The notes: generated from the sequence alone by a model not told the origin. Positions 1 through 64,000 are shown, counted from the first letter of the stretch. The stretch: DNA of 64,000 bases from Alkalispirochaeta sp. (GCA_965242725.1 CBDESZ010000018.1:352001-416000); one strand, 5' to 3'. Translations and numbers: made by a program.

Positions 1-174
1 ACACGTCTCGACTGTACCATCGATTCCCGCGGGGCGGCCCCCCTGACGGTTCCCGGAACCGCGTTGAGAACATCCAAACGGGGAAAGGTGGTACACGTCA
101 CCTTCAGTTCCATCGACGACAAGACGCGCCACCGGCTGTTCAGAAAACTCATCCGTATCGGCACGCCTGAGTAA
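1..174 (+). CDS. C-terminal fragment of a gene entering the window; possibly a PilZ-like domain
   Basis: Frame 1 is open from base 1 to TAA 172-174: TRLDCTIDSRGAAPLTVPGTALRTSKRGKVVHVTFSSIDDKTRHRLFRKLIRIGTPE. The strand pattern followed by 'V.F..id...r..l' resembles a PilZ C-terminus. Confidence 0.45.
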   Translation, partial: TRLDCTIDSRGAAPLTVPGTALRTSKRGKVVHVTFSSIDDKTRHRLFRKLIRIGTPE

Positions 175-199
175 GGGGCGCCTCACAACCGGCGGCCGC

Positions 200-3100
200 T
201 CATTTCCGCGCAACGACGAGCATCGTGATGTCGTCGAACTGCTCATCCTCATAAATGTGGCTGAACTCGAGGTAGTCTTCTCCCTCTGGTTCACCTTCCC
301 GCTGTTCACCCTCGGAACGGGTTCCTTCCTTCACGACGGGATGAGAAAAATACGCGCCGTACTGGAGGAAATGCTCCTTCAGGAAATCGTGGACGATACG
401 ATCGATTTTGATACGATCCCCGTCCCCCGCGGCCGGGTCCGGAACGATGCGGAAAATACGTTCAATTGCCACTACCGCAAGGACCGAGTCCCGCACCGGG
501 TCTGTGGATGTTGAAAAGTCGAACTCCAGGACTTCAGACTCCAACGGGTTCATCAATCGCGTCAGACGGTACCGTTCCTTTCGGACCACCCTTTGGATGA
601 TCGTGTGAATGCGTTCATTGGAAAACTCCTCACCGTCCTCCCCCGGCTGAAGACCCTCTGCCACGGTGCCTTCGGTGATCATCTCTTCGGTGACGACGAA
701 GGTCTTCCAGTCGCTTCCCCTGAGGAGACGTTTCGCCTCCTCCAGGCCGTCGGTAAAAAGCAGGAGCATGTCGTCGACGGCGATCTGCTGGGTCGCCTGG
801 GGAAACTGTATCGGCAGGTCGGCGCTTGAAAAGGTTCCCGCCGCAGGGCCGCCTGGAATTGTAAGTTCTTCAACGGCAGATAGATCCCGTCTGAAGATAT
901 GCAGTTTCACATCGCCGGCATTGGCCGTATAGAAGGCTCCCTTCCGGGTATCCAGAATCCCAACGGTAAGTGCCGCAAAGCGCCCCTTGAACTGCCGCTC
1001 CGCGACGGTGTCGTTTATGCGCAGCACCAGGGACGAGAGGTCGATTCCCGGACTGGTGAGTTTCCAGTTTCGAAAATAGTCATTGAACATCGTGGCAACC
1101 TGCACCATGATCAGCGCCGCGGGAATTCCCTTACCCGCCACGTCGCACTTGATCACCGCAACAAACCGTTCATCAAGCACCTGGTAGGCAAAGTAGTCTC
1201 CGGACACCCCCTTTGCCCCTCGTAGTATCCGAAGAAGCGGGCGTGGGACGTCTCCATCGCTCCATAGGTCTTCTTACGATCGTCACTTATACGTTCAAGC
1301 GGTATAAAGGCTTTCTGCGTCTCCTTACCGAACAACAGGTCCTTTGATGTCTCCGCCCCTTTGACGAGTCCCTCTATCATTTGATTGATCGACGTCGCAA
1401 GCTGCTGCAGCTCGTCCCTGCTCGTGAGAGAGAGGGCGCGTCCCTTGAGGGTCGCCTTGTCCTCGGTGGCGGTAATCTCTTCAACGAGCCCCACCAGTCG
1501 GAGAATCGGGCGTACAACGATTGTCGCCAGAAGATAGGCGCCCAGAATCCCGACACCGACGGCGGCGGCGGCGATAATCATCGTTGTAATGATCAGATCT
1601 CTTCTTGTCCGGTCTATTTCGTCTATTATCAATTGTGTGGAGATACCCACCCTGATCGTCCCGCGATAGTAGTTCCGGAAGTCCGCCCCGGCACCGGGCA
1701 CGATGGCCAGAACGGGTTTGTAGAAGAGGTAGGTCGTCACGTCCCGGCGAAGGTCGGCAAAGTCGAATTGCGGTTCGCTCCGGATAGGCCCGGCGATTTC
1801 CTCAAGTCGCTCCCGCCCGCGCCGCAGGAGCTCCGTCCGTATCTGGTCGATGCGCTCAATCTCACCGTCCGGCGCGCCCTGAAGGATGAGCTGCTGCGCC
1901 TGCTGCGTCAGTTGTTCCAGTTCCACGGCGATATCACCGACTTCTCCGGCAGCCTGTGCGTTGAGGCGTTCCGCCAGTGCCTCAATGCTGCCGCTTATGT
2001 GGTCATTGAGGCGGGATACGCCGATCACGTACGAATCGGTATCGATACGGTCCTGATTACCTTCTATGACGGCGGGATCGGTGGTAGCGTAAATCGTCTG
2101 AAGCGCCCCCTGCCGATCGATTCCTGTAATGGAAACGTACAGCGCTTCCGTCATCGCCTCACCCTGGTTGGCAAGATTCTGGAGCTGGTCAAGATTGAGC
2201 TGGGGATTTTCCAGGGCCGGTCTCGCTCCCGTCACCTGCCCCTCGACAAGGAGCTCAATACGCTCCTGGAGACCTTCCACGAGAATCCGCTCCTGCCGTT
2301 CAAGGACGTTTCTCCCCAACACCACCGCGACGAGTACGACGACGCCGATGACGAGGAGTACGACGAAAAACATGAATTTAATGCGCAGCCCCAGCCAATG
2401 TACCTTCATCTGCAATGCCCTCTCTCTCTGTGCCCGCCGTTGTTCCGCATCCACGACCGCGCTTCCCCTGATAAGGATCGTCGCTTCCCGTCCGAGTCCC
2501 ACCATTTCGCGTGCGATGACGGTGAGTCGCAGTGCCGAAAAGAGAATAAGCGCGACCGATCCCGACAGAATCAGGACAAATATGACGTCCTGAATCGACC
2601 GCTCCACCGGTGCCTCACCCCAACGATAGCGCGGCTCAAAGACGGGGGTGAAGTCTCCGTACCGTATCGTCCCGCGTTCATTCAGGGTGAAACGATCAGG
2701 GGAGAAATAGAGACCCCGTTCAGGATGCACAAGCCCGACAAGATAGGTTGCGGTTTCCACGTCGGCAATTTCGATTCCCGTTATACGCCGGTCGTCCGGC
2801 ACCGAAAACTGGTCCTGCCACGCATTGAACTCGTAGTCGTACGGCTGCGCCCCGTCACGGTCTATCACGACGCGATCGACGACGCCGTTGCTCCGGAATC
2901 CACGGCCGGTGATGTCGAGGCGGTACCGGCCGACCAGGTCCCTGGCGATATTGAGGGAATGGACCTGCGTGGTAGGAACAAACTTGTTCAACCTGAGAGG
3001 CATGCTCCGCGGCGGCCCCACATTGCCCACCCCGTCGACAGCCGCCACCGTCAGAAGCCACACGCCGTCGGCAAGGTTTCTGCCCCCCGTAACGGGTGAA

Positions 3101-4857
3101 GTGTGTGTCACCCGCTGGGACACCGCCGGCGCGTCAATGGGTTGTTGCCCCCCGTCGCTCACCGGGAGCGTGCGTGCAAGTTGATCGGCACCGTCACCAA
3201 GATAGTCGAGACGGACGCTGTATCCCCCCAGATCCTCTTCTTCTTCCGGTGGTTCCCATCGTACCTGGAAGGTATTGGAAACGAGATAGCCGTTTTCATC
3301 GACCGGAGGCGGCGGAAAGGTGACCGGTCCGGGGGGAGTGTTGTCAAGATAGAAGGTGACCGTCGTCGGAGGAGACCAGTTTCCCGCAAAGTCGGTCGCT
3401 CTCACCTTCAGGTACCAGGGGCCGTCCTCGTCCGCCTGGAGCGAAACGGTCCGCTCCGGGACCCGTATCTCCAGAGAGGGGGATACCTCCGCTTCGGGGT
3501 CACGGGACCAGGTGTAGCTGTATCCCCGTATCCCCGATGCGTCCGCGGGGTCTTCAAAACGAAACGCCGCACGGGGGGTACCGCTTCGCTCGCCGATACG
3601 GAAGTTCTCGCCCCGAACGACGGGCGGCTCGACGCTCTGGTCGGGTTCCAGATATACCACTTCAGCGCCGTCCTCCCCGGCCCGCCGCTGCCAGACGATG
3701 TGGAGCCTTCCGTCGTGGCTCACTCCTTCGGCGAATATCGCCTCTCCTATCGCGGGACTGAGTCGCTGGGGGACCCATCGAAAACCGTCACGTCGGCCGA
3801 GAACGACGCGGCTGTTTCCCTGGGGGTTTGTAAACCACGTGATGACCGGTTCCGACCCGTCAAAGACGATTCGTGGTGACCTGGCAAGCTCCAGCCGACC
3901 CGTCACTTCCTCGATCAAACCGTTGGGGGTACCGTCAAAATCGAGACCCATTACATAGATCTGGGGGCTGCCGGCGATGTATCGCCGCTCCCACGCCAGG
4001 AGGAGCTGCCCGTTTTCCTCGTCAACGACGATATGGGGGCGCTGATTGTCAAAAAGATTCGCGTCGTCCGAGAGTGATGGGTCGACGAAGGTGGTGAGGC
4101 GGGTATTTTCGGACCACGTCGTACCGCCGTCGTCGCTCATCTTGAGATAGAGCTGATAGGTGCTCCTCCTGGTGATATTCAGCCCCTGATAGACGACGTA
4201 CTCGCGGCCGTTGTGGGCAACATGGGTCGGAATGAAGGTCAGGCCGACGTCACGGTCGGAATCCAGGGGCCGCGGCTCCGTCCACGATTGATCATCCCGG
4301 GACCGTATATAGACAACCTGCTGCCGTCCTTCAAGATTCTGGTTTACGAAGAGAATAATCCGACCCTCCGCGGTAACCGACAGCGTCGGAGCCACATTGG
4401 CGCGGGGTGTCCTCAATTCGTGAACGGGAGAGAACGTCAGAGACTCTATGTCTCCGCGATACACCACCGTCTGTTCCGCCGATTCCGTGACGGCGATATA
4501 CACCTCACCGTCTTCCGTGGCGACGACGGAATAGAGATGTGGCGGATTGCTGCCGGCATAGACAATGGGACCGATGATGCGCTCCGCGGTATGCCATTGT
4601 TTCCCGTCGGCGGACCATCGGGCGGAAATATGAATCCTCCCGCGTCCGTCATCGTCGGATTGTCGCAGCACCTCCTGGTAGAAGACGACCATTCTTTCAC
4701 CGACGGTGATGAGCCGGGGAAACCGTGATTCTCCCGTCGCAATCGCCCGGGGCGCCTCAAAGTATTCCGTACGCTGCGCATGGAGCAGGTGTGGTGCGTG
4801 CACGAGAAAGGTGAGGGTCACCGCTATCAGCATGAGCGTCGATTTTTTTCCCGCCAT
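200..4857 (-). pseudogene. Large membrane sensor phosphatase (signal peptide, BNR/propeller-like and Fn3-like extracytoplasmic region, TM, HAMP, SpoIIE/PP2C domain), split by an apparent 1-nt frameshift near 1216-1219 (possibly an assembly error)
   Basis: ORF 1153..4857 ends just after HAMP and 'GKETQKAFIP...FFGYYEG'. ORF 200..1207 carries PP2C motifs SGDYF, CDVAGKG, LLLFTDGL and FDDITML. One extra G restores YEGAKGVSGDYF. Confidence 0.85.
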
Positions 4858-7800
4858 TAGATTCCCAGCCTCAATGCGATACGTCGCCGGAGATCGACCA
4901 GGGGCGGATAGTTCTGATTGTCACCCTGTGTCAGCAGACGTTCCGCGATGGAAAGCGCCTGCAGCGCCTGTCCCTGACTGAAGAGCGTCTCGGCCCGCCG
5001 GAAGAGCTGTTCATCCGTTGTCGAAAGTGCAACTGCCGCTTCACCCCCGACCCTGATACGAAGACGGTCCAGAAGGAAGGCGGCCTCTTCGTTGGCCGGA
5101 TTGAGCTGAATGGCCTCTTCCAGGAGGGAAATCGCAACCAGCGCCTGATCGCGGTTTCCATCGCTGAGCCCGCGGGCGCGCTGAAACAGCGATGCCGCCT
5201 GACGCTGTTCCGCCTCATCAACCGGATCGGGGCGCAGATTGAGGGCTATTTCCAATCGACGCAGCTGCTCCTGCATTCCCGGATAGTCGGGATTTATTTC
5301 CGCAAGCACTTCCAGTTCACTGTACACTTCCAACGGCCCCGCTTCATCGAGACGTGCGATTGCCTGCCGGTAGCGCGATGCAAAGACCGTTTCAAAATCG
5401 TCGGCATTTCTGATTTGGGCTATTCGCAACTCCAGCATCCGGGCATCCCAGTTCAACGGGCGCACGTCACGGACATTACGCAGATTTTCCACCGCCCGGT
5501 CAAAGAGGACGTCCGCCCGTTCCTCTCTGCCCTCTTCAACGTTGGAGACTGCGAGATTGTAATCTTCCCGGGCAATGCTTAAATAGTTGCTCAAAATCGG
5601 ATAGAGGGGATCGGTCACCGCCAGTTCCCGTCCTTCTTCAAGACTCAGCGCGGCAGTCACCAGGCGAAGAAGACGATCAATCTCCGTATTGGCCGTCACA
5701 TTGGTCTGATCCCACGTAGCCTGCGCTTCGAGCAGGGCGTCCCGGGCGCCAAGGAACTCATCCCTGGTGTACATATTGTTGGCAATCGTCAACAGTTCCC
5801 GTACGCGCCGGACGACGATAATATTTTCAAGCTCCTGCAAGGCTGAACCGAGCTCCTGAATGCGCTCATCGACGACTCGTCTGAACTCCGCGTTTTCCCG
5901 CAGTTCCAGAGAATCGAAGTACGCCTCCCTGACGGCGTTGTAGTTTGCCTTAGCTGCGGAGACCTGCATCGAATCCATTGCCGCGCGCATGTCCGCCGTT
6001 CTCTCGAGAGCCGTTTCCACCAGTCGCTCCGACTCTGCAATGAGTTCTTCAGAAACGGCTGCTCCCTGACCCGCCCGATCCATGATAGCCGACAGATCAT
6101 CCTGAAGGGAGGCCAACCGATCTGTTTCGGCAACGACCGCGGCACCGGCACGTATGTACTGCTCCTCATTCCGGATCGTATCCAACGCCTCTGTGACGGT
6201 CGCGAGCCCCTCGCCGGCGCGTTCAAGAACGCTGCGGTATCCGACAAGCGCCTCGTCGGGATACCGGGCCACACGGATGATCTCGCCGCCTTCTCCACTT
6301 GTTTCCGCCACACCTTCATTGAGGGGAACCAGTTCCCCGAATTCATCCTCCATAAGCGCAACCGCCTGAGGTATGCCCTCGGTCTTCAGCGCGGCGATCC
6401 GTTGTACAAGCAACCGTTCCCGGTCGATCGCCCTGTTGGTGGCGGAAGTCCAGCGCACATCCGTCCCGGAGAGGTAGTCGTCCAGGAGGGTGCTCAGGTA
6501 ACCGTCGGGAAGTTCCCGGTACCGTTGTTCCACTTCGACCCACCGACTGCTGCCGTTCTGCAGTGCATCCACCACACCGGCGGTTGTGCGTTTCCGTTCC
6601 TCCAGGGATGCGAGCGTCGCGGGAACAGCCCCTGATTCGACGGGAACGGCGTTGAACGGAATCATCGCCGCCGCCACGTCGGTGAGGCTCTCTGCCGCGT
6701 CCGTCAACCCCGTAACGGTAACCATTTCCCGTCCGCCGTCGGGACTGTAATTTTCCGCAACCGTTTCCGGGGGCGGAATATCATCGAAGAGTCCGGCCAG
6801 CGCCGCCTCGTAGACGAGCCATTGCCGCGACTGATCGGCGGCGGCACGGAACTCCGCGGCGGCGAATTCAAAGGTATTCGCATCCATGGAGGACTCTCCC
6901 GTCTGGAGACGGTCCAGGGTCCTTTCACGGCCGGCGGCGATCAACGGTGCAAGCTGATCCCTGTACGCCTGTTCCACGGCGTACGCGAGTCCCTCTTCAC
7001 CGCGATGGGCGGGACGTCCACGGACGATCGTTTCCTGAAAGTTGAGGTACCAGTCTACTGGCCTGTCCGGGAAGAGGAGCGGAACCTGTGACCGTACCGC
7101 CGCAACCTCGACGGATATCCGTTCCACATCGCTGCGGACCTGGAAGAGTTCCTCCGCCTGTGACAGGAAGCCGTTCCGTATCGTTTCGTCGATTGTCGTC
7201 AGATCACCCGCCGCGGCCGTGCGGGCAAGCTCACCGCGTTCCCGATAGGGTTCCAGTCGCGCAAAAAATTCGTCCCGAATTATCCCGATTCGTGATATGA
7301 GGGCGTCCACGGTATCGATAAAGATGTCACCATATCCACGGGCTTCAAACCGGTCCCGTTGGAGCTCCCGGAGTGAAAAATAGATGTCCACCGCCTGCCG
7401 ATACTCCCGGGATGCCAGGTGGCGCGCCGCCTCATCCATTCGCTCGTCGACGATATTTCGGTCGTATGCAAGTTGTGCGACGATACGGGCATCTTCTATT
7501 TGACTGATTACCCGTTCATTGGGAAACTCATCGAGAGCTTCCATTTGATCTATAATGTGAAGCGTCCTCTCTATGTCGTCGGGATTATTCACGAGATTGT
7601 CTATGAGCTGGTCGAAAAGCACCGTGTACTCACCGCGAATTTCCCGAATCGTCCGCAGCAGCGCCTCCGCCTGATGAATGCGTTCCGGGTCTTCCCGTAC
7701 CGTCTGCTCCAGGAGGAGTATCGCTTCATTTATACGATTTTCCCCTACAAGCTGACGCGCCGTTCGTATCGGGTCCTCCGATTGGCCCCGGCCGGCCAGC

Positions 7801-7862
7801 GAAAAGGGTATGAGAATGGTAAATAATATGGAGAAAAGTGTGATCGTTACGTTTTTGTGCAT
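4857..7862 (-). CDS. Exported helical/TPR-repeat hypothetical protein (1001 aa)
   Basis: N-terminal signal peptide, TPR-like segments (AILLLEQTVREDPE, LLEEAIQLNPANEEA); its stop overlaps the start of the downstream SpoIIE gene at 4857. Confidence 0.7.
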   Translation of the reverse strand: MHKNVTITLFSILFTILIPFSLAGRGQSEDPIRTARQLVGENRINEAILLLEQTVREDPERIHQAEALLRTIREIRGEYTVLFDQLIDNLVNNPDDIERTLHIIDQMEALDEFPNERVISQIEDARIVAQLAYDRNIVDERMDEAARHLASREYRQAVDIYFSLRELQRDRFEARGYGDIFIDTVDALISRIGIIRDEFFARLEPYRERGELARTAAAGDLTTIDETIRNGFLSQAEELFQVRSDVERISVEVAAVRSQVPLLFPDRPVDWYLNFQETIVRGRPAHRGEEGLAYAVEQAYRDQLAPLIAAGRERTLDRLQTGESSMDANTFEFAAAEFRAAADQSRQWLVYEAALAGLFDDIPPPETVAENYSPDGGREMVTVTGLTDAAESLTDVAAAMIPFNAVPVESGAVPATLASLEERKRTTAGVVDALQNGSSRWVEVEQRYRELPDGYLSTLLDDYLSGTDVRWTSATNRAIDRERLLVQRIAALKTEGIPQAVALMEDEFGELVPLNEGVAETSGEGGEIIRVARYPDEALVGYRSVLERAGEGLATVTEALDTIRNEEQYIRAGAAVVAETDRLASLQDDLSAIMDRAGQGAAVSEELIAESERLVETALERTADMRAAMDSMQVSAAKANYNAVREAYFDSLELRENAEFRRVVDERIQELGSALQELENIIVVRRVRELLTIANNMYTRDEFLGARDALLEAQATWDQTNVTANTEIDRLLRLVTAALSLEEGRELAVTDPLYPILSNYLSIAREDYNLAVSNVEEGREERADVLFDRAVENLRNVRDVRPLNWDARMLELRIAQIRNADDFETVFASRYRQAIARLDEAGPLEVYSELEVLAEINPDYPGMQEQLRRLEIALNLRPDPVDEAEQRQAASLFQRARGLSDGNRDQALVAISLLEEAIQLNPANEEAAFLLDRLRIRVGGEAAVALSTTDEQLFRRAETLFSQGQALQALSIAERLLTQGDNQNYPPLVDLRRRIALRLGI

Positions 7863-7956
7863 CCCCTACCCGTCAACAGTTTATCACCGTGACACTGTAT
7901 TCGCCATACCGGTATGCCGATACCCCTTATAGAATAATCGACCACGACGGGATACA

Positions 7957-9249
7957 ATGAAGCGTAAGGTGAAGGGCCAGACAAACCAATTCCGACTCAC
8001 GATTATCCTCTTCTCGGTATTCTCAGGAATTGCTGCGTCTCTTTCCGCAGCCGGCGTCCCCGAGGACGCGTTCAGCACGTGGTACGGGGATATCACCGGC
8101 GATTACCGTACCGGGGAGGTCGACAACACCGGCCTGACCGTCTTCCCCACCCTCGAGATCCCCATGGGTGGTGAATACGAAGCCCTCGGATCGGCGTATG
8201 TCGCCGCCGCCAGGGATATTACCTACCTTGAGGCAAACCCGGCGGCGAGCTCCTCCCTCAATACCACAGAGCTCGCCGTCTTTCACAATAACCTCATCGC
8301 CGACACCAATATGGAAAGTGTGGCCTATACCACCCGGGTCAACAACTTCGGCATGGGCATGGGTGTGAAATATCTTCACGTTCCCTTTACCGAGTACGAC
8401 GACTTCGGCGTCCAGCAGGCAACGGCACGATACAGTGAGGGCATTGTCACCTTCAATGGCTCGTACAATTTTTTCAACAGCTTTTATTTCAGCGGTATTT
8501 CCGCCGGAACCAACATCAAGGCGGCCTATCGCAGGATTCCGGACGTTATCGTTCCCGGCCAATCGGCTGCATCGGTCATGGCCGACGTCGGGCTCATGAC
8601 GCGAATGAACGTCCTGAAATTCTTTCCGTCCCGGAGCAGAAACTTTACCATCGGGACGGTCTTGCGCAATGTAGGCCCCACCGTCCTCGGAGAGCCACTG
8701 CCGACGTCGTGGAACAGCGGCATTTCCTATTCACCGATCCGCCCCCTTCTCCTCTCCGCCGACATCAATGTCCCCCTTTTGCCCTTTTCCGATACACCCA
8801 CGCCGCCGATCGGCTACGGCATCGGAGGCGCCGCGACGATCACGGACTTTTTCACCATTCGGGGAGGGTATCAGCTGAAGGGAGGTAATCCCCGGGTGAG
8901 CATGGGCGGAAGCGTACGCTTCCAGGATGTGACGGTTGCGGTAAATTACACACTGGATATGACGACGCAACTCGCCGCGTTTGACCGATTCAGCCTGCAA
9001 GCCGGCTTTTCCCTGGGAGATCGGGGACGTTCAGCGCGGGATCACACAGTTCGCTCCTATTATCTTGATGCCCTGGAGGCGTTTGCCGTCGGGGATCTGG
9101 AAGAGACGATTGAGCTCACTGAGCGGGCACTTGAAATAGACAAGACCTTCCAGCCTGCGGCGGAAACGCTCCACATGGCGCGTCAAATGCTGGAACTGCA
9201 GCTTCAAATGGAGCGGGTACGTCTGGAAGATCCCGAGCCCGAAGACTAA
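7957..9249 (+). CDS. UPF0164 family (TP0858/FadL/PorV-like) outer-membrane beta-barrel protein with C-terminal TPR
   Basis: Signal peptide; 'FPTLEIPMGGEYEALGSAYVA...EANPAAS' hatch motif; alternating beta-strands; C-terminal TPR (YYLDALEAFAVGDLEETIELTERALEIDKTFQPA). Confidence 0.8.
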   Translation: MKRKVKGQTNQFRLTIILFSVFSGIAASLSAAGVPEDAFSTWYGDITGDYRTGEVDNTGLTVFPTLEIPMGGEYEALGSAYVAAARDITYLEANPAASSSLNTTELAVFHNNLIADTNMESVAYTTRVNNFGMGMGVKYLHVPFTEYDDFGVQQATARYSEGIVTFNGSYNFFNSFYFSGISAGTNIKAAYRRIPDVIVPGQSAASVMADVGLMTRMNVLKFFPSRSRNFTIGTVLRNVGPTVLGEPLPTSWNSGISYSPIRPLLLSADINVPLLPFSDTPTPPIGYGIGGAATITDFFTIRGGYQLKGGNPRVSMGGSVRFQDVTVAVNYTLDMTTQLAAFDRFSLQAGFSLGDRGRSARDHTVRSYYLDALEAFAVGDLEETIELTERALEIDKTFQPAAETLHMARQMLELQLQMERVRLEDPEPED

Positions 9250-9267
9250 GAGTCCTCCTCGTTCCGG

Positions 9268-10080
9268 TCACGTTCCCCGCATGAGAGACCGAATACGCGC
9301 GACGATGCCGCGTTTTTTTTCACCTTCGTCCGTGACGATGGTCGCACTTGCCTGGGGAATGGAGAGTTCCCTGTCGGAGATCACAATATACACAAGGGTC
9401 CGTTTGAAAACCGATGCCCCGTCGCCGGATCCCGACGATGTCCCCACCGTCCGCCCGAAGATTCCGGCATAACTCATTTCAATTCCGTTCACCAGAACGG
9501 TACCCCGTCCCTTTCCGGAAAGAAGTGCCGATGACAGCGCCGCCGCCGGCGGATCAAGAACCGGCGTCTTCCGTCCTTGTTCGTTTTCCCCTGTTTCTGC
9601 CCACCCCGCGCTGGTATAGAGCACCGATCCGGCCCCCGAGAGGACGATAATGTGGTGGTCCCCTATATTCCGCATTATTGTCTCGATGAGCGTCTTTTGC
9701 GCCTTGATCCGTCCACTCTTTACCGTCGACAACCGGGACAACTCGTTGCCGTATTCCTGGATAAGTGCTCCGAGCCGGGAAAATTCTCCGACGCCGGTTA
9801 TCCCGTCCCCGCTTTTTCCGCTCGCCCTTACCTTTGAGAGTTCCCGTTCCAGCCGGTAGCTTCTCCGTGAGACGACAAAATACCACAGCGGAATAAAGAT
9901 AATGACAAGGGCGCCGATGCCCGCCGTTCCTTCAACAATCCATTGCCGGGAGGGTGAAACGTCCTGATAGACACGCATCAGGGTAAAGAGGGTGGCCCCG
10001 CCGCCGATCAGGCCGGGTACCACTCCGGCGAGTATCCAGCGCCGGGGTATCAGAAAGGTTGCCGGCTCGTTGGTTTTCAT
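9268..10080 (-). CDS. Hypothetical membrane protein (2 TM, possible degenerate HAMP/PAS-like region)
   Basis: ATG at 10080 (MKTNEP) lies 1 nt from the trkA stop; two hydrophobic segments near the N-terminus. Confidence 0.55.
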   Translation of the reverse strand: MKTNEPATFLIPRRWILAGVVPGLIGGGATLFTLMRVYQDVSPSRQWIVEGTAGIGALVIIFIPLWYFVVSRRSYRLERELSKVRASGKSGDGITGVGEFSRLGALIQEYGNELSRLSTVKSGRIKAQKTLIETIMRNIGDHHIIVLSGAGSVLYTSAGWAETGENEQGRKTPVLDPPAAALSSALLSGKGRGTVLVNGIEMSYAGIFGRTVGTSSGSGDGASVFKRTLVYIVISDRELSIPQASATIVTDEGEKKRGIVARIRSLMRGT

Positions 10081-10081
10081 C

Positions 10082-10774
10082 TTACCGGTCTTCCCTGGCG
10101 AATGCCGCGATGTCGTATTCCTGGCCGATGAGGAGGAGCCGATCGAGCTTCCCCACCACCGTCGCCGCCTCGGGCAGGACAAAGCGAGTCTGTGAAATTT
10201 CGTTGCCATCCTCGTCGGTCGTGAATTCCATGCGGCGAATACCGACGACATTTATCTTGAACCGTTTTCGCAGGTCCAGCTCCATGAGCGTCTTGCCCTG
10301 TATGGGCGAAGGAGGATCAACGGCGACAAACTGGTATGCATCTTCAAGGACCGCCAGACTTTCGAGGCCGCCCTGAACGAGTTCTCCAGCGAGGCGGTCC
10401 GCCGCCTGTGACTCAGGGTTTATGATACGGGTGACACCAAGCTTCTCAAGAATTTTGCGGTGGACCGTACTCACCGCACGGGCGTATATCAGCTCAACCC
10501 CGAGCTCCTGCAGATTCAGGGTGGTGATAACACTGCCTTCGGTGTGTTCACCGATCGCAACGATAACGGCATCGGCATCGGAAACGTCGGCCCGCTTCAG
10601 TATCGCCGGATCGGTACTGTCGCCGATCATTGCGCGGTCGACGACGTCTTTCATGAGCTCCACATTGTCGGCGATGCTGTCGACGGCAATTACCTCCGCG
10701 CCTGCCCGCTTCAATGACCTGCACAGAAATTGACCGAAGGTCCCAAGCCCAAGAACGACCACTTTCTTGCTCAT
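10082..10774 (-). CDS. ktrA: Potassium uptake regulatory subunit, TrkA/KtrA family (RCK_N + RCK_C)
   Basis: VVLGLGTFG Rossmann motif, GDSTD, IYARAVS, INPE, LDLRKRFKINVVGI. Confidence 0.9.
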   Translation of the reverse strand: MSKKVVVLGLGTFGQFLCRSLKRAGAEVIAVDSIADNVELMKDVVDRAMIGDSTDPAILKRADVSDADAVIVAIGEHTEGSVITTLNLQELGVELIYARAVSTVHRKILEKLGVTRIINPESQAADRLAGELVQGGLESLAVLEDAYQFVAVDPPSPIQGKTLMELDLRKRFKINVVGIRRMEFTTDEDGNEISQTRFVLPEAATVVGKLDRLLLIGQEYDIAAFAREDR

Positions 10775-10789
10775 TCGTCTCCTCCATGC

Positions 10790-12193
10790 TCAACCGATAG
10801 GTACGACGCCGTCGGGATACCGCACATCGGTACCCCGTTTTCTCGGCCGCAGAGCTACCACGAGTGTCAAAGGCCCCAACCGACCGATAAACATCAACAC
10901 GATTATGAGAAATTTCCCGAGGGCGCTCAAATCTGCGGTGAGACCCGCACTCAGCCCGACGGTGCCAAGGGCGGAAACAATTTCAAAGAGAATTACTTCA
11001 AGCACCGCTTCCTCGCTCATCACCATGATGATCGCCGCCATACCGACGATCACGATTCCGCCGACCACGAGGATATACGCCTCGGAAATGGTCCTACGGG
11101 GTACCCGCCGATAAAAGAGCACCGCATCGTTGTCGCCTCGAAGGAAACGGCGCACATCGGCCCCTATCGCCGCAACGGTTCCGAGTTTTACTCCCCCTGC
11201 GGTTCCGCCGGTGGCCGCCCCGATAAACATGAACGGCACCATCACAAGCAATGTTGCCGGTGCAAGAAGAGAAATATCAATGGTGTTGAAACCGGCGGTA
11301 CGGAGCGTGACGGACTGGAAAAAAGCCTGAAGGTATTTAACGGCGAGATCGCTGTTCCCGAGTACCCCACTTCGTTCCAGAAGGTAAATAGCCACAAATC
11401 CGGCGATGATGAGGATCGCCGTACCCCGCACGGCGATGACCGTGGATTCCGATTTCAGATATCGCAATACCGGTCGGCGACGAAAAACGAGAGGCGTTGA
11501 TGCGTCGGCGCGGAGGGGAAAAAAGTAGCGAAAGACCTTCACCAGATCGTCACGAAGTACCGTCAGGGTAAAAAACCCTATTCCGCCGGCAATGATAAGT
11601 GCCGCGACGGTTACATTGACGAGGACATTGTCGGTAAATCTCATCAGACTGTCCGAGAAGAGGGAGAACCCGGCGTTACAGAACGCCGAAACGGCGTGAA
11701 AGGCGGCGAGCCACACGGCGTTTCCGGACCCCGCGCCTTTCATCGGCATCACGAGCAGCAGCGTCCCTATTACTTCGATGGTAATCGTAAAGAAGAGCAC
11801 GCTGAGTAGCTGACGTTTCAATGAGGTTCGGTCCTCTTCATTAAGCATATAGGAAAGAAGTTCCGTTTCGCCCACGGAGAGACGCTTCCGGGTCATGAAT
11901 ACGACGGCGAGAGAGAACGCCATGATTCCGAGCCCCCCGATTTGTATGAGAAGCAGAATTACCGCGTGTCCGAAGGTCGAGAAAAATACCGGGGTATCAA
12001 CGACGATGAGACCCGTCACGCATACCGCCGATACTGCCGTAAAAAATGCGTCAAGGAACGGGAACGGTTCCGTCGAAACGGTCGCTATCGGAAGCATGAG
12101 GAGGGCCGCTCCCGCAAGTGCGACGAGAATAAAAGAGAGAATGATTATTCTCGCGGGACGTTCCCACAGCAGGACGACGAGCCGTCGTATCAC
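10790..12193 (-). CDS. ktrB: Potassium uptake membrane subunit, TrkH/KtrB family
   Basis: Pore-loop motifs SAVCVTGL, SAFCNAGF, TLRTAGF, SALGTVGLS and MFIGRLGPLT. Confidence 0.92.
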   Translation of the reverse strand: MIRRLVVLLWERPARIIILSFILVALAGAALLMLPIATVSTEPFPFLDAFFTAVSAVCVTGLIVVDTPVFFSTFGHAVILLLIQIGGLGIMAFSLAVVFMTRKRLSVGETELLSYMLNEEDRTSLKRQLLSVLFFTITIEVIGTLLLVMPMKGAGSGNAVWLAAFHAVSAFCNAGFSLFSDSLMRFTDNVLVNVTVAALIIAGGIGFFTLTVLRDDLVKVFRYFFPLRADASTPLVFRRRPVLRYLKSESTVIAVRGTAILIIAGFVAIYLLERSGVLGNSDLAVKYLQAFFQSVTLRTAGFNTIDISLLAPATLLVMVPFMFIGAATGGTAGGVKLGTVAAIGADVRRFLRGDNDAVLFYRRVPRRTISEAYILVVGGIVIVGMAAIIMVMSEEAVLEVILFEIVSALGTVGLSAGLTADLSALGKFLIIVLMFIGRLGPLTLVVALRPRKRGTDVRYPDGVVPIG

Positions 12194-13179
12194 GGGAGAA
12201 GCCCTGCCTTTCTGATAACCGACATCGCCGCCAGTCCATCTTTCAACGTCGACCTTGAGGCGGCGGAGGGATCATCGGCGAGTCGCACCGCTTCCGCCAT
12301 CATGCCTGAAAAATAATCACTGGGACGGGGAGGCCGATACTCGGCATTCATCAACGAACGATAGGCGGAGTAATGGAGGCTTGGGCGGCTTCGGGACCAG
12401 GAAAAAATCCCGTTGCCTACCCGTATTTCCCCGTCGGAAAATGAGAGAACTATCTCAAAATGCAGATAGTTGCGCTGTGCGCCGATCTCGATTGCCACCG
12501 GTACGCCGTCACGGCGGGTCGTTCCGTGGAGAAATACTGAAGATCGGGTACTGCGGTACCGACCGACTTTCCTCCTGAGAGTAATCTCGTCGTCCGTGAG
12601 GAAATGGATAGCGTCCACCATGTGCGTCCCGTCGTGCAGAAACACGTGATCATGGCGCGCGGAGGAGCCGAAGTAGAGTCTTCCTGTTACACCGATAAGT
12701 TTTCCAAGCTCCCCGTTCAGAACCGCCGCCCGTGAGCGCAGATAGTCCCGGGAGAAACGCCGTTCGTGGTTTACCACCACTTTCACCTTCCCCGTATCCT
12801 CCAGAGCCGCCATCTTGCGACCGATGTGATAGGTGGGGGCCACAGGTTTTTCACAAATGACGACGGGCGTTCCGTATTCTGCTGCGGTACGCACATATTG
12901 GTAGTGCGTCGGCGGGTGCGTCGCAATGACAAGGATATCCGGTCGTTCCACATTCATGAACTCGGCAACTGTCGAATAGGTCGGCACCGACCACCGACGG
13001 GAGAAAAGTTCTCGCCGCTCCTCCGCCGTATCAACACCGCCGACAATACGGCACCGGCTGTTTACAGCCGCTGCACCGGCGTGAGTCGCAGGCTTCTCCC
13101 GAAGGGGATCATCCTCCAGCAGTGACGCGATCCGCCCGAGTCCCACAAAACCGACCAGAATTGACCGTTCCCGTTCCAT
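12190..13179 (-). CDS. Gfo/Idh/MocA family oxidoreductase
   Basis: GFVGLGRIA, ICEKP, VNHERRF, DGTHMVD; start taken at MERERS. Confidence 0.85.
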   Translation of the reverse strand: MERERSILVGFVGLGRIASLLEDDPLREKPATHAGAAAVNSRCRIVGGVDTAEERRELFSRRWSVPTYSTVAEFMNVERPDILVIATHPPTHYQYVRTAAEYGTPVVICEKPVAPTYHIGRKMAALEDTGKVKVVVNHERRFSRDYLRSRAAVLNGELGKLIGVTGRLYFGSSARHDHVFLHDGTHMVDAIHFLTDDEITLRRKVGRYRSTRSSVFLHGTTRRDGVPVAIEIGAQRNYLHFEIVLSFSDGEIRVGNGIFSWSRSRPSLHYSAYRSLMNAEYRPPRPSDYFSGMMAEAVRLADDPSAASRSTLKDGLAAMSVIRKAGLLP

Positions 13180-13199
13180 TGACTCACCTGAAAGGGGGA

Positions 13200-13781
13200 T
13201 TACAAATAGGGTTTGACATCGGTAATGATCATGCCCGCCGCTTTTGCTGCGGCGAGGCCGACGGGACTGTCCTCGAATACATGGCACTTTGTAGGCGCCA
13301 CGCCCAGGCGGCGGGCGCTTTCAAGAAAGACGTCAGGTGCCGGTTTCGGTCGTTCCACATCGTCCGCGGTTACCAGCACCTGAAAGAGCGACGAAAGCCC
13401 GCAGGTACGCAGGACAATATTGCTGACGCCGAAATTCTCATTGGTCGCGGCGGCGACGGGGTATTTCCCCTGTGCATCGTGCACCAGTTCCAGAATCGCC
13501 GGAAAGGGATGAATCCGCGGCGCGTGGCGAATATACGCCTGGTCTTTAGCCATTGTCACGACATCAGGGTCCATGGCTGTGTGAAAGCGACGGTTCAACT
13601 CACCGGCGATGCTCCTGCTCGTTTGACCGGCAACTGAAAAAAAGAGTTCCCTGGTCATATCGATTCCATAGGGTGCGACGGTCTCGCGCCACGCCTGATA
13701 GTGTACATCCAGCGTATCGAGCACCGTTCCGTCGATATCAAAGATAAGCGCTTCGGCCTGGGGATCGGGTTGTAGCGTCAC
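13200..13781 (-). CDS. HAD family phosphatase (beta-phosphoglucomutase/YqaB-like)
   Basis: IFDIDGT motif I, KPAPDVF, FEDSPVGLAAA. Confidence 0.88.
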   Translation of the reverse strand: MTLQPDPQAEALIFDIDGTVLDTLDVHYQAWRETVAPYGIDMTRELFFSVAGQTSRSIAGELNRRFHTAMDPDVVTMAKDQAYIRHAPRIHPFPAILELVHDAQGKYPVAAATNENFGVSNIVLRTCGLSSLFQVLVTADDVERPKPAPDVFLESARRLGVAPTKCHVFEDSPVGLAAAKAAGMIITDVKPYL

Positions 13782-15016
13782 AGTACGATTTTTCCTTTTG
13801 AAATAATACGAATTGACGAGCCGTCGGGACGCAGTCCGTCGACGTCGGTATCGTCACTTCCGATCATGAAGTCGAGGTGCTGCCTGCTGCGATTGGCGCC
13901 GACCTCCTCCAGCTCTTCATCACTCATCGCGGTGCCGCCGCGAAGGCAGGAGGGATAGGCCGAACCGAGGGCAAAATGGCACGCCGCGTTTTCATCGAGG
14001 AGGATGTTTTCAAATACGAGTCCCGATGTGCTGATCGGTGAACGGTCATCGACCAGAGCGATCTCGCCCATGCGAAGACTCCCTTCATCTCCCGAGAGAA
14101 ACTCCGTGAGCAGATCTCTCCCGGCCAGGGCATCATATTCGACAACGTTCCCGCCTTCAAAGCGAAAAGTCGCACCCTTTACCAACCCGCCCATCACACG
14201 TACCGGGCGTGTCACGGCGACTTTTCCCGTTACACCCAGGGCGAACGGTGCCGTATATACCTCTTCCGTCGGTATATTGGGGGAAAAGGGCACTCCATCC
14301 TGTGTCACCGAACCGCCGCCGTGCCATATCGCGGACTCATGGAGGGGGATCTCTATTTCCGTACCTTCATCGTACATACGGAGAGCCCGCAGGTTGAGGT
14401 CCGTCAACACTTCGGCTCGCTTTTGCAGTTCCGCCCCTTTCCGGCGCCAGAATTCCCCCGCATCTTCCCGGTCGAGATGGAGTATGGGTATCAGCACCTC
14501 CCACATCGCCTGCAAGGCCTGATCGGGATCGGATATGTCCATGACTCGCATCGCCCATTGCGGCGCAGGCGGCGGCATGACCAGCCACTGAGTGATATTG
14601 GCTCCCAGCCCGCGTCGCATCGGTGCATCGACGCTGCTCATTGCATGGTCCGCAATACCCGTCCGCCGGGAGTCCATATCATCGAAAATTGTGGGGTATA
14701 CGGGACTTTTCAGTGACAAGAGCGCCCATTTGTCGCGAAGCAGTTCAGCGTTGCGCAGCGCCCGATATCCGGGAAGATAGTCCAGATACTCCTCGCGGGA
14801 GTTCTCCAGGCGGCTGCGATGGAATCGCTCCGATTCGGGCCACATATCGACGTATCGGACGCCGCGCCGATACGCTTCCGACGCCACCGCAACGGCGACA
14901 TCCATCTGCTCAGGTTTCATCTTTATGGCCAGGGATTGACCGGGCCTGATATTGAGACCCGTCAGCGCCACATCGGCAAACCGGCTATACAACAGCTCTG
15001 ATTCCATTGGCATCAT
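13778..15016 (-). CDS. Aminopeptidase, M29 (AmpS/PepS) family
   Basis: PNIPTEEVYTAP, GEIALV, LLDENAACHFALGSAY, NRSRQHLDFMIG. Confidence 0.92.
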   Translation of the reverse strand: MMPMESELLYSRFADVALTGLNIRPGQSLAIKMKPEQMDVAVAVASEAYRRGVRYVDMWPESERFHRSRLENSREEYLDYLPGYRALRNAELLRDKWALLSLKSPVYPTIFDDMDSRRTGIADHAMSSVDAPMRRGLGANITQWLVMPPPAPQWAMRVMDISDPDQALQAMWEVLIPILHLDREDAGEFWRRKGAELQKRAEVLTDLNLRALRMYDEGTEIEIPLHESAIWHGGGSVTQDGVPFSPNIPTEEVYTAPFALGVTGKVAVTRPVRVMGGLVKGATFRFEGGNVVEYDALAGRDLLTEFLSGDEGSLRMGEIALVDDRSPISTSGLVFENILLDENAACHFALGSAYPSCLRGGTAMSDEELEEVGANRSRQHLDFMIGSDDTDVDGLRPDGSSIRIISKGKIVL

Positions 15017-15062
15017 ATTAGCATGAACGTCGACGGGCGTGTATACTGAGGGCGGACTGCAT

Positions 15063-15839
15063 ATGACCGATACAAACCGTCAAACAGTCGTCATCGGTGA
15101 CGTTCACGGTCACCTCTCCGCGCTCACCTCTCTGCTGGAATCTCTGTACGGAGAGTATGGTGTCACAGGCGATACTCATGACATCGTTCTCGTCGGCGAT
15201 CTCGTGGACCGCGGCCCCGACAGCGCCGGAACCGTCGCCTTTGTACGGGAAAAGGTCCGGGACGGTACCCTTCACTGCATCATGGGCAATCACGACGAGA
15301 TGTTTCTCCAGGTTCTCCTGCTCCAGCGGCCCGAGCTTTTTGCCGAAGCCGGCGTGGACGTTGACCCGTTGATGCCCACCGTGGCGGAGTTCGCCTTTGC
15401 CCCCGATCGCGTGCTGGAACACTGGCTCTCCCAGGGCGGCCGGACGACGATACGCAGCTATGACGGCACTCCCTCGCAGCCCGGGACGTGGGTTATTCCC
15501 CCTGAAGATATCTCGTTCCTCGCCTCCCTCCCCCTCATCTGGCACAAGAATGAAATAGTCGTCACCCACGCACGGGCGACCGGATCGGCGATAGCGGAAG
15601 CGGAACGGAAACTGGATGACCCGTGGCGGGTTTCACCCCCTTCGCGCACGTCCCTATTGTGGAACCGGGATACCGTTCCTTCGGTGACAACGGGCGTCCA
15701 TGTGTGTGGCCACACTCCCCGTACCGCCCCGCTGCGGGACGGAAGGAGCGTGGAGATCGATACGGGGTGCGTCTACGGGGGTACGTTGACCGCCTTTTTT
15801 GTAGAGGAAGATCTTATTCTCGGACTTCCCTGTGGGTAG
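15063..15839 (+). CDS. Metallophosphoesterase, PPP Ser/Thr phosphatase (PrpA/PrpE-like) family
   Basis: GDVHG, GDLVDRG, GNHD, GHTP, IDTGCVYGG. Confidence 0.88.
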   Translation: MTDTNRQTVVIGDVHGHLSALTSLLESLYGEYGVTGDTHDIVLVGDLVDRGPDSAGTVAFVREKVRDGTLHCIMGNHDEMFLQVLLLQRPELFAEAGVDVDPLMPTVAEFAFAPDRVLEHWLSQGGRTTIRSYDGTPSQPGTWVIPPEDISFLASLPLIWHKNEIVVTHARATGSAIAEAERKLDDPWRVSPPSRTSLLWNRDTVPSVTTGVHVCGHTPRTAPLRDGRSVEIDTGCVYGGTLTAFFVEEDLILGLPCG

Positions 15840-15943
15840 ACCTGCTAATTTCCGACATTTCCGTACCTTACGTGACGTTTAATACTTGCTTTTCCCGTCC
15901 TAATAGGGGATTTTTAGTAGAAACGATCGCACAAGGAGGAAAT

Positions 15944-16954
15944 ATGCGAAACGTTCTTATTGCATTGTTGTTGGTTTTCGTTCTTACCGGAATGGTGACG
16001 GCCGGCGGCCAGGGCGAAGCGGAATCAAGCGGCCCCACCTTCGTAACCATCGGGACGGGCGGCGTAACGGGCGTTTACTATCCCACCGGAGGCGCGATCA
16101 GTCGAATGGTCAATGCAAAGAGTGCGGAATATGGAATCCGGGCATCCGTCGAATCCACCGGCGGCAGCGTCTTCAACATCAACGCCGTCATTACCGGCGA
16201 CCTGGAATTCGGCATTGCCCAGTCGGACCGACAGTACCAGGCGATGCGCGGCATGGCCGAATGGGACGGAAATCCCCAGGAAAAACTGCGATCCGTATTT
16301 GCCATTCATCCCGAGTCCATTACCCTTATTGCAACAGAAGAGAGCGGAATTCGCTCAATCGCCGACCTTGAGGGCAAACGGGTAAACATCGGCAACCCCG
16401 GTTCCGGACAGCTCCAGAACTCCATTGATGTTCTCGGCGCCTTCGGAATGAGCGAAGATGACGTCATCGCCGAGCAGGTTGGTGCCGTTGAAGCGCCGAG
16501 TCTTCTCCAGGACGGGCGCATAGATGCATTCTTCTATACAGTCGGTCACCCCAACGGAAACATCACCGAGGCGACAAGCGGCCGGATTCGCGTCCGCATC
16601 GTCGATATCGCAGGACCTCAAGTGCAGGATCTCATCGAGGAGAGACCCTACTACGCGGAGGCGACGATCCCTGCCAGCTTCTATCCCCAGGCAACCAATG
16701 AGTCCGATGCGACCACGGTGGGTGTCAAGGCTACCCTGATCACCTCTTCCGACGTCTCCGAGGACGTGGTATATGCCATTACCAAGGAGGTATTTGAAAA
16801 CTTTGAGGAGTTTACCTCCCTCCACCCGGCATACGCGGTCCTCACAAAAGAGAGCATGCTTCAGGGATTGTCGGCACCACTGCATCCCGGCGCCGTCAGG
16901 TACTATGAGGAAGCGGGAATGATCGACATGATCAATCCTGCGATCCTGCCGTAA
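15944..16954 (+). CDS. TAXI family TRAP transporter solute-binding subunit
   Basis: SD AGGAGG before ATG 15944, signal peptide, IGTGGVTGVYYPTGGAI, STGGSVFN, PLHPGAVRYY. Confidence 0.92.
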   Translation: MRNVLIALLLVFVLTGMVTAGGQGEAESSGPTFVTIGTGGVTGVYYPTGGAISRMVNAKSAEYGIRASVESTGGSVFNINAVITGDLEFGIAQSDRQYQAMRGMAEWDGNPQEKLRSVFAIHPESITLIATEESGIRSIADLEGKRVNIGNPGSGQLQNSIDVLGAFGMSEDDVIAEQVGAVEAPSLLQDGRIDAFFYTVGHPNGNITEATSGRIRVRIVDIAGPQVQDLIEERPYYAEATIPASFYPQATNESDATTVGVKATLITSSDVSEDVVYAITKEVFENFEEFTSLHPAYAVLTKESMLQGLSAPLHPGAVRYYEEAGMIDMINPAILP

Positions 16955-16987
16955 GTGTTGTAATACGGAAGAATTTCACAATGTGTC

Positions 16988-17012
16988 GTCTGCGCCCGCA
17001 TCGGGCGCAGAC
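16988..17012 (+). promoter_or_regulatory. Intercistronic GC-rich hairpin between TAXI binding-protein and permease genes
   Basis: GTCTGCGCCCG-cat-CGGGCGCAGAC, a perfect 11-bp stem with no U-tract. Confidence 0.55.
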
Positions 17013-17032
17013 CTATGTTGCAGGGAGGTTGA

Positions 17033-19084
17033 ATGGCGGAAAACCGGGAACTAGAGCGGATACTACAGGAAGAGTCGGGAATAACCCGTATTTACCGCAA
17101 ATTCGATTATTACTTGATCAGTGCCATCAGTCTGGCATGGGCGCTGTTCCAGCTCGCCCTCCCGCGGCTGCTGATACTGGACAGCGTCACCATTCGGGCG
17201 ATCCACCTCGCCTTTGCAATGGCCCTCGTCTTTCTCGGCGTTCCCTTTACACGCAAACGGGCCCGGGACATTCCCGGCCTGCATTCACTGAAACATACAC
17301 CTCTCATCGATTATTTCATCGCCTTCGCGGCGGTTATATCGGCCCTCTACATCGTACTTGACTGGGAGGGCATTTCTTCACGGATGGGTATGCCCATATC
17401 CCGGGATATCGTCTTCAGCGTCATTTTAATCGTTCTCCTCTTTGACGCGTCCCGTCGGGGTATCGGCATTCCCATGGTCATTATCGCCCTCATTTTCACC
17501 CTCTACGCCTTCTACGGCCGGAGAATGCCCGGCGTGCTTGCGTGGCGCGGCGTGAGTCTCACCCGCTACACCTCACAGATCGTCCTCTCCACGGAGGGTA
17601 TTTACGGCATTCCCCTGGACGTTTCCGCCAGGGTGGTGTACCTCTTCGTTATGTTCGGCGCCCTGCTTGAGACGTTCGGGGCTGGACAGTTCTTCAACCA
17701 GATTTCAATTTCCCTCCTCGGCCGGTTCAAGGGAGGACCCGCCAAGGCCGCCGTCGTTTCAAGCGGTTTTACCGGGCTGGTCAGCGGCTCGAGCATCGCA
17801 AACGTCGTAACAACAGGTACATTTACCATTCCCCTCATGAGGAAGGTCGGTTATCCCGCCAAGACCGCCGCGGCGACGGAGGTCGCTGCGAGTACAAACG
17901 GACAGCTCATGCCGCCGATCATGGGAGCGGCGGCGTTTATCATTGCCGAGTATCTTGCCCTGTCCTATTTTGAGGTCATTCGTGCCGCCATCATTCCCGC
18001 GGTGGTCAGTTATATTGCCCTCTTTTACATCACTCATCTGGAGGCGTCGAAACTCGGCCTGAAGGGGCTGCCTCCCGCGGAAATTCCCCGATTGCGGGAT
18101 GTGCTGAAGGGTGGATTTCACCATTTGGTTCCCCTGGCGGTACTCATATGGGAACTTGCAGTTCTCCGGAGAAGTCCGAATCTTGCCGTTTTCAACGCCA
18201 TCGTTATTCTCGTGGCGATTTACGTCGTCAGGGAGTTCATTGAGGCAGTCCGCAACAGGGAAACCCTGACAGGAACTGCCCGTCGGATTGTCTCCAGTAT
18301 CGGAACGGGACTTATCAACGGAAGTAAGAATATGCTGCCCGTCGCCCTGGCAACGGCGACTGCGGGAATCATCGTGGGCATCGTAAATATGGGAATAGGC
18401 AGTCGCATCGTCCAGATGGTCGAGGTTCTTTCCCAGGGCAACGTCTTTCTCCTCCTCGTCATCACCGCCTTTGTCAGCCTCGTTATCGGTATGGGATTGC
18501 CCACGACGGCAACCTATATCGTCATGGCTTCAATCACCGTTCCCGTCATCACCCAGCTGGGCGGCAACATCGGCCTTGTCATACCGGCAATAGCGGCACA
18601 TCTTTTCTGCTTCTACTTCGGTATTCTTGCCGACGATACTCCACCGGTCGGGCTTGCGGCGTACGCAGCGGCGGCGATCGCAAAGTCGGATCCGATCCCG
18701 ACGGGGATCAAGGGTTTTATCTATGACCTGCGGACGGCGGTGATCCCCTTCATGTTCGTCTTCAACCCCAAGCTGTTACTTATCGGCTCACAGGGGTGGT
18801 TGCAGGGAATGACCATATTCGTTACCGCCGTCATGGGCATGCTGGCATTTACAAACGCCGTCCAGGGATGGGCACTTGTCCGCAACAAGTGGTATGAAAT
18901 TCCCCTCTTCCTCGCGGCGTCATTTCTGTTCTTTCTGCCCAATGTCGTCGTTGACTATCTGGGATTTCACGAAGACCGGTATATCTTCGTCTATTTTGCG
19001 GGAATTCTCGTCTACGGTGCGGCGTTCGCCATTCAACGTCTGCGCATACGTCTCATCGACACCGACGGTGCCACGGCAGCGTAA
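17033..19084 (+). CDS. TRAP transporter fused 4TM/12TM permease (TAXI type)
   Basis: GGPAKAAVVSS, SGSSIANVVTTGTFTIPLM, GMGLPTTATYI, ADDTPPVGLAA. Confidence 0.93.
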   Translation: MAENRELERILQEESGITRIYRKFDYYLISAISLAWALFQLALPRLLILDSVTIRAIHLAFAMALVFLGVPFTRKRARDIPGLHSLKHTPLIDYFIAFAAVISALYIVLDWEGISSRMGMPISRDIVFSVILIVLLFDASRRGIGIPMVIIALIFTLYAFYGRRMPGVLAWRGVSLTRYTSQIVLSTEGIYGIPLDVSARVVYLFVMFGALLETFGAGQFFNQISISLLGRFKGGPAKAAVVSSGFTGLVSGSSIANVVTTGTFTIPLMRKVGYPAKTAAATEVAASTNGQLMPPIMGAAAFIIAEYLALSYFEVIRAAIIPAVVSYIALFYITHLEASKLGLKGLPPAEIPRLRDVLKGGFHHLVPLAVLIWELAVLRRSPNLAVFNAIVILVAIYVVREFIEAVRNRETLTGTARRIVSSIGTGLINGSKNMLPVALATATAGIIVGIVNMGIGSRIVQMVEVLSQGNVFLLLVITAFVSLVIGMGLPTTATYIVMASITVPVITQLGGNIGLVIPAIAAHLFCFYFGILADDTPPVGLAAYAAAAIAKSDPIPTGIKGFIYDLRTAVIPFMFVFNPKLLLIGSQGWLQGMTIFVTAVMGMLAFTNAVQGWALVRNKWYEIPLFLAASFLFFLPNVVVDYLGFHEDRYIFVYFAGILVYGAAFAIQRLRIRLIDTDGATAA

Positions 19085-19107
19085 CCGTTCAGCGTTCGCC
19101 CCGAAGA

Positions 19108-20214
19108 TCACGCCAACAGCCGGATTCTACTGAAAACGTAATCCAGGCTGTCTTCGTTGATGACGACCCGTGTAAAGGGCGTCTCGCCGAGGGGTTCGGC
19201 TACACCGGTCCGATACTGGAGTCGTTTTTGCCGGATCCCGCGATCGTACCAGTAAACGAGACGTATCCGGCCGCCTTCTATCTCCAGGGCGGTCATTCCT
19301 CGCTTACCCAGAACGCAACCTGAGTTAAACAGGCTGGGTACGAGAAAATGCTTCTGATAGAGGCTCGTACTGTCCTGGGCACGCTCCTCGTCGTCATCGA
19401 TTTCCATCAGTTCCTCTTTCAGAACCGCGATCTTTGCCTCGATTTCCCTCTTCTCGGCCGCCTCGCTCCGGGGAAACACACGACAGAGTTGTTCGATTTC
19501 AAATTGTATTTCGTCGTATTTCGACATGGACTCAAAGAGCGGCCTGTGGGTATGACCGATGACGGCGACGATTTTCCTGTCGACGGCAAACTCGTACGCC
19601 CGGCGCTCGGCCTTGAGTTTCTTGGTACTGTTGGCGGCGATCGTGTAGTTGCCGATACGCAACGGATTGGCGAGGTACTTCAGGACAAGGCGGATCGTGT
19701 TATTGTGCCGTTCGTATCGCCGCGACGTCTGATGACCGTGAAAAATGAAAAGCTCACCGCTTGGGTATAGATATCTCAGTCCCTCATAGATCGGCTCGGT
19801 GAATGTGGCGGGCCAATCCTGGCTTCCGTGCATTGCCAACCCCGACACGGCTGGCCCCCCTTCCAGAAGGTCGAGATCGTGGTTTCCGACGACCCGCGTA
19901 ATGCCGCCGGACGAGGCGATATCAGCCAGTGCGTGATATACATCGGGCCACCGTTTCACGATAGAGCGCATCGGGTAGCGCTGCAGGTCCTCCACATCGC
20001 CGTTGAGAATGAGATGGTACATTCCCGGCCCATAGTATCGCCGAATAACCGCCGGAAAGAGCTCGCCGTTGTGAACAAAGTCGTCGGTCCGGGATCCGTT
20101 GCCCATGTGAAGATCGCTGATTATCACAATCCGGTCGTCATCCGTGAGCGTGCGAAGGGGGACCCGTTCATAGAGCGTTCTCAAGTTGTCATTACTGAAG
20201 TCATGGGCATTCAT
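19108..20214 (-). CDS. Calcineurin-like metallophosphoesterase
   Basis: SDLHMG, LNGDVED, GNHD, FHGHQ, GHTH, NSGC. Confidence 0.8.
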   Translation of the reverse strand: MNAHDFSNDNLRTLYERVPLRTLTDDDRIVIISDLHMGNGSRTDDFVHNGELFPAVIRRYYGPGMYHLILNGDVEDLQRYPMRSIVKRWPDVYHALADIASSGGITRVVGNHDLDLLEGGPAVSGLAMHGSQDWPATFTEPIYEGLRYLYPSGELFIFHGHQTSRRYERHNNTIRLVLKYLANPLRIGNYTIAANSTKKLKAERRAYEFAVDRKIVAVIGHTHRPLFESMSKYDEIQFEIEQLCRVFPRSEAAEKREIEAKIAVLKEELMEIDDDEERAQDSTSLYQKHFLVPSLFNSGCVLGKRGMTALEIEGGRIRLVYWYDRGIRQKRLQYRTGVAEPLGETPFTRVVINEDSLDYVFSRIRLLA

Positions 20215-20326
20215 ACTCTATAGTATAGGAACAGGATATAACATTTTTGTTACATTCTGCATATGCCGAAACATTAATAGGGATGTCATGTTTATTCCCT
20301 GCGGCTATAATGATGGATGGAGCGCC

Positions 20327-22147
20327 ATGCGACCGAAATATATAACGTACGAGACAAAAGAACGGGAAGAATTCCTCTCTCAGACGGGTAATTTTTCACC
20401 AAGTGAGCGGGATGCCTTTCACAAGCTCTGCCAGAACTGGCAGGAGCGTATACCGTATAACCGGTTCACCCCCCTGCTCAATCGCGGGGACGGGGCAACG
20501 ACGTCCGACCTGGTCACATTGATGACCAAACTGCGTGCCGCCGGGTATGGAATATTGCGGACCGCCGTCAAGGAAGGTCAGCGATCGAGGGATGCGATCA
20601 TCCTTACCGACAATTACAGCGAACGCTTCGTATCGGAACTGCTGGATGAATACTTCAACGACCTCCTTGAGTCGATTTCGAATCCCCTTCCTCTCCTCTC
20701 GTCGTTGAATGAGGATTTTGACGATTTTCCCGCAGATCGATTTGTCTACGTCCCTTCAGACAAGATTGCACGGGAATATACAACCCAGGAGAATCCGGAA
20801 ACGCCCCTCGCCATAGAGAGCGTGGACAGCGATCGTCTGCTCATCACGCGGGGGAAACTACGTCCCTGTATTACCGTGTCAATGCTCAAGTTGCGTTATT
20901 ATCTTTCAAATACATCTCTCCTTGAGCTGATGTCGCGCTTCCTCGATACGAGTCTTATCGCCCTGAAGCAGAAGGTATCCGAGAAGGATCCCCAGGTCTG
21001 GCTCGCCGTTTCGCAGAAAATAATCGACAAAAGGAAGGAAATTGAAGCGCTGCGGAATATCCGTGTGGACAGGAACTTTTTTCACGCCGCATGGCTTCTG
21101 AAACGGCTTCTCGAATCGCAGATTGCCGAATCGGAACAGAAGAAACGGGACGCTGAGAACCGGAAAGTCGACATGGAAGCGATCGCCATGGCAGTCAAGG
21201 AGGCGCCTGAAGGATGGATGACTCAGGAGCAATTGACACGAACCCTCGATCGGTTGAAGGACAAATACGGCGATTCCTATGAAGAGGTGGTAGAAGAGTT
21301 CTATGAACGGTACGTCCGTTCCCAGGGCAATAAGAACACCCTTCCGAAGATCGTTGTGCTCAATGAACGGTATTTGCATCGGGACAAGATATTTGCCCTC
21401 TTTCTCGCCCATTTTCGAGAGACCGAATCGGAAGTGAAACCCTACTTCGTATCCCTCATGGAGTCTCAATTAAAGAACGGCGCTCCCGGCGAGGACACCA
21501 CCTTCGTCGATCTGGACAATTTTGACCACGCCATTCAGGAATATATTCGCAAGGCAAATCCCTTTCTCTATTCAATGATCGAAAAGCCTTCAATCCTTGC
21601 CGAGGGAATGATCCTCCACGCCAAACAAAACAAACTGGCAAAGGATGTCTCGGAGCTCAAACAGCGACTGGCGATCTATTTTGACCCCGAGTCGATGAAA
21701 CCGTTACCCATGCACGAGTGGTTCAACCTCCGCCTCCTTGAAATTTTTGAGACCGCCTTTGAAAGACTTCCCATACTGCGTCGGATATGGATCCGCCTGA
21801 CCGGACGGTACGAGAGCTTTCGCAGCCGATATATCAGTCAATCCGCCATTCATCGGCAGGAGCAGCTTGAAAAACGGCGCGCCGCTGAGCGAGCGCAGGG
21901 AGACAACAAAAAAGATGAGGGAGAACGCGGCGGCAACGGAGCATCTTCCGCGGGCCGTCGCGCTCCCGACGGAAAAGGAAGACCCGCCCACGTCGGTACG
22001 CACCGGCGTTCCGCCGCCACACAAAGAGGCGCGAACGGAAGTTCCGGTTCCAGGAAAAACGATAAGGACCGCCGGGGATACTCAAAGAAACAGGTCGACA
22101 GCGCGTGGGAGCAGTTCGGAAGCACCATCAAGAAAAAAGACGAATGA
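20327..22147 (+). CDS. Hypothetical helical protein with low-complexity basic C-terminal tail
   Basis: Long ORF; TATAAT at 20306-20311 and GGAG before ATG 20327; no motif recognised. Confidence 0.65.
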   Translation: MRPKYITYETKEREEFLSQTGNFSPSERDAFHKLCQNWQERIPYNRFTPLLNRGDGATTSDLVTLMTKLRAAGYGILRTAVKEGQRSRDAIILTDNYSERFVSELLDEYFNDLLESISNPLPLLSSLNEDFDDFPADRFVYVPSDKIAREYTTQENPETPLAIESVDSDRLLITRGKLRPCITVSMLKLRYYLSNTSLLELMSRFLDTSLIALKQKVSEKDPQVWLAVSQKIIDKRKEIEALRNIRVDRNFFHAAWLLKRLLESQIAESEQKKRDAENRKVDMEAIAMAVKEAPEGWMTQEQLTRTLDRLKDKYGDSYEEVVEEFYERYVRSQGNKNTLPKIVVLNERYLHRDKIFALFLAHFRETESEVKPYFVSLMESQLKNGAPGEDTTFVDLDNFDHAIQEYIRKANPFLYSMIEKPSILAEGMILHAKQNKLAKDVSELKQRLAIYFDPESMKPLPMHEWFNLRLLEIFETAFERLPILRRIWIRLTGRYESFRSRYISQSAIHRQEQLEKRRAAERAQGDNKKDEGERGGNGASSAGRRAPDGKGRPAHVGTHRRSAATQRGANGSSGSRKNDKDRRGYSKKQVDSAWEQFGSTIKKKDE

Positions 22148-23403
22148 ACCCGTTGAATCATCACAATATCCACGACGTCGCGATTGTCGGCACCGGCCTG
22201 CACGGAATGCACCTTTATATTCGCCTCGGCGCCGACGGAGGTTTCACAGACAGCGGCATCGCGACCATCGATCCGTGGGATACTCCCCTGCACCTCTGGC
22301 GCAGACGCACGTCAAATACGACGATGGAGTATCTCCGCTCTCCGGCGAGTCACGGTCTCCATCCGCGGTTTCCCACGATCCGGCGATTCCAGCGGACACA
22401 CGGTGAGGAGTTACCCGACGGAGAACCCTTCACACCACCCTACCATCGCCCGTCCCTTGCACTGTTCAACCGGCACGGGGAATACGAAATCGCCCGCGCC
22501 GGCATCCGCCGGCACCACATAACCGGCGTCGTAACGGAGATCGGACGGAAGGATCGTCTGGGGGAGTTGCACATCCGTCGCCGCGACGGCGGAACGGAGA
22601 CGGTCACCGCCCGAAGCATCGTCCTTGCTCCGGGCCAGCCGCCGCCGTGCATCCCGACTCCCTTTCGTGAGCTTTCCGACCGTCGTCGGATCTCCCACAT
22701 TTACGCGACCCGCTTTCCCCTTCATGAAATCGCGAGCTCGCCTGACGTCGCGATAATCGGCGGGGGCATTGCGGCAATTCACCTTGCGCTATATTTGTCG
22801 AGTCGTAACAAGCCGGTCGATCTGTGGTGCCCCCACGCCCCTGAAACCTATCACTACGACAGCGATCCCTGTTATATCGGACCGGGATGCGGAACGGATT
22901 TCCGGGAAATCCCCTCCTATACACGCCGTCGATCGATCATTTCCGCGGAACGTCGAAACGGGAGTGTTCCCCCCGACCTTGCAGCCAGGCGACGTGAGTC
23001 TGTCGCGGAGGGGCGAATCCGCCTCATACCGCGGCGAGTCACCACCGCCGAATCCGACGGGACGGGAGTACGTATCGGAGGGGATGAACCGGAGCACAAA
23101 CGGCGCTACTCACACGTCGTGCTCGCAACCGGATTTACCGCGGGACCTCCCGCTGCCGGGCTCATCAGCCGTACGGCGAAGGGGCTGAATCTTCCCCTCG
23201 GACATGACGGATATCCCATCGTAACTGAAGAGCTCCGCTGGAGTTCCGGCGACACCGCCGAGGAGCCGCCGATATACTGTATGGGTGCGCTGGCCGAACT
23301 TGAGATAGGTCCACCCTCCCGAAACATCATCGGCGCCCATCTGGCGGGAAGACGCATCGTTCCCGCCCTCAAAAGCGTGCTCGGGACGGTGAATACCCGC
23401 TGA
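22144..23403 (+). CDS. FAD/NAD(P)-binding oxidoreductase (lysine/ornithine N-monooxygenase-like fold)
   Basis: AIVGTGLHG, MEYLRSP, AIIGGGIAA, VLATGF, ELEIGP; ATGA overlap with the upstream gene. Confidence 0.75.
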   Translation: MNPLNHHNIHDVAIVGTGLHGMHLYIRLGADGGFTDSGIATIDPWDTPLHLWRRRTSNTTMEYLRSPASHGLHPRFPTIRRFQRTHGEELPDGEPFTPPYHRPSLALFNRHGEYEIARAGIRRHHITGVVTEIGRKDRLGELHIRRRDGGTETVTARSIVLAPGQPPPCIPTPFRELSDRRRISHIYATRFPLHEIASSPDVAIIGGGIAAIHLALYLSSRNKPVDLWCPHAPETYHYDSDPCYIGPGCGTDFREIPSYTRRRSIISAERRNGSVPPDLAARRRESVAEGRIRLIPRRVTTAESDGTGVRIGGDEPEHKRRYSHVVLATGFTAGPPAAGLISRTAKGLNLPLGHDGYPIVTEELRWSSGDTAEEPPIYCMGALAELEIGPPSRNIIGAHLAGRRIVPALKSVLGTVNTR

Positions 23404-23518
23404 GTACTTGATGCCGTTCCGGCACGGTGCGACGCAGGGACGACGGCATTCCGGCAACCGTTTCGCATACAGTGTCGCGGCACCCGAAACTGCCGAAAAA
23501 ATATCCGGCTGACGTGAT

Positions 23519-25411
23519 CTATTTCTGTACGAATGCCTTGAACTCATCCTCGGTGATAATTGGGACACCCAGCTCCCGGGCCTTCACGATCTTGGATGAT
23601 CCGCCTTCGGTATCGTTGGTCACCAGATAGGTCAGCTGCCGGGAAACTCCCGATTTCGCCTCCCCCCCGAGGGAACGGACAAGACGCTCCGCCTCGCTGC
23701 GGGTGTAGGAATTCAACGCACCGGTAAAGCAGAAACTCATACCCTCCAACGGCGCGGAGAGCCCGGTTGGATCGCCCCCGCTCTCTCCCTCGATTGTGAG
23801 ACCGCTTACCTGAAGGAGACGGTCCATCTGGTCGGCGACGACGTCCAACCCTTCGCCGATCTGCCGCGCCGTGATCTCACCGATTCCGTCGACGGCGGCC
23901 ATCTCTTCCACCGAGGCGTTGCGCAGCTTCTCCAGGGAGTTGAAGCCTGCCGAAGCGAGTTTCCCGATGGTCAGCTCGCCGATACCACCGATGTCAAAGC
24001 CGGCGACAAACCGGGAGAGGGATACGCTGCGAATCTGTCTCAGATTGTCCAAAACCTTTCGAGCGCTGATTTCTCCAACACCTTCAAATGCAGCAAGGTC
24101 TTCCCAGGTCAGCCGATAGAGATCGGCGATTTCCCCCACGAGTCCCCCGTCAAAGAGCTTGGTCAACAGGGCTTCGCCGAAATCACGCACATCCAGGACA
24201 TCCAGCCATTTTCGCAGGCGGTGGTACGCTCTCCGGGGGCACGCCACGTTGGGGCAGTAGAGGCGCTTGCCTTCGTTGACAAGTTCACTCCCGCAGGTGG
24301 AACAGGTGTGGGGAATGGATATCTCTCTGCCGCCATCCAGATGGCGAACGAGACGCTCGATTTTCGGAATGATATCGCCCCGTTTGGTGATGACCACCTC
24401 GCTTCCTATGCGGAGGTCCATATTTCGAATCAACTCCGGGTGAACGAGACTTGCCCTGCGGACCGTGGTTCCCGCGAGTCGTACAGGATCGACAATTCCT
24501 ACGGGAGTGTAGAGATGTCCCGACTCACTCCACTCCACCTCACGAAGCACGGTGATCGCCTCCTCCGCGGAAAACTTGTAGGCGATCTGTTTTTGCGGCC
24601 GTGAACGCTGCATATCGGCAATATCAACATCGGGCCCCTTCACGACAAGGCCGTCGATATCGTAGTCCAGGGTTGCCCGCTTTTCTGCGACGACGTCCCG
24701 AAAATGAATTACCTCCTCGGGGTCCGTAAAAAGGTCGTAGGGGACGACGTGGAACCCCCGTTCACTGAGCCACAGCAGCTTGTCCGCCTCACGGAGAAAC
24801 TCCCGTGTACCGCCGTCGCTATGTGCGTCGTAACACATGACATGCAAATGCTCACTGCCCACACCGTCTTTCCGTTTCATAAGTCCGTTGGCGGCGTTCC
24901 GGCAATTGGCCTTGTCGGAGTAATAGCGGCGGTGAATGTCATGTTCCATAATGACCTCGCCGCGGACGGCACCGGTAAACGGCTCGTCAAGGGTATGTAT
25001 CACCCCCTGCATCCGCCTTACGTTGTCCGTGATGTCGTCACCCCGGGTTCCGTCGCCCCGGGTCACGCCGTACTGGAGTTTGCCGTCCCGGTACTGCAGC
25101 TCGATACTCGCACCGTCAAGTTTGTACTGGACGATAAACCGGGTATGCCCGACCTTTTGCGCCCATTTCCGGAATTGGTCGGCGTTTGACGCCTTGTCCT
25201 GACTTCCCATGGGCATCAAGTGGGCACGCTTGGCAAACCCTCCGGCGCGATCGGTTCCGACCTCGGAAAAGATCGGGTGATCCGGCGCCAATGAACGCAG
25301 TTCGTCCCAGAGCCGGTCAAACTCCTCATCGGCTATTTCCGGCTGGGCGTTGTAATATCTGTCCTGATGGTAACGAATTGTTTCCTCAAGTTCCGAGATC
25401 CGATCACTCAT
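23519..25411 (-). CDS. ligA: NAD-dependent DNA ligase
   Basis: KLDG active site, TRGDG, DGLVVK, zinc finger C-x2-C...C-x4-C, HhH repeats, BRCT (FCFTG...KARELGV). Confidence 0.96.
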   Translation of the reverse strand: MSDRISELEETIRYHQDRYYNAQPEIADEEFDRLWDELRSLAPDHPIFSEVGTDRAGGFAKRAHLMPMGSQDKASNADQFRKWAQKVGHTRFIVQYKLDGASIELQYRDGKLQYGVTRGDGTRGDDITDNVRRMQGVIHTLDEPFTGAVRGEVIMEHDIHRRYYSDKANCRNAANGLMKRKDGVGSEHLHVMCYDAHSDGGTREFLREADKLLWLSERGFHVVPYDLFTDPEEVIHFRDVVAEKRATLDYDIDGLVVKGPDVDIADMQRSRPQKQIAYKFSAEEAITVLREVEWSESGHLYTPVGIVDPVRLAGTTVRRASLVHPELIRNMDLRIGSEVVITKRGDIIPKIERLVRHLDGGREISIPHTCSTCGSELVNEGKRLYCPNVACPRRAYHRLRKWLDVLDVRDFGEALLTKLFDGGLVGEIADLYRLTWEDLAAFEGVGEISARKVLDNLRQIRSVSLSRFVAGFDIGGIGELTIGKLASAGFNSLEKLRNASVEEMAAVDGIGEITARQIGEGLDVVADQMDRLLQVSGLTIEGESGGDPTGLSAPLEGMSFCFTGALNSYTRSEAERLVRSLGGEAKSGVSRQLTYLVTNDTEGGSSKIVKARELGVPIITEDEFKAFVQK

Positions 25412-25447
25412 AGCGTTACTATAGCGAAAATGGGCGGGGTGGACCAT

Positions 25448-25505
25448 AAAAAAAGCCTGCGAGGAAAGGAGGTAAACCTCGCAGGCAAGACACTGCCGAC
25501 TCACT
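25448..25505 (-). ncRNA. Candidate small RNA / terminator with anti-SD loop (copy B), downstream of lipA
   Basis: Minus strand GCCTGCGAGG-tttacctccttt-CCTCGCAGGC-T7, preceded by GGTGTAACC-N13-GTTGTT at 25539-25512; same architecture as 43755-43856. Confidence 0.55.
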
Positions 25506-25532
25506 GTAACAAACAACGATCAGGCAACGGGG

Positions 25533-26435
25533 TTACACCTCATTTCGATAGAGGGGATGAATTTTCTTTCTGTATTCCTCGTAGCCTTCGTCGGCGTGAT
25601 AGGAGGAACGGACGAGCGGGCCCGCGTCGCAGTGCGTGAATCCCCGTTCCATGGCAGCATCTTTCAATGCCGCAAATTCCTCGGGCAGCCAATAGCGCTG
25701 GACCGGAAGATGGGTCCGCGACGGCTGAAGGTACTGGCCGATGTTGAGAAGCTGCACGTCCACCCCGCGGAGGTCGTCCATGGTGGTCGTGATATCCTCA
25801 ATGGTCTCGCCGAGGCCGACCATGATGCTGCTCTTTGTCACAATCCGCGGCGCGTATTCCCGGGAGTAGCGCAACACCTCGAGTGACCGGTCATAGTCGC
25901 TGCGGGACCGCACCTGTCTTGTCAGGCGGCGCACCGTCTCGATGTTGTGGCTCATGATTTCAGGTTCGGCGTCCAATACGGTGGCGATTGCCTCCCGGTG
26001 TCCAAGGAAATCGCCCGTCAGCACCTCCACGGTGCAACCAGGAGCGTCACGATGTATCGAATTGACCGTCGCGGCCATGATTGCCGCGCCTCCGTCCTTG
26101 AGATCGTCACGGTTGACCATGGTGATCACCACGTGTTTCAGTTCCATCTTTCGGACCGATTCGGCAACGCGTTTTGGCTCGCCCACATCGACGGCACCGG
26201 GCAACCCCGTCTTGACCGCGCAGAATCGACAGCGCCTGGTACAGGTATCGCCGAGGATCATGAAGGTCGCCGTCCGATGCACGCCCCAGCATTCATGAAT
26301 ATTGGGACAACGCGCCTCTTCACACACCGTATGAAGGCGCTCTTCCTTCATGAGACGTTTCAAATAACGGAAGTTGTCGCTGGTATTGAGTTTGATCTTC
26401 AGCCAGTCGGGTTTTCGAACTACGTCGGCACTCAT
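25533..26435 (-). CDS. lipA: Lipoyl synthase
   Basis: [26 protein letters not shown] radical-SAM motif, VRSSYHA. Confidence 0.97.
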
Positions 26436-26441
26436 GGATTC

Positions 26442-26511
26442 ATGGTATCGAAGTTGCCACCATGCGACAACCGCCGGCGTTATTGACAGACCTTCCACCC
26501 CCCCGTACTGT
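26442..26511. promoter_or_regulatory. Back-to-back sigma70-type promoters for lipA (-) and the rhomboid-prfA operon (+), both leaderless-type
   Basis: Minus strand: TTGTCG-17-TACCAT-6 nt-ATG. Plus strand: TTGACA(26483)-17-TACTGT(26506)-6 nt-ATG(26518). Confidence 0.65.
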
Positions 26512-26517
26512 GGGCGC

Positions 26518-27081
26518 ATGAGAATTCGCTACAATGCACCGGTGACGCTGACGTTCGCGTTGGCGGCGTCACTTGTGCTTTTGCTTGATCAGACGGCATA
26601 TCCGAGAGTTCTGGAAACGTTTTTTATCGCTCCGGCACGGATGAATCCGGCGTCTCCCGTCGATTACGTCCGTCTTTTTACCCATGTGATCGGACATTCA
26701 AACTGGGCACATTTGATCGACAATTTTGCAGTGATCCTCCTGTTGGGACCAATCCTTGAAGAAAAATACGGATCGGGAAGCCTCCTTATGATGATCCTCG
26801 TGACCGCGCTGGTGACGGGACTTCTCAATGTGCTCTTTCTTCCCACAGGCCTCCTCGGCGCGAGCGGCGTGGTCTTCATGATGATTCTCCTCGTCTCCTT
26901 TACAAACATACGCCACGGTGAAATTCCCCTTACTTTTATCCTTATCGTGGTGCTGTATCTCGTCAAAGAGGTTGTCGCATCGCTGCAGGCCGACTCGGTC
27001 GCCCAGTTTGCCCATATCGCCGGGGGTATCATAGGAAGCATGTTCGGCTTTATGAGGCCTCGCAGGAACGGACAGGCATGA
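26518..27081 (+). CDS. Rhomboid family intramembrane serine protease
   Basis: H...HLIDN, GASG catalytic Ser, AHIAG catalytic His, multiple TM segments. Confidence 0.88.
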
Positions 27082-28130
27082 CAGAGAAATACGAACACAT
27101 ACAGGCCCGCCTCTCCGAGGTGGAGCGTCTCGTTGCCGACCCGGAGATCCACAAGGATCAGCAGAAAGCTGTGGAGACGATGCGGGAGCACGCCCGTCTT
27201 TCACGCATCGTGGAACAGTGGGACGAAGTCAACACACTGGAACGGCGAATCGGTGAAAACCGGGAAATCATTGATAACGAAGAGGACCCGGAACTCCGCG
27301 CGATGGCCGGGGAAGAGATTGAGGAGCTTCTCCCGCGCCTGGAGCGGGCGCAGAAGAACCTGACCATGCTCCTCATACCACCGGATCCCCTGGACGGCAA
27401 AAATACGATCATGGAAATTCGTGCCGGTACCGGCGGGGACGAAGCGTCACTGTTTGCCGCCGACCTGTACCGCATGTACATGCGATACGCCGAATCGATG
27501 AACTGGAAGACCGAACTCATTGAAGCGAACGAAACGGAAGTGGGCGGCTTCAAGGAGGTGATCGTCTCCATTGCGGGACAGGAAGTATACAGTCACCTCA
27601 AATTTGAAAGCGGCGTCCATCGGGTGCAACGAGTACCCGCAACCGAGAGCGGCGGGCGGATCCACACCTCGGCGGTGACGGTGGCTGTTCTGCCGGAGGC
27701 GGAGGAAACGGATATCACCATTCGGCCCGAGGAGTTGAAGATCGACGTATTCCGCTCTTCCGGACCGGGTGGGCAGAGTGTAAATACAACCGACTCGGCC
27801 GTCCGTGTGACGCACCTTCCTTCCGGTCTCGTGGTGATCTGTCAGGACGAAAAAAGTCAGCTCAAGAACAAGGCAAAGGCATTACGCGTTCTCAAGGCGC
27901 GTCTCTTTGAACAGGAAGAACGGAAGCGGCGGGAGGAAGAGGCTGCCGCACGAAAAAGCCAGGTTGGAAGCGGGGATCGGAGCGAGCGAATTCGTACCTA
28001 TAACTTTCCCCAGAACCGGCTCACCGACCATAGAATCAACCTTACCCTCTATAGACTTGACGGAATCATCTCCGGAGACCTTTCGGAGGTCATCGAAACG
28101 CTGCGGCTGAGCGCACATAAGGAACCATAG
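27078..28130 (+). CDS. prfA: Peptide chain release factor 1
   Basis: [19 protein letters not shown] (PxT), [17 protein letters not shown]. Confidence 0.97.
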
Positions 28131-28132
28131 GA

Positions 28133-29047
28133 TTGCCGACGGTTCGATCACTCCTCCAGGAGGCGGCGCGTACACTGACAGGCAGTGCAACCCCGCAGCT
28201 GGACACCCTTGTTCTTCTGGAATGGGTATCTCACCGCGATCGGGGAACGCTGCTGGCGGAATATTCCGCACCGGCAGAGGAGATACTCTCGCCCCTTCAG
28301 ATCAGCGATTTTCGCACTGTAGTGACCCGTCGTGCCCGGGGAGAGCCGATCGCCTATATTACGGGGATGAAGGAGTTCTATGGCCGTGAATTTCTTGTCG
28401 GTCCGGGTGTACTCATTCCCCGTCCCGATTCGGAGTCGATCGTACAACGGGGTGTGGAGCTCCTGCGCGAGGGGTGCCGCGGGAGCTGTACAATCTTTGA
28501 CTGCTTTACCGGATCGGGCTGTATCGGGTTGAGCACGGCCCTTACTTACGAAGAAGATTTTCTCCTCGGCGGAGACGGTACGGTCACCCTCACCCTTGGC
28601 GATGTTGACGACCACGCCCTGGAATGGTGCAGGCGGAACGTGAAAAAACACGGCGACTCCGTTTCGTCACGGGTACGGATTTCGGTAAAAAAAGGTGATC
28701 TCCTTACGGGGTTACCGAAGTCGGCGGAATTTGACCTTATCACCGCCAATCCGCCCTATCTCACCGAGACCGAGACGGAGGAAGCCCTTTCCGCCGGTTG
28801 GGGAGAACCATCAGTCGCCCTGGCCGCGGGTATGGACGGACTGGAAATAATTCGGGAATTTCTTCCCGGGGCGTTTTCACACCTTCGTCCGGGGGGATAT
28901 CTTGTAATGGAACACGGTTTTTCCCAGGGTGACGCGGTGCGGGAGCTGGCGGGCGCTGCCGGCTTCATTGGCATCCGGACCGGACGCGATCTTGCCGATA
29001 ATGATAGATACCTGGAGGCGAAAAAACCGGCGGAACAGGTAAGATGA
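28133..29047 (+). CDS. prmC: Release factor glutamine methyltransferase
   Basis: GEPIAYITG, VLIPRPDSE, TGSGCI, NPPY; follows prfA; TTG start. Confidence 0.93.
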   Translation: MPTVRSLLQEAARTLTGSATPQLDTLVLLEWVSHRDRGTLLAEYSAPAEEILSPLQISDFRTVVTRRARGEPIAYITGMKEFYGREFLVGPGVLIPRPDSESIVQRGVELLREGCRGSCTIFDCFTGSGCIGLSTALTYEEDFLLGGDGTVTLTLGDVDDHALEWCRRNVKKHGDSVSSRVRISVKKGDLLTGLPKSAEFDLITANPPYLTETETEEALSAGWGEPSVALAAGMDGLEIIREFLPGAFSHLRPGGYLVMEHGFSQGDAVRELAGAAGFIGIRTGRDLADNDRYLEAKKPAEQVR

Positions 29048-31074
29048 TATCTACAATTGAAGAACTGAAACATATTGTCTCGTCCTATTCCGCCCAGGAG
29101 CAGACACGCATCATCGAGGCGGCGGAACTTTCGCGGACCCTCCATATAGAGCAGGTTCGTGATTCCGGTGAACCCTATTTCATACACCCCCTGCAGGTTG
29201 CTGAAATTCTCATCGGTATGAAGCTCGACGGAACGACCATCGCGGCGTCGCTGCTTCACGACGTCCTTGAAGATACGATTCTCACCAGGGGAGAGCTGAA
29301 AAAGCGGTGCGGTCGTGACGTAGACCTTCTTGTGTACGGGGTAACGAAAATTTCCGTCGTCAAGGCGAAAAACAAGAGCGTCCAGGAAGCGGAGACGATC
29401 CGGAAAATGCTTCTCGCCATGGTCAAGGACGTCCGGGTCATTCTGATAAAGCTGGCCGACAAGCTTCACAACATGCGCACCCTGGAATACAAGGAAGATT
29501 ACCGTCAGCGCGAAATCGCCCAGGAGACACTGGACATCTATGCTCCCCTTGCAGGGCGCCTCGGAATCAGCTGGATGAAGGACGAGCTTGAAGACCTCTC
29601 CCTGAAACACCTCCACCCCGACATCTATCAATCGATCAAGGAACGTGTCTCGGAGAAAAAGGATCAGCGCAGCGCCTACCTTCACCGTATCATGGAGACG
29701 ATACGCAAAGAGGCGAGAAAGGAAAAGGTGCCCGTCGTCGTGGAAAGTCGGGCAAAACACTTCTACAGCATTTACCACAAGATGCGGCGATTCGGTAAAG
29801 AGCTCAATGAGATGTACGATCTTCTGGGCGTCCGTATGCTGTGTGATACCACGACGGAGTGCTATCAGCTTCTCGGTCTCGTACACCGCCTGTGGCCCCC
29901 CATCGAAGGCCGCTTCAAAGACTATATCGCCATGCCGAAGTCCAATCAGTACCAGAGTCTCCACACGGCGGTCGTCGGATTCGACGGAAAAATCGTGGAG
30001 TTTCAGATTCGCACCCATGACATGCACCGGACTGCCGAATATGGCGTTGCCGCCCACTGGCTGTACAAGAAGGGACTGACACAGAACCGATTCAAGCCCG
30101 ACGACCTGGCAATCATGCACCGTGTCAGGGACCTGAAGGACTCCCGCATTACCACCGACGAGTTCCTGGAGGAGATCAAGCGGGAAATTCTTCGTGATTC
30201 CATTTACGTGTTTACCCCCAAGGGAGACGCCATACAGCTGCCCAAGGGATCCACGGCGATCGACTTTGCCTACCATATTCACACGGAAGTCGGCCAGCAT
30301 ACGATGGGGGCAAAGGCGGACGGCGCGATCATCCCGCTGAAGGAACCGTTGAAGAACACGCAGGTGATAGAAGTCCTGACCAGTCCCGGCGCTCATCCCC
30401 ACCTCAACTGGCTGCGGTACGCCCGCACCTCCCGGGCGCGCAGTAAAATCCGGGCGTGGCTCAACAAGAATGATGAAAACCTCATCATCAACCAGCGTAT
30501 TATCGCCCGGAAGACGACCAAACTCGATTCCCCGCAGGATACGTCCACGGCGCCGGGCAAGACGACATCAAAATCTTCCGAGGGAAGTCCGTCAAGCGAG
30601 ACCAGCCAGATCCTGGACGAGCATAAGGTCAATATCCGGGTGGGCAAAGAGAAAAACATAATGATTCACTTTGCCCAGTGCTGTCATCCAAGCACCGGAG
30701 ACGATATCGTCGGATACGTTTCCAGGGGACGGGGCATCATCATCCACAAGCGTGACTGCCGCAGTCTCCTGAGCATCCCCGATGTACAGGAACGGATGAT
30801 CGAGGTTGAATGGGAGACGGTTTCCCCGAAGACGACGCGGCGCTTTCGCGTCGCCGCCCGGCGCTCAAGCGATCTCTTCAGCGAAATCGAAGGAGCCGTA
30901 CGAAAGATACACGGGCACCTCATTGAGGGACGCATAGACGAGACGAGCCAGGGTACACTGGAAGCTAGTTTCACCCTGGAAGTTGAGCGCCGGCAGGACC
31001 TGCGCAAGATCGCGAAGTGCATTCGCGCGATTCCGGCGGTCATGAGTCTTCAGGATATTCCCGAAAGTTCCTGA
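29044..31074 (+). CDS. rel: Bifunctional (p)ppGpp synthetase/hydrolase (long RSH)
   Basis: HD hydrolase HDVLED, synthetase RFKDY...YQSLHT...EFQIRT, TGS (FAYHIHT), CCHP zinc finger, C-terminal ACT. Confidence 0.95.
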   Translation: MISTIEELKHIVSSYSAQEQTRIIEAAELSRTLHIEQVRDSGEPYFIHPLQVAEILIGMKLDGTTIAASLLHDVLEDTILTRGELKKRCGRDVDLLVYGVTKISVVKAKNKSVQEAETIRKMLLAMVKDVRVILIKLADKLHNMRTLEYKEDYRQREIAQETLDIYAPLAGRLGISWMKDELEDLSLKHLHPDIYQSIKERVSEKKDQRSAYLHRIMETIRKEARKEKVPVVVESRAKHFYSIYHKMRRFGKELNEMYDLLGVRMLCDTTTECYQLLGLVHRLWPPIEGRFKDYIAMPKSNQYQSLHTAVVGFDGKIVEFQIRTHDMHRTAEYGVAAHWLYKKGLTQNRFKPDDLAIMHRVRDLKDSRITTDEFLEEIKREILRDSIYVFTPKGDAIQLPKGSTAIDFAYHIHTEVGQHTMGAKADGAIIPLKEPLKNTQVIEVLTSPGAHPHLNWLRYARTSRARSKIRAWLNKNDENLIINQRIIARKTTKLDSPQDTSTAPGKTTSKSSEGSPSSETSQILDEHKVNIRVGKEKNIMIHFAQCCHPSTGDDIVGYVSRGRGIIIHKRDCRSLLSIPDVQERMIEVEWETVSPKTTRRFRVAARRSSDLFSEIEGAVRKIHGHLIEGRIDETSQGTLEASFTLEVERRQDLRKIAKCIRAIPAVMSLQDIPESS

Positions 31075-31129
31075 TCATTATTGTCGGTTTTATTGCCGCG
31101 CCGCCCCGTCGATCGCTATCTTATCACCC

Positions 31130-31630
31130 ATGGCAGAAATAAAACTTAAGGGAAACACAATCCATACGAGCGGTAACCTTCCCGGTGTCGGAAGCAAGGC
31201 ACCCGATTTTGTCCTGACCCGGGGAGATCTTGAAGATGTTCGCCTCTCCGACTTTGCGGGGAAGAAGAAAATTCTCAACATTGTACCCAGTCTCGACACG
31301 GGTGTCTGCGCGGCAAGTGCGCGCAGGTTTGACAAGGAAGTTGCAAAGCTGGACAACGTCGTCTGTCTCACCGTGAGCGACGATCTGCCCTTTGCATCGT
31401 CCCGTTTCTGCAAGGCAGAAGGCGTTGAAAACGTCGTCACCCTCAGCGAACTTCGAAACAGGGATTTCGGAAAGGACTACGGCTGTCGAATCGTCGACGG
31501 ACCGATGGCGGGCCTTCTGAGCAGGGCGGTGGTCGTCCTTGATGAGAAAGATTCCGTCGTTTACACCGAGCAGGTCCCCGAAATCGTACAGGAACCGGAC
31601 TACGACAAGGTCCTCCAGGTTCTTGCGTAG
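31130..31630 (+). CDS. tpx: Thiol peroxidase (atypical 2-Cys peroxiredoxin)
   Basis: PSLDTGVC, DLPFA..RFC, LLSRAVVV, EPDYD. Confidence 0.95.
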   Translation: MAEIKLKGNTIHTSGNLPGVGSKAPDFVLTRGDLEDVRLSDFAGKKKILNIVPSLDTGVCAASARRFDKEVAKLDNVVCLTVSDDLPFASSRFCKAEGVENVVTLSELRNRDFGKDYGCRIVDGPMAGLLSRAVVVLDEKDSVVYTEQVPEIVQEPDYDKVLQVLA

Positions 31631-31667
31631 TTCGCGTTGATTGACACCTCCTGCGGAGGACACTACG

Positions 31668-32324
31668 ATGTCCTCCGTAATGGCTATGAGCGGTTCACAA
31701 GAACATAACCAACACGACCGACTGTCCCAGGTGACCTATGCACGACGGGTACAGACTTCGGCGCTGTTTGTGGCACTGATCGCCGCGGGGGCCTTTGTAT
31801 CCATCCCCCTTCCCTTTTCGCCGGTACCTATCGTTCTCCAGAATTTCTTCGTCGTCGCGACGGGATCCATTCTCACCGCACCATGGGCGGCGGTGACGGT
31901 GGCGGTATATCTGGCGATGGGCGCGATCGGCCTGCCGGTATTTGCAGGAGCGACGGGCGGTCTGTCCCACTTTGCGGGCCCCACGGGAGGATTTCTCGTC
32001 GGTTTTCTCTTTTCCGCGGTCCTGACCTCTCTCATTCTCCACAAAGGTTTTTCTCCCCCCGGGACGAACGGCAGCGACAGTGACGGTATTGAGACGCAGC
32101 ACGGGGGCTACAACGATTTCCACCTCATTCTGGCGCTCTTCGTCGGGTTCCTTATGCCCTACCTCTTCGGTCTGCCCTGGTTGTCCTACACAACCGGTCT
32201 CTCCCTGAAAGAGGCGCTCCCGATCGGAATGATTCCCTTTCTCCCCGGCGATCTTGTAAAAGGGATCCTTCTGTTCTTTCTTATCCGACGCATGCCACAG
32301 TCGATATGGCGTCGCTTGAAATAA
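31668..32324 (+). CDS. bioY: Biotin transporter S component BioY (start could be 31668, 31680 or 31686)
   Basis: PVPIVLQ, GLPVFAG, GPTGGFLVGF, PFLPGDLVK. Confidence 0.9.
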   Translation: MSSVMAMSGSQEHNQHDRLSQVTYARRVQTSALFVALIAAGAFVSIPLPFSPVPIVLQNFFVVATGSILTAPWAAVTVAVYLAMGAIGLPVFAGATGGLSHFAGPTGGFLVGFLFSAVLTSLILHKGFSPPGTNGSDSDGIETQHGGYNDFHLILALFVGFLMPYLFGLPWLSYTTGLSLKEALPIGMIPFLPGDLVKGILLFFLIRRMPQSIWRRLK

Positions 32325-33016
32325 CGGACCTCACCGTACGGCTCGGCGATCCAAAACGGACCGTTCTTGAAAAGGTCTCATTCCTCTGTGACGGGGGAAA
32401 TATCCTGCTCATCCTTGGGGCAAACGGTTCCGGAAAGTCAGTGCTCCTCAGGACGCTTCTGGGACTGCATCAGGTGAAACGAGGGTCCGTCCTCCTCGAC
32501 GGAAGCCCCCTGGCGCACAAGAAAGACGGCCTCTACCGTCGTTCCGGCGTAGCCCTGCAGAATCCGGATCATCAGATATTCGGTGATACCGTATTTGACG
32601 ACCTGTGCATCGGCAGGACCCCCGATGACGTGCGACGCCACCCCGCCGTCGCGGCCTTTGGTCTCGACGCGCTCCTGAACGTTCCTCCCCATGAACTGAG
32701 CGGCGGGCAGCGCAGACGTCTGGCACTTGCGGGTGCGTGTATCGCGTCAAGGGACTTTCTCTTTCTGGACGAACCCTTTATTGAGCTTGACTATCCTCAC
32801 ATTCTCGTCCTCATAGACCAGATCAGGTACGCCCGGTCCCGGGGTTCCGTCGTGGTCGTCGCGTCCCATGAAACCCGTGACATATGGGAAATATCCGACC
32901 GCGTCCTGCTTCTTCACGACGGGCGTCCCGTTGTCTACGGACCGCCGGATACGGTGCGTCCCTATGTGTCGCCCCGATACGGACTGAGACCGTTGGAATC
33001 GAGTGTGCGGACATGA
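32306..33016 (+). CDS. ECF transporter ATPase (BioM-like)
   Basis: GANGSGKS, QNPDHQ, LSGGQRRR, LDEP. Confidence 0.85.
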   Translation: MASLEITDLTVRLGDPKRTVLEKVSFLCDGGNILLILGANGSGKSVLLRTLLGLHQVKRGSVLLDGSPLAHKKDGLYRRSGVALQNPDHQIFGDTVFDDLCIGRTPDDVRRHPAVAAFGLDALLNVPPHELSGGQRRRLALAGACIASRDFLFLDEPFIELDYPHILVLIDQIRYARSRGSVVVVASHETRDIWEISDRVLLLHDGRPVVYGPPDTVRPYVSPRYGLRPLESSVRT

Positions 33017-33609
33017 AGGATGTCCTGGTCCTGCTGCACTTTCTCCTTGGTCAGATTCTGGTTCTGACCATTTCCCGCCTCCCCGCCGTTGCCGTGACCG
33101 TCATAGGCGCTGCGGCGGTGAACGTGGCGATCTCTCGACGTCGTGCAGGTATTTTTCGCCTGGCATTGGCCGTGGCCGTACTGACCGTACCGGTCCTCCT
33201 GGGGCAGCTTTTTTTTCTCGCCCCGACGGCGACGGTTGATCCGTCGGTGCTTCTGCGGGATTGGGGAGTGTACGCGTCACGATTACTTGCCGCAGCCTTG
33301 ATCGCCCGGGTCTATCTGATCAGCCGCGGTACCTCGGGAATACAACGGGGTCTGGCGGGAGTTACCCGTTTCCTGCCCCGTCGGGTTGCACAAACGATCG
33401 CCCTTGTAGCCGGTAGCGCACTTTTTCTCGTTCCCGTAGTGACCGTCTATCTCCGACGTACGCTGCAAATCGCGTCTATCCGCTTTCGCTCCGGCGGCAA
33501 GATGTCTATCAGAAAACGGTCGCGCGCCCTTGGCGCAACGTTGATACATCTTTCCCTCCTTCCCCAGAGACGCGCGGAAGGTATGGTCATACGGGGAATG
33601 GTGGAATGA
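33013..33609 (+). CDS. ECF transporter T component (BioN/EcfT-like, divergent)
   Basis: Membrane protein after bioY and the ATPase; ends 'AEGMVIRG', resembling the EcfT xRG motif. Confidence 0.65.
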   Translation: MKDVLVLLHFLLGQILVLTISRLPAVAVTVIGAAAVNVAISRRRAGIFRLALAVAVLTVPVLLGQLFFLAPTATVDPSVLLRDWGVYASRLLAAALIARVYLISRGTSGIQRGLAGVTRFLPRRVAQTIALVAGSALFLVPVVTVYLRRTLQIASIRFRSGGKMSIRKRSRALGATLIHLSLLPQRRAEGMVIRGMVE

Positions 33610-34091
33610 TTCACGTCGTCCTTGTGGAACCTGAAATACCGCCCAATACGGGCAATATCGCCAGGACCTGTGCCGCAACGGGCATCCCCCTTCATCTCGT
33701 TGAACCCCTCGGTTTTTCAATATCCGACCGCTACGTAAAACGGGCGGGACTTGACTATTGGAAGGACGTGGACCTCCATCTCCACCGCGACCTTCCCGCC
33801 TTTTTTACTTATGCGAAGGAAAGATGCGGCGCACCCTGGGAACCGGCCCTTCTCACCACCAAGGGCAGCCAACCGTATACCCGCATTTCCCTCCCCCCGG
33901 AGGGAAAAGACCTCTTCCTCCTTTTCGGTCCGGAAACGCGGGGTCTGCCGGCGGACCTTCTTGCGCGCTTTCCTGACAGGCGGTATCGTATTCCCATGGT
34001 GCCTGAGCGACGGTCACTGAATCTGAGCAATTCCGTCGCCGTCGTCGTTTACGATCTATTAAGACGCGCAGGCTTTGAGAGACTTGAATAA
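33606..34091 (+). CDS. trmL: tRNA (cytidine/uridine-34-2'-O)-methyltransferase
   Basis: PEIPPNTGNIARTC, KRAGLDYW, FGPETRGL, RSLNLSNSVA. Confidence 0.95.
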   Translation: MIHVVLVEPEIPPNTGNIARTCAATGIPLHLVEPLGFSISDRYVKRAGLDYWKDVDLHLHRDLPAFFTYAKERCGAPWEPALLTTKGSQPYTRISLPPEGKDLFLLFGPETRGLPADLLARFPDRRYRIPMVPERRSLNLSNSVAVVVYDLLRRAGFERLE

Positions 34092-34108
34092 CAAGTGAGG
34101 GTCACTGA

Positions 34109-34903
34109 ATGAAAAATATCGGAATTATCGGCACCGGCTACATGGGTACCGCCGTCATGCGCGGTATTCTGAAAACCGCACCGCACGTTCAGTTTGGAAT
34201 GGTGGAGAAAGACGGTTCCCGAAGGGATTACTGCACCCGTGAACTGGGAGCTCTCGACTTTACCGCCAAGCCGGCTGAGTTGTTCGGCTTTTCGGATATG
34301 GTAATCCTCGCAATCAAGCCCCAGGATCTGGAAAGCCTCGCAGATTCGATCGGAAAAATCGACGCCGATTCGCTCATACTCTCCATGCTGGCCGGTACTC
34401 CAATCACCCGTATCGGCGGACTTCTGGGAGTCAGGCGGATCATCAGAATCATGCCCAATCTGGCTGCGGACATCGGAAAGGCGGTGACGGGCATTACCTT
34501 TTCCCGGGAGATCGAATACGGAGTGCGAACCGAGGTCCACCGAATCCTCCAGGGGCTCGGGACCCTTCTTGAGGTGCGGGAGGATCAGCTCGCCGCGGTC
34601 ACCGGTATTTCCGGAAGCGGCATCGCCTTTGCCCTCGAGTTTATTGACGCCCTTGCAATGGGTGGTGTCCTTGAGGGACTTCCCTATGGCCAGGCGGTGC
34701 AGGCGGCAAGAGATGTCGTGGAATCCGCCGCGGCACTCATGAAGGAATCCGAATCCTCGCCGTCCGAGCTTGTCCGCCGGGTGTGTTCACCCGGTGGAAC
34801 GACCGTACAGGGTGTTCGTGCCCTCAAGGCGGGGCAGTTTGACGCAACGGTAATGACCGCAGTGGAAGCGGCAGCCCGACGCTCCAGGGAGCTTGAAGGA
34901 TAA
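34109..34903 (+). CDS. proC: Pyrroline-5-carboxylate reductase
   Basis: IGTGYMG, LAIKPQ, RIMPN, SGSG, VCSPGGTT. Confidence 0.93.
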   Translation: MKNIGIIGTGYMGTAVMRGILKTAPHVQFGMVEKDGSRRDYCTRELGALDFTAKPAELFGFSDMVILAIKPQDLESLADSIGKIDADSLILSMLAGTPITRIGGLLGVRRIIRIMPNLAADIGKAVTGITFSREIEYGVRTEVHRILQGLGTLLEVREDQLAAVTGISGSGIAFALEFIDALAMGGVLEGLPYGQAVQAARDVVESAAALMKESESSPSELVRRVCSPGGTTVQGVRALKAGQFDATVMTAVEAAARRSRELEG

Positions 34904-34959
34904 TCGCCGGAGCCGCGGCGACGCTTGTTTCAGACCACATACCTCAGATACTATATGCC

Positions 34960-36258
34960 ATGCTTGATCTCAAATTCGTACGGAACAACCCTGAACTCAT
35001 TAAAAAGAATATCAAAGACCGTAACGTGCAGGTTGACGTGGATGCGATCCTCCGACTCTATGACGGCCATCGCGAGGCGCTCCAGCGGGTGGAGGAACTT
35101 CGGACCAGGAGAAATGAAAACGCCGCCGCGATGAAGCAGCGCCTCTCCGAGGACGAGCGTAAAAGCCTGATCGATGAAGGCAAGCGCTTGAAGGAAGAGA
35201 TCGCCTCCCATGAAGGAGAGCTGAAGGAGCTCGAAAAGGAGCTTCACCGCGCCGCCGAGGCACTCCCGAACCTCACCCACCCGGAAACACCCGTTGGAGG
35301 CGACGATTCCGCAAACAGAGAGCTGGAAGTCGTCGGCACTCCCCGGACCTTTTCATTCGAACCCAGGGACCATGTGGAACTGGGAACGTCCCTCGACATC
35401 GTCGACTTTGAGCGCGCGGCGAAGGTCTCGGGAGCGAAGTTTTACTACCTCCGGAATGAAGGGGTCTTTCTTGAGCTGGCGCTCATACGATACGCCCTCG
35501 ACATTCTCAGGGAACGGGGATTCACCCCGATGATAACCCCCGATATCGCCCGCACCGACGTGGTTGCCGGAATCGGTTTCAATCCCCGGGGACCGGAGTC
35601 CAACATATACAATCTGGAAGATGAAGACACCAGTCTCGTGGGGACGGCGGAAATCACTCTCGGCGGGTATTATGCCGACGAGACGCTCCCGTCGGAGGAG
35701 CTGCCCCTTCGCATGGCGGGCCTCTCCCACTGCTTCCGGCGGGAAGCGGGTGCGGCCGGGCAGTTCTCACGAGGACTGTACAGGGTACATCAATTCACAA
35801 AGGTGGAGATGTTCATTCTCTGCCATCCTGACGACTCGGAACGCTTTCATGTGGAAATGCTTGAAACGGAAAAGGAAATATTTTCCAGTCTGGACATACC
35901 CTTCCGTGTCCTCGACATCTGCAGCGGCGATCTGGGCGGACCGGCGTACCGCAAATTCGATCTTGAAGCGTGGATGCCGGGGCGGGGAGAATCGGGAGAA
36001 TGGGGCGAGGTGACAAGCACCTCCAACTGCACCGACTTCCAAAGCCGCAGACTGAATGTGCGCTATCAGAAACTCCTGGAGAACGGAAAAAAGGAACGGG
36101 GATTTGTTCACCTCCTCAATGGCACCGCCGTCGCCGTCTCCCGGGCGATTATCGCGATTCTTGAGAACTTTCAGCGCTCCGACGGATCCGTGGAGATACC
36201 CCCGGCTCTCCGGAAGTATACCGGATTTGACGTCATTCAACCAAAAAAGATGGGCTGA
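34960..36258 (+). CDS. serS: Serine--tRNA ligase
   Basis: MLDLKFVR, GTAE, CFRREAG, RVHQFTKVE, STSNCTDFQSRRL, LNGT. Confidence 0.97.
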   Translation: MLDLKFVRNNPELIKKNIKDRNVQVDVDAILRLYDGHREALQRVEELRTRRNENAAAMKQRLSEDERKSLIDEGKRLKEEIASHEGELKELEKELHRAAEALPNLTHPETPVGGDDSANRELEVVGTPRTFSFEPRDHVELGTSLDIVDFERAAKVSGAKFYYLRNEGVFLELALIRYALDILRERGFTPMITPDIARTDVVAGIGFNPRGPESNIYNLEDEDTSLVGTAEITLGGYYADETLPSEELPLRMAGLSHCFRREAGAAGQFSRGLYRVHQFTKVEMFILCHPDDSERFHVEMLETEKEIFSSLDIPFRVLDICSGDLGGPAYRKFDLEAWMPGRGESGEWGEVTSTSNCTDFQSRRLNVRYQKLLENGKKERGFVHLLNGTAVAVSRAIIAILENFQRSDGSVEIPPALRKYTGFDVIQPKKMG

Positions 36259-36267
36259 GGAAGATCC

Positions 36268-37395
36268 ATGTTGATCCATCCACCCCGCATGATCGCGGAA
36301 ATAGGGACCGCCCATAGCGGGGACGTCGGTCGGGCAAAGGAACTCATATCCGCGGCGGCGGAGGCCGGTGCCGATACGGCGAAGTTCCAGCTGGTCATCG
36401 CCGACGAAATTCTCCATCCCCTCTCGGGCCCGGTAGATCTGCCGGGCGGCGCTTTTCCGCTGTATGAACGATTCAAGGAACTGGAACGGGATGTGGAGTT
36501 TTACCGCGAGCTGCAGGAGCTCTGTCACGAAGCGGGAATACAGTTCCTCTGCACGCCTTTCGGAGTGGAAAGCGCGCGCCACCTCTATTCCCTCGGCGTG
36601 GAGGAATACAAGATTGCCTCCCCTGAACTGAACCACCATCCCCTGATAAAGGAGATCGTTTCCTACCGGAAACCGATAATCCTGTCCACCGGTGTTTCCA
36701 GATTGCGGGACATCGGGGAAACCGTCGACTATATCGCGTCGCTCAACTCCGGTACGCCGCTCCAGCTCCTTCACTGTGTCACCTCGTATCCCGCCCGGGA
36801 GGAGGAATACAACCTCCGTGTCATTCCGGGGCTGGCATCGGTCTTCGGCATTCCCGTAGGCATCTCCGACCATTCAAGAGACGCGACGCTCGTTCCGGGC
36901 CTTGCGACGATTTTCGGTGCCGTTACGATAGAAAAGCATATAACCCTTGATCGTGACGCCAATGGGTTGGACGACCCCATTGCACTGGATCCCGAGGAGT
37001 TTGCGGAAATGGTGCGGGAAGTCACACGAATCGGGGAAGCTCTCGGGAACGCCACGGATCCTGTCGAACTGCAACGAATCAAAGAGGAACTGACCGCCGA
37101 CTACCGCGACCGCTTTGGTGAGGAACGGGTTGAAACCGTGCTCGGCGACGGTGTCAAGCGCCTTGCCGAAAGCGAAGTACGCCACTACGGCTACACAAAT
37201 CGAAGTATCCACGTTCTCCGCGACGTGACCGCCGGTACAACCCTCACCGAAAAGGATCTGGCCGTACTGAGAAGCGAAAAAAACCTGACTCCGGGTCTGC
37301 ATCCCCGCTACTGGGAGGTCATCCTGGGACGAAGGGTTTCAATGGACGTCCGTCCCGGCGAGGGACTGCGATGGGAGCACCTTTTCCGGGATTAG
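36268..37395 (+). CDS. N-acetylneuraminate synthase family protein (NeuB/PseI/SpsE-like) with SAF domain
   Basis: IAEIGTAH, AKFQ, KIASPE, LHCVTSYP, GISDHS, IEKHITL, C-terminal SAF/AFP domain. Confidence 0.88.
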   Translation: MLIHPPRMIAEIGTAHSGDVGRAKELISAAAEAGADTAKFQLVIADEILHPLSGPVDLPGGAFPLYERFKELERDVEFYRELQELCHEAGIQFLCTPFGVESARHLYSLGVEEYKIASPELNHHPLIKEIVSYRKPIILSTGVSRLRDIGETVDYIASLNSGTPLQLLHCVTSYPAREEEYNLRVIPGLASVFGIPVGISDHSRDATLVPGLATIFGAVTIEKHITLDRDANGLDDPIALDPEEFAEMVREVTRIGEALGNATDPVELQRIKEELTADYRDRFGEERVETVLGDGVKRLAESEVRHYGYTNRSIHVLRDVTAGTTLTEKDLAVLRSEKNLTPGLHPRYWEVILGRRVSMDVRPGEGLRWEHLFRD

Positions 37396-37455
37396 GGGTG
37401 CCCCGCTCCCGACTCTCCCATCGCAGGCGTCCCTTCGCGACGACGCCTCACTGTA

Positions 37456-40170
37456 CTACGCAACCAGTTTTCGAAGAACCGTATGCAGAATACCGCCGTT
37501 GCGGTAATACTCCACCTCGACGGGTGTATCGATTCTGCAAATCGTCTCGATCGTGGACGTCGATCCATCCTCTTTTTTGACATCCACCATAACCGTCTGT
37601 CCCGGTTTCAGTGAATCATCGACGTGAATCGTATATGACTCTTTCCCGGTAAGTCCCAGGGAATCGGCGGACGCACCGTCCTTGAACTGCAGCGGCAGGA
37701 CGCCCATACCTACCAGGTTGCTCCTATGGATACGCTCAAAACTCTCGGCGATGACCGCCTTGATTCCCAGGAGCTGAACACCCTTTGCGGCCCAGTCACG
37801 GGAGGAGCCCATGCCGTAATCCTTGCCCGCCAGGACAATGGTCGGAATATCCGCATCTTTATAGCGTTCCGCCGCCTCAAAAATGCTTACAACTTCTCCG
37901 GTGGGTACATGAGTCGTCACGGACCCCTCAGTGTCGGGAGCCATGGCGTTCCGAAAACGGATATTGGCGAAGGTTCCCCGGGTCATGATCTTGTCATTGC
38001 CGCGTCTGCTTCCGTAGGAGTTGAAGTCCTTTCGCTCCACACCCCGGCCGACAAGGTACGATCCCGCCGGACTGTCCGGAGCGATCGCCCCCGCTGGAGA
38101 GATGTGGTCGGTGGTGATGCTGTCACCGGCCTTGACGAGAACCCGCGCCGATGTAATCTCCTCGATGGGTTTCACCGTGAGATCCATATCCTTGAAGAAC
38201 GGAGGTTCCTGAATGTAATCGGACTCCTCTTTCCAGTCATAGAGCGCCGATTCCGTGACGGGAATGGCGTTCCAGTCGGGATTAGAATCTTCAAGTCCCT
38301 GGTAACTCTTTATGAATGCATCACGGTCCAGGGCCTGGCGAACGTATTCCTGCAGTTCATCTGCGGTCGGCCAGATTTCGTGGAGATACACGGGATTCCC
38401 CGACTGATCGTGACCGATCGGATCGCTTGAGAGATTGATATCCACCGTACCGGCAACGGCGTAGGCTACGACAAGCGGCGGCGACATGAGGAAATTGGCC
38501 TTCGTGTGGGGGTTGATACGTCCCTCAAAATTACGGTTCCCCGAAAGAACACCGGCGACGACGAGATCCTCCGCTTCGATCGCCTTTGCAATGTTTTCCG
38601 GTACGGGTCCACTGTTCCCTATGCAGGTGGTGCAGCCGTACCCGACAAGATAAAATCCGAGTTTTTCAAGATATGTCATCAACCCGGTACGCTGAAGGTA
38701 TTCGGTGACCACCATCGATCCCGGAGCAAAACTCGTCTTGATCCACGGCTTTCGGGTCAGTCCCTTTTCCACGGCTTTCTTTGCGAGAAGCCCCGCGCCG
38801 AGAAGGACACTCGGGTTGCTCGTATTTGTACAACTTGTAATGGCGGCTATGACCACGTCGCCGTGGGTGAGCTCCTTGCGGGATCCCTCATCCATGACGG
38901 CAGGTGAACTCTTCCGTATGTCCCCGTCGTCCAGGCCGTATCCGCCCTTTGCCACGGGAGCGCGAAGCATTGCCCGCCACGCGTCCTTGACGTTCTTCAC
39001 GGCGATCCGATCCTGGGGACGTTTCGGACCGGCAATGCTCGGTTCAATCTCATCAAGGTTCAGTTCAAGGACAGCCTCAAATTCCGGATCCGGCGTATCG
39101 TCTGTACGGAACATTTCCTGGGCCCTGGCATACTGTTCCACCGTTTTGATCTGCTCCTCCGGTCTGCCCGTTGCCCACATATAATCAAGAGTCTGCTGGT
39201 CTATCGGGAAATATCCCATCGTCGCGCCGTACTCGGGAGCCATGTTCGATATCGTCGCCCTGTCGGGAACGGTCATTTCACTCAACCCCGGTCCGAAGAA
39301 CTCGACAAACTTGCCGACAACGCCGTGTTTACGGAGCATTTCGGTTATACGAAGGACCAGGTCCGTCGCGGTGATACCCGGGCGAAGTTTTCCGGTAATC
39401 TTCACCCCCACTACCGCCGGCGCGAGGACGTATATCGGTTGCCCCAGCATCGCCGCTTCCGCCTCAATGCCGCCGACACCCCATCCGACGACACCAAGCC
39501 CGTTGATCATCGGAGTGTGGCTGTCGGTTCCAACAAGAGAATCAAAATAGGCTACCCTGCTGCCGTCAACGTCGCGCACCTGAACGCCTTTTCCGAGATA
39601 TTCAAGGTTCACCTGATGGCAGATGCCGCTCGCAGGGGGAACGACTGAAAAATTCTCAAATGCCCCCTGCCCCCATCGCAGAAATTCGTATCGCTCGCGG
39701 TTCCGCTGAAACTCAAGTTCCGCGTTCTTGCGAAGCGCCTCACTGCTGTTGAAGAAATCGACCTGAACCGAATGGTCGATAACGAGGTCTACAGGTAATT
39801 CAGGATTGATTTTTGCCGGATCGCCGCCGAGACGTGATACGGCGTTGCGCATCGCCGCCAGGTCGACGACGCTGGGAACGCCGGTGAAATCCTGCAGCAG
39901 TACACGTGCCGGCTTAAAGGGTAATTCAACTTTTGCCGGGCCGGCGGGATTGTAATTCCCAATGGCGTCGATATGTTCTTTGGTGACTTCATAACCGTCT
40001 TCATGACGTAAAATGGATTCCAACAGGACCCGTATTGAAAACGGCAGCTTCCGGACATTTGGAAATACCGTTTCAGCGAGATGGGCGACGCTGTAGTACT
40101 GTACATCTCCCAATGCGGTTTGCATTGTCTGCTTTGAATTGTAACTATTTCCCACTGAGGTTTGGCTCAT
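37456..40170 (-). CDS. acnA: Aconitate hydratase A
   Basis: [53 protein letters not shown]. Confidence 0.97.
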
Positions 40171-40258
40171 TCCTATCTCTCCTTAAGGTTATTATACTGA
40201 CCCTACGGGGTAGTCGACTACACCATAGGCCCGTGGTATAGTGCGGGCGGGAGAGTTT

Positions 40259-43200
40259 ATGGTTACTGATAAATTCAACAATACCGAAGTCCTGCGGTCT
40301 CTCTATTCGACGATGGTTACGGCTCGTCACATGGACCTTATCGAGCAGAGCTATACGTCCCGGGGTGAAGCTTTTTTCCACGTCTCCGGTGCGGGGCACG
40401 AGGGCTCCATTGCCCTGTTTCCCCATTTGACCGAACATGACTGGCTTCACTGCCATTACCGCGACAAGGCGCTCATGCTTGCCCGGGGAATTTCTCCCTA
40501 CATGTTCTTTCTCAGTCTCTTCAACAAGGACGAATCCCACTCCCGGGGTCGACAGATGAACGCCCATATGAGCGACCCTGAGCGAAAGGTGTTGAGCATC
40601 GTCGGACCCGTCGGAAACAGTGCCCTCCAGGCGGTGGGCGTCGCGGAAATGGTGAAAGATGATGAAACCAACCCGCTCGTCCTGTGTGCCCTCGGAGAGG
40701 GAATGACCCAGGAGAGCGAGGTCCTTGAGGCGATCGGTCACGCCGTACGGGAAACGCTACCGGTCCTCTTCGTCGTTCAGGACAACAAGTACGCCATATC
40801 CACAAAGACGACAGGTAAGACATTCTATTCCCGCCCCTCCGGCGAGGCGGATGAGTTTTACGGCGTGCCCATTACCCGCATAGACGGAAGAAAGGTTCCC
40901 GACGCGGTTACACACTTCGGGACACTTGTCGATGCCATCCGCCGCGACAGGGGACCCCGGATCGTCATCTTTGAGGTGGAACGGCTTCACAATCACACAA
41001 ACGCAGACGATCAGCGGGTCTACCGTAATCCCGATGAAATCGCGGCGGCCGCAGAAACGGGGGACCCCGTGGCACTGCTTCGGGCCCAGCTCATGGCTGC
41101 CGGAGTGAATGAAGACGAGCTTACCACCGAGGAGGAGGAGATTCGGACTCGCCTCGAGGGAGAAGCGCGTCGCGCCCAGATGAGTGCCGAGCCGACGCCC
41201 GTCCACGGCGCCAAGGCGCCCCTTCCGGCCCGCCTTGAGGAGCGCAGCGGCGAGTACACCGGAGACGGCGAGGACTCACTGGTCATGCTCGAGGCGATCC
41301 GGGAAGTACTGGATGCCCGAATGGCACAGGACGACCGGGTCACCCTCTTTGGAGAGGATATCGAAGACCCCAAGGGCGACGTCTTTGGTATCACCCGGGG
41401 ACTGGGGAAAAAATACGGAAAGAGAATCAGAAACAGCCCCTTGAGCGAATCTCTTATTCTGGGAGTCTCCATAGGAAGGGCCCTCGCGGGGGGACGTCCG
41501 GTGGCGTTTCTTCAATTTGCCGACTTCCTGCCCATCGCGTACAACCAGATTTTTTCTGAACTGGGGAGTATGTACTGGCGAAGCGACGGAGGCTGGAAGG
41601 TACCGTTGATCGTCATGGTGACCGCCGGCGGCTATCGTCCCGGACTTGGACCGTTTCACGCATCCACCCTGGAGGCGCTCGTCGCCCATACGCCGGGCGT
41701 GGATGTTGTCATGCCGTCCACGGCGGGCGATGCGGCGGGACTGCTCAACGCCGCCTTTGAATCGGAGCGTCCGACAATCTTTTTCTATCCAAAGAATCAG
41801 CTGAACGATCGCGCCCGTATGACAAGTTCCGACGTGGCGAGACAGATCGTACCCCTCGGTGTGTCCCGACGTGTACGGGAGGGTTCGGACCTCACGATCG
41901 TGGCCTACGGCAATACCGTTCCCCTTGCCCAACGTGCTGCGGATGAGCTGGCAGACCAGGGTGTGTCCGTTGATCTTCTCGATCTGCGGAGTATCGTACC
42001 CTGGGACGAGGATGGGGTACTGAAGAGTGTAGACCGTACCGGTCGGCTCATTGTGACCCACGAGGACAACCATACCGCCGGATTCGGCGCCGAGGTTATC
42101 GCGACCATCGCCGAAAAAAGCCGTCGTCACATCGCCGCTCGCCGGGTCACCCGGGGAGACACCTATGTGCCCTGTAATTTCGGGAACCAGTTGGATGTTC
42201 TCCCGTCGTACAAGCGCATACTTGAGACGGCGGTGGAACTTCTGGGGGGAAGTATCGTCTGGAAACGGGACGACGCGGCGGAAAGCGGCGTCTTTGAGGT
42301 GGAAGCGATCGGTTCCAGCCCGTCCGACGAGACGGTAACGGTGGTGGAGTGGAAAGTTAAACCGGGCGATGTTGTAAAGGAGGGAGACCTCCTCGCCGAC
42401 GTCGAGGCCGACAAGGCCGCGACTGAATTGAAATCCCCCGTCTCGGGGACGGTGTCGGAACTCATTATAGAAGAGGGTGATAACGTCCCGGTGGGTACGC
42501 CGATCCTGCGAGTCAAAACGGCGGAAAACGAACCCGTTCATGTCAAACCGCTGACAAGGGAAAATCCCGGAACTCCCGTCATTACCGGAATCGGTCGGGA
42601 CGAAGGCGACGCTCCCGGGGGATCCACCCCGGCAGCTTCCTCCGTCCCGGTAGCCGCCACGGTGCGACGTGTCGACGGGCCGGTCTGTCTCATCGCAGGT
42701 ACCGCCGTCCGGAAGGGATCACGAATCGTCGAAAACGCGGAAATCGCAACGATGACTCCCGACTGGGAAGGCGACGACATCGAGAAACGGACGGGCATTG
42801 CCAGGCGCCACTGGGTCGTCCCGGGAGAGGACACGCTCACCCTCGCCGTCGATGCGAGTCGGGAGCTCCTGGATTCCAAAGAGATCGATATTTCGGACAT
42901 CGGCTTGATCATCTTTTCGACAGGTACCCCGACAAGCACCACTCCCTCTATGGCGGCGCTCCTGCAGCACGCGCTGAATACGGAGGGCGTAGACATATCA
43001 TGTCCCGCCTACGACATCAACGCCGCGTGTTCGGGATACATATACGGACTGCAGATCGCATGGGACTTTCTGAGCAACAGCCCGGACAGACTGGTTCTTC
43101 TGGTGACCAGTGAAGTCCTCAGTCCCCGTCTGGATATGCGCGACGGAGGTACGGCACCGATATTTGGCGACGCCGCAACGGCCACCCTCATCGGCGGTTC

Positions 43201-43654
43201 CCGTTCACCCGTCGCGGATGCCGCGTATGCGTCGGTGGATCGACCATTCATCGCCACAAAGGGAGAAAGCGGCGAGTCGCTGCGGGTTCCCCACGAAATT
43301 GATGTTCCCATTACAATGGATGGACCGGCGGTCTACCTGGAAGCGGTTCGGGCGATGATGCAGGCCCTCTCGTCCGGTGCCGATGCGGCAGGAATCAAGG
43401 CCGACGCCCTGGACCTCTACATTCCACATCAGGCCAATCAGCGAATCATCAACGCCATCCGTCAACGCCTCAAGGTTCCCCATGATCGGATGTACAGCAA
43501 CATCGCCGATAACGGAAACACCTCTTCAAGCACGATACCGATTTGTCTCAATGAACTGCTCCCTGACGGCTCCGGCGGCGGGCAGGTGTGGGGTATCACC
43601 GCATTCGGCGGGGGATTCACATACGGCGGTGCGTTACTGCGTACGCTGTCATAG
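40259..43654 (+). CDS. Fusion protein: 2-oxoacid dehydrogenase E1 alpha + E1 beta + lipoyl domain + 3-oxoacyl-ACP synthase III (FabH-like)
   Basis: E1a: HYRD, ThDP motif GEG...QDN, HNHTNADD. E1b: GEDI, SPLSES, QFADF, GPFH, DLRSIVPWD. Lipoyl: VEADKA. KAS III: RTGI..R, AACSG, FGDAA, PHQAN, GNTSS, AFGGG. Confidence 0.9.
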   Translation: MVTDKFNNTEVLRSLYSTMVTARHMDLIEQSYTSRGEAFFHVSGAGHEGSIALFPHLTEHDWLHCHYRDKALMLARGISPYMFFLSLFNKDESHSRGRQMNAHMSDPERKVLSIVGPVGNSALQAVGVAEMVKDDETNPLVLCALGEGMTQESEVLEAIGHAVRETLPVLFVVQDNKYAISTKTTGKTFYSRPSGEADEFYGVPITRIDGRKVPDAVTHFGTLVDAIRRDRGPRIVIFEVERLHNHTNADDQRVYRNPDEIAAAAETGDPVALLRAQLMAAGVNEDELTTEEEEIRTRLEGEARRAQMSAEPTPVHGAKAPLPARLEERSGEYTGDGEDSLVMLEAIREVLDARMAQDDRVTLFGEDIEDPKGDVFGITRGLGKKYGKRIRNSPLSESLILGVSIGRALAGGRPVAFLQFADFLPIAYNQIFSELGSMYWRSDGGWKVPLIVMVTAGGYRPGLGPFHASTLEALVAHTPGVDVVMPSTAGDAAGLLNAAFESERPTIFFYPKNQLNDRARMTSSDVARQIVPLGVSRRVREGSDLTIVAYGNTVPLAQRAADELADQGVSVDLLDLRSIVPWDEDGVLKSVDRTGRLIVTHEDNHTAGFGAEVIATIAEKSRRHIAARRVTRGDTYVPCNFGNQLDVLPSYKRILETAVELLGGSIVWKRDDAAESGVFEVEAIGSSPSDETVTVVEWKVKPGDVVKEGDLLADVEADKAATELKSPVSGTVSELIIEEGDNVPVGTPILRVKTAENEPVHVKPLTRENPGTPVITGIGRDEGDAPGGSTPAASSVPVAATVRRVDGPVCLIAGTAVRKGSRIVENAEIATMTPDWEGDDIEKRTGIARRHWVVPGEDTLTLAVDASRELLDSKEIDISDIGLIIFSTGTPTSTTPSMAALLQHALNTEGVDISCPAYDINAACSGYIYGLQIAWDFLSNSPDRLVLLVTSEVLSPRLDMRDGGTAPIFGDAATATLIGGSRSPVADAAYASVDRPFIATKGESGESLRVPHEIDVPITMDGPAVYLEAVRAMMQALSSGADAAGIKADALDLYIPHQANQRIINAIRQRLKVPHDRMYSNIADNGNTSSSTIPICLNELLPDGSGGGQVWGITAFGGGFTYGGALLRTLS

Positions 43655-43754
43655 CGAGCTATTCGGGCAGGGTCGCCCACACCGTGCGACGACTCACCAC
43701 GGCGTGTAACACCACCGGCGATCGTCCGTCCGGACGAGCAAACCGACGGGACAT

Positions 43755-43823
43755 AAAAAAACCCCGGGGCAAAGGAGGTGAAATCCCCGGGGTGTACGTC
43801 ATTGGTACTTGCTTGGTCTATCG
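43755..43823 (-). ncRNA. Candidate small RNA / terminator with anti-SD loop (copy A), downstream of msrB
   Basis: Minus strand ACCCCGGGG-atttcacctcctttg-CCCCGGGGT plus T-tract, preceded by GGTGTAACC-N13-GTTGTT at 43856-43829. Confidence 0.55.
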
Positions 43824-43879
43824 TTTATAACAACACACGGCGTGGGTGGTTACACCATCGACACCGATTTTTTCTTTTT

Positions 43880-44527
43880 TCATCCCTCCGGTTTGAGAAT
43901 CGCCGGAGGTTCTTCTCCTTCCGGAACAAATACAAGCGCGGCGGAATTGAGGCAGTAGCGCAGACCCGTCGGTTCAGGTCCGTCGGGAAAAACGTGGCCT
44001 AAATGGGAGCCACTCATACTGTCGACGACTTCGATGCGTACCATGCCATGACCACGGTCGACGTTATACCGGACCGCATCGGGAGACAGGGGTTCATAAA
44101 AACTGGGCCAGCCGGAACCGCTGTCGTATTTTGCGTCCGAGCTGAACAGGGGCTGTCCCGTTGCCGCGGAGTAATAGACACCCTTTTCCTTGTTTCCGTT
44201 CAGGACGCCGGTGAACGGTGCTTCCGTACCCTTTTCCCGCATAATCCGGAACTGACTGTCGGTGAGACGCTCTTTCCACTCCTCTTCCGTGAGTACCACG
44301 GGAAAACTTCCATCCACTGGAAATGACTCAACCAGTTCCCGTTCCCTGGGACTGAGGCTGTTTTGAATTGCCTTATCGATCGCTCTATCCTCCTCGTCAC
44401 TGAGACGATTGCTCTCAATGTCCTGTTCCGCAGGAACTGTTGCACTATCAATCCTCCCCCGGGCGTACACCCCTGATGCGAGGACGACGAAACTCAGGAC
44501 AACCAGCCAACCGTCACGGACACACAT
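43880..44527 (-). CDS. msrB: Peptide-methionine (R)-S-oxide reductase with signal peptide
   Basis: [34 protein letters not shown]; hydrophobic N-terminus. Confidence 0.93.
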
Positions 44528-44561
44528 GGTTTTCTTCTTCAGGTAAAAATATAACGATGAA

Positions 44562-47153
44562 TTACGGTGAGGGAAAATCGCGGGAGAAATCGTCGGAAGA
44601 GATGAATTGACGGAAACGTTCTATTTCCCGACGTACGGCGGGAATATTCTCGAGAGCACCGGGGGCGTCATTTTCCATACAGAGATCTTCAACAACCTTG
44701 GCGGCGGCTCCCAGATCGTGACAGCTGAGATTCCACGCGCCGCCCTTTATCGCATGAATGACGATACGCGCGTCCGATATCCTGTCACCGTGTATGAGCT
44801 CTTCAACTGAATCGATTTGGCCGGGAAGACGTTCTGCAAAGGCTTCGCTCACTTCCTTTGCGGTCTTTATGTCGCCGAGGAACGACGCGATCGTATCGGG
44901 AAAATCCATCGGCGGGCCGGCACCGGCGGCATCCGCACCCGCCCCTGTGAAGTACGCATCAGCGGAGTCCCCTCCACCGGCGTCAGGTATCTGAGGTGCC
45001 GATTCCCGTTCCTCTTCCAGCTCTTCAAGCTCTTCCAGCTCTTCAAGCTCTTCGAGGGGTTCCAGTTCCTCAAGGTCAGCAGGATCTTCACCCTCACGCG
45101 CCGGCTCCGTGGTAAGCTCCGCCGTTGTCTCCACCTTCGAAGAGCCTGAACCCCGAGTTCCAGACTCCTCAAGGAAAAAACCGGCGTCCTGAAGCCGACG
45201 AATGACATCTTCAATATCATTGCGCTTGAACGGCTTCGCCATGTACTCATTCATTCCCGCCCGGATGCAGCGATCCCGGTCACCGGAAAGGGCGTTGGCC
45301 GTCACCGCGACGATGGGAACATCAAATCCCAGCTCCCTGATACGTATCGTCGCATCAAAACCGTTGAGAGTCGGCATTTGCACATCCATGAATACGAGGC
45401 CGATCCCGGGATTCCTCTGCATTTCCGCGACCGCCTCGGTTCCATCGGATGCGACGATAGTTTCAAAGCCAAGTTTTTCGAGAATCGCCTGAAAGAGCCG
45501 TTGGTTGACGAAGTGGTCTTCCGCCACCAGAACGGTCCGCGGGCGTCCGTCGATCGGGACGGACCGTCCGGAAAACGTTCCTTCACCGTCCACCGCTTCC
45601 AGCTCTTCAATTTCATCGGAAAATATGGATTCCACAGTTTCCTTCAGCTCACGGGGCTTGACCGGTTTATTGATATAGCCCTTGAACCATCCGAGAAGCT
45701 TCATCTTGGCGTCACCGGAGCTGATGCCGGTGGGGCTCATGAGCACCAGGGGTATCGCATCGAAGCGGGAATCGTTGCGTATTTCCGACGCCAGTTGCCA
45801 CCCGTCCATACTCGGCAGACGGAGATCGAGGAATATGACTTGCGGCTCCCTTCCTTCTTCCGACGTCTCCGCCAGGAGGGTAAGTGCTTCAGGGGCGTCC
45901 TGCGCCGCCGTCGTCTCGGCTCCCCATCTGCGGAGATACTTGATAACCACGTCGCGGCTCGACTGGTTGTCGTCAACGATGAGCGTGCGAAATGCGGGTG
46001 GTGCCCCCTTGGGGCGGAGAAGTTCACTCGTTTCTGTATCAGCCCCCTCCATGGGGACGACAAACCAGAAGTTGGATCCCACACCGGGTTTGCTCTTTAC
46101 ACCGATTCGTCCGCCCATCATATCAACGAGGTCCCGAGAAATTGAGAGTCCAAGGCCGGTACCGCCGAAGCGACGCGTTGTCGACGCATCGACCTGGGAA
46201 AAGGGTTTAAAGAGACGGTCCTGCCGCTCCTGGGGTATGCCGATACCGCTGTCCCGCACCTGTACGAGAAGGTGGGGAGATTTCTTCCTGCGACTCAGTC
46301 CTGCAGATATGCGAATCTGACCATCCTCGGTGAACTTGACGGCGTTGTTCACCAGATTGACGATGATCTGTCGTATGCGGCTCGGGTCTCCGACGGAGGT
46401 TCTCGGCAGGTCCGGTTCCGTCCACAGGACAACCTCCAGCCCCTTCTTGTGGGCCTGCATGCTGACCATATCGACGGCGTCCTCGATCATTTTCACCGGT
46501 TCAAAGGTTATCGATTCAAGTTGCAGTCGCCCCGCCTCAATCTTTGAGAAATCGAGGATGTCACTTATCAGTCCGAGAAGCACTTCACTGGCAAACTGAA
46601 TCTGCTGCAGGTATTCCAGCTGCTCCTCATCCAGCCCGGTGTCCCGCATCAACTCGGCCATTCCGTTTATTGTGTGCAGGGGCGTCCGGATTTCGTGGCT
46701 CATGTTGGCGAGAAAGGCGCTCTTCGTCTGGGTCGCCGCCTCGGCCGATTCTTTTGCCTGTCGCAGTTCATCTTCGTTGTTTTTTTGAGACGTGATATCG
46801 TCGACAACGGCAATCATAAAGGGAGAACTGTCCGCGGGACGGACCGCCCGCATGTCGACCCGCCACCACGCTACTTCTCCCGTTCTTCTTCTGCACCGGG
46901 AAACGACCTGAAAATTGCTGCGCTCCCCTTCAACGGTCTCGGAAAAGAGCTGCTGGAAGAGAGCGGCGTCCTCGTGATGGGAGTAGGCGGTGAGGAACCC
47001 TCCGACGAGGTCGTTCTCACCACGTCCGAGAAACTGCCGTACCGCATTGTTTGCGTACTGAATCCGGCCGCCCGCATCCATGACGACAATCCCGATGGGA
47101 GATTGTTCGAAAACGACGCGAAACTGTCGTCCGAATGGTGAACGGTCACTCAT
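44562..47153 (-). CDS. Cytoplasmic hybrid histidine kinase PAS-HisKA-HATPase-REC-REC-Hpt
   Basis: [32 protein letters not shown], two REC domains (FLDLRLP, FMDVQMP), Hpt HAIKG. Confidence 0.93.
45012..45074 (-). repeat. 9-bp tandem repeat encoding (LEE)n in the REC-Hpt linker
   Basis: ctcttccag/ctcttcaag/ctcttccag/ctcttcaag/ctcttcgag plus two degenerate units, encoding [21 protein letters not shown]. Confidence 0.85.
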
Positions 47154-47155
47154 GG

Positions 47156-48424
47156 CTAAAAGTTCAGCTGAAGGATTTCCGACGCCTTCTGACGAATCGT
47201 CTGCGGTTTCAGTGGTTTGATCATGTAGCTCGACACGCCCAGTTGCAGAGTCTGCAGGATCGTTTCACGCTTGGAGAGGGCCGAAAGGACGATCACCGGA
47301 GGGTGACGCTCCCGTTCAGAGAGCTGCTGAAGGACCTGGAACCCGTCCACCTCGGGCATCAGCAGATCGAGAAACACAAGATCCGAGTTCATTCCGTTTA
47401 CCCCGTCGAGAAACTCCCTTCCGTTATTGTACCTGTCGATGACAAACCGGGTATCCGAAAAAGCGGTCTTTATGAGTTCCTGTATGATCTCATCGTCGTC
47501 GACGATTGAAATTCGAATCGAATCTCCGAGGGAGGCGAGATCAAAATTGTGTGTCTGCTCCGCCTTGAAACGGAGGTTGATTGACTCCTCCCGCTGTTTC
47601 TTCGGCGCACTTGCCTGAACGACATTCGCAAAATTGACCGACCCCTCGCCCTTTCTGTCATGTTCTTGAGTGTCACCCTTCTTCACCAGCAGACCGTCCA
47701 TTGCCTGCTCAAGGCTGTCGGTAACTTCAATTCCCTCATATTCCTGTCGATTATCCAGGAACTCCCTGACGTATTCGCTCTGGGTCAGCACTTTGGTGTA
47801 CTTCTTCATCGTTCCGGTGGTATTCAGGATTGTGGAAAAGAGGGTGTTCAGTTTTATGGAATCGGTAGTGGAAACTTCGATGCTCGTCATCATGACCAGC
47901 ACCTTCGGCATTTTCAGTTCATACAGCTCGAGGAGTTCCCTCAGCTTGTACCTCAGGAGATCTATCTTCTCCCGGTTGAGTCCCTGGGCTATCTCAATGA
48001 AAAGGATATCTTCATTGACATGGGTCTCGATGATACACGGCGTCTCGTCAATTGAAATAGGCACACCCATGACTTCGCTCACGCTCTGAAGGAGGGTGTC
48101 CACATTGATCGGTTTGCGTAACAGCTTCTTTACGTTGTAGCGCGCGATTTCCACGAGGGCATCCCGATCCACCTTGGCGGAGGCGATAATCACCGGAATA
48201 TGCCGGATATTTGGATCCTCGTTCTTTTCCCTGAGCATCTCCGCCGCCGATTTTCGGGAGAGCTGATAGTCTGTGATTATGAGATCGGGATTCACGGAAC
48301 GAATCTTTGAGCCGCCGTCAAGCCCGCTGACGGCGGTGGCGACGTCAAAACCGTAGTAACGTAATGTCTTTTTCAGATATTCCCTGAAAAGCTGCGATTC
48401 ATCAATTACGAGTATTTTTTTCAC
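47156..48424 (-). CDS. Response regulator with two receiver domains flanking a central (possibly STAS-like) domain
   Basis: N-terminal KILVIDE...IITDYQL...LRKP; C-terminal IVDDD...FLDLLMP...IKP; GTG start. Confidence 0.85.
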   Translation of the reverse strand: MKKILVIDESQLFREYLKKTLRYYGFDVATAVSGLDGGSKIRSVNPDLIITDYQLSRKSAAEMLREKNEDPNIRHIPVIIASAKVDRDALVEIARYNVKKLLRKPINVDTLLQSVSEVMGVPISIDETPCIIETHVNEDILFIEIAQGLNREKIDLLRYKLRELLELYELKMPKVLVMMTSIEVSTTDSIKLNTLFSTILNTTGTMKKYTKVLTQSEYVREFLDNRQEYEGIEVTDSLEQAMDGLLVKKGDTQEHDRKGEGSVNFANVVQASAPKKQREESINLRFKAEQTHNFDLASLGDSIRISIVDDDEIIQELIKTAFSDTRFVIDRYNNGREFLDGVNGMNSDLVFLDLLMPEVDGFQVLQQLSERERHPPVIVLSALSKRETILQTLQLGVSSYMIKPLKPQTIRQKASEILQLNF

Positions 48425-48495
48425 CGTCTCCGCCTTAGGGTCGATATTATCGATTTACTTCTTTCAAAAATCAAGGGTATCGCTATAATTGCCCC

Positions 48496-50352
48496 ATGAC
48501 ACACGACCGACGTGAACCCAGAGATAATGGCAGTACCGGGGAACTCTTACCGGAACCGGCACCCCCGGATTCCCGGACAACCGCCCTCTCCAATATGGTT
48601 CTCAGCGCATCGGGATGGCGCGCCGTATTCGGCGGCGACGACAACTCCCTCTCCCCCGCCATCTCCCCGGCGCATCGCGACCTCATCATGGTTGCCGCCC
48701 GCGTCTTTGCCGATCTCGTCCGATCGGCGCATTCCGATCGGACCCGGCGCCCCTCAATCGTCGTGGCAACCGATACGCGCCCGACGGGGCCGGCAATCGC
48801 GGATACTGCAATTCGCACCTTTCTCGCCTCCAGCGTTGATGTGAAGTGGCTGGGCGTCTCTGCCGCTCCCGAGGTCATGTCATTTACAAAAGTGACCGAT
48901 GGCTGTGACGCATTCTTCTATATATCCGCCAGCCACAATCCACCCGGCCATAACGGATTGAAACTCGGCCTTGCCGACGGCGCCGTCCTTCCCCATACCG
49001 CCGCAACTCCCCTGATCGCGCGCTTCAGGGATCTGGCCGTCAACGCAGAGTTTGTCCACTCACTCCTCACCGACGTTGCCGCCCTCCCACCGTCGATGCC
49101 GGAAGCTGTGTATGAGCAGCAGAAGAAGTGGAAGGCAGCCGCGCTCGATGGGTACCTCGCGTTCTCTTTCCTTGTCGGAACGTCACCCGGAGACTCGCCC
49201 GATTCCCTCGACAGGCGCCGGTTTACAGACGTGGTGACCGGTGAACTACGGAAACGGCCCCTCGGAATTGTGGCGGAGCTCAACGGGAGCGCCCGCTCCC
49301 TTTCGGTAGACAAAGAACTTCTCGCCGAGCTGGGAGTAAAGACTGCCTTTCACAACGACAAACCCGGTGTTTTCGCCCATCAGATACTCCCGGAAGGTGC
49401 CGGACTGAAGGACGCCCGGGAGCTGCTGGAGCGTTATCACCGGATGGACCGGTCGTTTCAAATCGCATATGTGCCGGACAATGACGGCGATCGGGGTAAT
49501 CTCGTCTTCTACGACGCCGCCGTCGAAAAGGCTGTTGCCCTCGATGCGCAGAGTGTTTTTGCGCTGGTTGTGTCGATTCAGCTGGCGTGGCTGCGGTACA
49601 TCGGCGTCAGCGGCGATCGAATAGCCGTCGTCGCCAACGGGCCTACGTCGTTACGAATCGACAGAATCTGCTCATCCTTCGGAGCGCGCCTCTTTCGGGC
49701 GGAGGTCGGTGAAGCAAACGTCGTCTCCCTCGCGGAACGCCTTACCGGCGAAGGTTGGACGGTCGCCGTTCTTGGAGAAGGTTCCAACGGCGGAAATATA
49801 ACGCCCCCGGCCACGGTCAGGGACCCCATGAGCACGCTGCTGGCGCTCATTAAAATGCACGCCTTCGGCCTCGCAGCCTACGTGGACGACGCCCTGAACA
49901 AGGAGAGCGGGTTTCTCGACCTCCTGCGACGACTGCCGACTTTTTCCACGATCGCCACCGATGATGAACGGGCAAAACTGAAGGTCCCCGATATTTCCCA
50001 CGGGGAGCTGAAAACGGCGTATGAAGAGAATATGGAGAAGACGATACAACCCCTTCTTACGGTACTGTCCCGTGAGTACGGCGGGTCAATTGCCTACAGG
50101 ATCATCAACTATGAAGGTACCGAGACGATGGAAGGCGCAGGAAACAGAAGCAGCGCCGCCCGGGGCGGTCTCAAGGTCGTCTTCTCAACGGAGAAACGGG
50201 AGGACGTGGCATCTCTCTGGATGCGCGGCAGCGGTACGGAACCGGTTTTTCGGATCCTTGCCGACTGTTACGGAACCAACGAAACCCTTCTGAATGAACT
50301 GATTCAGTGGCAGCGAGCGGCAGTCATGAAGGCGTGCGGCATCGGTCAATAG
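48496..50352 (+). CDS. Phosphoglucomutase/phosphomannomutase family protein
   Basis: SASGWR, DTRPT, SASHNP phosphoserine loop, DNDGDR metal loop, RGSGTEP. Confidence 0.85.
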   Translation: MTHDRREPRDNGSTGELLPEPAPPDSRTTALSNMVLSASGWRAVFGGDDNSLSPAISPAHRDLIMVAARVFADLVRSAHSDRTRRPSIVVATDTRPTGPAIADTAIRTFLASSVDVKWLGVSAAPEVMSFTKVTDGCDAFFYISASHNPPGHNGLKLGLADGAVLPHTAATPLIARFRDLAVNAEFVHSLLTDVAALPPSMPEAVYEQQKKWKAAALDGYLAFSFLVGTSPGDSPDSLDRRRFTDVVTGELRKRPLGIVAELNGSARSLSVDKELLAELGVKTAFHNDKPGVFAHQILPEGAGLKDARELLERYHRMDRSFQIAYVPDNDGDRGNLVFYDAAVEKAVALDAQSVFALVVSIQLAWLRYIGVSGDRIAVVANGPTSLRIDRICSSFGARLFRAEVGEANVVSLAERLTGEGWTVAVLGEGSNGGNITPPATVRDPMSTLLALIKMHAFGLAAYVDDALNKESGFLDLLRRLPTFSTIATDDERAKLKVPDISHGELKTAYEENMEKTIQPLLTVLSREYGGSIAYRIINYEGTETMEGAGNRSSAARGGLKVVFSTEKREDVASLWMRGSGTEPVFRILADCYGTNETLLNELIQWQRAAVMKACGIGQ

Positions 50353-50378
50353 CGGCGCTCCCCACATCCCTCGGTCTT

Positions 50379-51272
50379 CTACGACCCGGCGACTACGGTT
50401 TCACCCTTCTTCCCGATGCGACGGACCAGCCCCTCCCGCTCCAGATCGGCAAGTGCATCCTCCACATCGTCGGGAGAGAAACCGGTATACGCGGGAAGGT
50501 TCTCCGCCACCACCATTTGATGCTGATTGACCAGACCGACAATCCGTCCGCGAAGCTGTCTGCGGCTGCGTTCAAAGGTACTCTGCCGTACGTAGTGGGC
50601 GCTCCTTCTGTTCGCGTTGACCGCCGTTTTCGGCAGGAGCGATCCGGTGTCCATGAGAGCCCAGTACCACTCCCGGGGATTCTCCCGACATAACGATTTC
50701 TCAATGAGAGGGAGGATTTCCCGGTCGTGGATCGCTCCGGCGACATCGGAGAAGAAGGCCGTGAGAAATACGCGCCGAATATTTGTCTCTATGAAAACAA
50801 CGGGGCGGTTGTAGGCAAATGCGGCGATCGAACCCGCCGTGTTGGGTCCGATGCCGGGAAGGGCGACAAGAGTCTCCGGCGTCTCCGGTACGACACCGTC
50901 ATGGTCCTCGACCACGAGCTGCGCGGAACGGTGAAGGTACCGGGCACGCCGGTTGTATCCCAGCCCGCTCCACATCTTCAGGACCTCTCCGAATGGCGCC
51001 TCAGCCAGGTCGGAAAGGGTCGGAAACCGGTCGATAAAGGAGAGAAACTTCTCCTTCACCCGCTCCACCTGTGTCTGTTGCAACATGATCTCGGACACGA
51101 GTATCCAATAGGGATCGGTATTGCTCCGCCACGGCATCGGTCGCTGCAGGGTACGGTACGTTGTCCACACGAGATCCCGAAAGTGATTACGGTCGGTGTC
51201 GCTGTCAAACCGGAATGGGCGCTTCGTCAGCTCCGCTGCGGGTGACTCGACGGCGGAAGGTTCCTTCTCCAT
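50379..51272 (-). CDS. mutY: A/G-specific adenine glycosylase, MutY-like HhH-GPD (short, no Fe-S cluster motif)
   Basis: MPWR, VSEIMLQQTQV, WSGLGYNRRA, LPGIGPNTA, WALMDTG. Confidence 0.82.
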   Translation of the reverse strand: MEKEPSAVESPAAELTKRPFRFDSDTDRNHFRDLVWTTYRTLQRPMPWRSNTDPYWILVSEIMLQQTQVERVKEKFLSFIDRFPTLSDLAEAPFGEVLKMWSGLGYNRRARYLHRSAQLVVEDHDGVVPETPETLVALPGIGPNTAGSIAAFAYNRPVVFIETNIRRVFLTAFFSDVAGAIHDREILPLIEKSLCRENPREWYWALMDTGSLLPKTAVNANRRSAHYVRQSTFERSRRQLRGRIVGLVNQHQMVVAENLPAYTGFSPDDVEDALADLEREGLVRRIGKKGETVVAGS

Positions 51273-51277
51273 ACCCC

Positions 51278-52345
51278 CTATCCGTGTCGCTTTACAGACT
51301 TCTCCGCCTTCCGTTTGATGCGATTCCAGATACCCGACATCCCCATTGCCTTGCGAACTTCCTGCAGTGTTTCCCGTGCCACAGTTCGCATCGTCTCCGT
51401 TCCCCGGTAGATAACCTCGTCCACCAGCCCCGATTGGCGGGCGTATTCTTCCCGCTTCTCCCTGATGGGATCGAGAAAGGCATTGAGTGCCGCGGCAAGC
51501 TTTTCCTTGACCTCAACATCACCGACTCGTCCCGCCCGGTACCGTTCCTTCAGGTCCCGTACCTCTTCTCGATCGGGATTGAAGACGTCGTGATAGCTGA
51601 AAACCGGGTTCCCCTCGACCGTGCCGGGCACGTCCGCGCTGATCCTGTTGGGATCGGTATACATTCCCCGGACTTTCCTGTTCACCGTCGCGCCGTCGTC
51701 GGAAAGCATAATGGCGTTGTTGAGAGACTTTGACATCTTTGACGCGCCGTCGGTCCCGACGAGGGTGGGAACATCGCCTACCATGACATCCGGGACCGGG
51801 AAGACGTCACCGTAGAGATAGTTAAAACGACGGGCAATCTCCCGTGTCAGTTCCACATGCGCCTCATTGTCCTTGCCGACCGGAACGAGGTGGGCTCGGG
51901 GCAGCAGAATATCGGCGCTCTGCAGGACGGGATAGCCAAGCAATCCAAACGGCATTTCCGTCAGATTGGCGTTCCGGGCCATATCCTTCAGGCTGGGAAG
52001 ACGCTGCAGCCGGGGTACGGTGACCAGCATCTCCAGAAGAAGATTGAGTTCATAAATTTCCGGCACGGCACTTTGGAGATAGATCGTCGACCGCTCCGGA
52101 TCGATCCCGACGGAGAGATAGTCAAGGACCATGTCACGTGCGTTTTGCGCGATTTCATCGATGGCGCTCTTCTCCGGCCGCGTCGTCAGGGTATGGAGAT
52201 CTGCGATGATGAAATAACACTCATATTCATCCTGCAGTCGAACGCGGTTCTGCAGCGATCCTACATAATGTCCGAGGTGAAGTTTTCCCGTCGGCCGGTC
52301 TCCCGTAAGGATTCGTTTCTTCTGCTCACTCACTGGTTGCCTCAT
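51278..52345 (-). CDS. trpS: Tryptophan--tRNA ligase (start 52345 or GTG 52333)
   Basis: [39 protein letters not shown]. Confidence 0.96.
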
Positions 52346-53459
52346 TTTCCTTTTCCGCGCCTCTTTGACGCCGTATTTTGTAGTTACCGGTTCCCATGAG
52401 AATTCCGAATGGCTCAAGGCCGGGCACATTTTCAAATATGATCTTTATGACGACAGTCATCGGTACCGCAAGAAACAATCCGGCCGTTCCCCAGAGCCAC
52501 CCCCACATGAGCAGGGAGAGGAGGATGACGACGGGAGAGAGATTCAGACTGTCGCCGAGAAGTTTCGGATCGAGGATATTCCCGATGATGAACTGCGTCG
52601 CCGACATGCTGATAATCGTCACGATGATCGGGTTCCACTCCGGCAGAAACTGAACGAGCGCGAATATCGCGGTTATGACGGTAATCGCGATGGAACCGAT
52701 GCTTGGAATGAAATTGAAGAGAAATGTCATCACCGCCCAGATAAAGGGAAAATCGACGCCGATGAGTCGAAAAGCGGTGTAGACAATCACCGCCGTGAGA
52801 CCGCTGACGAGGATCTTTACCGCCATGTACCGTCCGATCTGACTGGTAACATGAATCAAGACGCGATTGAACCGGCGTGTCGTTTCATACCGGACGGCAA
52901 GTTCCATCTTTCTCCGGACGTACGGTTTTTCAAGGAGCAGAAAGAGGAGGAAGATGAAGACGAGCATGAAGCCGCTGAGAAAGGACATGAGATTTCCCGA
53001 GAGGTCGAGAACCATATTCCCCACCGTCCTGGTCACTTCGAGATCACTGATGATCGTCGAGGGCAGGTCAAAGCGCATAATCATGTCTGAAAGGAGCTGG
53101 GTGAAACGCTGCTGATAGCGGGGAAACTCTCTCAGGAGGCTCTGTACGCTGGTATAGACGATCTGAAATCCCAGATACCCGAAGGCAAGAAAGACGATGA
53201 GTACCAGAGAAATGGCGAGAAACCGGGGCATCCTGTGCTTTGTCAGAAAGGTCGCCATCGGAGAAAAAACGAAGGAAAGCAGAATGGCGATGACAAAGGG
53301 TATAAAGATCTCCCCCGTCAGACGCAGGACGCCTCCCACGGCGACGAGGGCGATAATAAAGAGATACACGGTGCTGGCCCGTAAAAAACCCTGGGGCATC
53401 CTGATCTGTCTCAGCGCAGCACTCCGGGATGTGGAATCGGACTTTTTGTCATGATCCAT
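52326..53459 (-). CDS. AI-2E family transporter
   Basis: Multi-TM protein; [37 protein letters not shown]. Confidence 0.88.
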
Positions 53460-53516
53460 GATCGCTACCCTATAAGGCAAACCGCCTTTATTCAACGGCA
53501 CAGCCGACGCTGAGAT

Positions 53517-53567
53517 AAGAAAGCGCCTCGACTTCCGCCCGACATTGTGTCGAACCCGCCGAGGCGC
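53517..53567 (-). terminator. Probable terminator of the pdh operon
   Basis: Minus strand GCGCCTCG...CGAGGCGC stem with an inner CGACA/TGTCG stem, followed by TTTCTT, just past the lpdA stop. Confidence 0.5.
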
Positions 53568-53592
53568 CCCGGATCTCGCGTATGCCGCCGGA

Positions 53593-54984
53593 TTAGAAGT
53601 GGATCGCCCACCCTTCGGCGGCACGGGCGCTTTCCATCACCGCCTCCGAAAGCGTCGGATGGGCGTGAATCATCGTCGCAATGTCCTCCGGCAGGAGTTC
53701 CGCCTTCTTGGCAAGAAGGAGCTCATGGATCAACTCCGTGGCATTGTACCCGACGATGTGGGCACCGAGTATTTCCCGTGTCTCCTTGTCCAGAACGACC
53801 TTTACGAGGCCTTCGCTCTTTTCAACGGCGACGGACTTGCCGGCACCGCGATAGGGGAAGGTCGCCACATCAACGGGCCGCTTCCGCTCCTGTGCGGCCT
53901 TTTCGGTCAGACCGAAACTGCCGATCTCCGGTTCGCAGTACACGGCGGACGGAATCGACTGGGGATCAATTTTCGCCTCCGGCGAGTGGCCCGCCATGTA
54001 TTCAACGGCGATTTCTCCCTCTTTGCTTGCCACATGGGCGAGAAGCGGTGAGGCGATGACGTCGCCGATTGCGTAAACGCCCGGCACGGACGTCTGGTAA
54101 TAGTCACCCACGGTGATGAACCCCTTTTCCGTCTTCACACCGATTGTATCAAGACCGAGATTTTCGGAGTTGGGCGCCCGCCCGACGGCAACGAGGATCT
54201 TGTCTGCGTTGAGGGTCTCCTTGGAGCCGTCGGCGCTTTCCACATCCAGCTTTATTCCTTTGCCCTTGGTGTCCAGATTTGTCGCTTTTGTACCGGTCAT
54301 CGTTTTCACGCCGTACCGTTTGAACGCCTTTGCAACGATGTCCACCGTTTCGGCGTCTTCAAGGGGCAGCAGCTGATCAAGCATTTCCACCACCGTCACA
54401 TCTACGCCGAAGGCGTTCATGACATAGGCAAATTCCATACCGATCGCCCCGGCACCGAGAATGATCAGCGACTTCGGCAGCTCCGACATCCCGAGAATAT
54501 CTCGCGATGAAAGAACCTTTTTCCCGTCAAACTCAAAACCGGGAATCTCCCGGGAACGGGACCCGGTGGCAATGAGAATGTTTTTGGCGGAAATACTCTT
54601 CTTCCCGTCGATGGATACTTCATGGGCTGCGGTAAACTGCGCCGTACCCTCTATGTATTCGATCTTGTTTTTCTTGAGAAGGGACTGCACGCCTTTGGAC
54701 AGCTTGGACGCCGCGTCACGTGATTTTTTGTGAACTTTTCCGTAATCAAGGCCGCTCTTATCCACGGTGACGCCGATTTTTTGCAGCTCCTCCGTGTCGT
54801 GCATGATTTCAGCCTGATGGATAAGTGCCTTGGAGGGAATGCACCCCCAGTTGAGGCAGACGCCGCCCGGCGCCTCCTTCTCCACGACGGCCGCCTTTAA
54901 TCCGAGCTGGGAAGCACGGATCGCCGCGACATAGCCTCCCGGCCCCGCCCCTATGATAAGTACATCGTAATCGTAATCTGCCAT
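53593..54984 (-). CDS. lpdA: Dihydrolipoyl dehydrogenase (E3)
   Basis: GAGPGGY, GGVCLNWGCIPSK, GAGAIG, HAHPTLSE. Confidence 0.97.
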   Translation of the reverse strand: MADYDYDVLIIGAGPGGYVAAIRASQLGLKAAVVEKEAPGGVCLNWGCIPSKALIHQAEIMHDTEELQKIGVTVDKSGLDYGKVHKKSRDAASKLSKGVQSLLKKNKIEYIEGTAQFTAAHEVSIDGKKSISAKNILIATGSRSREIPGFEFDGKKVLSSRDILGMSELPKSLIILGAGAIGMEFAYVMNAFGVDVTVVEMLDQLLPLEDAETVDIVAKAFKRYGVKTMTGTKATNLDTKGKGIKLDVESADGSKETLNADKILVAVGRAPNSENLGLDTIGVKTEKGFITVGDYYQTSVPGVYAIGDVIASPLLAHVASKEGEIAVEYMAGHSPEAKIDPQSIPSAVYCEPEIGSFGLTEKAAQERKRPVDVATFPYRGAGKSVAVEKSEGLVKVVLDKETREILGAHIVGYNATELIHELLLAKKAELLPEDIATMIHAHPTLSEAVMESARAAEGWAIHF

Positions 54985-55012
54985 TGTTTTCCTCCCTGTA
55001 TTCCAGCTCGTC

Positions 55013-56356
55013 CTAGAAGATCATCCGGACAGGTTGTTCCATGATTCCCTGAAGATCTGCAAGGAATTTTCCACCTGCGGCGCCGTCGATAACACGATGG
55101 TCACAGGACAACGTCATTTTCATGATTGACGCGACACCGATGGAACCGTCGTCTTTGACGATCGGAGTCTTCCTGGTGGCACCGAGGGCGAGTATGGCCG
55201 AACCCGGGGGATTGATGATCGCCGTAAACTCCTCAACACCGAAAGAACCGAGATTGCTGATTGTGAACGTTGCACCGGTGTACTCACTGGGCTGGAGTTT
55301 TCCCTCCCGGGTTTTCCTGATCAGTTCCTGCAGCTCTTCATCGATTTCACGGACTCCCCTATTTCCGCAGTTCCGCACGACCGGCGTGATCAGCCCGTTG
55401 CCCAGATCCACGGCAAGACCGATATCGATGCTGCCGTACTGGACGATCTTGTCTCCCTGCCACGACGCATTGATATGGGGATGGCGCTTGATCGCCTCGG
55501 CGGCAAATTTGATGAAAAAGGCGTTGAGGGAAACTTTGTTGTCCAGCGTATCGTTGAGAAATTTTCTCGCGGCCACGATGTTTTCCATGGCAACCGACAT
55601 CTTGAGGTAGTAGTGGGGTGCGGAAAACTTGCTTTCGCTCAACCGCTTGGCGATGACCGCCCGCTTCCCTGCAACCGGGATTTCCTGGTCACCCGGCGCT
55701 GCCGCCCCCGCGGCGGGGGCGTTGCCGGTAACCGACGATGCCGGAATACCCCTGAACGATTCGATATCGCGTTTCACGATACGCCCGTCGGGACCGCTGC
55801 CGGTGACATAGGAGAGGTTGATATTCCGTTCCGCCGCGAGTTTCACCGCCAGGGGACTCGCCTTTATGCGTCCGCTTTCACCCCGCTGCGGTCCCGTCTG
55901 GGGAGCGGAACTCCTGGTTTCGTCCTTCCCGTCCGCCGGTTTTTCACTTTTCCCGGCTGTTGCCTTTTCCTGACTTTTTTCCTTTTCCCCGCCGGCCTCT
56001 TCTTTCTTTTTCCCGGCGTCGGGAGCGGGGGTACTCTCTTCTTTTTCTTCTTCTTTTTTGGCCCCCGATTCGCCGCCTTCCGCGGAGACGTCTTCCATGA
56101 TTGAGGAGATGTCCTCACCTTCCTCTCCGAGTATGGCGATCGTCTGACCTACGGTGGCGTTGTTGCCTTCGGTGACGACAATCTTGAGGAGCGTGCCCTC
56201 CTGGGTCGCCTCGTAATCCATGCTCGCCTTGTCGGTCTCCACCTCACAGAGGACGTCGCCGGCGGCGATGGTGTCGCCTTCCTTCTTATTCCAGCTCGTG
56301 ATGGTTCCCTCTTCCATGGTGGGAGAAAGAGCCGTCATCGGTATCTTTTCTGCCAT
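55013..56356 (-). CDS. pdhC: Pyruvate dehydrogenase E2 dihydrolipoamide acetyltransferase
   Basis: Lipoyl VETDKA, E3-binding ASPLA...GSGPDGRI, catalytic DHRVIDG. Confidence 0.95.
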   Translation of the reverse strand: MAEKIPMTALSPTMEEGTITSWNKKEGDTIAAGDVLCEVETDKASMDYEATQEGTLLKIVVTEGNNATVGQTIAILGEEGEDISSIMEDVSAEGGESGAKKEEEKEESTPAPDAGKKKEEAGGEKEKSQEKATAGKSEKPADGKDETRSSAPQTGPQRGESGRIKASPLAVKLAAERNINLSYVTGSGPDGRIVKRDIESFRGIPASSVTGNAPAAGAAAPGDQEIPVAGKRAVIAKRLSESKFSAPHYYLKMSVAMENIVAARKFLNDTLDNKVSLNAFFIKFAAEAIKRHPHINASWQGDKIVQYGSIDIGLAVDLGNGLITPVVRNCGNRGVREIDEELQELIRKTREGKLQPSEYTGATFTISNLGSFGVEEFTAIINPPGSAILALGATRKTPIVKDDGSIGVASIMKMTLSCDHRVIDGAAGGKFLADLQGIMEQPVRMIF

Positions 56357-56361
56357 TGGTC

Positions 56362-57342
56362 CTACTCCTTGTATGTTACCCGTTTCACTGCGGCGATTAC
56401 CTTTTCCACCGACGGCTGGATTGCGAGTTCCAGCGTGTGGTTATAGGGCATCGGCACGTCTTCACTGTGGACAAACTCCACAGGAGCATCGAGATCGTCA
56501 AAGCAATTCCGGGAGACGAGCCAGCCCACGTGTGAACCGACACTCGCCATCGGCCATGACTCGTCGATGACGACGGCCCGATTGGTCTTTCGGACGCTTC
56601 TATAAATCGTCTCTTCATCGAGGGGACGAAGGCTCCGCAGGTCGACCACTTCCGCATTAATGCCCATGTCGGCGAGCTCCTCCGCCGCTTTCAGGACCAT
56701 GTAGACCGGTTTGCCGTGGGCGATAAGGGTAACATCGTCGCCTTCCCGCTTGATATCGGCCTTGCCGAAAGGTATGAGGTACTCTTCCTCGGGCACCTCT
56801 CCCGTCCACCCGTAGGCGAGTTCGCTTTCCAGCATGATCACCGGATTGTCATCCCGTATCGCCGTCTTCAGGAGTCCCTTGGCGTCGTACGGCGTTGCCG
56901 GGGCGATAACTTTGAGCCCGGGAACATGGACAAAGAAGCTCTGCAGCGCCTGGGAGTGCTGGGAAGAGAGATACTCCGCCGGTCCGTTTGCACCGCGAAA
57001 GACGATGGGCACCTTCAGCTGTCCCCCCGACATATGGCGCAGCTTTGCTGCGTTGTTGATAACCTGATCGAGCGCGAGGAGGGCGAAGTTGAAGGTCATC
57101 CACTCCACAATCGGCCGCAGTCCGACGGTTGCCGCACCGACGGCGAGTCCGGAAAACCCGAGTTCCGTGATCGGCGTGTCCAGAACACGCTTTTCTCCGT
57201 ATTTGTCGAGAAGACCCTTACTTACCTTGTAGGCGCCGTTGTACTGCCCGACCTCTTCACCGAGGAGAAAAACCTTTTCGTCCCGAGCCATCTCCTCGTC
57301 CATGGCCTGGCGAATCGCTTCCCGCATTTGAATTTCTGGCAT
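56362..57342 (-). CDS. pdhB: Pyruvate dehydrogenase E1 beta
   Basis: GEEVGQYNGAYKVS, DTPITE, SQHSQ, DLRSLRPLD. Confidence 0.95.
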   Translation of the reverse strand: MPEIQMREAIRQAMDEEMARDEKVFLLGEEVGQYNGAYKVSKGLLDKYGEKRVLDTPITELGFSGLAVGAATVGLRPIVEWMTFNFALLALDQVINNAAKLRHMSGGQLKVPIVFRGANGPAEYLSSQHSQALQSFFVHVPGLKVIAPATPYDAKGLLKTAIRDDNPVIMLESELAYGWTGEVPEEEYLIPFGKADIKREGDDVTLIAHGKPVYMVLKAAEELADMGINAEVVDLRSLRPLDEETIYRSVRKTNRAVVIDESWPMASVGSHVGWLVSRNCFDDLDAPVEFVHSEDVPMPYNHTLELAIQPSVEKVIAAVKRVTYKE

Positions 57343-57364
57343 TCTTTACTCCTTTCGCTTCGCC

Positions 57365-58339
57365 TCAGGCGAGGATATCTTCATACATCGTATGGAGGGC
57401 CGGTTCTTCGCTCTTCTCCGCAAAATCAACGGAGTCTTGGACGATTTGCTTCATTTCATCGTCGAGCTTTTTGAAGTCCTCTTCCTTCAGGATCTTTGCC
57501 TCCATGAGCTGACTCTTCAGCTGGACGATGGGATCCTGCTTTTTGTACTGCTCCAGCTCATCTTTCGTCCGGTATTTGGCGGGATCGCTTATTGAATGGC
57601 CCTTGTACCGATACGTCTTCAGGTCAACCAGATAGGCCGTACCGCTCTTCCTGGACTCGTCGGCGACTTCCTTGAGCCCTTCATAGACATCCAGGAAATC
57701 CATTCCGTTGATCACCTTGCCCTTCAGACCGTATCCCTCGGCCTTGACTGAAAAGTCGTCGATACCGGAGACACGATGCACAGCGGTTCCCATTCCAAAG
57801 TGGTTGTTCTCCACGATATAGACAATCGGAATGTTCCAGATCTTTGCGAGATTGAGGCTTTCATGGAACGCGCCCTGATGTATGGCGCCGTCGCCGAAGA
57901 AGCAGAAGGTTACCCCCCCGTCTTCGTCGTACATGTGCTTGAATGCAACGCCCGTGGCAATGGGAATCTGCGCACCGACAATGCCGTTCCCGCCGAGGAA
58001 GTGGCGTTCGGCATCGAACATATGCATGGAACCGCCCTTACCCCGGACACACCCCGTTATCTTGCCGAAGAGCTCGGCCATGATGCTTTCCGGCGACATC
58101 CCGACGGCCAGCGCGTGTCCGTGGTCGCGATAGGAGGTAAGTATGTAGTCCTTGGCGAGATCCAGCGCCGCCACTGCACCGACCGCTACGGCCTCCTGTC
58201 CATTGTAGAGGTGGAGAAAGCCGCCGATTTTTCTCAGACCGTACATTTGTGCCGCTTTTTCCTCAAACCGGCGTATGAGCAGCATGTCCCGCAACGCCTT
58301 CATGAGAAAGTCCTTTTTGTATTTCTTGATATCCGACAT
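57365..58339 (-). CDS. pdhA: Pyruvate dehydrogenase E1 alpha
   Basis: IGGFLHLYNGQEA, YRDH, GKGGSMH, GDGA...ENN, YRYKGHS..DP; GGGAG precedes MSDIKK. Confidence 0.95.
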   Translation of the reverse strand: MSDIKKYKKDFLMKALRDMLLIRRFEEKAAQMYGLRKIGGFLHLYNGQEAVAVGAVAALDLAKDYILTSYRDHGHALAVGMSPESIMAELFGKITGCVRGKGGSMHMFDAERHFLGGNGIVGAQIPIATGVAFKHMYDEDGGVTFCFFGDGAIHQGAFHESLNLAKIWNIPIVYIVENNHFGMGTAVHRVSGIDDFSVKAEGYGLKGKVINGMDFLDVYEGLKEVADESRKSGTAYLVDLKTYRYKGHSISDPAKYRTKDELEQYKKQDPIVQLKSQLMEAKILKEEDFKKLDDEMKQIVQDSVDFAEKSEEPALHTMYEDILA

Positions 58340-58354
58340 GTTCACTCCCTCTGA

Positions 58355-58792
58355 TTACGCCGTAGCGCTGTAATGCTCGCCCTTCATGGGACGGTAATAG
58401 TCGATCTGCTCAATCATCGTCTCAATGACGACCAGGTCCGTTTCATTCGGGTTGATATGCCAGAACGCCATCATGTGAGGTCCTATCGCCTCGAGAACAT
58501 CCGACTTGAGGGTGGGATTGTCGATGATCGTCGCCTTTCCGACGATTTCCACAACCTCGTCGAGAGATTTCGTCTGGATGAGCCATGAGACTCGGGCGTG
58601 TTCATTGATGTGATTTACCTTCCGGAAACTCGGTGCCGTCACCGAATATAACGATCCCGACTGACCGCGAAGTACCGTCGGAGTCATCCAACGACTGGAG
58701 GGCCTCCCTTTTTCATCCACCGTCGAGAGAACGGCGGCGTGCGAACTGTCGAGTATGCGTTCCGCCACATCCAAGAGTGAGTTGAGCTCCAT
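58355..58792 (-). CDS. Pyridoxamine 5'-phosphate oxidase-like FMN-binding split-barrel protein
   Basis: LSTVDEKGRPSSRWM, RKV..I...ARVS; SD AGGAGG before ATG 58792; first gene of the pdh operon. Confidence 0.75.
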   Translation of the reverse strand: MELNSLLDVAERILDSSHAAVLSTVDEKGRPSSRWMTPTVLRGQSGSLYSVTAPSFRKVNHINEHARVSWLIQTKSLDEVVEIVGKATIIDNPTLKSDVLEAIGPHMMAFWHINPNETDLVVIETMIEQIDYYRPMKGEHYSATA

Positions 58793-59010
58793 TTTCCTTC
58801 CTCCTGCAATTCGTGAGTGCTTGATTTCTTCATGGTGACCGCTACAATGTAATAAAACCATCGGGTTTTGTAACCTCTCAAAACCGACAGGGAGCATAAT
58901 TGCTGACTAAAACAACTATACTTTAGTAGATATCCCTTGTTATACTCAGCAAAGGATAATTCTGTATCTATAAAAAGGCTGACAATTTCAGTCGGAAGTC
59001 AGGAGGGCTT

Positions 59011-60054
59011 GTGTTTCAGAAACAGGTTGTCATGCGACGGGTGGTTTTTTCCCTCATTCCCTTGTTTCTGTTTGCGACATTTCTCTACGGTTGGCGGGTG
59101 GTCGTCACCACCGCCCTGGTCTTTGCCCTTGGTATTGGGACGGAATACCTCTTTGAGAGAAGTCGCAAAAAGAAAGTAAGTGAAGCGGTTCTGGTAACAA
59201 GCGCGCTCTATGCGCTCTCATTGCCGCCGGCAACGCCGTTATGGATCGCGGCGATAGGCATCATTTTTGCCGTCGCCGTTGGAAAGGGCGTGTACGGGGG
59301 ATTCGGCCGAAATATCTACAATCCGGCTATTACCGGGCGACTCTTCATATACATTACCTTCCCCACGGTCCTCACCACGGCGTGGATGGTTCCGGCAATG
59401 GTTGATGTCGCCGGCGCCATGGGATTGACCGGCGCGTTCGGTACCTCCGGTCAGGTTGCCGTCGACACCATTACCGCGGCAACACCGCTTGCGGTCATGC
59501 GCTCCGGGGAAATGCCCAACCTGTGGAACCTCTTTCTCGGATTCCGCGGCGGATCGATGGGTGAAAGCAGTACGATCCTGATCATCGCCGCCGCCACCTA
59601 CCTCATGTGGACCAAAACGGCAAACTGGAAGTTCATCACCTCCACATTTACAAGCGCTCTCGTCTTTACAATCGCGTTTTACTTTGCCGACCTGATTCCC
59701 GGCGTATCTCCTTCGTCATATTCAGGGGCGGGACATCTGGTACCCATCGCGGCATACATGATGAGCGGAAGCATTCTCTACGTCGCCGTTTTCATGTCCA
59801 CCGATCCCATTTCCGGACCGAATAATCCAAAGGCCCAATGGGTGTACGGATTCCTCATCGGCGGTGTTTCCATGACCGTCCGCACCTTCAGCGGTTTTCC
59901 CGAGGGAACGAGTTTCGGCATCATGATCGGGAACACTTTCAGTGCCCTTCTTGATGAGCTGCTGCCCAAGAAGAAAAAGAAAAAACAGAAAAAGCAGAAA
60001 GTGGCGGCCGCGCCGCCGGAGACGGCTGATTCCGGTCAGGAGGCGACCGTATGA
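59011..60054 (+). CDS. nqrB: NqrB/RnfD family electron transport membrane subunit
   Basis: GGFGRNIYNPA, FMN-attachment DTITAAT, GSMGE, FMSTDP, FPEG; SD AGGAGG with GTG start. Confidence 0.85.
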   Translation: MFQKQVVMRRVVFSLIPLFLFATFLYGWRVVVTTALVFALGIGTEYLFERSRKKKVSEAVLVTSALYALSLPPATPLWIAAIGIIFAVAVGKGVYGGFGRNIYNPAITGRLFIYITFPTVLTTAWMVPAMVDVAGAMGLTGAFGTSGQVAVDTITAATPLAVMRSGEMPNLWNLFLGFRGGSMGESSTILIIAAATYLMWTKTANWKFITSTFTSALVFTIAFYFADLIPGVSPSSYSGAGHLVPIAAYMMSGSILYVAVFMSTDPISGPNNPKAQWVYGFLIGGVSMTVRTFSGFPEGTSFGIMIGNTFSALLDELLPKKKKKKQKKQKVAAAPPETADSGQEATV

Positions 60055-60656
60055 ACAAGCAGAGTCTCGTATATACCGTCATATTTACCTTCATCGTTTC
60101 CTTCGTGTTCGTACTTGTATTGTCTTTTGCAAACGAGGGTACCCGGGAACGGGTTGAACTGAACCAGCAACTCAATCGTCAGCGGGCGATCCTCAATGCC
60201 CTCGGCGTCGAGTATTCCGGACCGGATCAGGTACTGAGCCTCTTTGAGGATGTCGAGGAAGTCGAACGGGGAGGTATGACCTTTTACCGCACCGTCGTGG
60301 ACGGCGAGCAGGCGTACGCAAAAGAGTTCAACGGCAGCGGCCTGTGGGGCAATATCAACGGCATTATCGCCGTTGACGGAGAGGTGAACAGGACCCTCGG
60401 ACTGGAGATCATCAGTCATAATGAGACACCCGGCCTGGGAGGGCGTATCGATGAACCCTGGTTCAAGGAACAATTGCGGAATGAGCGCATCGTCGACGGC
60501 ACGATCCGCGTGAGCGGAGCCGGCGAAGGCGACGAGGATCACGACAACGGAGAAATTGACGCCATTACCGGTGCTTCGAGGACGAGTGATGCCATGCAAG
60601 TGATATTCAATAATCAGCTGTCGGACATTTCCGACGCATTGGGAGGTAACTCATGA
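60051..60656 (+). CDS. nqrC: NqrC/RnfG family FMN-binding subunit
   Basis: N-terminal TM, GSGLWG, HNETPGLG, flavinylation motif DAITGAS. Confidence 0.85.
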   Translation: MNKQSLVYTVIFTFIVSFVFVLVLSFANEGTRERVELNQQLNRQRAILNALGVEYSGPDQVLSLFEDVEEVERGGMTFYRTVVDGEQAYAKEFNGSGLWGNINGIIAVDGEVNRTLGLEIISHNETPGLGGRIDEPWFKEQLRNERIVDGTIRVSGAGEGDEDHDNGEIDAITGASRTSDAMQVIFNNQLSDISDALGGNS

Positions 60657-61258
60657 GCACCTCTGGTCAGATACTCAAAGACAATCTCTGGTCGAATAAT
60701 CCGATCTTTATGCAGGTTCTCGGAATATGTTCCGCCCTCGCGGTGACGAATCTGCTTGTAAACACGATGATCATGACCATCGGGGTGACCTTTGTGACGG
60801 CGATGTCGAGCTTCACCGTCTCGATGATCAAGTCGCTCATTCCCCGAAAGGTACGGATGATCGTACAGACCCTGGTCATAGCATTCTACGTAATCATCGT
60901 TGACATTCTCCTCAGGGCGTATCTTCCGGATATCAGTCGTGCCCTTGGACCGTATGTGGGGCTGATCATCACAAACTGCATCATCATGGGCCGGGCGGAG
61001 GCGTTTGCCCAGAGCAATCCGCCCCTCATTTCCATGTGGGACGGTGCGACCAGCGGCTTCGGCTATATGGCGGTACTGCTGACTATCGCATTTTTCCGGG
61101 AGCTCCTCGGCTTTGGAACGCTCTTCGGATACCAGGTATTACCCGACGCATTTGTACCGTGGACGATCATGGTTACCGCACCGAGTGCCTTTTTCTTCCT
61201 CGGCGGTATCATTTGGGCGGGCAAGACGATCATGAATCGTGAAGGAGCGGCAGCATGA
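60653..61258 (+). CDS. nqrD: NqrD/RnfE family subunit
   Basis: NNPIFMQVLGICSALAVT, VGLIITNCIIMGRAEAFA. Confidence 0.88.
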   Translation: MSTSGQILKDNLWSNNPIFMQVLGICSALAVTNLLVNTMIMTIGVTFVTAMSSFTVSMIKSLIPRKVRMIVQTLVIAFYVIIVDILLRAYLPDISRALGPYVGLIITNCIIMGRAEAFAQSNPPLISMWDGATSGFGYMAVLLTIAFFRELLGFGTLFGYQVLPDAFVPWTIMVTAPSAFFFLGGIIWAGKTIMNREGAAA

Positions 61259-61854
61259 ACGCGGCACCACTGTTAAATCCCTTTTCACTCTTTTTTGCGT
61301 CGATTTTTACGAGCAATATCCTTCTCGCAAACTTCCTCGGCATGTGCTCGTTCATATCCATATCCAAGGATATGACCTCTTCAAACGGACTGGGCATGGC
61401 GGTAACGGTGGTACTCACCATAACCACCGCACTCAACTGGGTTATTCTCAACTACGTGCTCGTCCCGCTGCAGGTGGAATATCTGCGCTTCATCGTATTC
61501 ATCATTTCCATCGCTGCGGTCGTTCAAATGCTTGAAATGATCATTGACCGTGTATCCCAGGCACTCTACATGAGTCTGGGAATCTTTCTGCCCCTCATCA
61601 CGGTTAACTGCGCAATTCTGGGTGTCTCCCTTTTCATGGAGATCCGGAATTACACGTTCCTCCAAAGCGTGATATACGGATTCGGTTCCGGCCTTGGATG
61701 GTGGCTCGCCATTATGGCTCTTTCGGCGATTCGGAAGAAAACCGAGAAGGCGCCGGTTCCCGCAGGACTGAAAGGGCCGGGAATCACCGTCATTACCATT
61801 GGGTTCATGGCAATGGCCTTTATCGGGTTTTCCGGCATGCTCTCGGTTCAATAA
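61255..61854 (+). CDS. nqrE: NqrE/RnfA family subunit
   Basis: FLGMCSF, GIFLPLITVNCAILG, VPAGLKG.GI. Confidence 0.88.
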   Translation: MNAAPLLNPFSLFFASIFTSNILLANFLGMCSFISISKDMTSSNGLGMAVTVVLTITTALNWVILNYVLVPLQVEYLRFIVFIISIAAVVQMLEMIIDRVSQALYMSLGIFLPLITVNCAILGVSLFMEIRNYTFLQSVIYGFGSGLGWWLAIMALSAIRKKTEKAPVPAGLKGPGITVITIGFMAMAFIGFSGMLSVQ

Positions 61855-61866
61855 GGAGTTCTTCAG

Positions 61867-62997
61867 ATGGAATTGGACTTGGTATACTTTATCGCCCCCG
61901 CGGCAGTGGGGGGCATCTCGGCGGGCCTGGCTGCGCTGATTTCGATAACCGACAAGATCGTCAACAACTATGGCGACATAAAAATCGATATTAACAACGG
62001 AAAAAAGGAGCTCGTCGTCAAGGGCGGACAGCCGATGCTCTTCGGACTTGCCGGGGAAGGCATTTTCATACCTTCCGCATGCGGCGGTCGCGGAAGTTGC
62101 GGTACCTGCAAGGTGAAGGTCAAGAGTGACATCGGCCCGGTCATGCCGACCGAGGTTCCATACCTTACCAAGGAAGAGATAGCCGACGACGTCCGACTCT
62201 CCTGTCAGGTCAAACTCAAAGAAGATGTGGATATCGACATTCCTGAGGAGCTTTTCAACGTCCAGGAGTATCAGGCCACCATCGAGAAGATTGAACAGGT
62301 TACCCACGATATTCTGGAGGTGTACTGCAAACTCCCCGAGGGCAAGGAAGTGACATTCACCTCCGGTCAGTACGGACAGTTTGAGGTTCCTCCCTACGAA
62401 AAGGTGAAAGAGAGATCGATGCGTGCCTATTCGATGTCTTCACCGCCGTCGGACAAGAACCACCTTGAGTTCCTGATCCGTCTCGTCCCGGGCGGAATCG
62501 TCACCACCTACGTTCACAACCATCTCCAGGAAGGCGAAAAAATCCGTATTGTCGCTCCCTTCGGCGACTTCTACGTCCGCGAGACCGACGCCCAGATGAT
62601 CTGTGTCGCCGGCGGTTCTGGAATGGCTCCGTTCAAGAGTATTTTTCAGGACATGATCGACAAGGGTACTTTGAATGATCGGGAAATCTGGTACTTCTTT
62701 GGCGCGCGGTCAAAGAGGGATGTTTTTTACCTCGATTGGCTGTACAAGCTGGATGAAGAAAATGAGAATTTTCACTTCATCCCCGCCCTCAGTGAACCCC
62801 AACCGGAGGACAACTGGGACGGTCCGACGGGATTGATCACTGAAATCCTCGATGAATACCTCAAAAATACAATTAATCCGGAGAAAGAGAAGGAAGGATA
62901 TCTCTGCGGCAGCCCCGGGATGCTTGATGCGTGTATGAAGGTCATGTCTGAAAATGAAATGCAGACCGACAAGATATATTTCGACAAGTTTGCGTAA
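61867..62997 (+). CDS. nqrF: NqrF-like subunit (TM, 2Fe-2S, FAD, NAD(P)H-binding)
   Basis: SACGGRGSCGTC...RLSCQ, RAYSM, GGSGMAP, FGAR, YLCGSP, DKF. Confidence 0.85.
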   Translation: MELDLVYFIAPAAVGGISAGLAALISITDKIVNNYGDIKIDINNGKKELVVKGGQPMLFGLAGEGIFIPSACGGRGSCGTCKVKVKSDIGPVMPTEVPYLTKEEIADDVRLSCQVKLKEDVDIDIPEELFNVQEYQATIEKIEQVTHDILEVYCKLPEGKEVTFTSGQYGQFEVPPYEKVKERSMRAYSMSSPPSDKNHLEFLIRLVPGGIVTTYVHNHLQEGEKIRIVAPFGDFYVRETDAQMICVAGGSGMAPFKSIFQDMIDKGTLNDREIWYFFGARSKRDVFYLDWLYKLDEENENFHFIPALSEPQPEDNWDGPTGLITEILDEYLKNTINPEKEKEGYLCGSPGMLDACMKVMSENEMQTDKIYFDKFA

Positions 62998-63012
62998 GGC
63001 AGGTACAAGCGT

Positions 63013-63477
63013 ATGAAAATGTCTCCCGAATACAGAAAGGCGCAGGAAAACATGCAGCCCGGCGTGATAACCGCCAACGGGTTTCTCGGTGACGATACGC
63101 GCAATATCGTCGATATCATTGAGGCGGACGAGGAAGAGTTCTCCCGCCTCGGAATGGATTTCGATGAAGTTGCCGCACAGCTGCGGCATCTCCTCAACGA
63201 GGGACGGAAAGGCCTCGATGAGCCCGTCACGGTGGATGGAAAGTGGATCGTCACGACAACCGAGGCACGGGGTCATCTGGCGTCCCCCTTTGAAGACGGG
63301 ATATTCCGGAAGGTGAACGCGACGATACAACGGGCGACCAATGGAAAAGCGGAGGGGCCTACCCTCCTGGTAAGCGACCTCTCTCTCCACCTGATGGAGA
63401 AGAATCACTTTCTACAGGGAAAAGGGGCGCCCTTCCGATTGGATCCCCACACGATCAAGACGGTGCTCGACCTTTAG
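63013..63477 (+). CDS. Hypothetical protein
   Basis: 154-aa ORF directly after nqrF in the same orientation; no recognised function. Confidence 0.65.
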   Translation: MKMSPEYRKAQENMQPGVITANGFLGDDTRNIVDIIEADEEEFSRLGMDFDEVAAQLRHLLNEGRKGLDEPVTVDGKWIVTTTEARGHLASPFEDGIFRKVNATIQRATNGKAEGPTLLVSDLSLHLMEKNHFLQGKGAPFRLDPHTIKTVLDL

Positions 63478-63534
63478 AGGGCACCGTCCTTCATTGATCT
63501 TTTCCCCCGCCGTCACTATGCTGTAACAAAGACC

Positions 63535-64000
63535 ATGGCCGACGAACGTGTACTCATCGTTGAGGATGAGAAAATTATAGCATTGGACCTCCAACGCCGG
63601 CTGGAAAAGTTCGGTTATACAGTTGTCCACCTTGCATCAAATGCAGATGAGGCGGTTGCCAGCGCCGAAGAGTATCGCCCCGATATCATTCTCATGGATA
63701 TCATGCTCGGTGGTGAGCGGGACGGCGTCGATGCGGCAATTGAGATCAAGGAACATACAAACACACCTATCGTTTTCCTTACGGCCTACGCGGATGAACA
63801 CACCGTGGAACGGGCGAAGAAGGCGGAACCGGTCGGATATGTTCTCAAACCCTTTAAAGAACGGGAACTGCAGACGACAATCGACATCGCCCTCTACAAG
63901 GCGCGGGTCGATCTCAAAATGCAGGAGCAGGAGCAGCTCTTTGAGGCACTCCTGAACAGCATGAACGACGGACTGGTCGCATTCTCCGCCCAGCGTACGA
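63535..64000 (+). CDS. Response regulator receiver (followed by a probable PAS domain), truncated by the window end
   Basis: Own translation from ATG 63535: MADERVLIVEDEKIIALDLQRRLEKFGY...DIILMDIML...VFLTAYAD...YVLKPF...LLNSMNDGLVAF. Upstream TTGATC-17-TATGCT. Confidence 0.88.
   Translation, partial: MADERVLIVEDEKIIALDLQRRLEKFGYTVVHLASNADEAVASAEEYRPDIILMDIMLGGERDGVDAAIEIKEHTNTPIVFLTAYADEHTVERAKKAEPVGYVLKPFKERELQTTIDIALYKARVDLKMQEQEQLFEALLNSMNDGLVAFSAQRT

Follow-up and report, generated by a model that had tools for sequence, protein, structure and literature searches.

The accepted ways of initiating fatty-acid synthesis are use of an acyl-CoA primer by FabH, decarboxylation of malonyl-ACP, and FabY-type enzymes. 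Among described systems, one of the closest to the locus analysed here is the branched-chain 2-oxoacid dehydrogenase (BCKDH) complex (E1alpha2beta2/E2/E3), which supplies acyl-CoA to FabH in Bacillus and Staphylococcus. It shares with the locus an E1 of heterotetramer type in which the ThDP motif and the two catalytic histidines are present, a lipoyl-lysine swinging arm and, in final position, a FabH-type Cys-His-Asn condensing enzyme. In E. coli FabH, the adenine of CoA is stacked between Trp32 and Arg151 (PMC4606726). A second parallel comes from the Qnc system (QncN/QncL/QncM) of tetrahydroisoquinoline antibiotic pathways, with SclQ1-4 for scleric acid, where QncL carries Transket_pyr, Transketolase_C and lipoyl domains on one chain and the ThDP-made unit goes to an ACP instead of being released as a CoA ester (PMC6335953). 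The last domain in Qnc-type systems is an E2-type acyltransferase, with an adjoining dedicated ACP as the acceptor.

The 64 000-nucleotide stretch of Alkalispirochaeta sp. DNA analysed here (the window) encodes a protein that, unlike the separate BCKDH subunits, carries E1alpha, E1beta, lipoyl and KAS III domains on one chain (Table 1) and, in contrast to the Qnc-type systems, ends in a ketosynthase. The gene lies in a single listed ORF (40241..43654, + strand); translation from 40259 yields 1131 residues with zero internal stops and six Pfam domains, in agreement with the original prediction of an uninterrupted fusion, linker included, of about 1130 amino acids. All three E1 domains exceeded their Pfam cut-offs (E1_dh, 126.2 bits against 22; Transket_pyr, 86.6 against 27; and Transketolase_C, 99.8 against 25.9), as Biotin_lipoyl (66 bits), ACP_syn_III (60.8 bits) and ACP_syn_III_C (83.7 bits) did their gathering scores. 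On whole-protein models, the KAS domain only narrowly passed PRK09352 (252.2 versus 249) and fell below TIGR00747 (224.4 versus 292.1). The lipoyl-lysine (Lys719 in E-A-D-K-A, codon 42413-42415) and the KAS III triad, i.e. Cys924 (AACSG, codon at 43028), His1057 (PHQAN, 43427) and Asn1087 (GNTSS, 43517), lie exactly at the codons predicted. The expected absence of E2 catalytic and E3-binding domains was likewise confirmed: neither the E2 core (2-oxoacid_dh, PF00198) nor E3_binding (PF02817) was matched in Pfam at E <= 0.01, and a string search of the protein found neither DHRxxDG nor plain DHR. Differing in both respects from the BCKDH system, the fusion would thus involve no E2 release of acyl-CoA. 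Its predicted model (pLDDT 89.3) shows one 24-residue disordered tether ahead of the KAS domain, and residues 754-809 are helix-free. Modelling the lipoyl domain (676-760) together with a pair of KAS domains (805-1131) gave a score of 0.00 twice, which speaks neither for nor against their contact.

Table 1. Features of the fusion gene and of genes possibly related to it in function, in positions counted from the first letter of the window.
Feature	Position	Strand	Basis or remarks
Whole fusion gene (E1alpha-E1beta-lipoyl-linker-KAS III)	40259..43654	+	1131 codons + stop; ORF listing, translation, domain search
Shine-Dalgarno-like GGGAGAG	40249..40255	+	3 nt ahead of ATG 40259; sequence inspection
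E1alpha (ThDP-binding) domain, residues 17-314	40307..41200	+	Pfam E1_dh; G146-E-G...N176-x-Y178, catalytic His246
E1beta, Transket_pyr 343-516 and Transketolase_C 537-645	41285..42193	+	Pfam; Glu397 in PLSE, His467
Lipoyl domain, residues about 678-753	42290..42517	+	Pfam Biotin_lipoyl 693-751; strands at 678-753 in model
Post-lipoyl motif K763-P-x-T766-x-E768-x-P770-G771-x-P773	42524..42601	+	Conserved; predicted strand 772-776
Disordered tether, residues 782-805	42602..42673	+	pLDDT <50 in model; only long one in the fusion
KAS III (FabH-type) domain, residues 811-1131	42689..43651	+	Pfam ACP_syn_III 918-982, ACP_syn_III_C 1042-1128
Lipoyl synthase LipA	25533..26519	-	Radical_SAM + LIAS_N; putative tie to the fusion
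PDH operon: E1alpha, E1beta, E2, dihydrolipoyl dehydrogenase	53593..58345	-	Each passes NCBIfam equivalog cut-offs
Lpd of PDH operon	53593-54984	-	Candidate for reoxidizing the lipoyl arm of the fusion

The possibility of an assembly artefact is contradicted by the recurrence of the fusion in many genomes. The same six Pfam domains were present in all of the best 120 database matches (57-81% identity), and the fusion occurs in 79 of the 99 genomes of the spirochaete order to which the window belongs (41 of 50 high-quality genomes; 22 of 26 genera) and in nine of 401 genomes in an even sample of the phylum. In species-representative genomes, which here span at least eight phyla, a full-length protein (at least about 1070 residues) is encoded at 57 of 64 loci. 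Loci were found in Spirochaetota, Kiritimatiellota, Planctomycetota, Verrucomicrobiota, Sumerlaeota, Lentisphaeria, Actinomycetota and Proteobacteria, with cultured Rhizobium and Tautonia as well as Devosia and Pirellulaceae among the carriers. Domain order and the short linkers are preserved at 45-52% identity over eight phyla, and the tree of the fusion (FastTree) mainly tracks phyla. Logan contigs of the best DNA dataset covered 39900-42661 with zero differences, the region 42662-43900, and with it the lipoyl-KAS junction, lying outside coverage; one contig spans 39900-42283, across E1alpha and E1beta. A search of sequencing runs listed no RNA dataset containing the sequence. Judged by comparative genomics, the fusion is neither an assembly artefact nor a chance product. 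Larger fusions with ACP or E3 were absent among proteins of 1981-5000 residues, which is weak evidence. Full-text literature searches, which included a preprint on verrucomicrobial fatty acids and had subscription journals outside their scope, gave no description of the fusion, in line with the earlier statement that no biochemical characterization was known.

Residues G146-E-G, N176, Y178 and H246 of the fusion align with GEG, N222, Y224 and H291 of human BCKDH E1alpha, whereas E397 (PLSE) and H467 align with Thermus E1beta (1um9_B, 213 bits), H467 also matching His146beta of the human enzyme; this human numbering is consistent with the alignment. Across 117 aligned members and 40/40 members from other phyla, G146, N176, H246, E397 and H467 do not vary, and the same is true of Cys924, His1057 and Asn1087 (40/40 each). 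E716 to A720 (EADKA) of the lipoyl domain are also invariant in the 117 aligned members, with the Lys present in 40/40 from other phyla. The best solved relatives of the fusion E1 are the Thermus and human branched-chain enzymes, its E1alpha scoring 113 bits against Thermus branched-chain E1alpha, 94 against human BCKDH and 65 against human PDH; for the other E1alphas of the same genome, PDH structures ranked top. These PDB and NCBIfam rankings weakly suggest a branched-chain 2-oxoacid as substrate, and cannot separate pyruvate, 2-oxobutyrate and branched 2-oxoacids. Branched fatty acids are not a known feature of Rhizobium, Devosia or Pirellulaceae, which leaves room for a substrate other than a branched-chain 2-oxoacid. 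Our best guess is a short or branched aliphatic 2-oxoacid.

The KAS III domain matches E. coli FabH (PDB 1HN9/1HND) over its whole length (155 bits), with Cys112, His244, Asn274, Arg249, Met207, Gly209 and Asn247 conserved. It differs from that enzyme in its failure on TIGR00747, its covalently attached lipoyl domain and, as also from the FabH of the BCKDH route, its lack of the Trp32/Arg151 clamp, these positions being occupied by Asp840 and Gly963. Trp and Arg were each found in 0/119 members of the fusion family (0/40 and 1/40, respectively, in other phyla), their places being taken by Asp or Glu and by Pro, Ala or Gly, whereas the control set, free-standing FabHs of that order and class, retains both in 22/22. 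The Cys, His and Asn residues and the positions of Met207, Gly209, Asn247 and Arg249 (Arg1062 in the fusion) are conserved in 119/119 members, Arg249 in 38/40 from other phyla, and Arg36 in 107/119. At the Phe87 position, Thr or Ser occurs in 119/119 members, versus Phe, Leu or Tyr in free FabHs; a change of Phe87 to Thr may enlarge the pocket for the primer, as in mycobacterial FabH. On these alignments, the family has specifically lost the acyl-CoA adenine clamp. It retains the pantetheine tunnel, and the ACP-docking Arg249 is nearly always kept as well.

A split paralogue has the same three functional modules, arranged as in the fusion, and is found both in Verrucomicrobiota and in the spirochaete order of the window (cultured carriers: Spirochaeta lutea, Salinispira pacifica and Pelagicoccus). 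It differs in comprising two genes, in having an E3-binding domain, in its residues at the clamp and in sharing only ~30% identity with the fusion. In 5/5 loci examined in that spirochaete order, the two form an operon in which a fused E1alpha-beta gene (659 amino acids) precedes a gene for a lipoyl-E3_binding-KAS III protein (511-543 amino acids). Lipoyl and KAS III domains were found in 116 of the best 120 relatives of the latter protein, about 77 of which also had the E3-binding domain. The protein is uncharacterized, its source annotation being merely beta-ketoacyl-ACP synthase 3. Its clamp positions hold Tyr and Arg in 5/5 loci, and clamp loss is therefore not universal among lipoyl-KAS III modules. 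By its domain content, the split paralogue looks like an E2 whose core was exchanged for a ketosynthase, and its layout indicates that the lipoyl-KAS III module works with E1 and E3. In one genome (G428), an SDR gene lies two ORFs 3' of the split pair, on the same strand.

According to the original prediction, FabH replaces E2 here, so that free acyl-CoA could be bypassed. The replacement is supported indirectly by the KAS III domain standing at the position of the E2 core, the conserved catalytic residues, the lost clamp and the split paralogue; direct transfer from lipoyl to cysteine is a step we infer. The proposed mechanism would proceed as follows. The fused E1alpha-beta, probably dimerizing to the usual alpha2beta2 core, would decarboxylate a 2-oxoacid on ThDP and reductively acylate lipoyl-Lys719 on its own chain. 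The S-acyl-dihydrolipoyl arm would then enter the KAS III pantetheine tunnel and hand its acyl group to Cys924, after which His1057 and Asn1087 would drive decarboxylative condensation with malonyl-ACP to give a 3-oxoacyl-ACP for type II fatty-acid synthesis. A free dihydrolipoyl dehydrogenase, e.g. the Lpd of Table 1, would reoxidize the dihydrolipoyl arm, a step left unexplained by the fusion itself as it has no E3-binding domain. The net reaction would be 2-oxoacid + malonyl-ACP + NAD+ -> 3-oxoacyl-ACP + 2 CO2 + NADH, with no acyl-CoA intermediate. Overall, we favour, with some reserve, a self-contained, lipoyl-dependent primer synthase in which the acyl group passes without CoA from lipoyl to Cys924 and on to condensation with malonyl-ACP. 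Weighing against it are the borderline FabH scores of the KAS domain, the ordinary FabH present in most carriers, the lack of a conserved FAS or ACP neighbour, and the clamp residues retained by the split paralogue.

As had been claimed, the window contains a complete separate PDH with its lpdA, and a nearby lipA, which may serve the fusion; this genome encodes three E2 proteins (in the window, C1 and C30). The expectation that carriers might lack a standalone fabH was not borne out: this genome has two bona fide free-standing FabHs (each about 383 bits on PRK09352), nine of ten checked carriers outside the order have one, and PF08541 matches occur in 99/99 genomes of the order. Since most carriers retain an ordinary FabH, the fusion is, by gene content, an addition and not the housekeeping initiator. 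G345, a genome that is 99% complete, has no PF08541 match other than the fusion, which adjoins a FabD-ER-FabG-FabZ-KAS-ACP-AcpS cluster; this context speaks for the proposal, as do the ACP gene of Tautonia (below) and the SDR gene of G428. The Arg249 and Arg36 positions of the G345 fusion, the sole KAS III there, are Asn and Ser, which counts against the proposal. Aconitase-fusion-msrB synteny was shared with a close relative (L038) only.

The near-universal retention of ordinary FabH also favours the strongest alternative, which we regard as unlikely: the same lipoyl-to-Cys924 chemistry with a malonyl thioester, but leading to a specialized lipid or metabolite (e.g. a hydroxylated or ornithine-type lipid, an alkyl-resorcinol or pyrone, or a cofactor precursor) and not to bulk membrane fatty acids. 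Neighbouring genes point the same way in Rhizobium (genes of the fatty-acid hydroxylase and Asp/Arg beta-hydroxylase families), Tautonia (an ACP gene directly 5' of the fusion, on the same strand) and one Pirellulaceae genome (a microcompartment shell gene 3' of it); the Thr or Ser at the Phe87 position hints at an unusual acyl pocket, and the solved relatives of the KAS domain include 3-oxopimeloyl-ACP synthase. However, 15 neighbourhoods (ten spirochaete, five from other phyla) contained no conserved biosynthetic cluster or operon partner, FAS and ACP genes included, and no ACP gene adjoins the fusion within the window; the near-universal presence in the order and a tree mainly ordered by phyla fit a core lipid role. 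For a biotin precursor in particular, BLAST of G345 BioB and BioD against all ORFs of this genome (91.8% complete) found nothing at E <= 1e-5, and a BioY transporter gene lies within the window; a general biotin/pimelate (BioZ-like) role was rejected. That idea had been prompted by the only KAS I/II cluster of G345, which adjoins bioB/F/D/A.

Slightly less probable still is a purely acyltransferase role for the KAS III domain, which would stand in for the E2 core by transferring the acyl group of the lipoyl arm onto holo-ACP or CoA with no condensation. Its position is exactly that expected of the E2 acyltransferase core, and FabH catalysis proceeds through an acylated cysteine, with transacylation as a side activity. 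Yet pure acyltransferases of the KAS III fold tend to lose His and Asn, whereas the condensation residues His1057 and Asn1087 are invariant across the family, and loss of the clamp makes CoA an unlikely acceptor. Finally, that the fusion is a mere co-expression device, whose E1 and lipoyl parts serve a conventional E2 elsewhere while its FabH domain uses free acyl-CoA, is very improbable: the three E2 proteins of the genome could in principle accept or act on acyl-lipoyl, and an aromatic residue and Arg persist at the clamp of the split paralogue, but an E2 core uses the lipoyl domains tethered to it, the lipoyl domain here is tethered to KAS III with no E2, the clamp residues are practically absent from the family, and domain order and short linkers are kept across eight phyla.

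Returning to the lipoyl-dependent primer synthase, its broader reading is that the lipoyl-lysine arm replaces CoA as acyl donor of a ketosynthase, the fusion and split paralogues together forming a widespread CoA-free route from 2-oxoacids to 3-oxoacyl-ACP that may be the sole fatty-acid initiator in some bacteria such as G345; for this we consider the case evenly balanced. As the family is large, spans at least eight phyla and has cultured carriers (Rhizobium spp. and a Tautonia sp. for the fusion), the question is directly testable. If true, the fusion would offer a one-gene engineering module turning 2-oxoacids into defined (e.g. branched) fatty-acid primers with no competition for CoA pools. 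A ketosynthase primed by an acyl-lipoyl arm would start chains in a new way and put the lipoyl swinging arm to a new use, and membrane lipid composition would be linked directly to the catabolism of amino acids or pyruvate.

The fusion is encoded by a single open reading frame (window 40259-43654, + strand), which translates into 1131 residues with no stop inside. The ORF listing opens this frame at GTG 40241; the ATG at 40259 has GGGAGAG ahead of it, and homologues of the fusion align from residue 1. Six Pfam domains, each exceeding its gathering score, follow one another along the protein (see the table), and neither an E2 core (PF00198) nor an E3-binding domain was matched at E <= 0.01, the DHR string also being absent from the sequence. 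Translation and Pfam bore out in every detail the original prediction of one ORF with this domain set and with the E2 core and E3-binding domain missing, and the codon coordinates it gave for Lys719, Cys924, His1057 and Asn1087 were exact. In an AlphaFold2 model built from a 117-row alignment (pLDDT 89.3, pTM 0.70), residues 782-805 form the sole long disordered stretch. A post-lipoyl motif, K-P-x-T-x-E-x-P-G-x-P (residues 763-775, window 42545-42583), is conserved from spirochaetes to Planctomycetes, with a confident strand predicted at 772-776; in several phyla it is followed by a basic RR(R/K) run, resembling the beginning of an E3-binding domain.

Coordinates of the Pfam domains of the fusion and of the split paralogue at five loci (L129-L133)
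Feature	Coordinates	Strand	Source or gene order
E1_dh	fusion residues 17-314	+	Pfam
Transket_pyr	fusion residues 343-516	+	Pfam
Transketolase_C	fusion residues 537-645	+	Pfam
Biotin_lipoyl	fusion residues 693-751	+	Pfam
ACP_syn_III	fusion residues 918-982	+	Pfam
ACP_syn_III_C	fusion residues 1042-1128	+	Pfam
Split paralogue	L129:6232-9759	-	E1alpha-beta then lipoyl-E3_binding-KAS III
Split paralogue	L130:5040-8659	-	E1alpha-beta then lipoyl-E3_binding-KAS III
Split paralogue	L131:6495-10124	-	E1alpha-beta then lipoyl-E3_binding-KAS III
Split paralogue	L132:6334-9983	-	E1alpha-beta then lipoyl-E3_binding-KAS III
Split paralogue	L133:6423-10033	-	E1alpha-beta then lipoyl-E3_binding-KAS III

Among solved structures, the closest matches to the E1alpha part were the Thermus 2-oxoacid (branched-chain) E1 and the E1alpha of human BCKDH; this part of the fusion retains YR, GRQM..H and G146-E-G...N176-x-Y178, and the structure-sequence alignment puts His246 where BCKDH has the catalytic His beside its phosphoserine. 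The E1beta part (213 bits against Thermus E1beta) retains Glu397 (PLSE) and His467. The lipoyl turn, E-A-D-K719-A, showed no variation in 117 aligned members; the form found in Planctomycetes and Rhizobium is E-A-T-K-[SA], the lysine being retained in all 40 members from other phyla (42 labelled loci, less two with no complete ORF of 1000 residues). The whole of the KAS domain could be aligned with E. coli FabH (155 bits), and its Cys, His and Asn, together with the ACP-docking Arg249 (E. coli FabH numbering, as for the clamp positions below), are retained in 119 of 119 fusion KAS domains; in the other phyla Cys, His and Asn are each present in 40/40 and Arg249 in 38/40. Assessed as an E1 and as a lipoyl domain the fusion has the features looked for, as an E2 it lacks two of the three, and as a FabH it possesses the catalytic residues and lacks those of the acyl-CoA-binding clamp. 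Judged by these residues, every module of the fusion looks active.

In E. coli FabH the CoA adenine is stacked between Trp32 and Arg151 and is also touched by Thr28, the pantetheine being held by Arg36 and two asparagines (PMC4606726). We aligned the 119 fusion KAS domains with the annotated K-12 FabH and 22 free-standing FabHs, 20 of them drawn from other genomes in the window's order and class and two from the window's own genome. At the Trp32 position the fusions have Asp, Glu, Gly or Ser and never Trp (free FabHs, Trp in 22/22), at the Arg151 position Pro, Ala, Lys, Gly or Phe and never Arg (free FabHs, Arg in 22/22), and at the Phe87 position Thr in 118 and Ser in one (Phe, Leu or Tyr in the 22 free FabHs). 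Fusions from other phyla have Trp at the first position in 0/40 and Arg at the second in 1/40. The family has thus lost the nucleotide-recognizing portion of the CoA site, and it retains the tunnel through which a pantetheine or lipoyl arm has to pass.

A paralogue split over two genes was traced from frames of 515-566 residues carrying a KAS III C-terminal domain in genomes of the order. At all five loci a gene fusing E1alpha and E1beta (658-659 residues) precedes, on the same strand, one for a protein of 511-543 residues with ~30% identity to the fusion, in which lipoyl, E3_binding (in two of the three proteins scanned) and KAS III domains succeed one another. Two of the five genomes (G427 and G495) have the split form and no full fusion, and the other three have both; in G428 an SDR lies two ORFs downstream of the split pair. 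The split form is a large family in its own right: lipoyl and KAS III domains occur together in 116 of the best 120 relatives of the second protein, and an E3-binding domain also in about 77 of these, with source names including Spirochaeta lutea, Salinispira pacifica, Pelagicoccus and Opitutaceae. The second protein thus looks like an E2 with a ketosynthase in place of its core, and its layout would tie the lipoyl-KAS III module to E1 and E3. At the clamp positions it still has Tyr and Arg in 5/5, which makes the clamp argument less general.

The fusion is neither an assembly artefact nor rare. The same six domains were present in 120 of the 120 best matches in a collection of 5.8 billion proteins (57-81% identity), 119 of which were at least 1040 residues long; the nearest named relatives of the window's protein come from Alkalispirochaeta metagenome-assembled genomes. 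The fusion was found in 9 of 401 genomes in an even sample of the phylum (the window's own included) and in 79 of 99 genomes of its order, that is, in 41/50 high-quality genomes and 22/26 genera, many partial matches in this survey ending at contig ends. One genome (G332) yielded only a broken piece (L024, G332:C1:815171-816763; query residues 186-709) with one in-frame TGA, and in another (G210, L035:7881-11510) a gap of 126 nt (42 codons) at the E1alpha-E1beta junction separates the two matched stretches, both of which fall inside one open frame of ~1210 aa. A pattern scan taking one genome per species gave 64 loci; the 608 relatives it tallied cannot be counted as fusions because every search pattern sits within one domain. 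Of the 64 loci, 57 cover at least ~1070 query residues and belong to Spirochaetota, Kiritimatiellota, Planctomycetota, Verrucomicrobiota, Sumerlaeota, Lentisphaeria, Actinomycetota and Alpha-, Beta- and Gammaproteobacteria; cultured carriers include Rhizobium spp. and Tautonia sp. JC769. In a FastTree phylogeny of 56 full-length members (midpoint root, SH-like support only) sequences grouped mostly by phylum, with the alphaproteobacterial clade adjoining a Planctomycetaceae sequence (support 100) and Actinomycetota adjoining Verrucomicrobia (support 98), placements which suggest some lateral transfer.

The expectation that carriers might lack a standalone fabH failed. PF08541 was matched in 99/99 genomes of the order, two or more times in most, and free-standing FabHs occur in 4/5 and 5/5 of two sets of carriers examined outside it; the window's genome has two bona fide FabHs, one adjoining fabD, fabG and fabF. 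The exception is G345 (99% complete), whose fusion (L029:7995-11363), with Asn at the Arg249 position, is its only KAS III. In that genome it occurs beside a FabD-ER-FabG-FabZ-KAS-ACP-AcpS cluster (L030, G345:C5:1707000-1724000), which holds the genome's only KAS I/II and directly adjoins bioB, bioF, bioD, bioA and a biotin ligase. In the window's genome, BioB and BioD were not found with G345 queries and a BioY biotin transporter lies at window 31641-32324, suggesting biotin auxotrophy. The separate PDH operon named by the original prediction passed all four NCBIfam equivalog cut-offs, and the LipA it had pointed to was recovered. Two further E1/E2 sets have an E1alpha ranking PDH first; no separate E1alpha in the window's genome ranks branched-chain structures first, and that of the fusion alone does so.

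The fusion stands alone in the window, with a divergently oriented aconitase on one side and msrB, in convergent orientation, on the other, a synteny shared with a close relative (L038). When 10 neighbourhoods from spirochaetes and five from other phyla were compared, no common partner gene emerged. Tautonia sp. JC769 has an ACP-like gene (PP-binding) 9 nt upstream of the fusion on the same strand (L125:7324-7704, 7713-11303), and in one genome of the Pirellulaceae the fusion is followed after 7 nt, also on the same strand, by a bacterial-microcompartment shell gene with two BMC domains (L126:7327-7953). The Asp/Arg beta-hydroxylase-family and fatty-acid hydroxylase-family genes flanking the fusion in Rhizobium sp. 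ICMP 5592 (L124:7421-8266, 8359-11682, 11964-12962) hint at a lipid-modification setting. Elsewhere in the window's genome, a DpgA-like type III PKS (150 bits; G000:C16:132408-133535, L013:8408-9535, - strand) is adjoined by a methyltransferase-like gene and an FAD monooxygenase, and window 51273-52325 (~1 kb) holds no ORF of at least 90 codons by simple ORF tiling.

Among systems already described, the nearest are the Bkd complex combined with FabH, and QncN/QncL/QncM. QncL fuses E1beta-like and lipoyl domains, and the unit reaches ACP via an E2-type domain (PMC6335953). Our full-text literature search, with subscription journals outside its reach, returned no description of an E1-lipoyl-KAS III fusion. 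The lipoyl-to-KAS chemistry proposed below might instead feed a specialised lipid, which we consider unlikely, and it is somewhat less likely still that the KAS III domain transacylates with no condensation. That the fusion serves only for co-expression, with acyl-CoA used in the ordinary way, is very improbable. The best-supported reading is that the fusion is a lipoyl-dependent primer synthase, as argued by its architecture, conservation, intact catalytic residues, CoA-clamp loss and E2-like split form. We infer that its E1 would decarboxylate a 2-oxoacid and acylate the lipoyl group on Lys719, that the acyl-dihydrolipoyl arm would pass the acyl group to Cys924, and that the KAS domain would condense it with malonyl-ACP, the presumed partner, with free Lpd probably reoxidizing the lipoyl arm.
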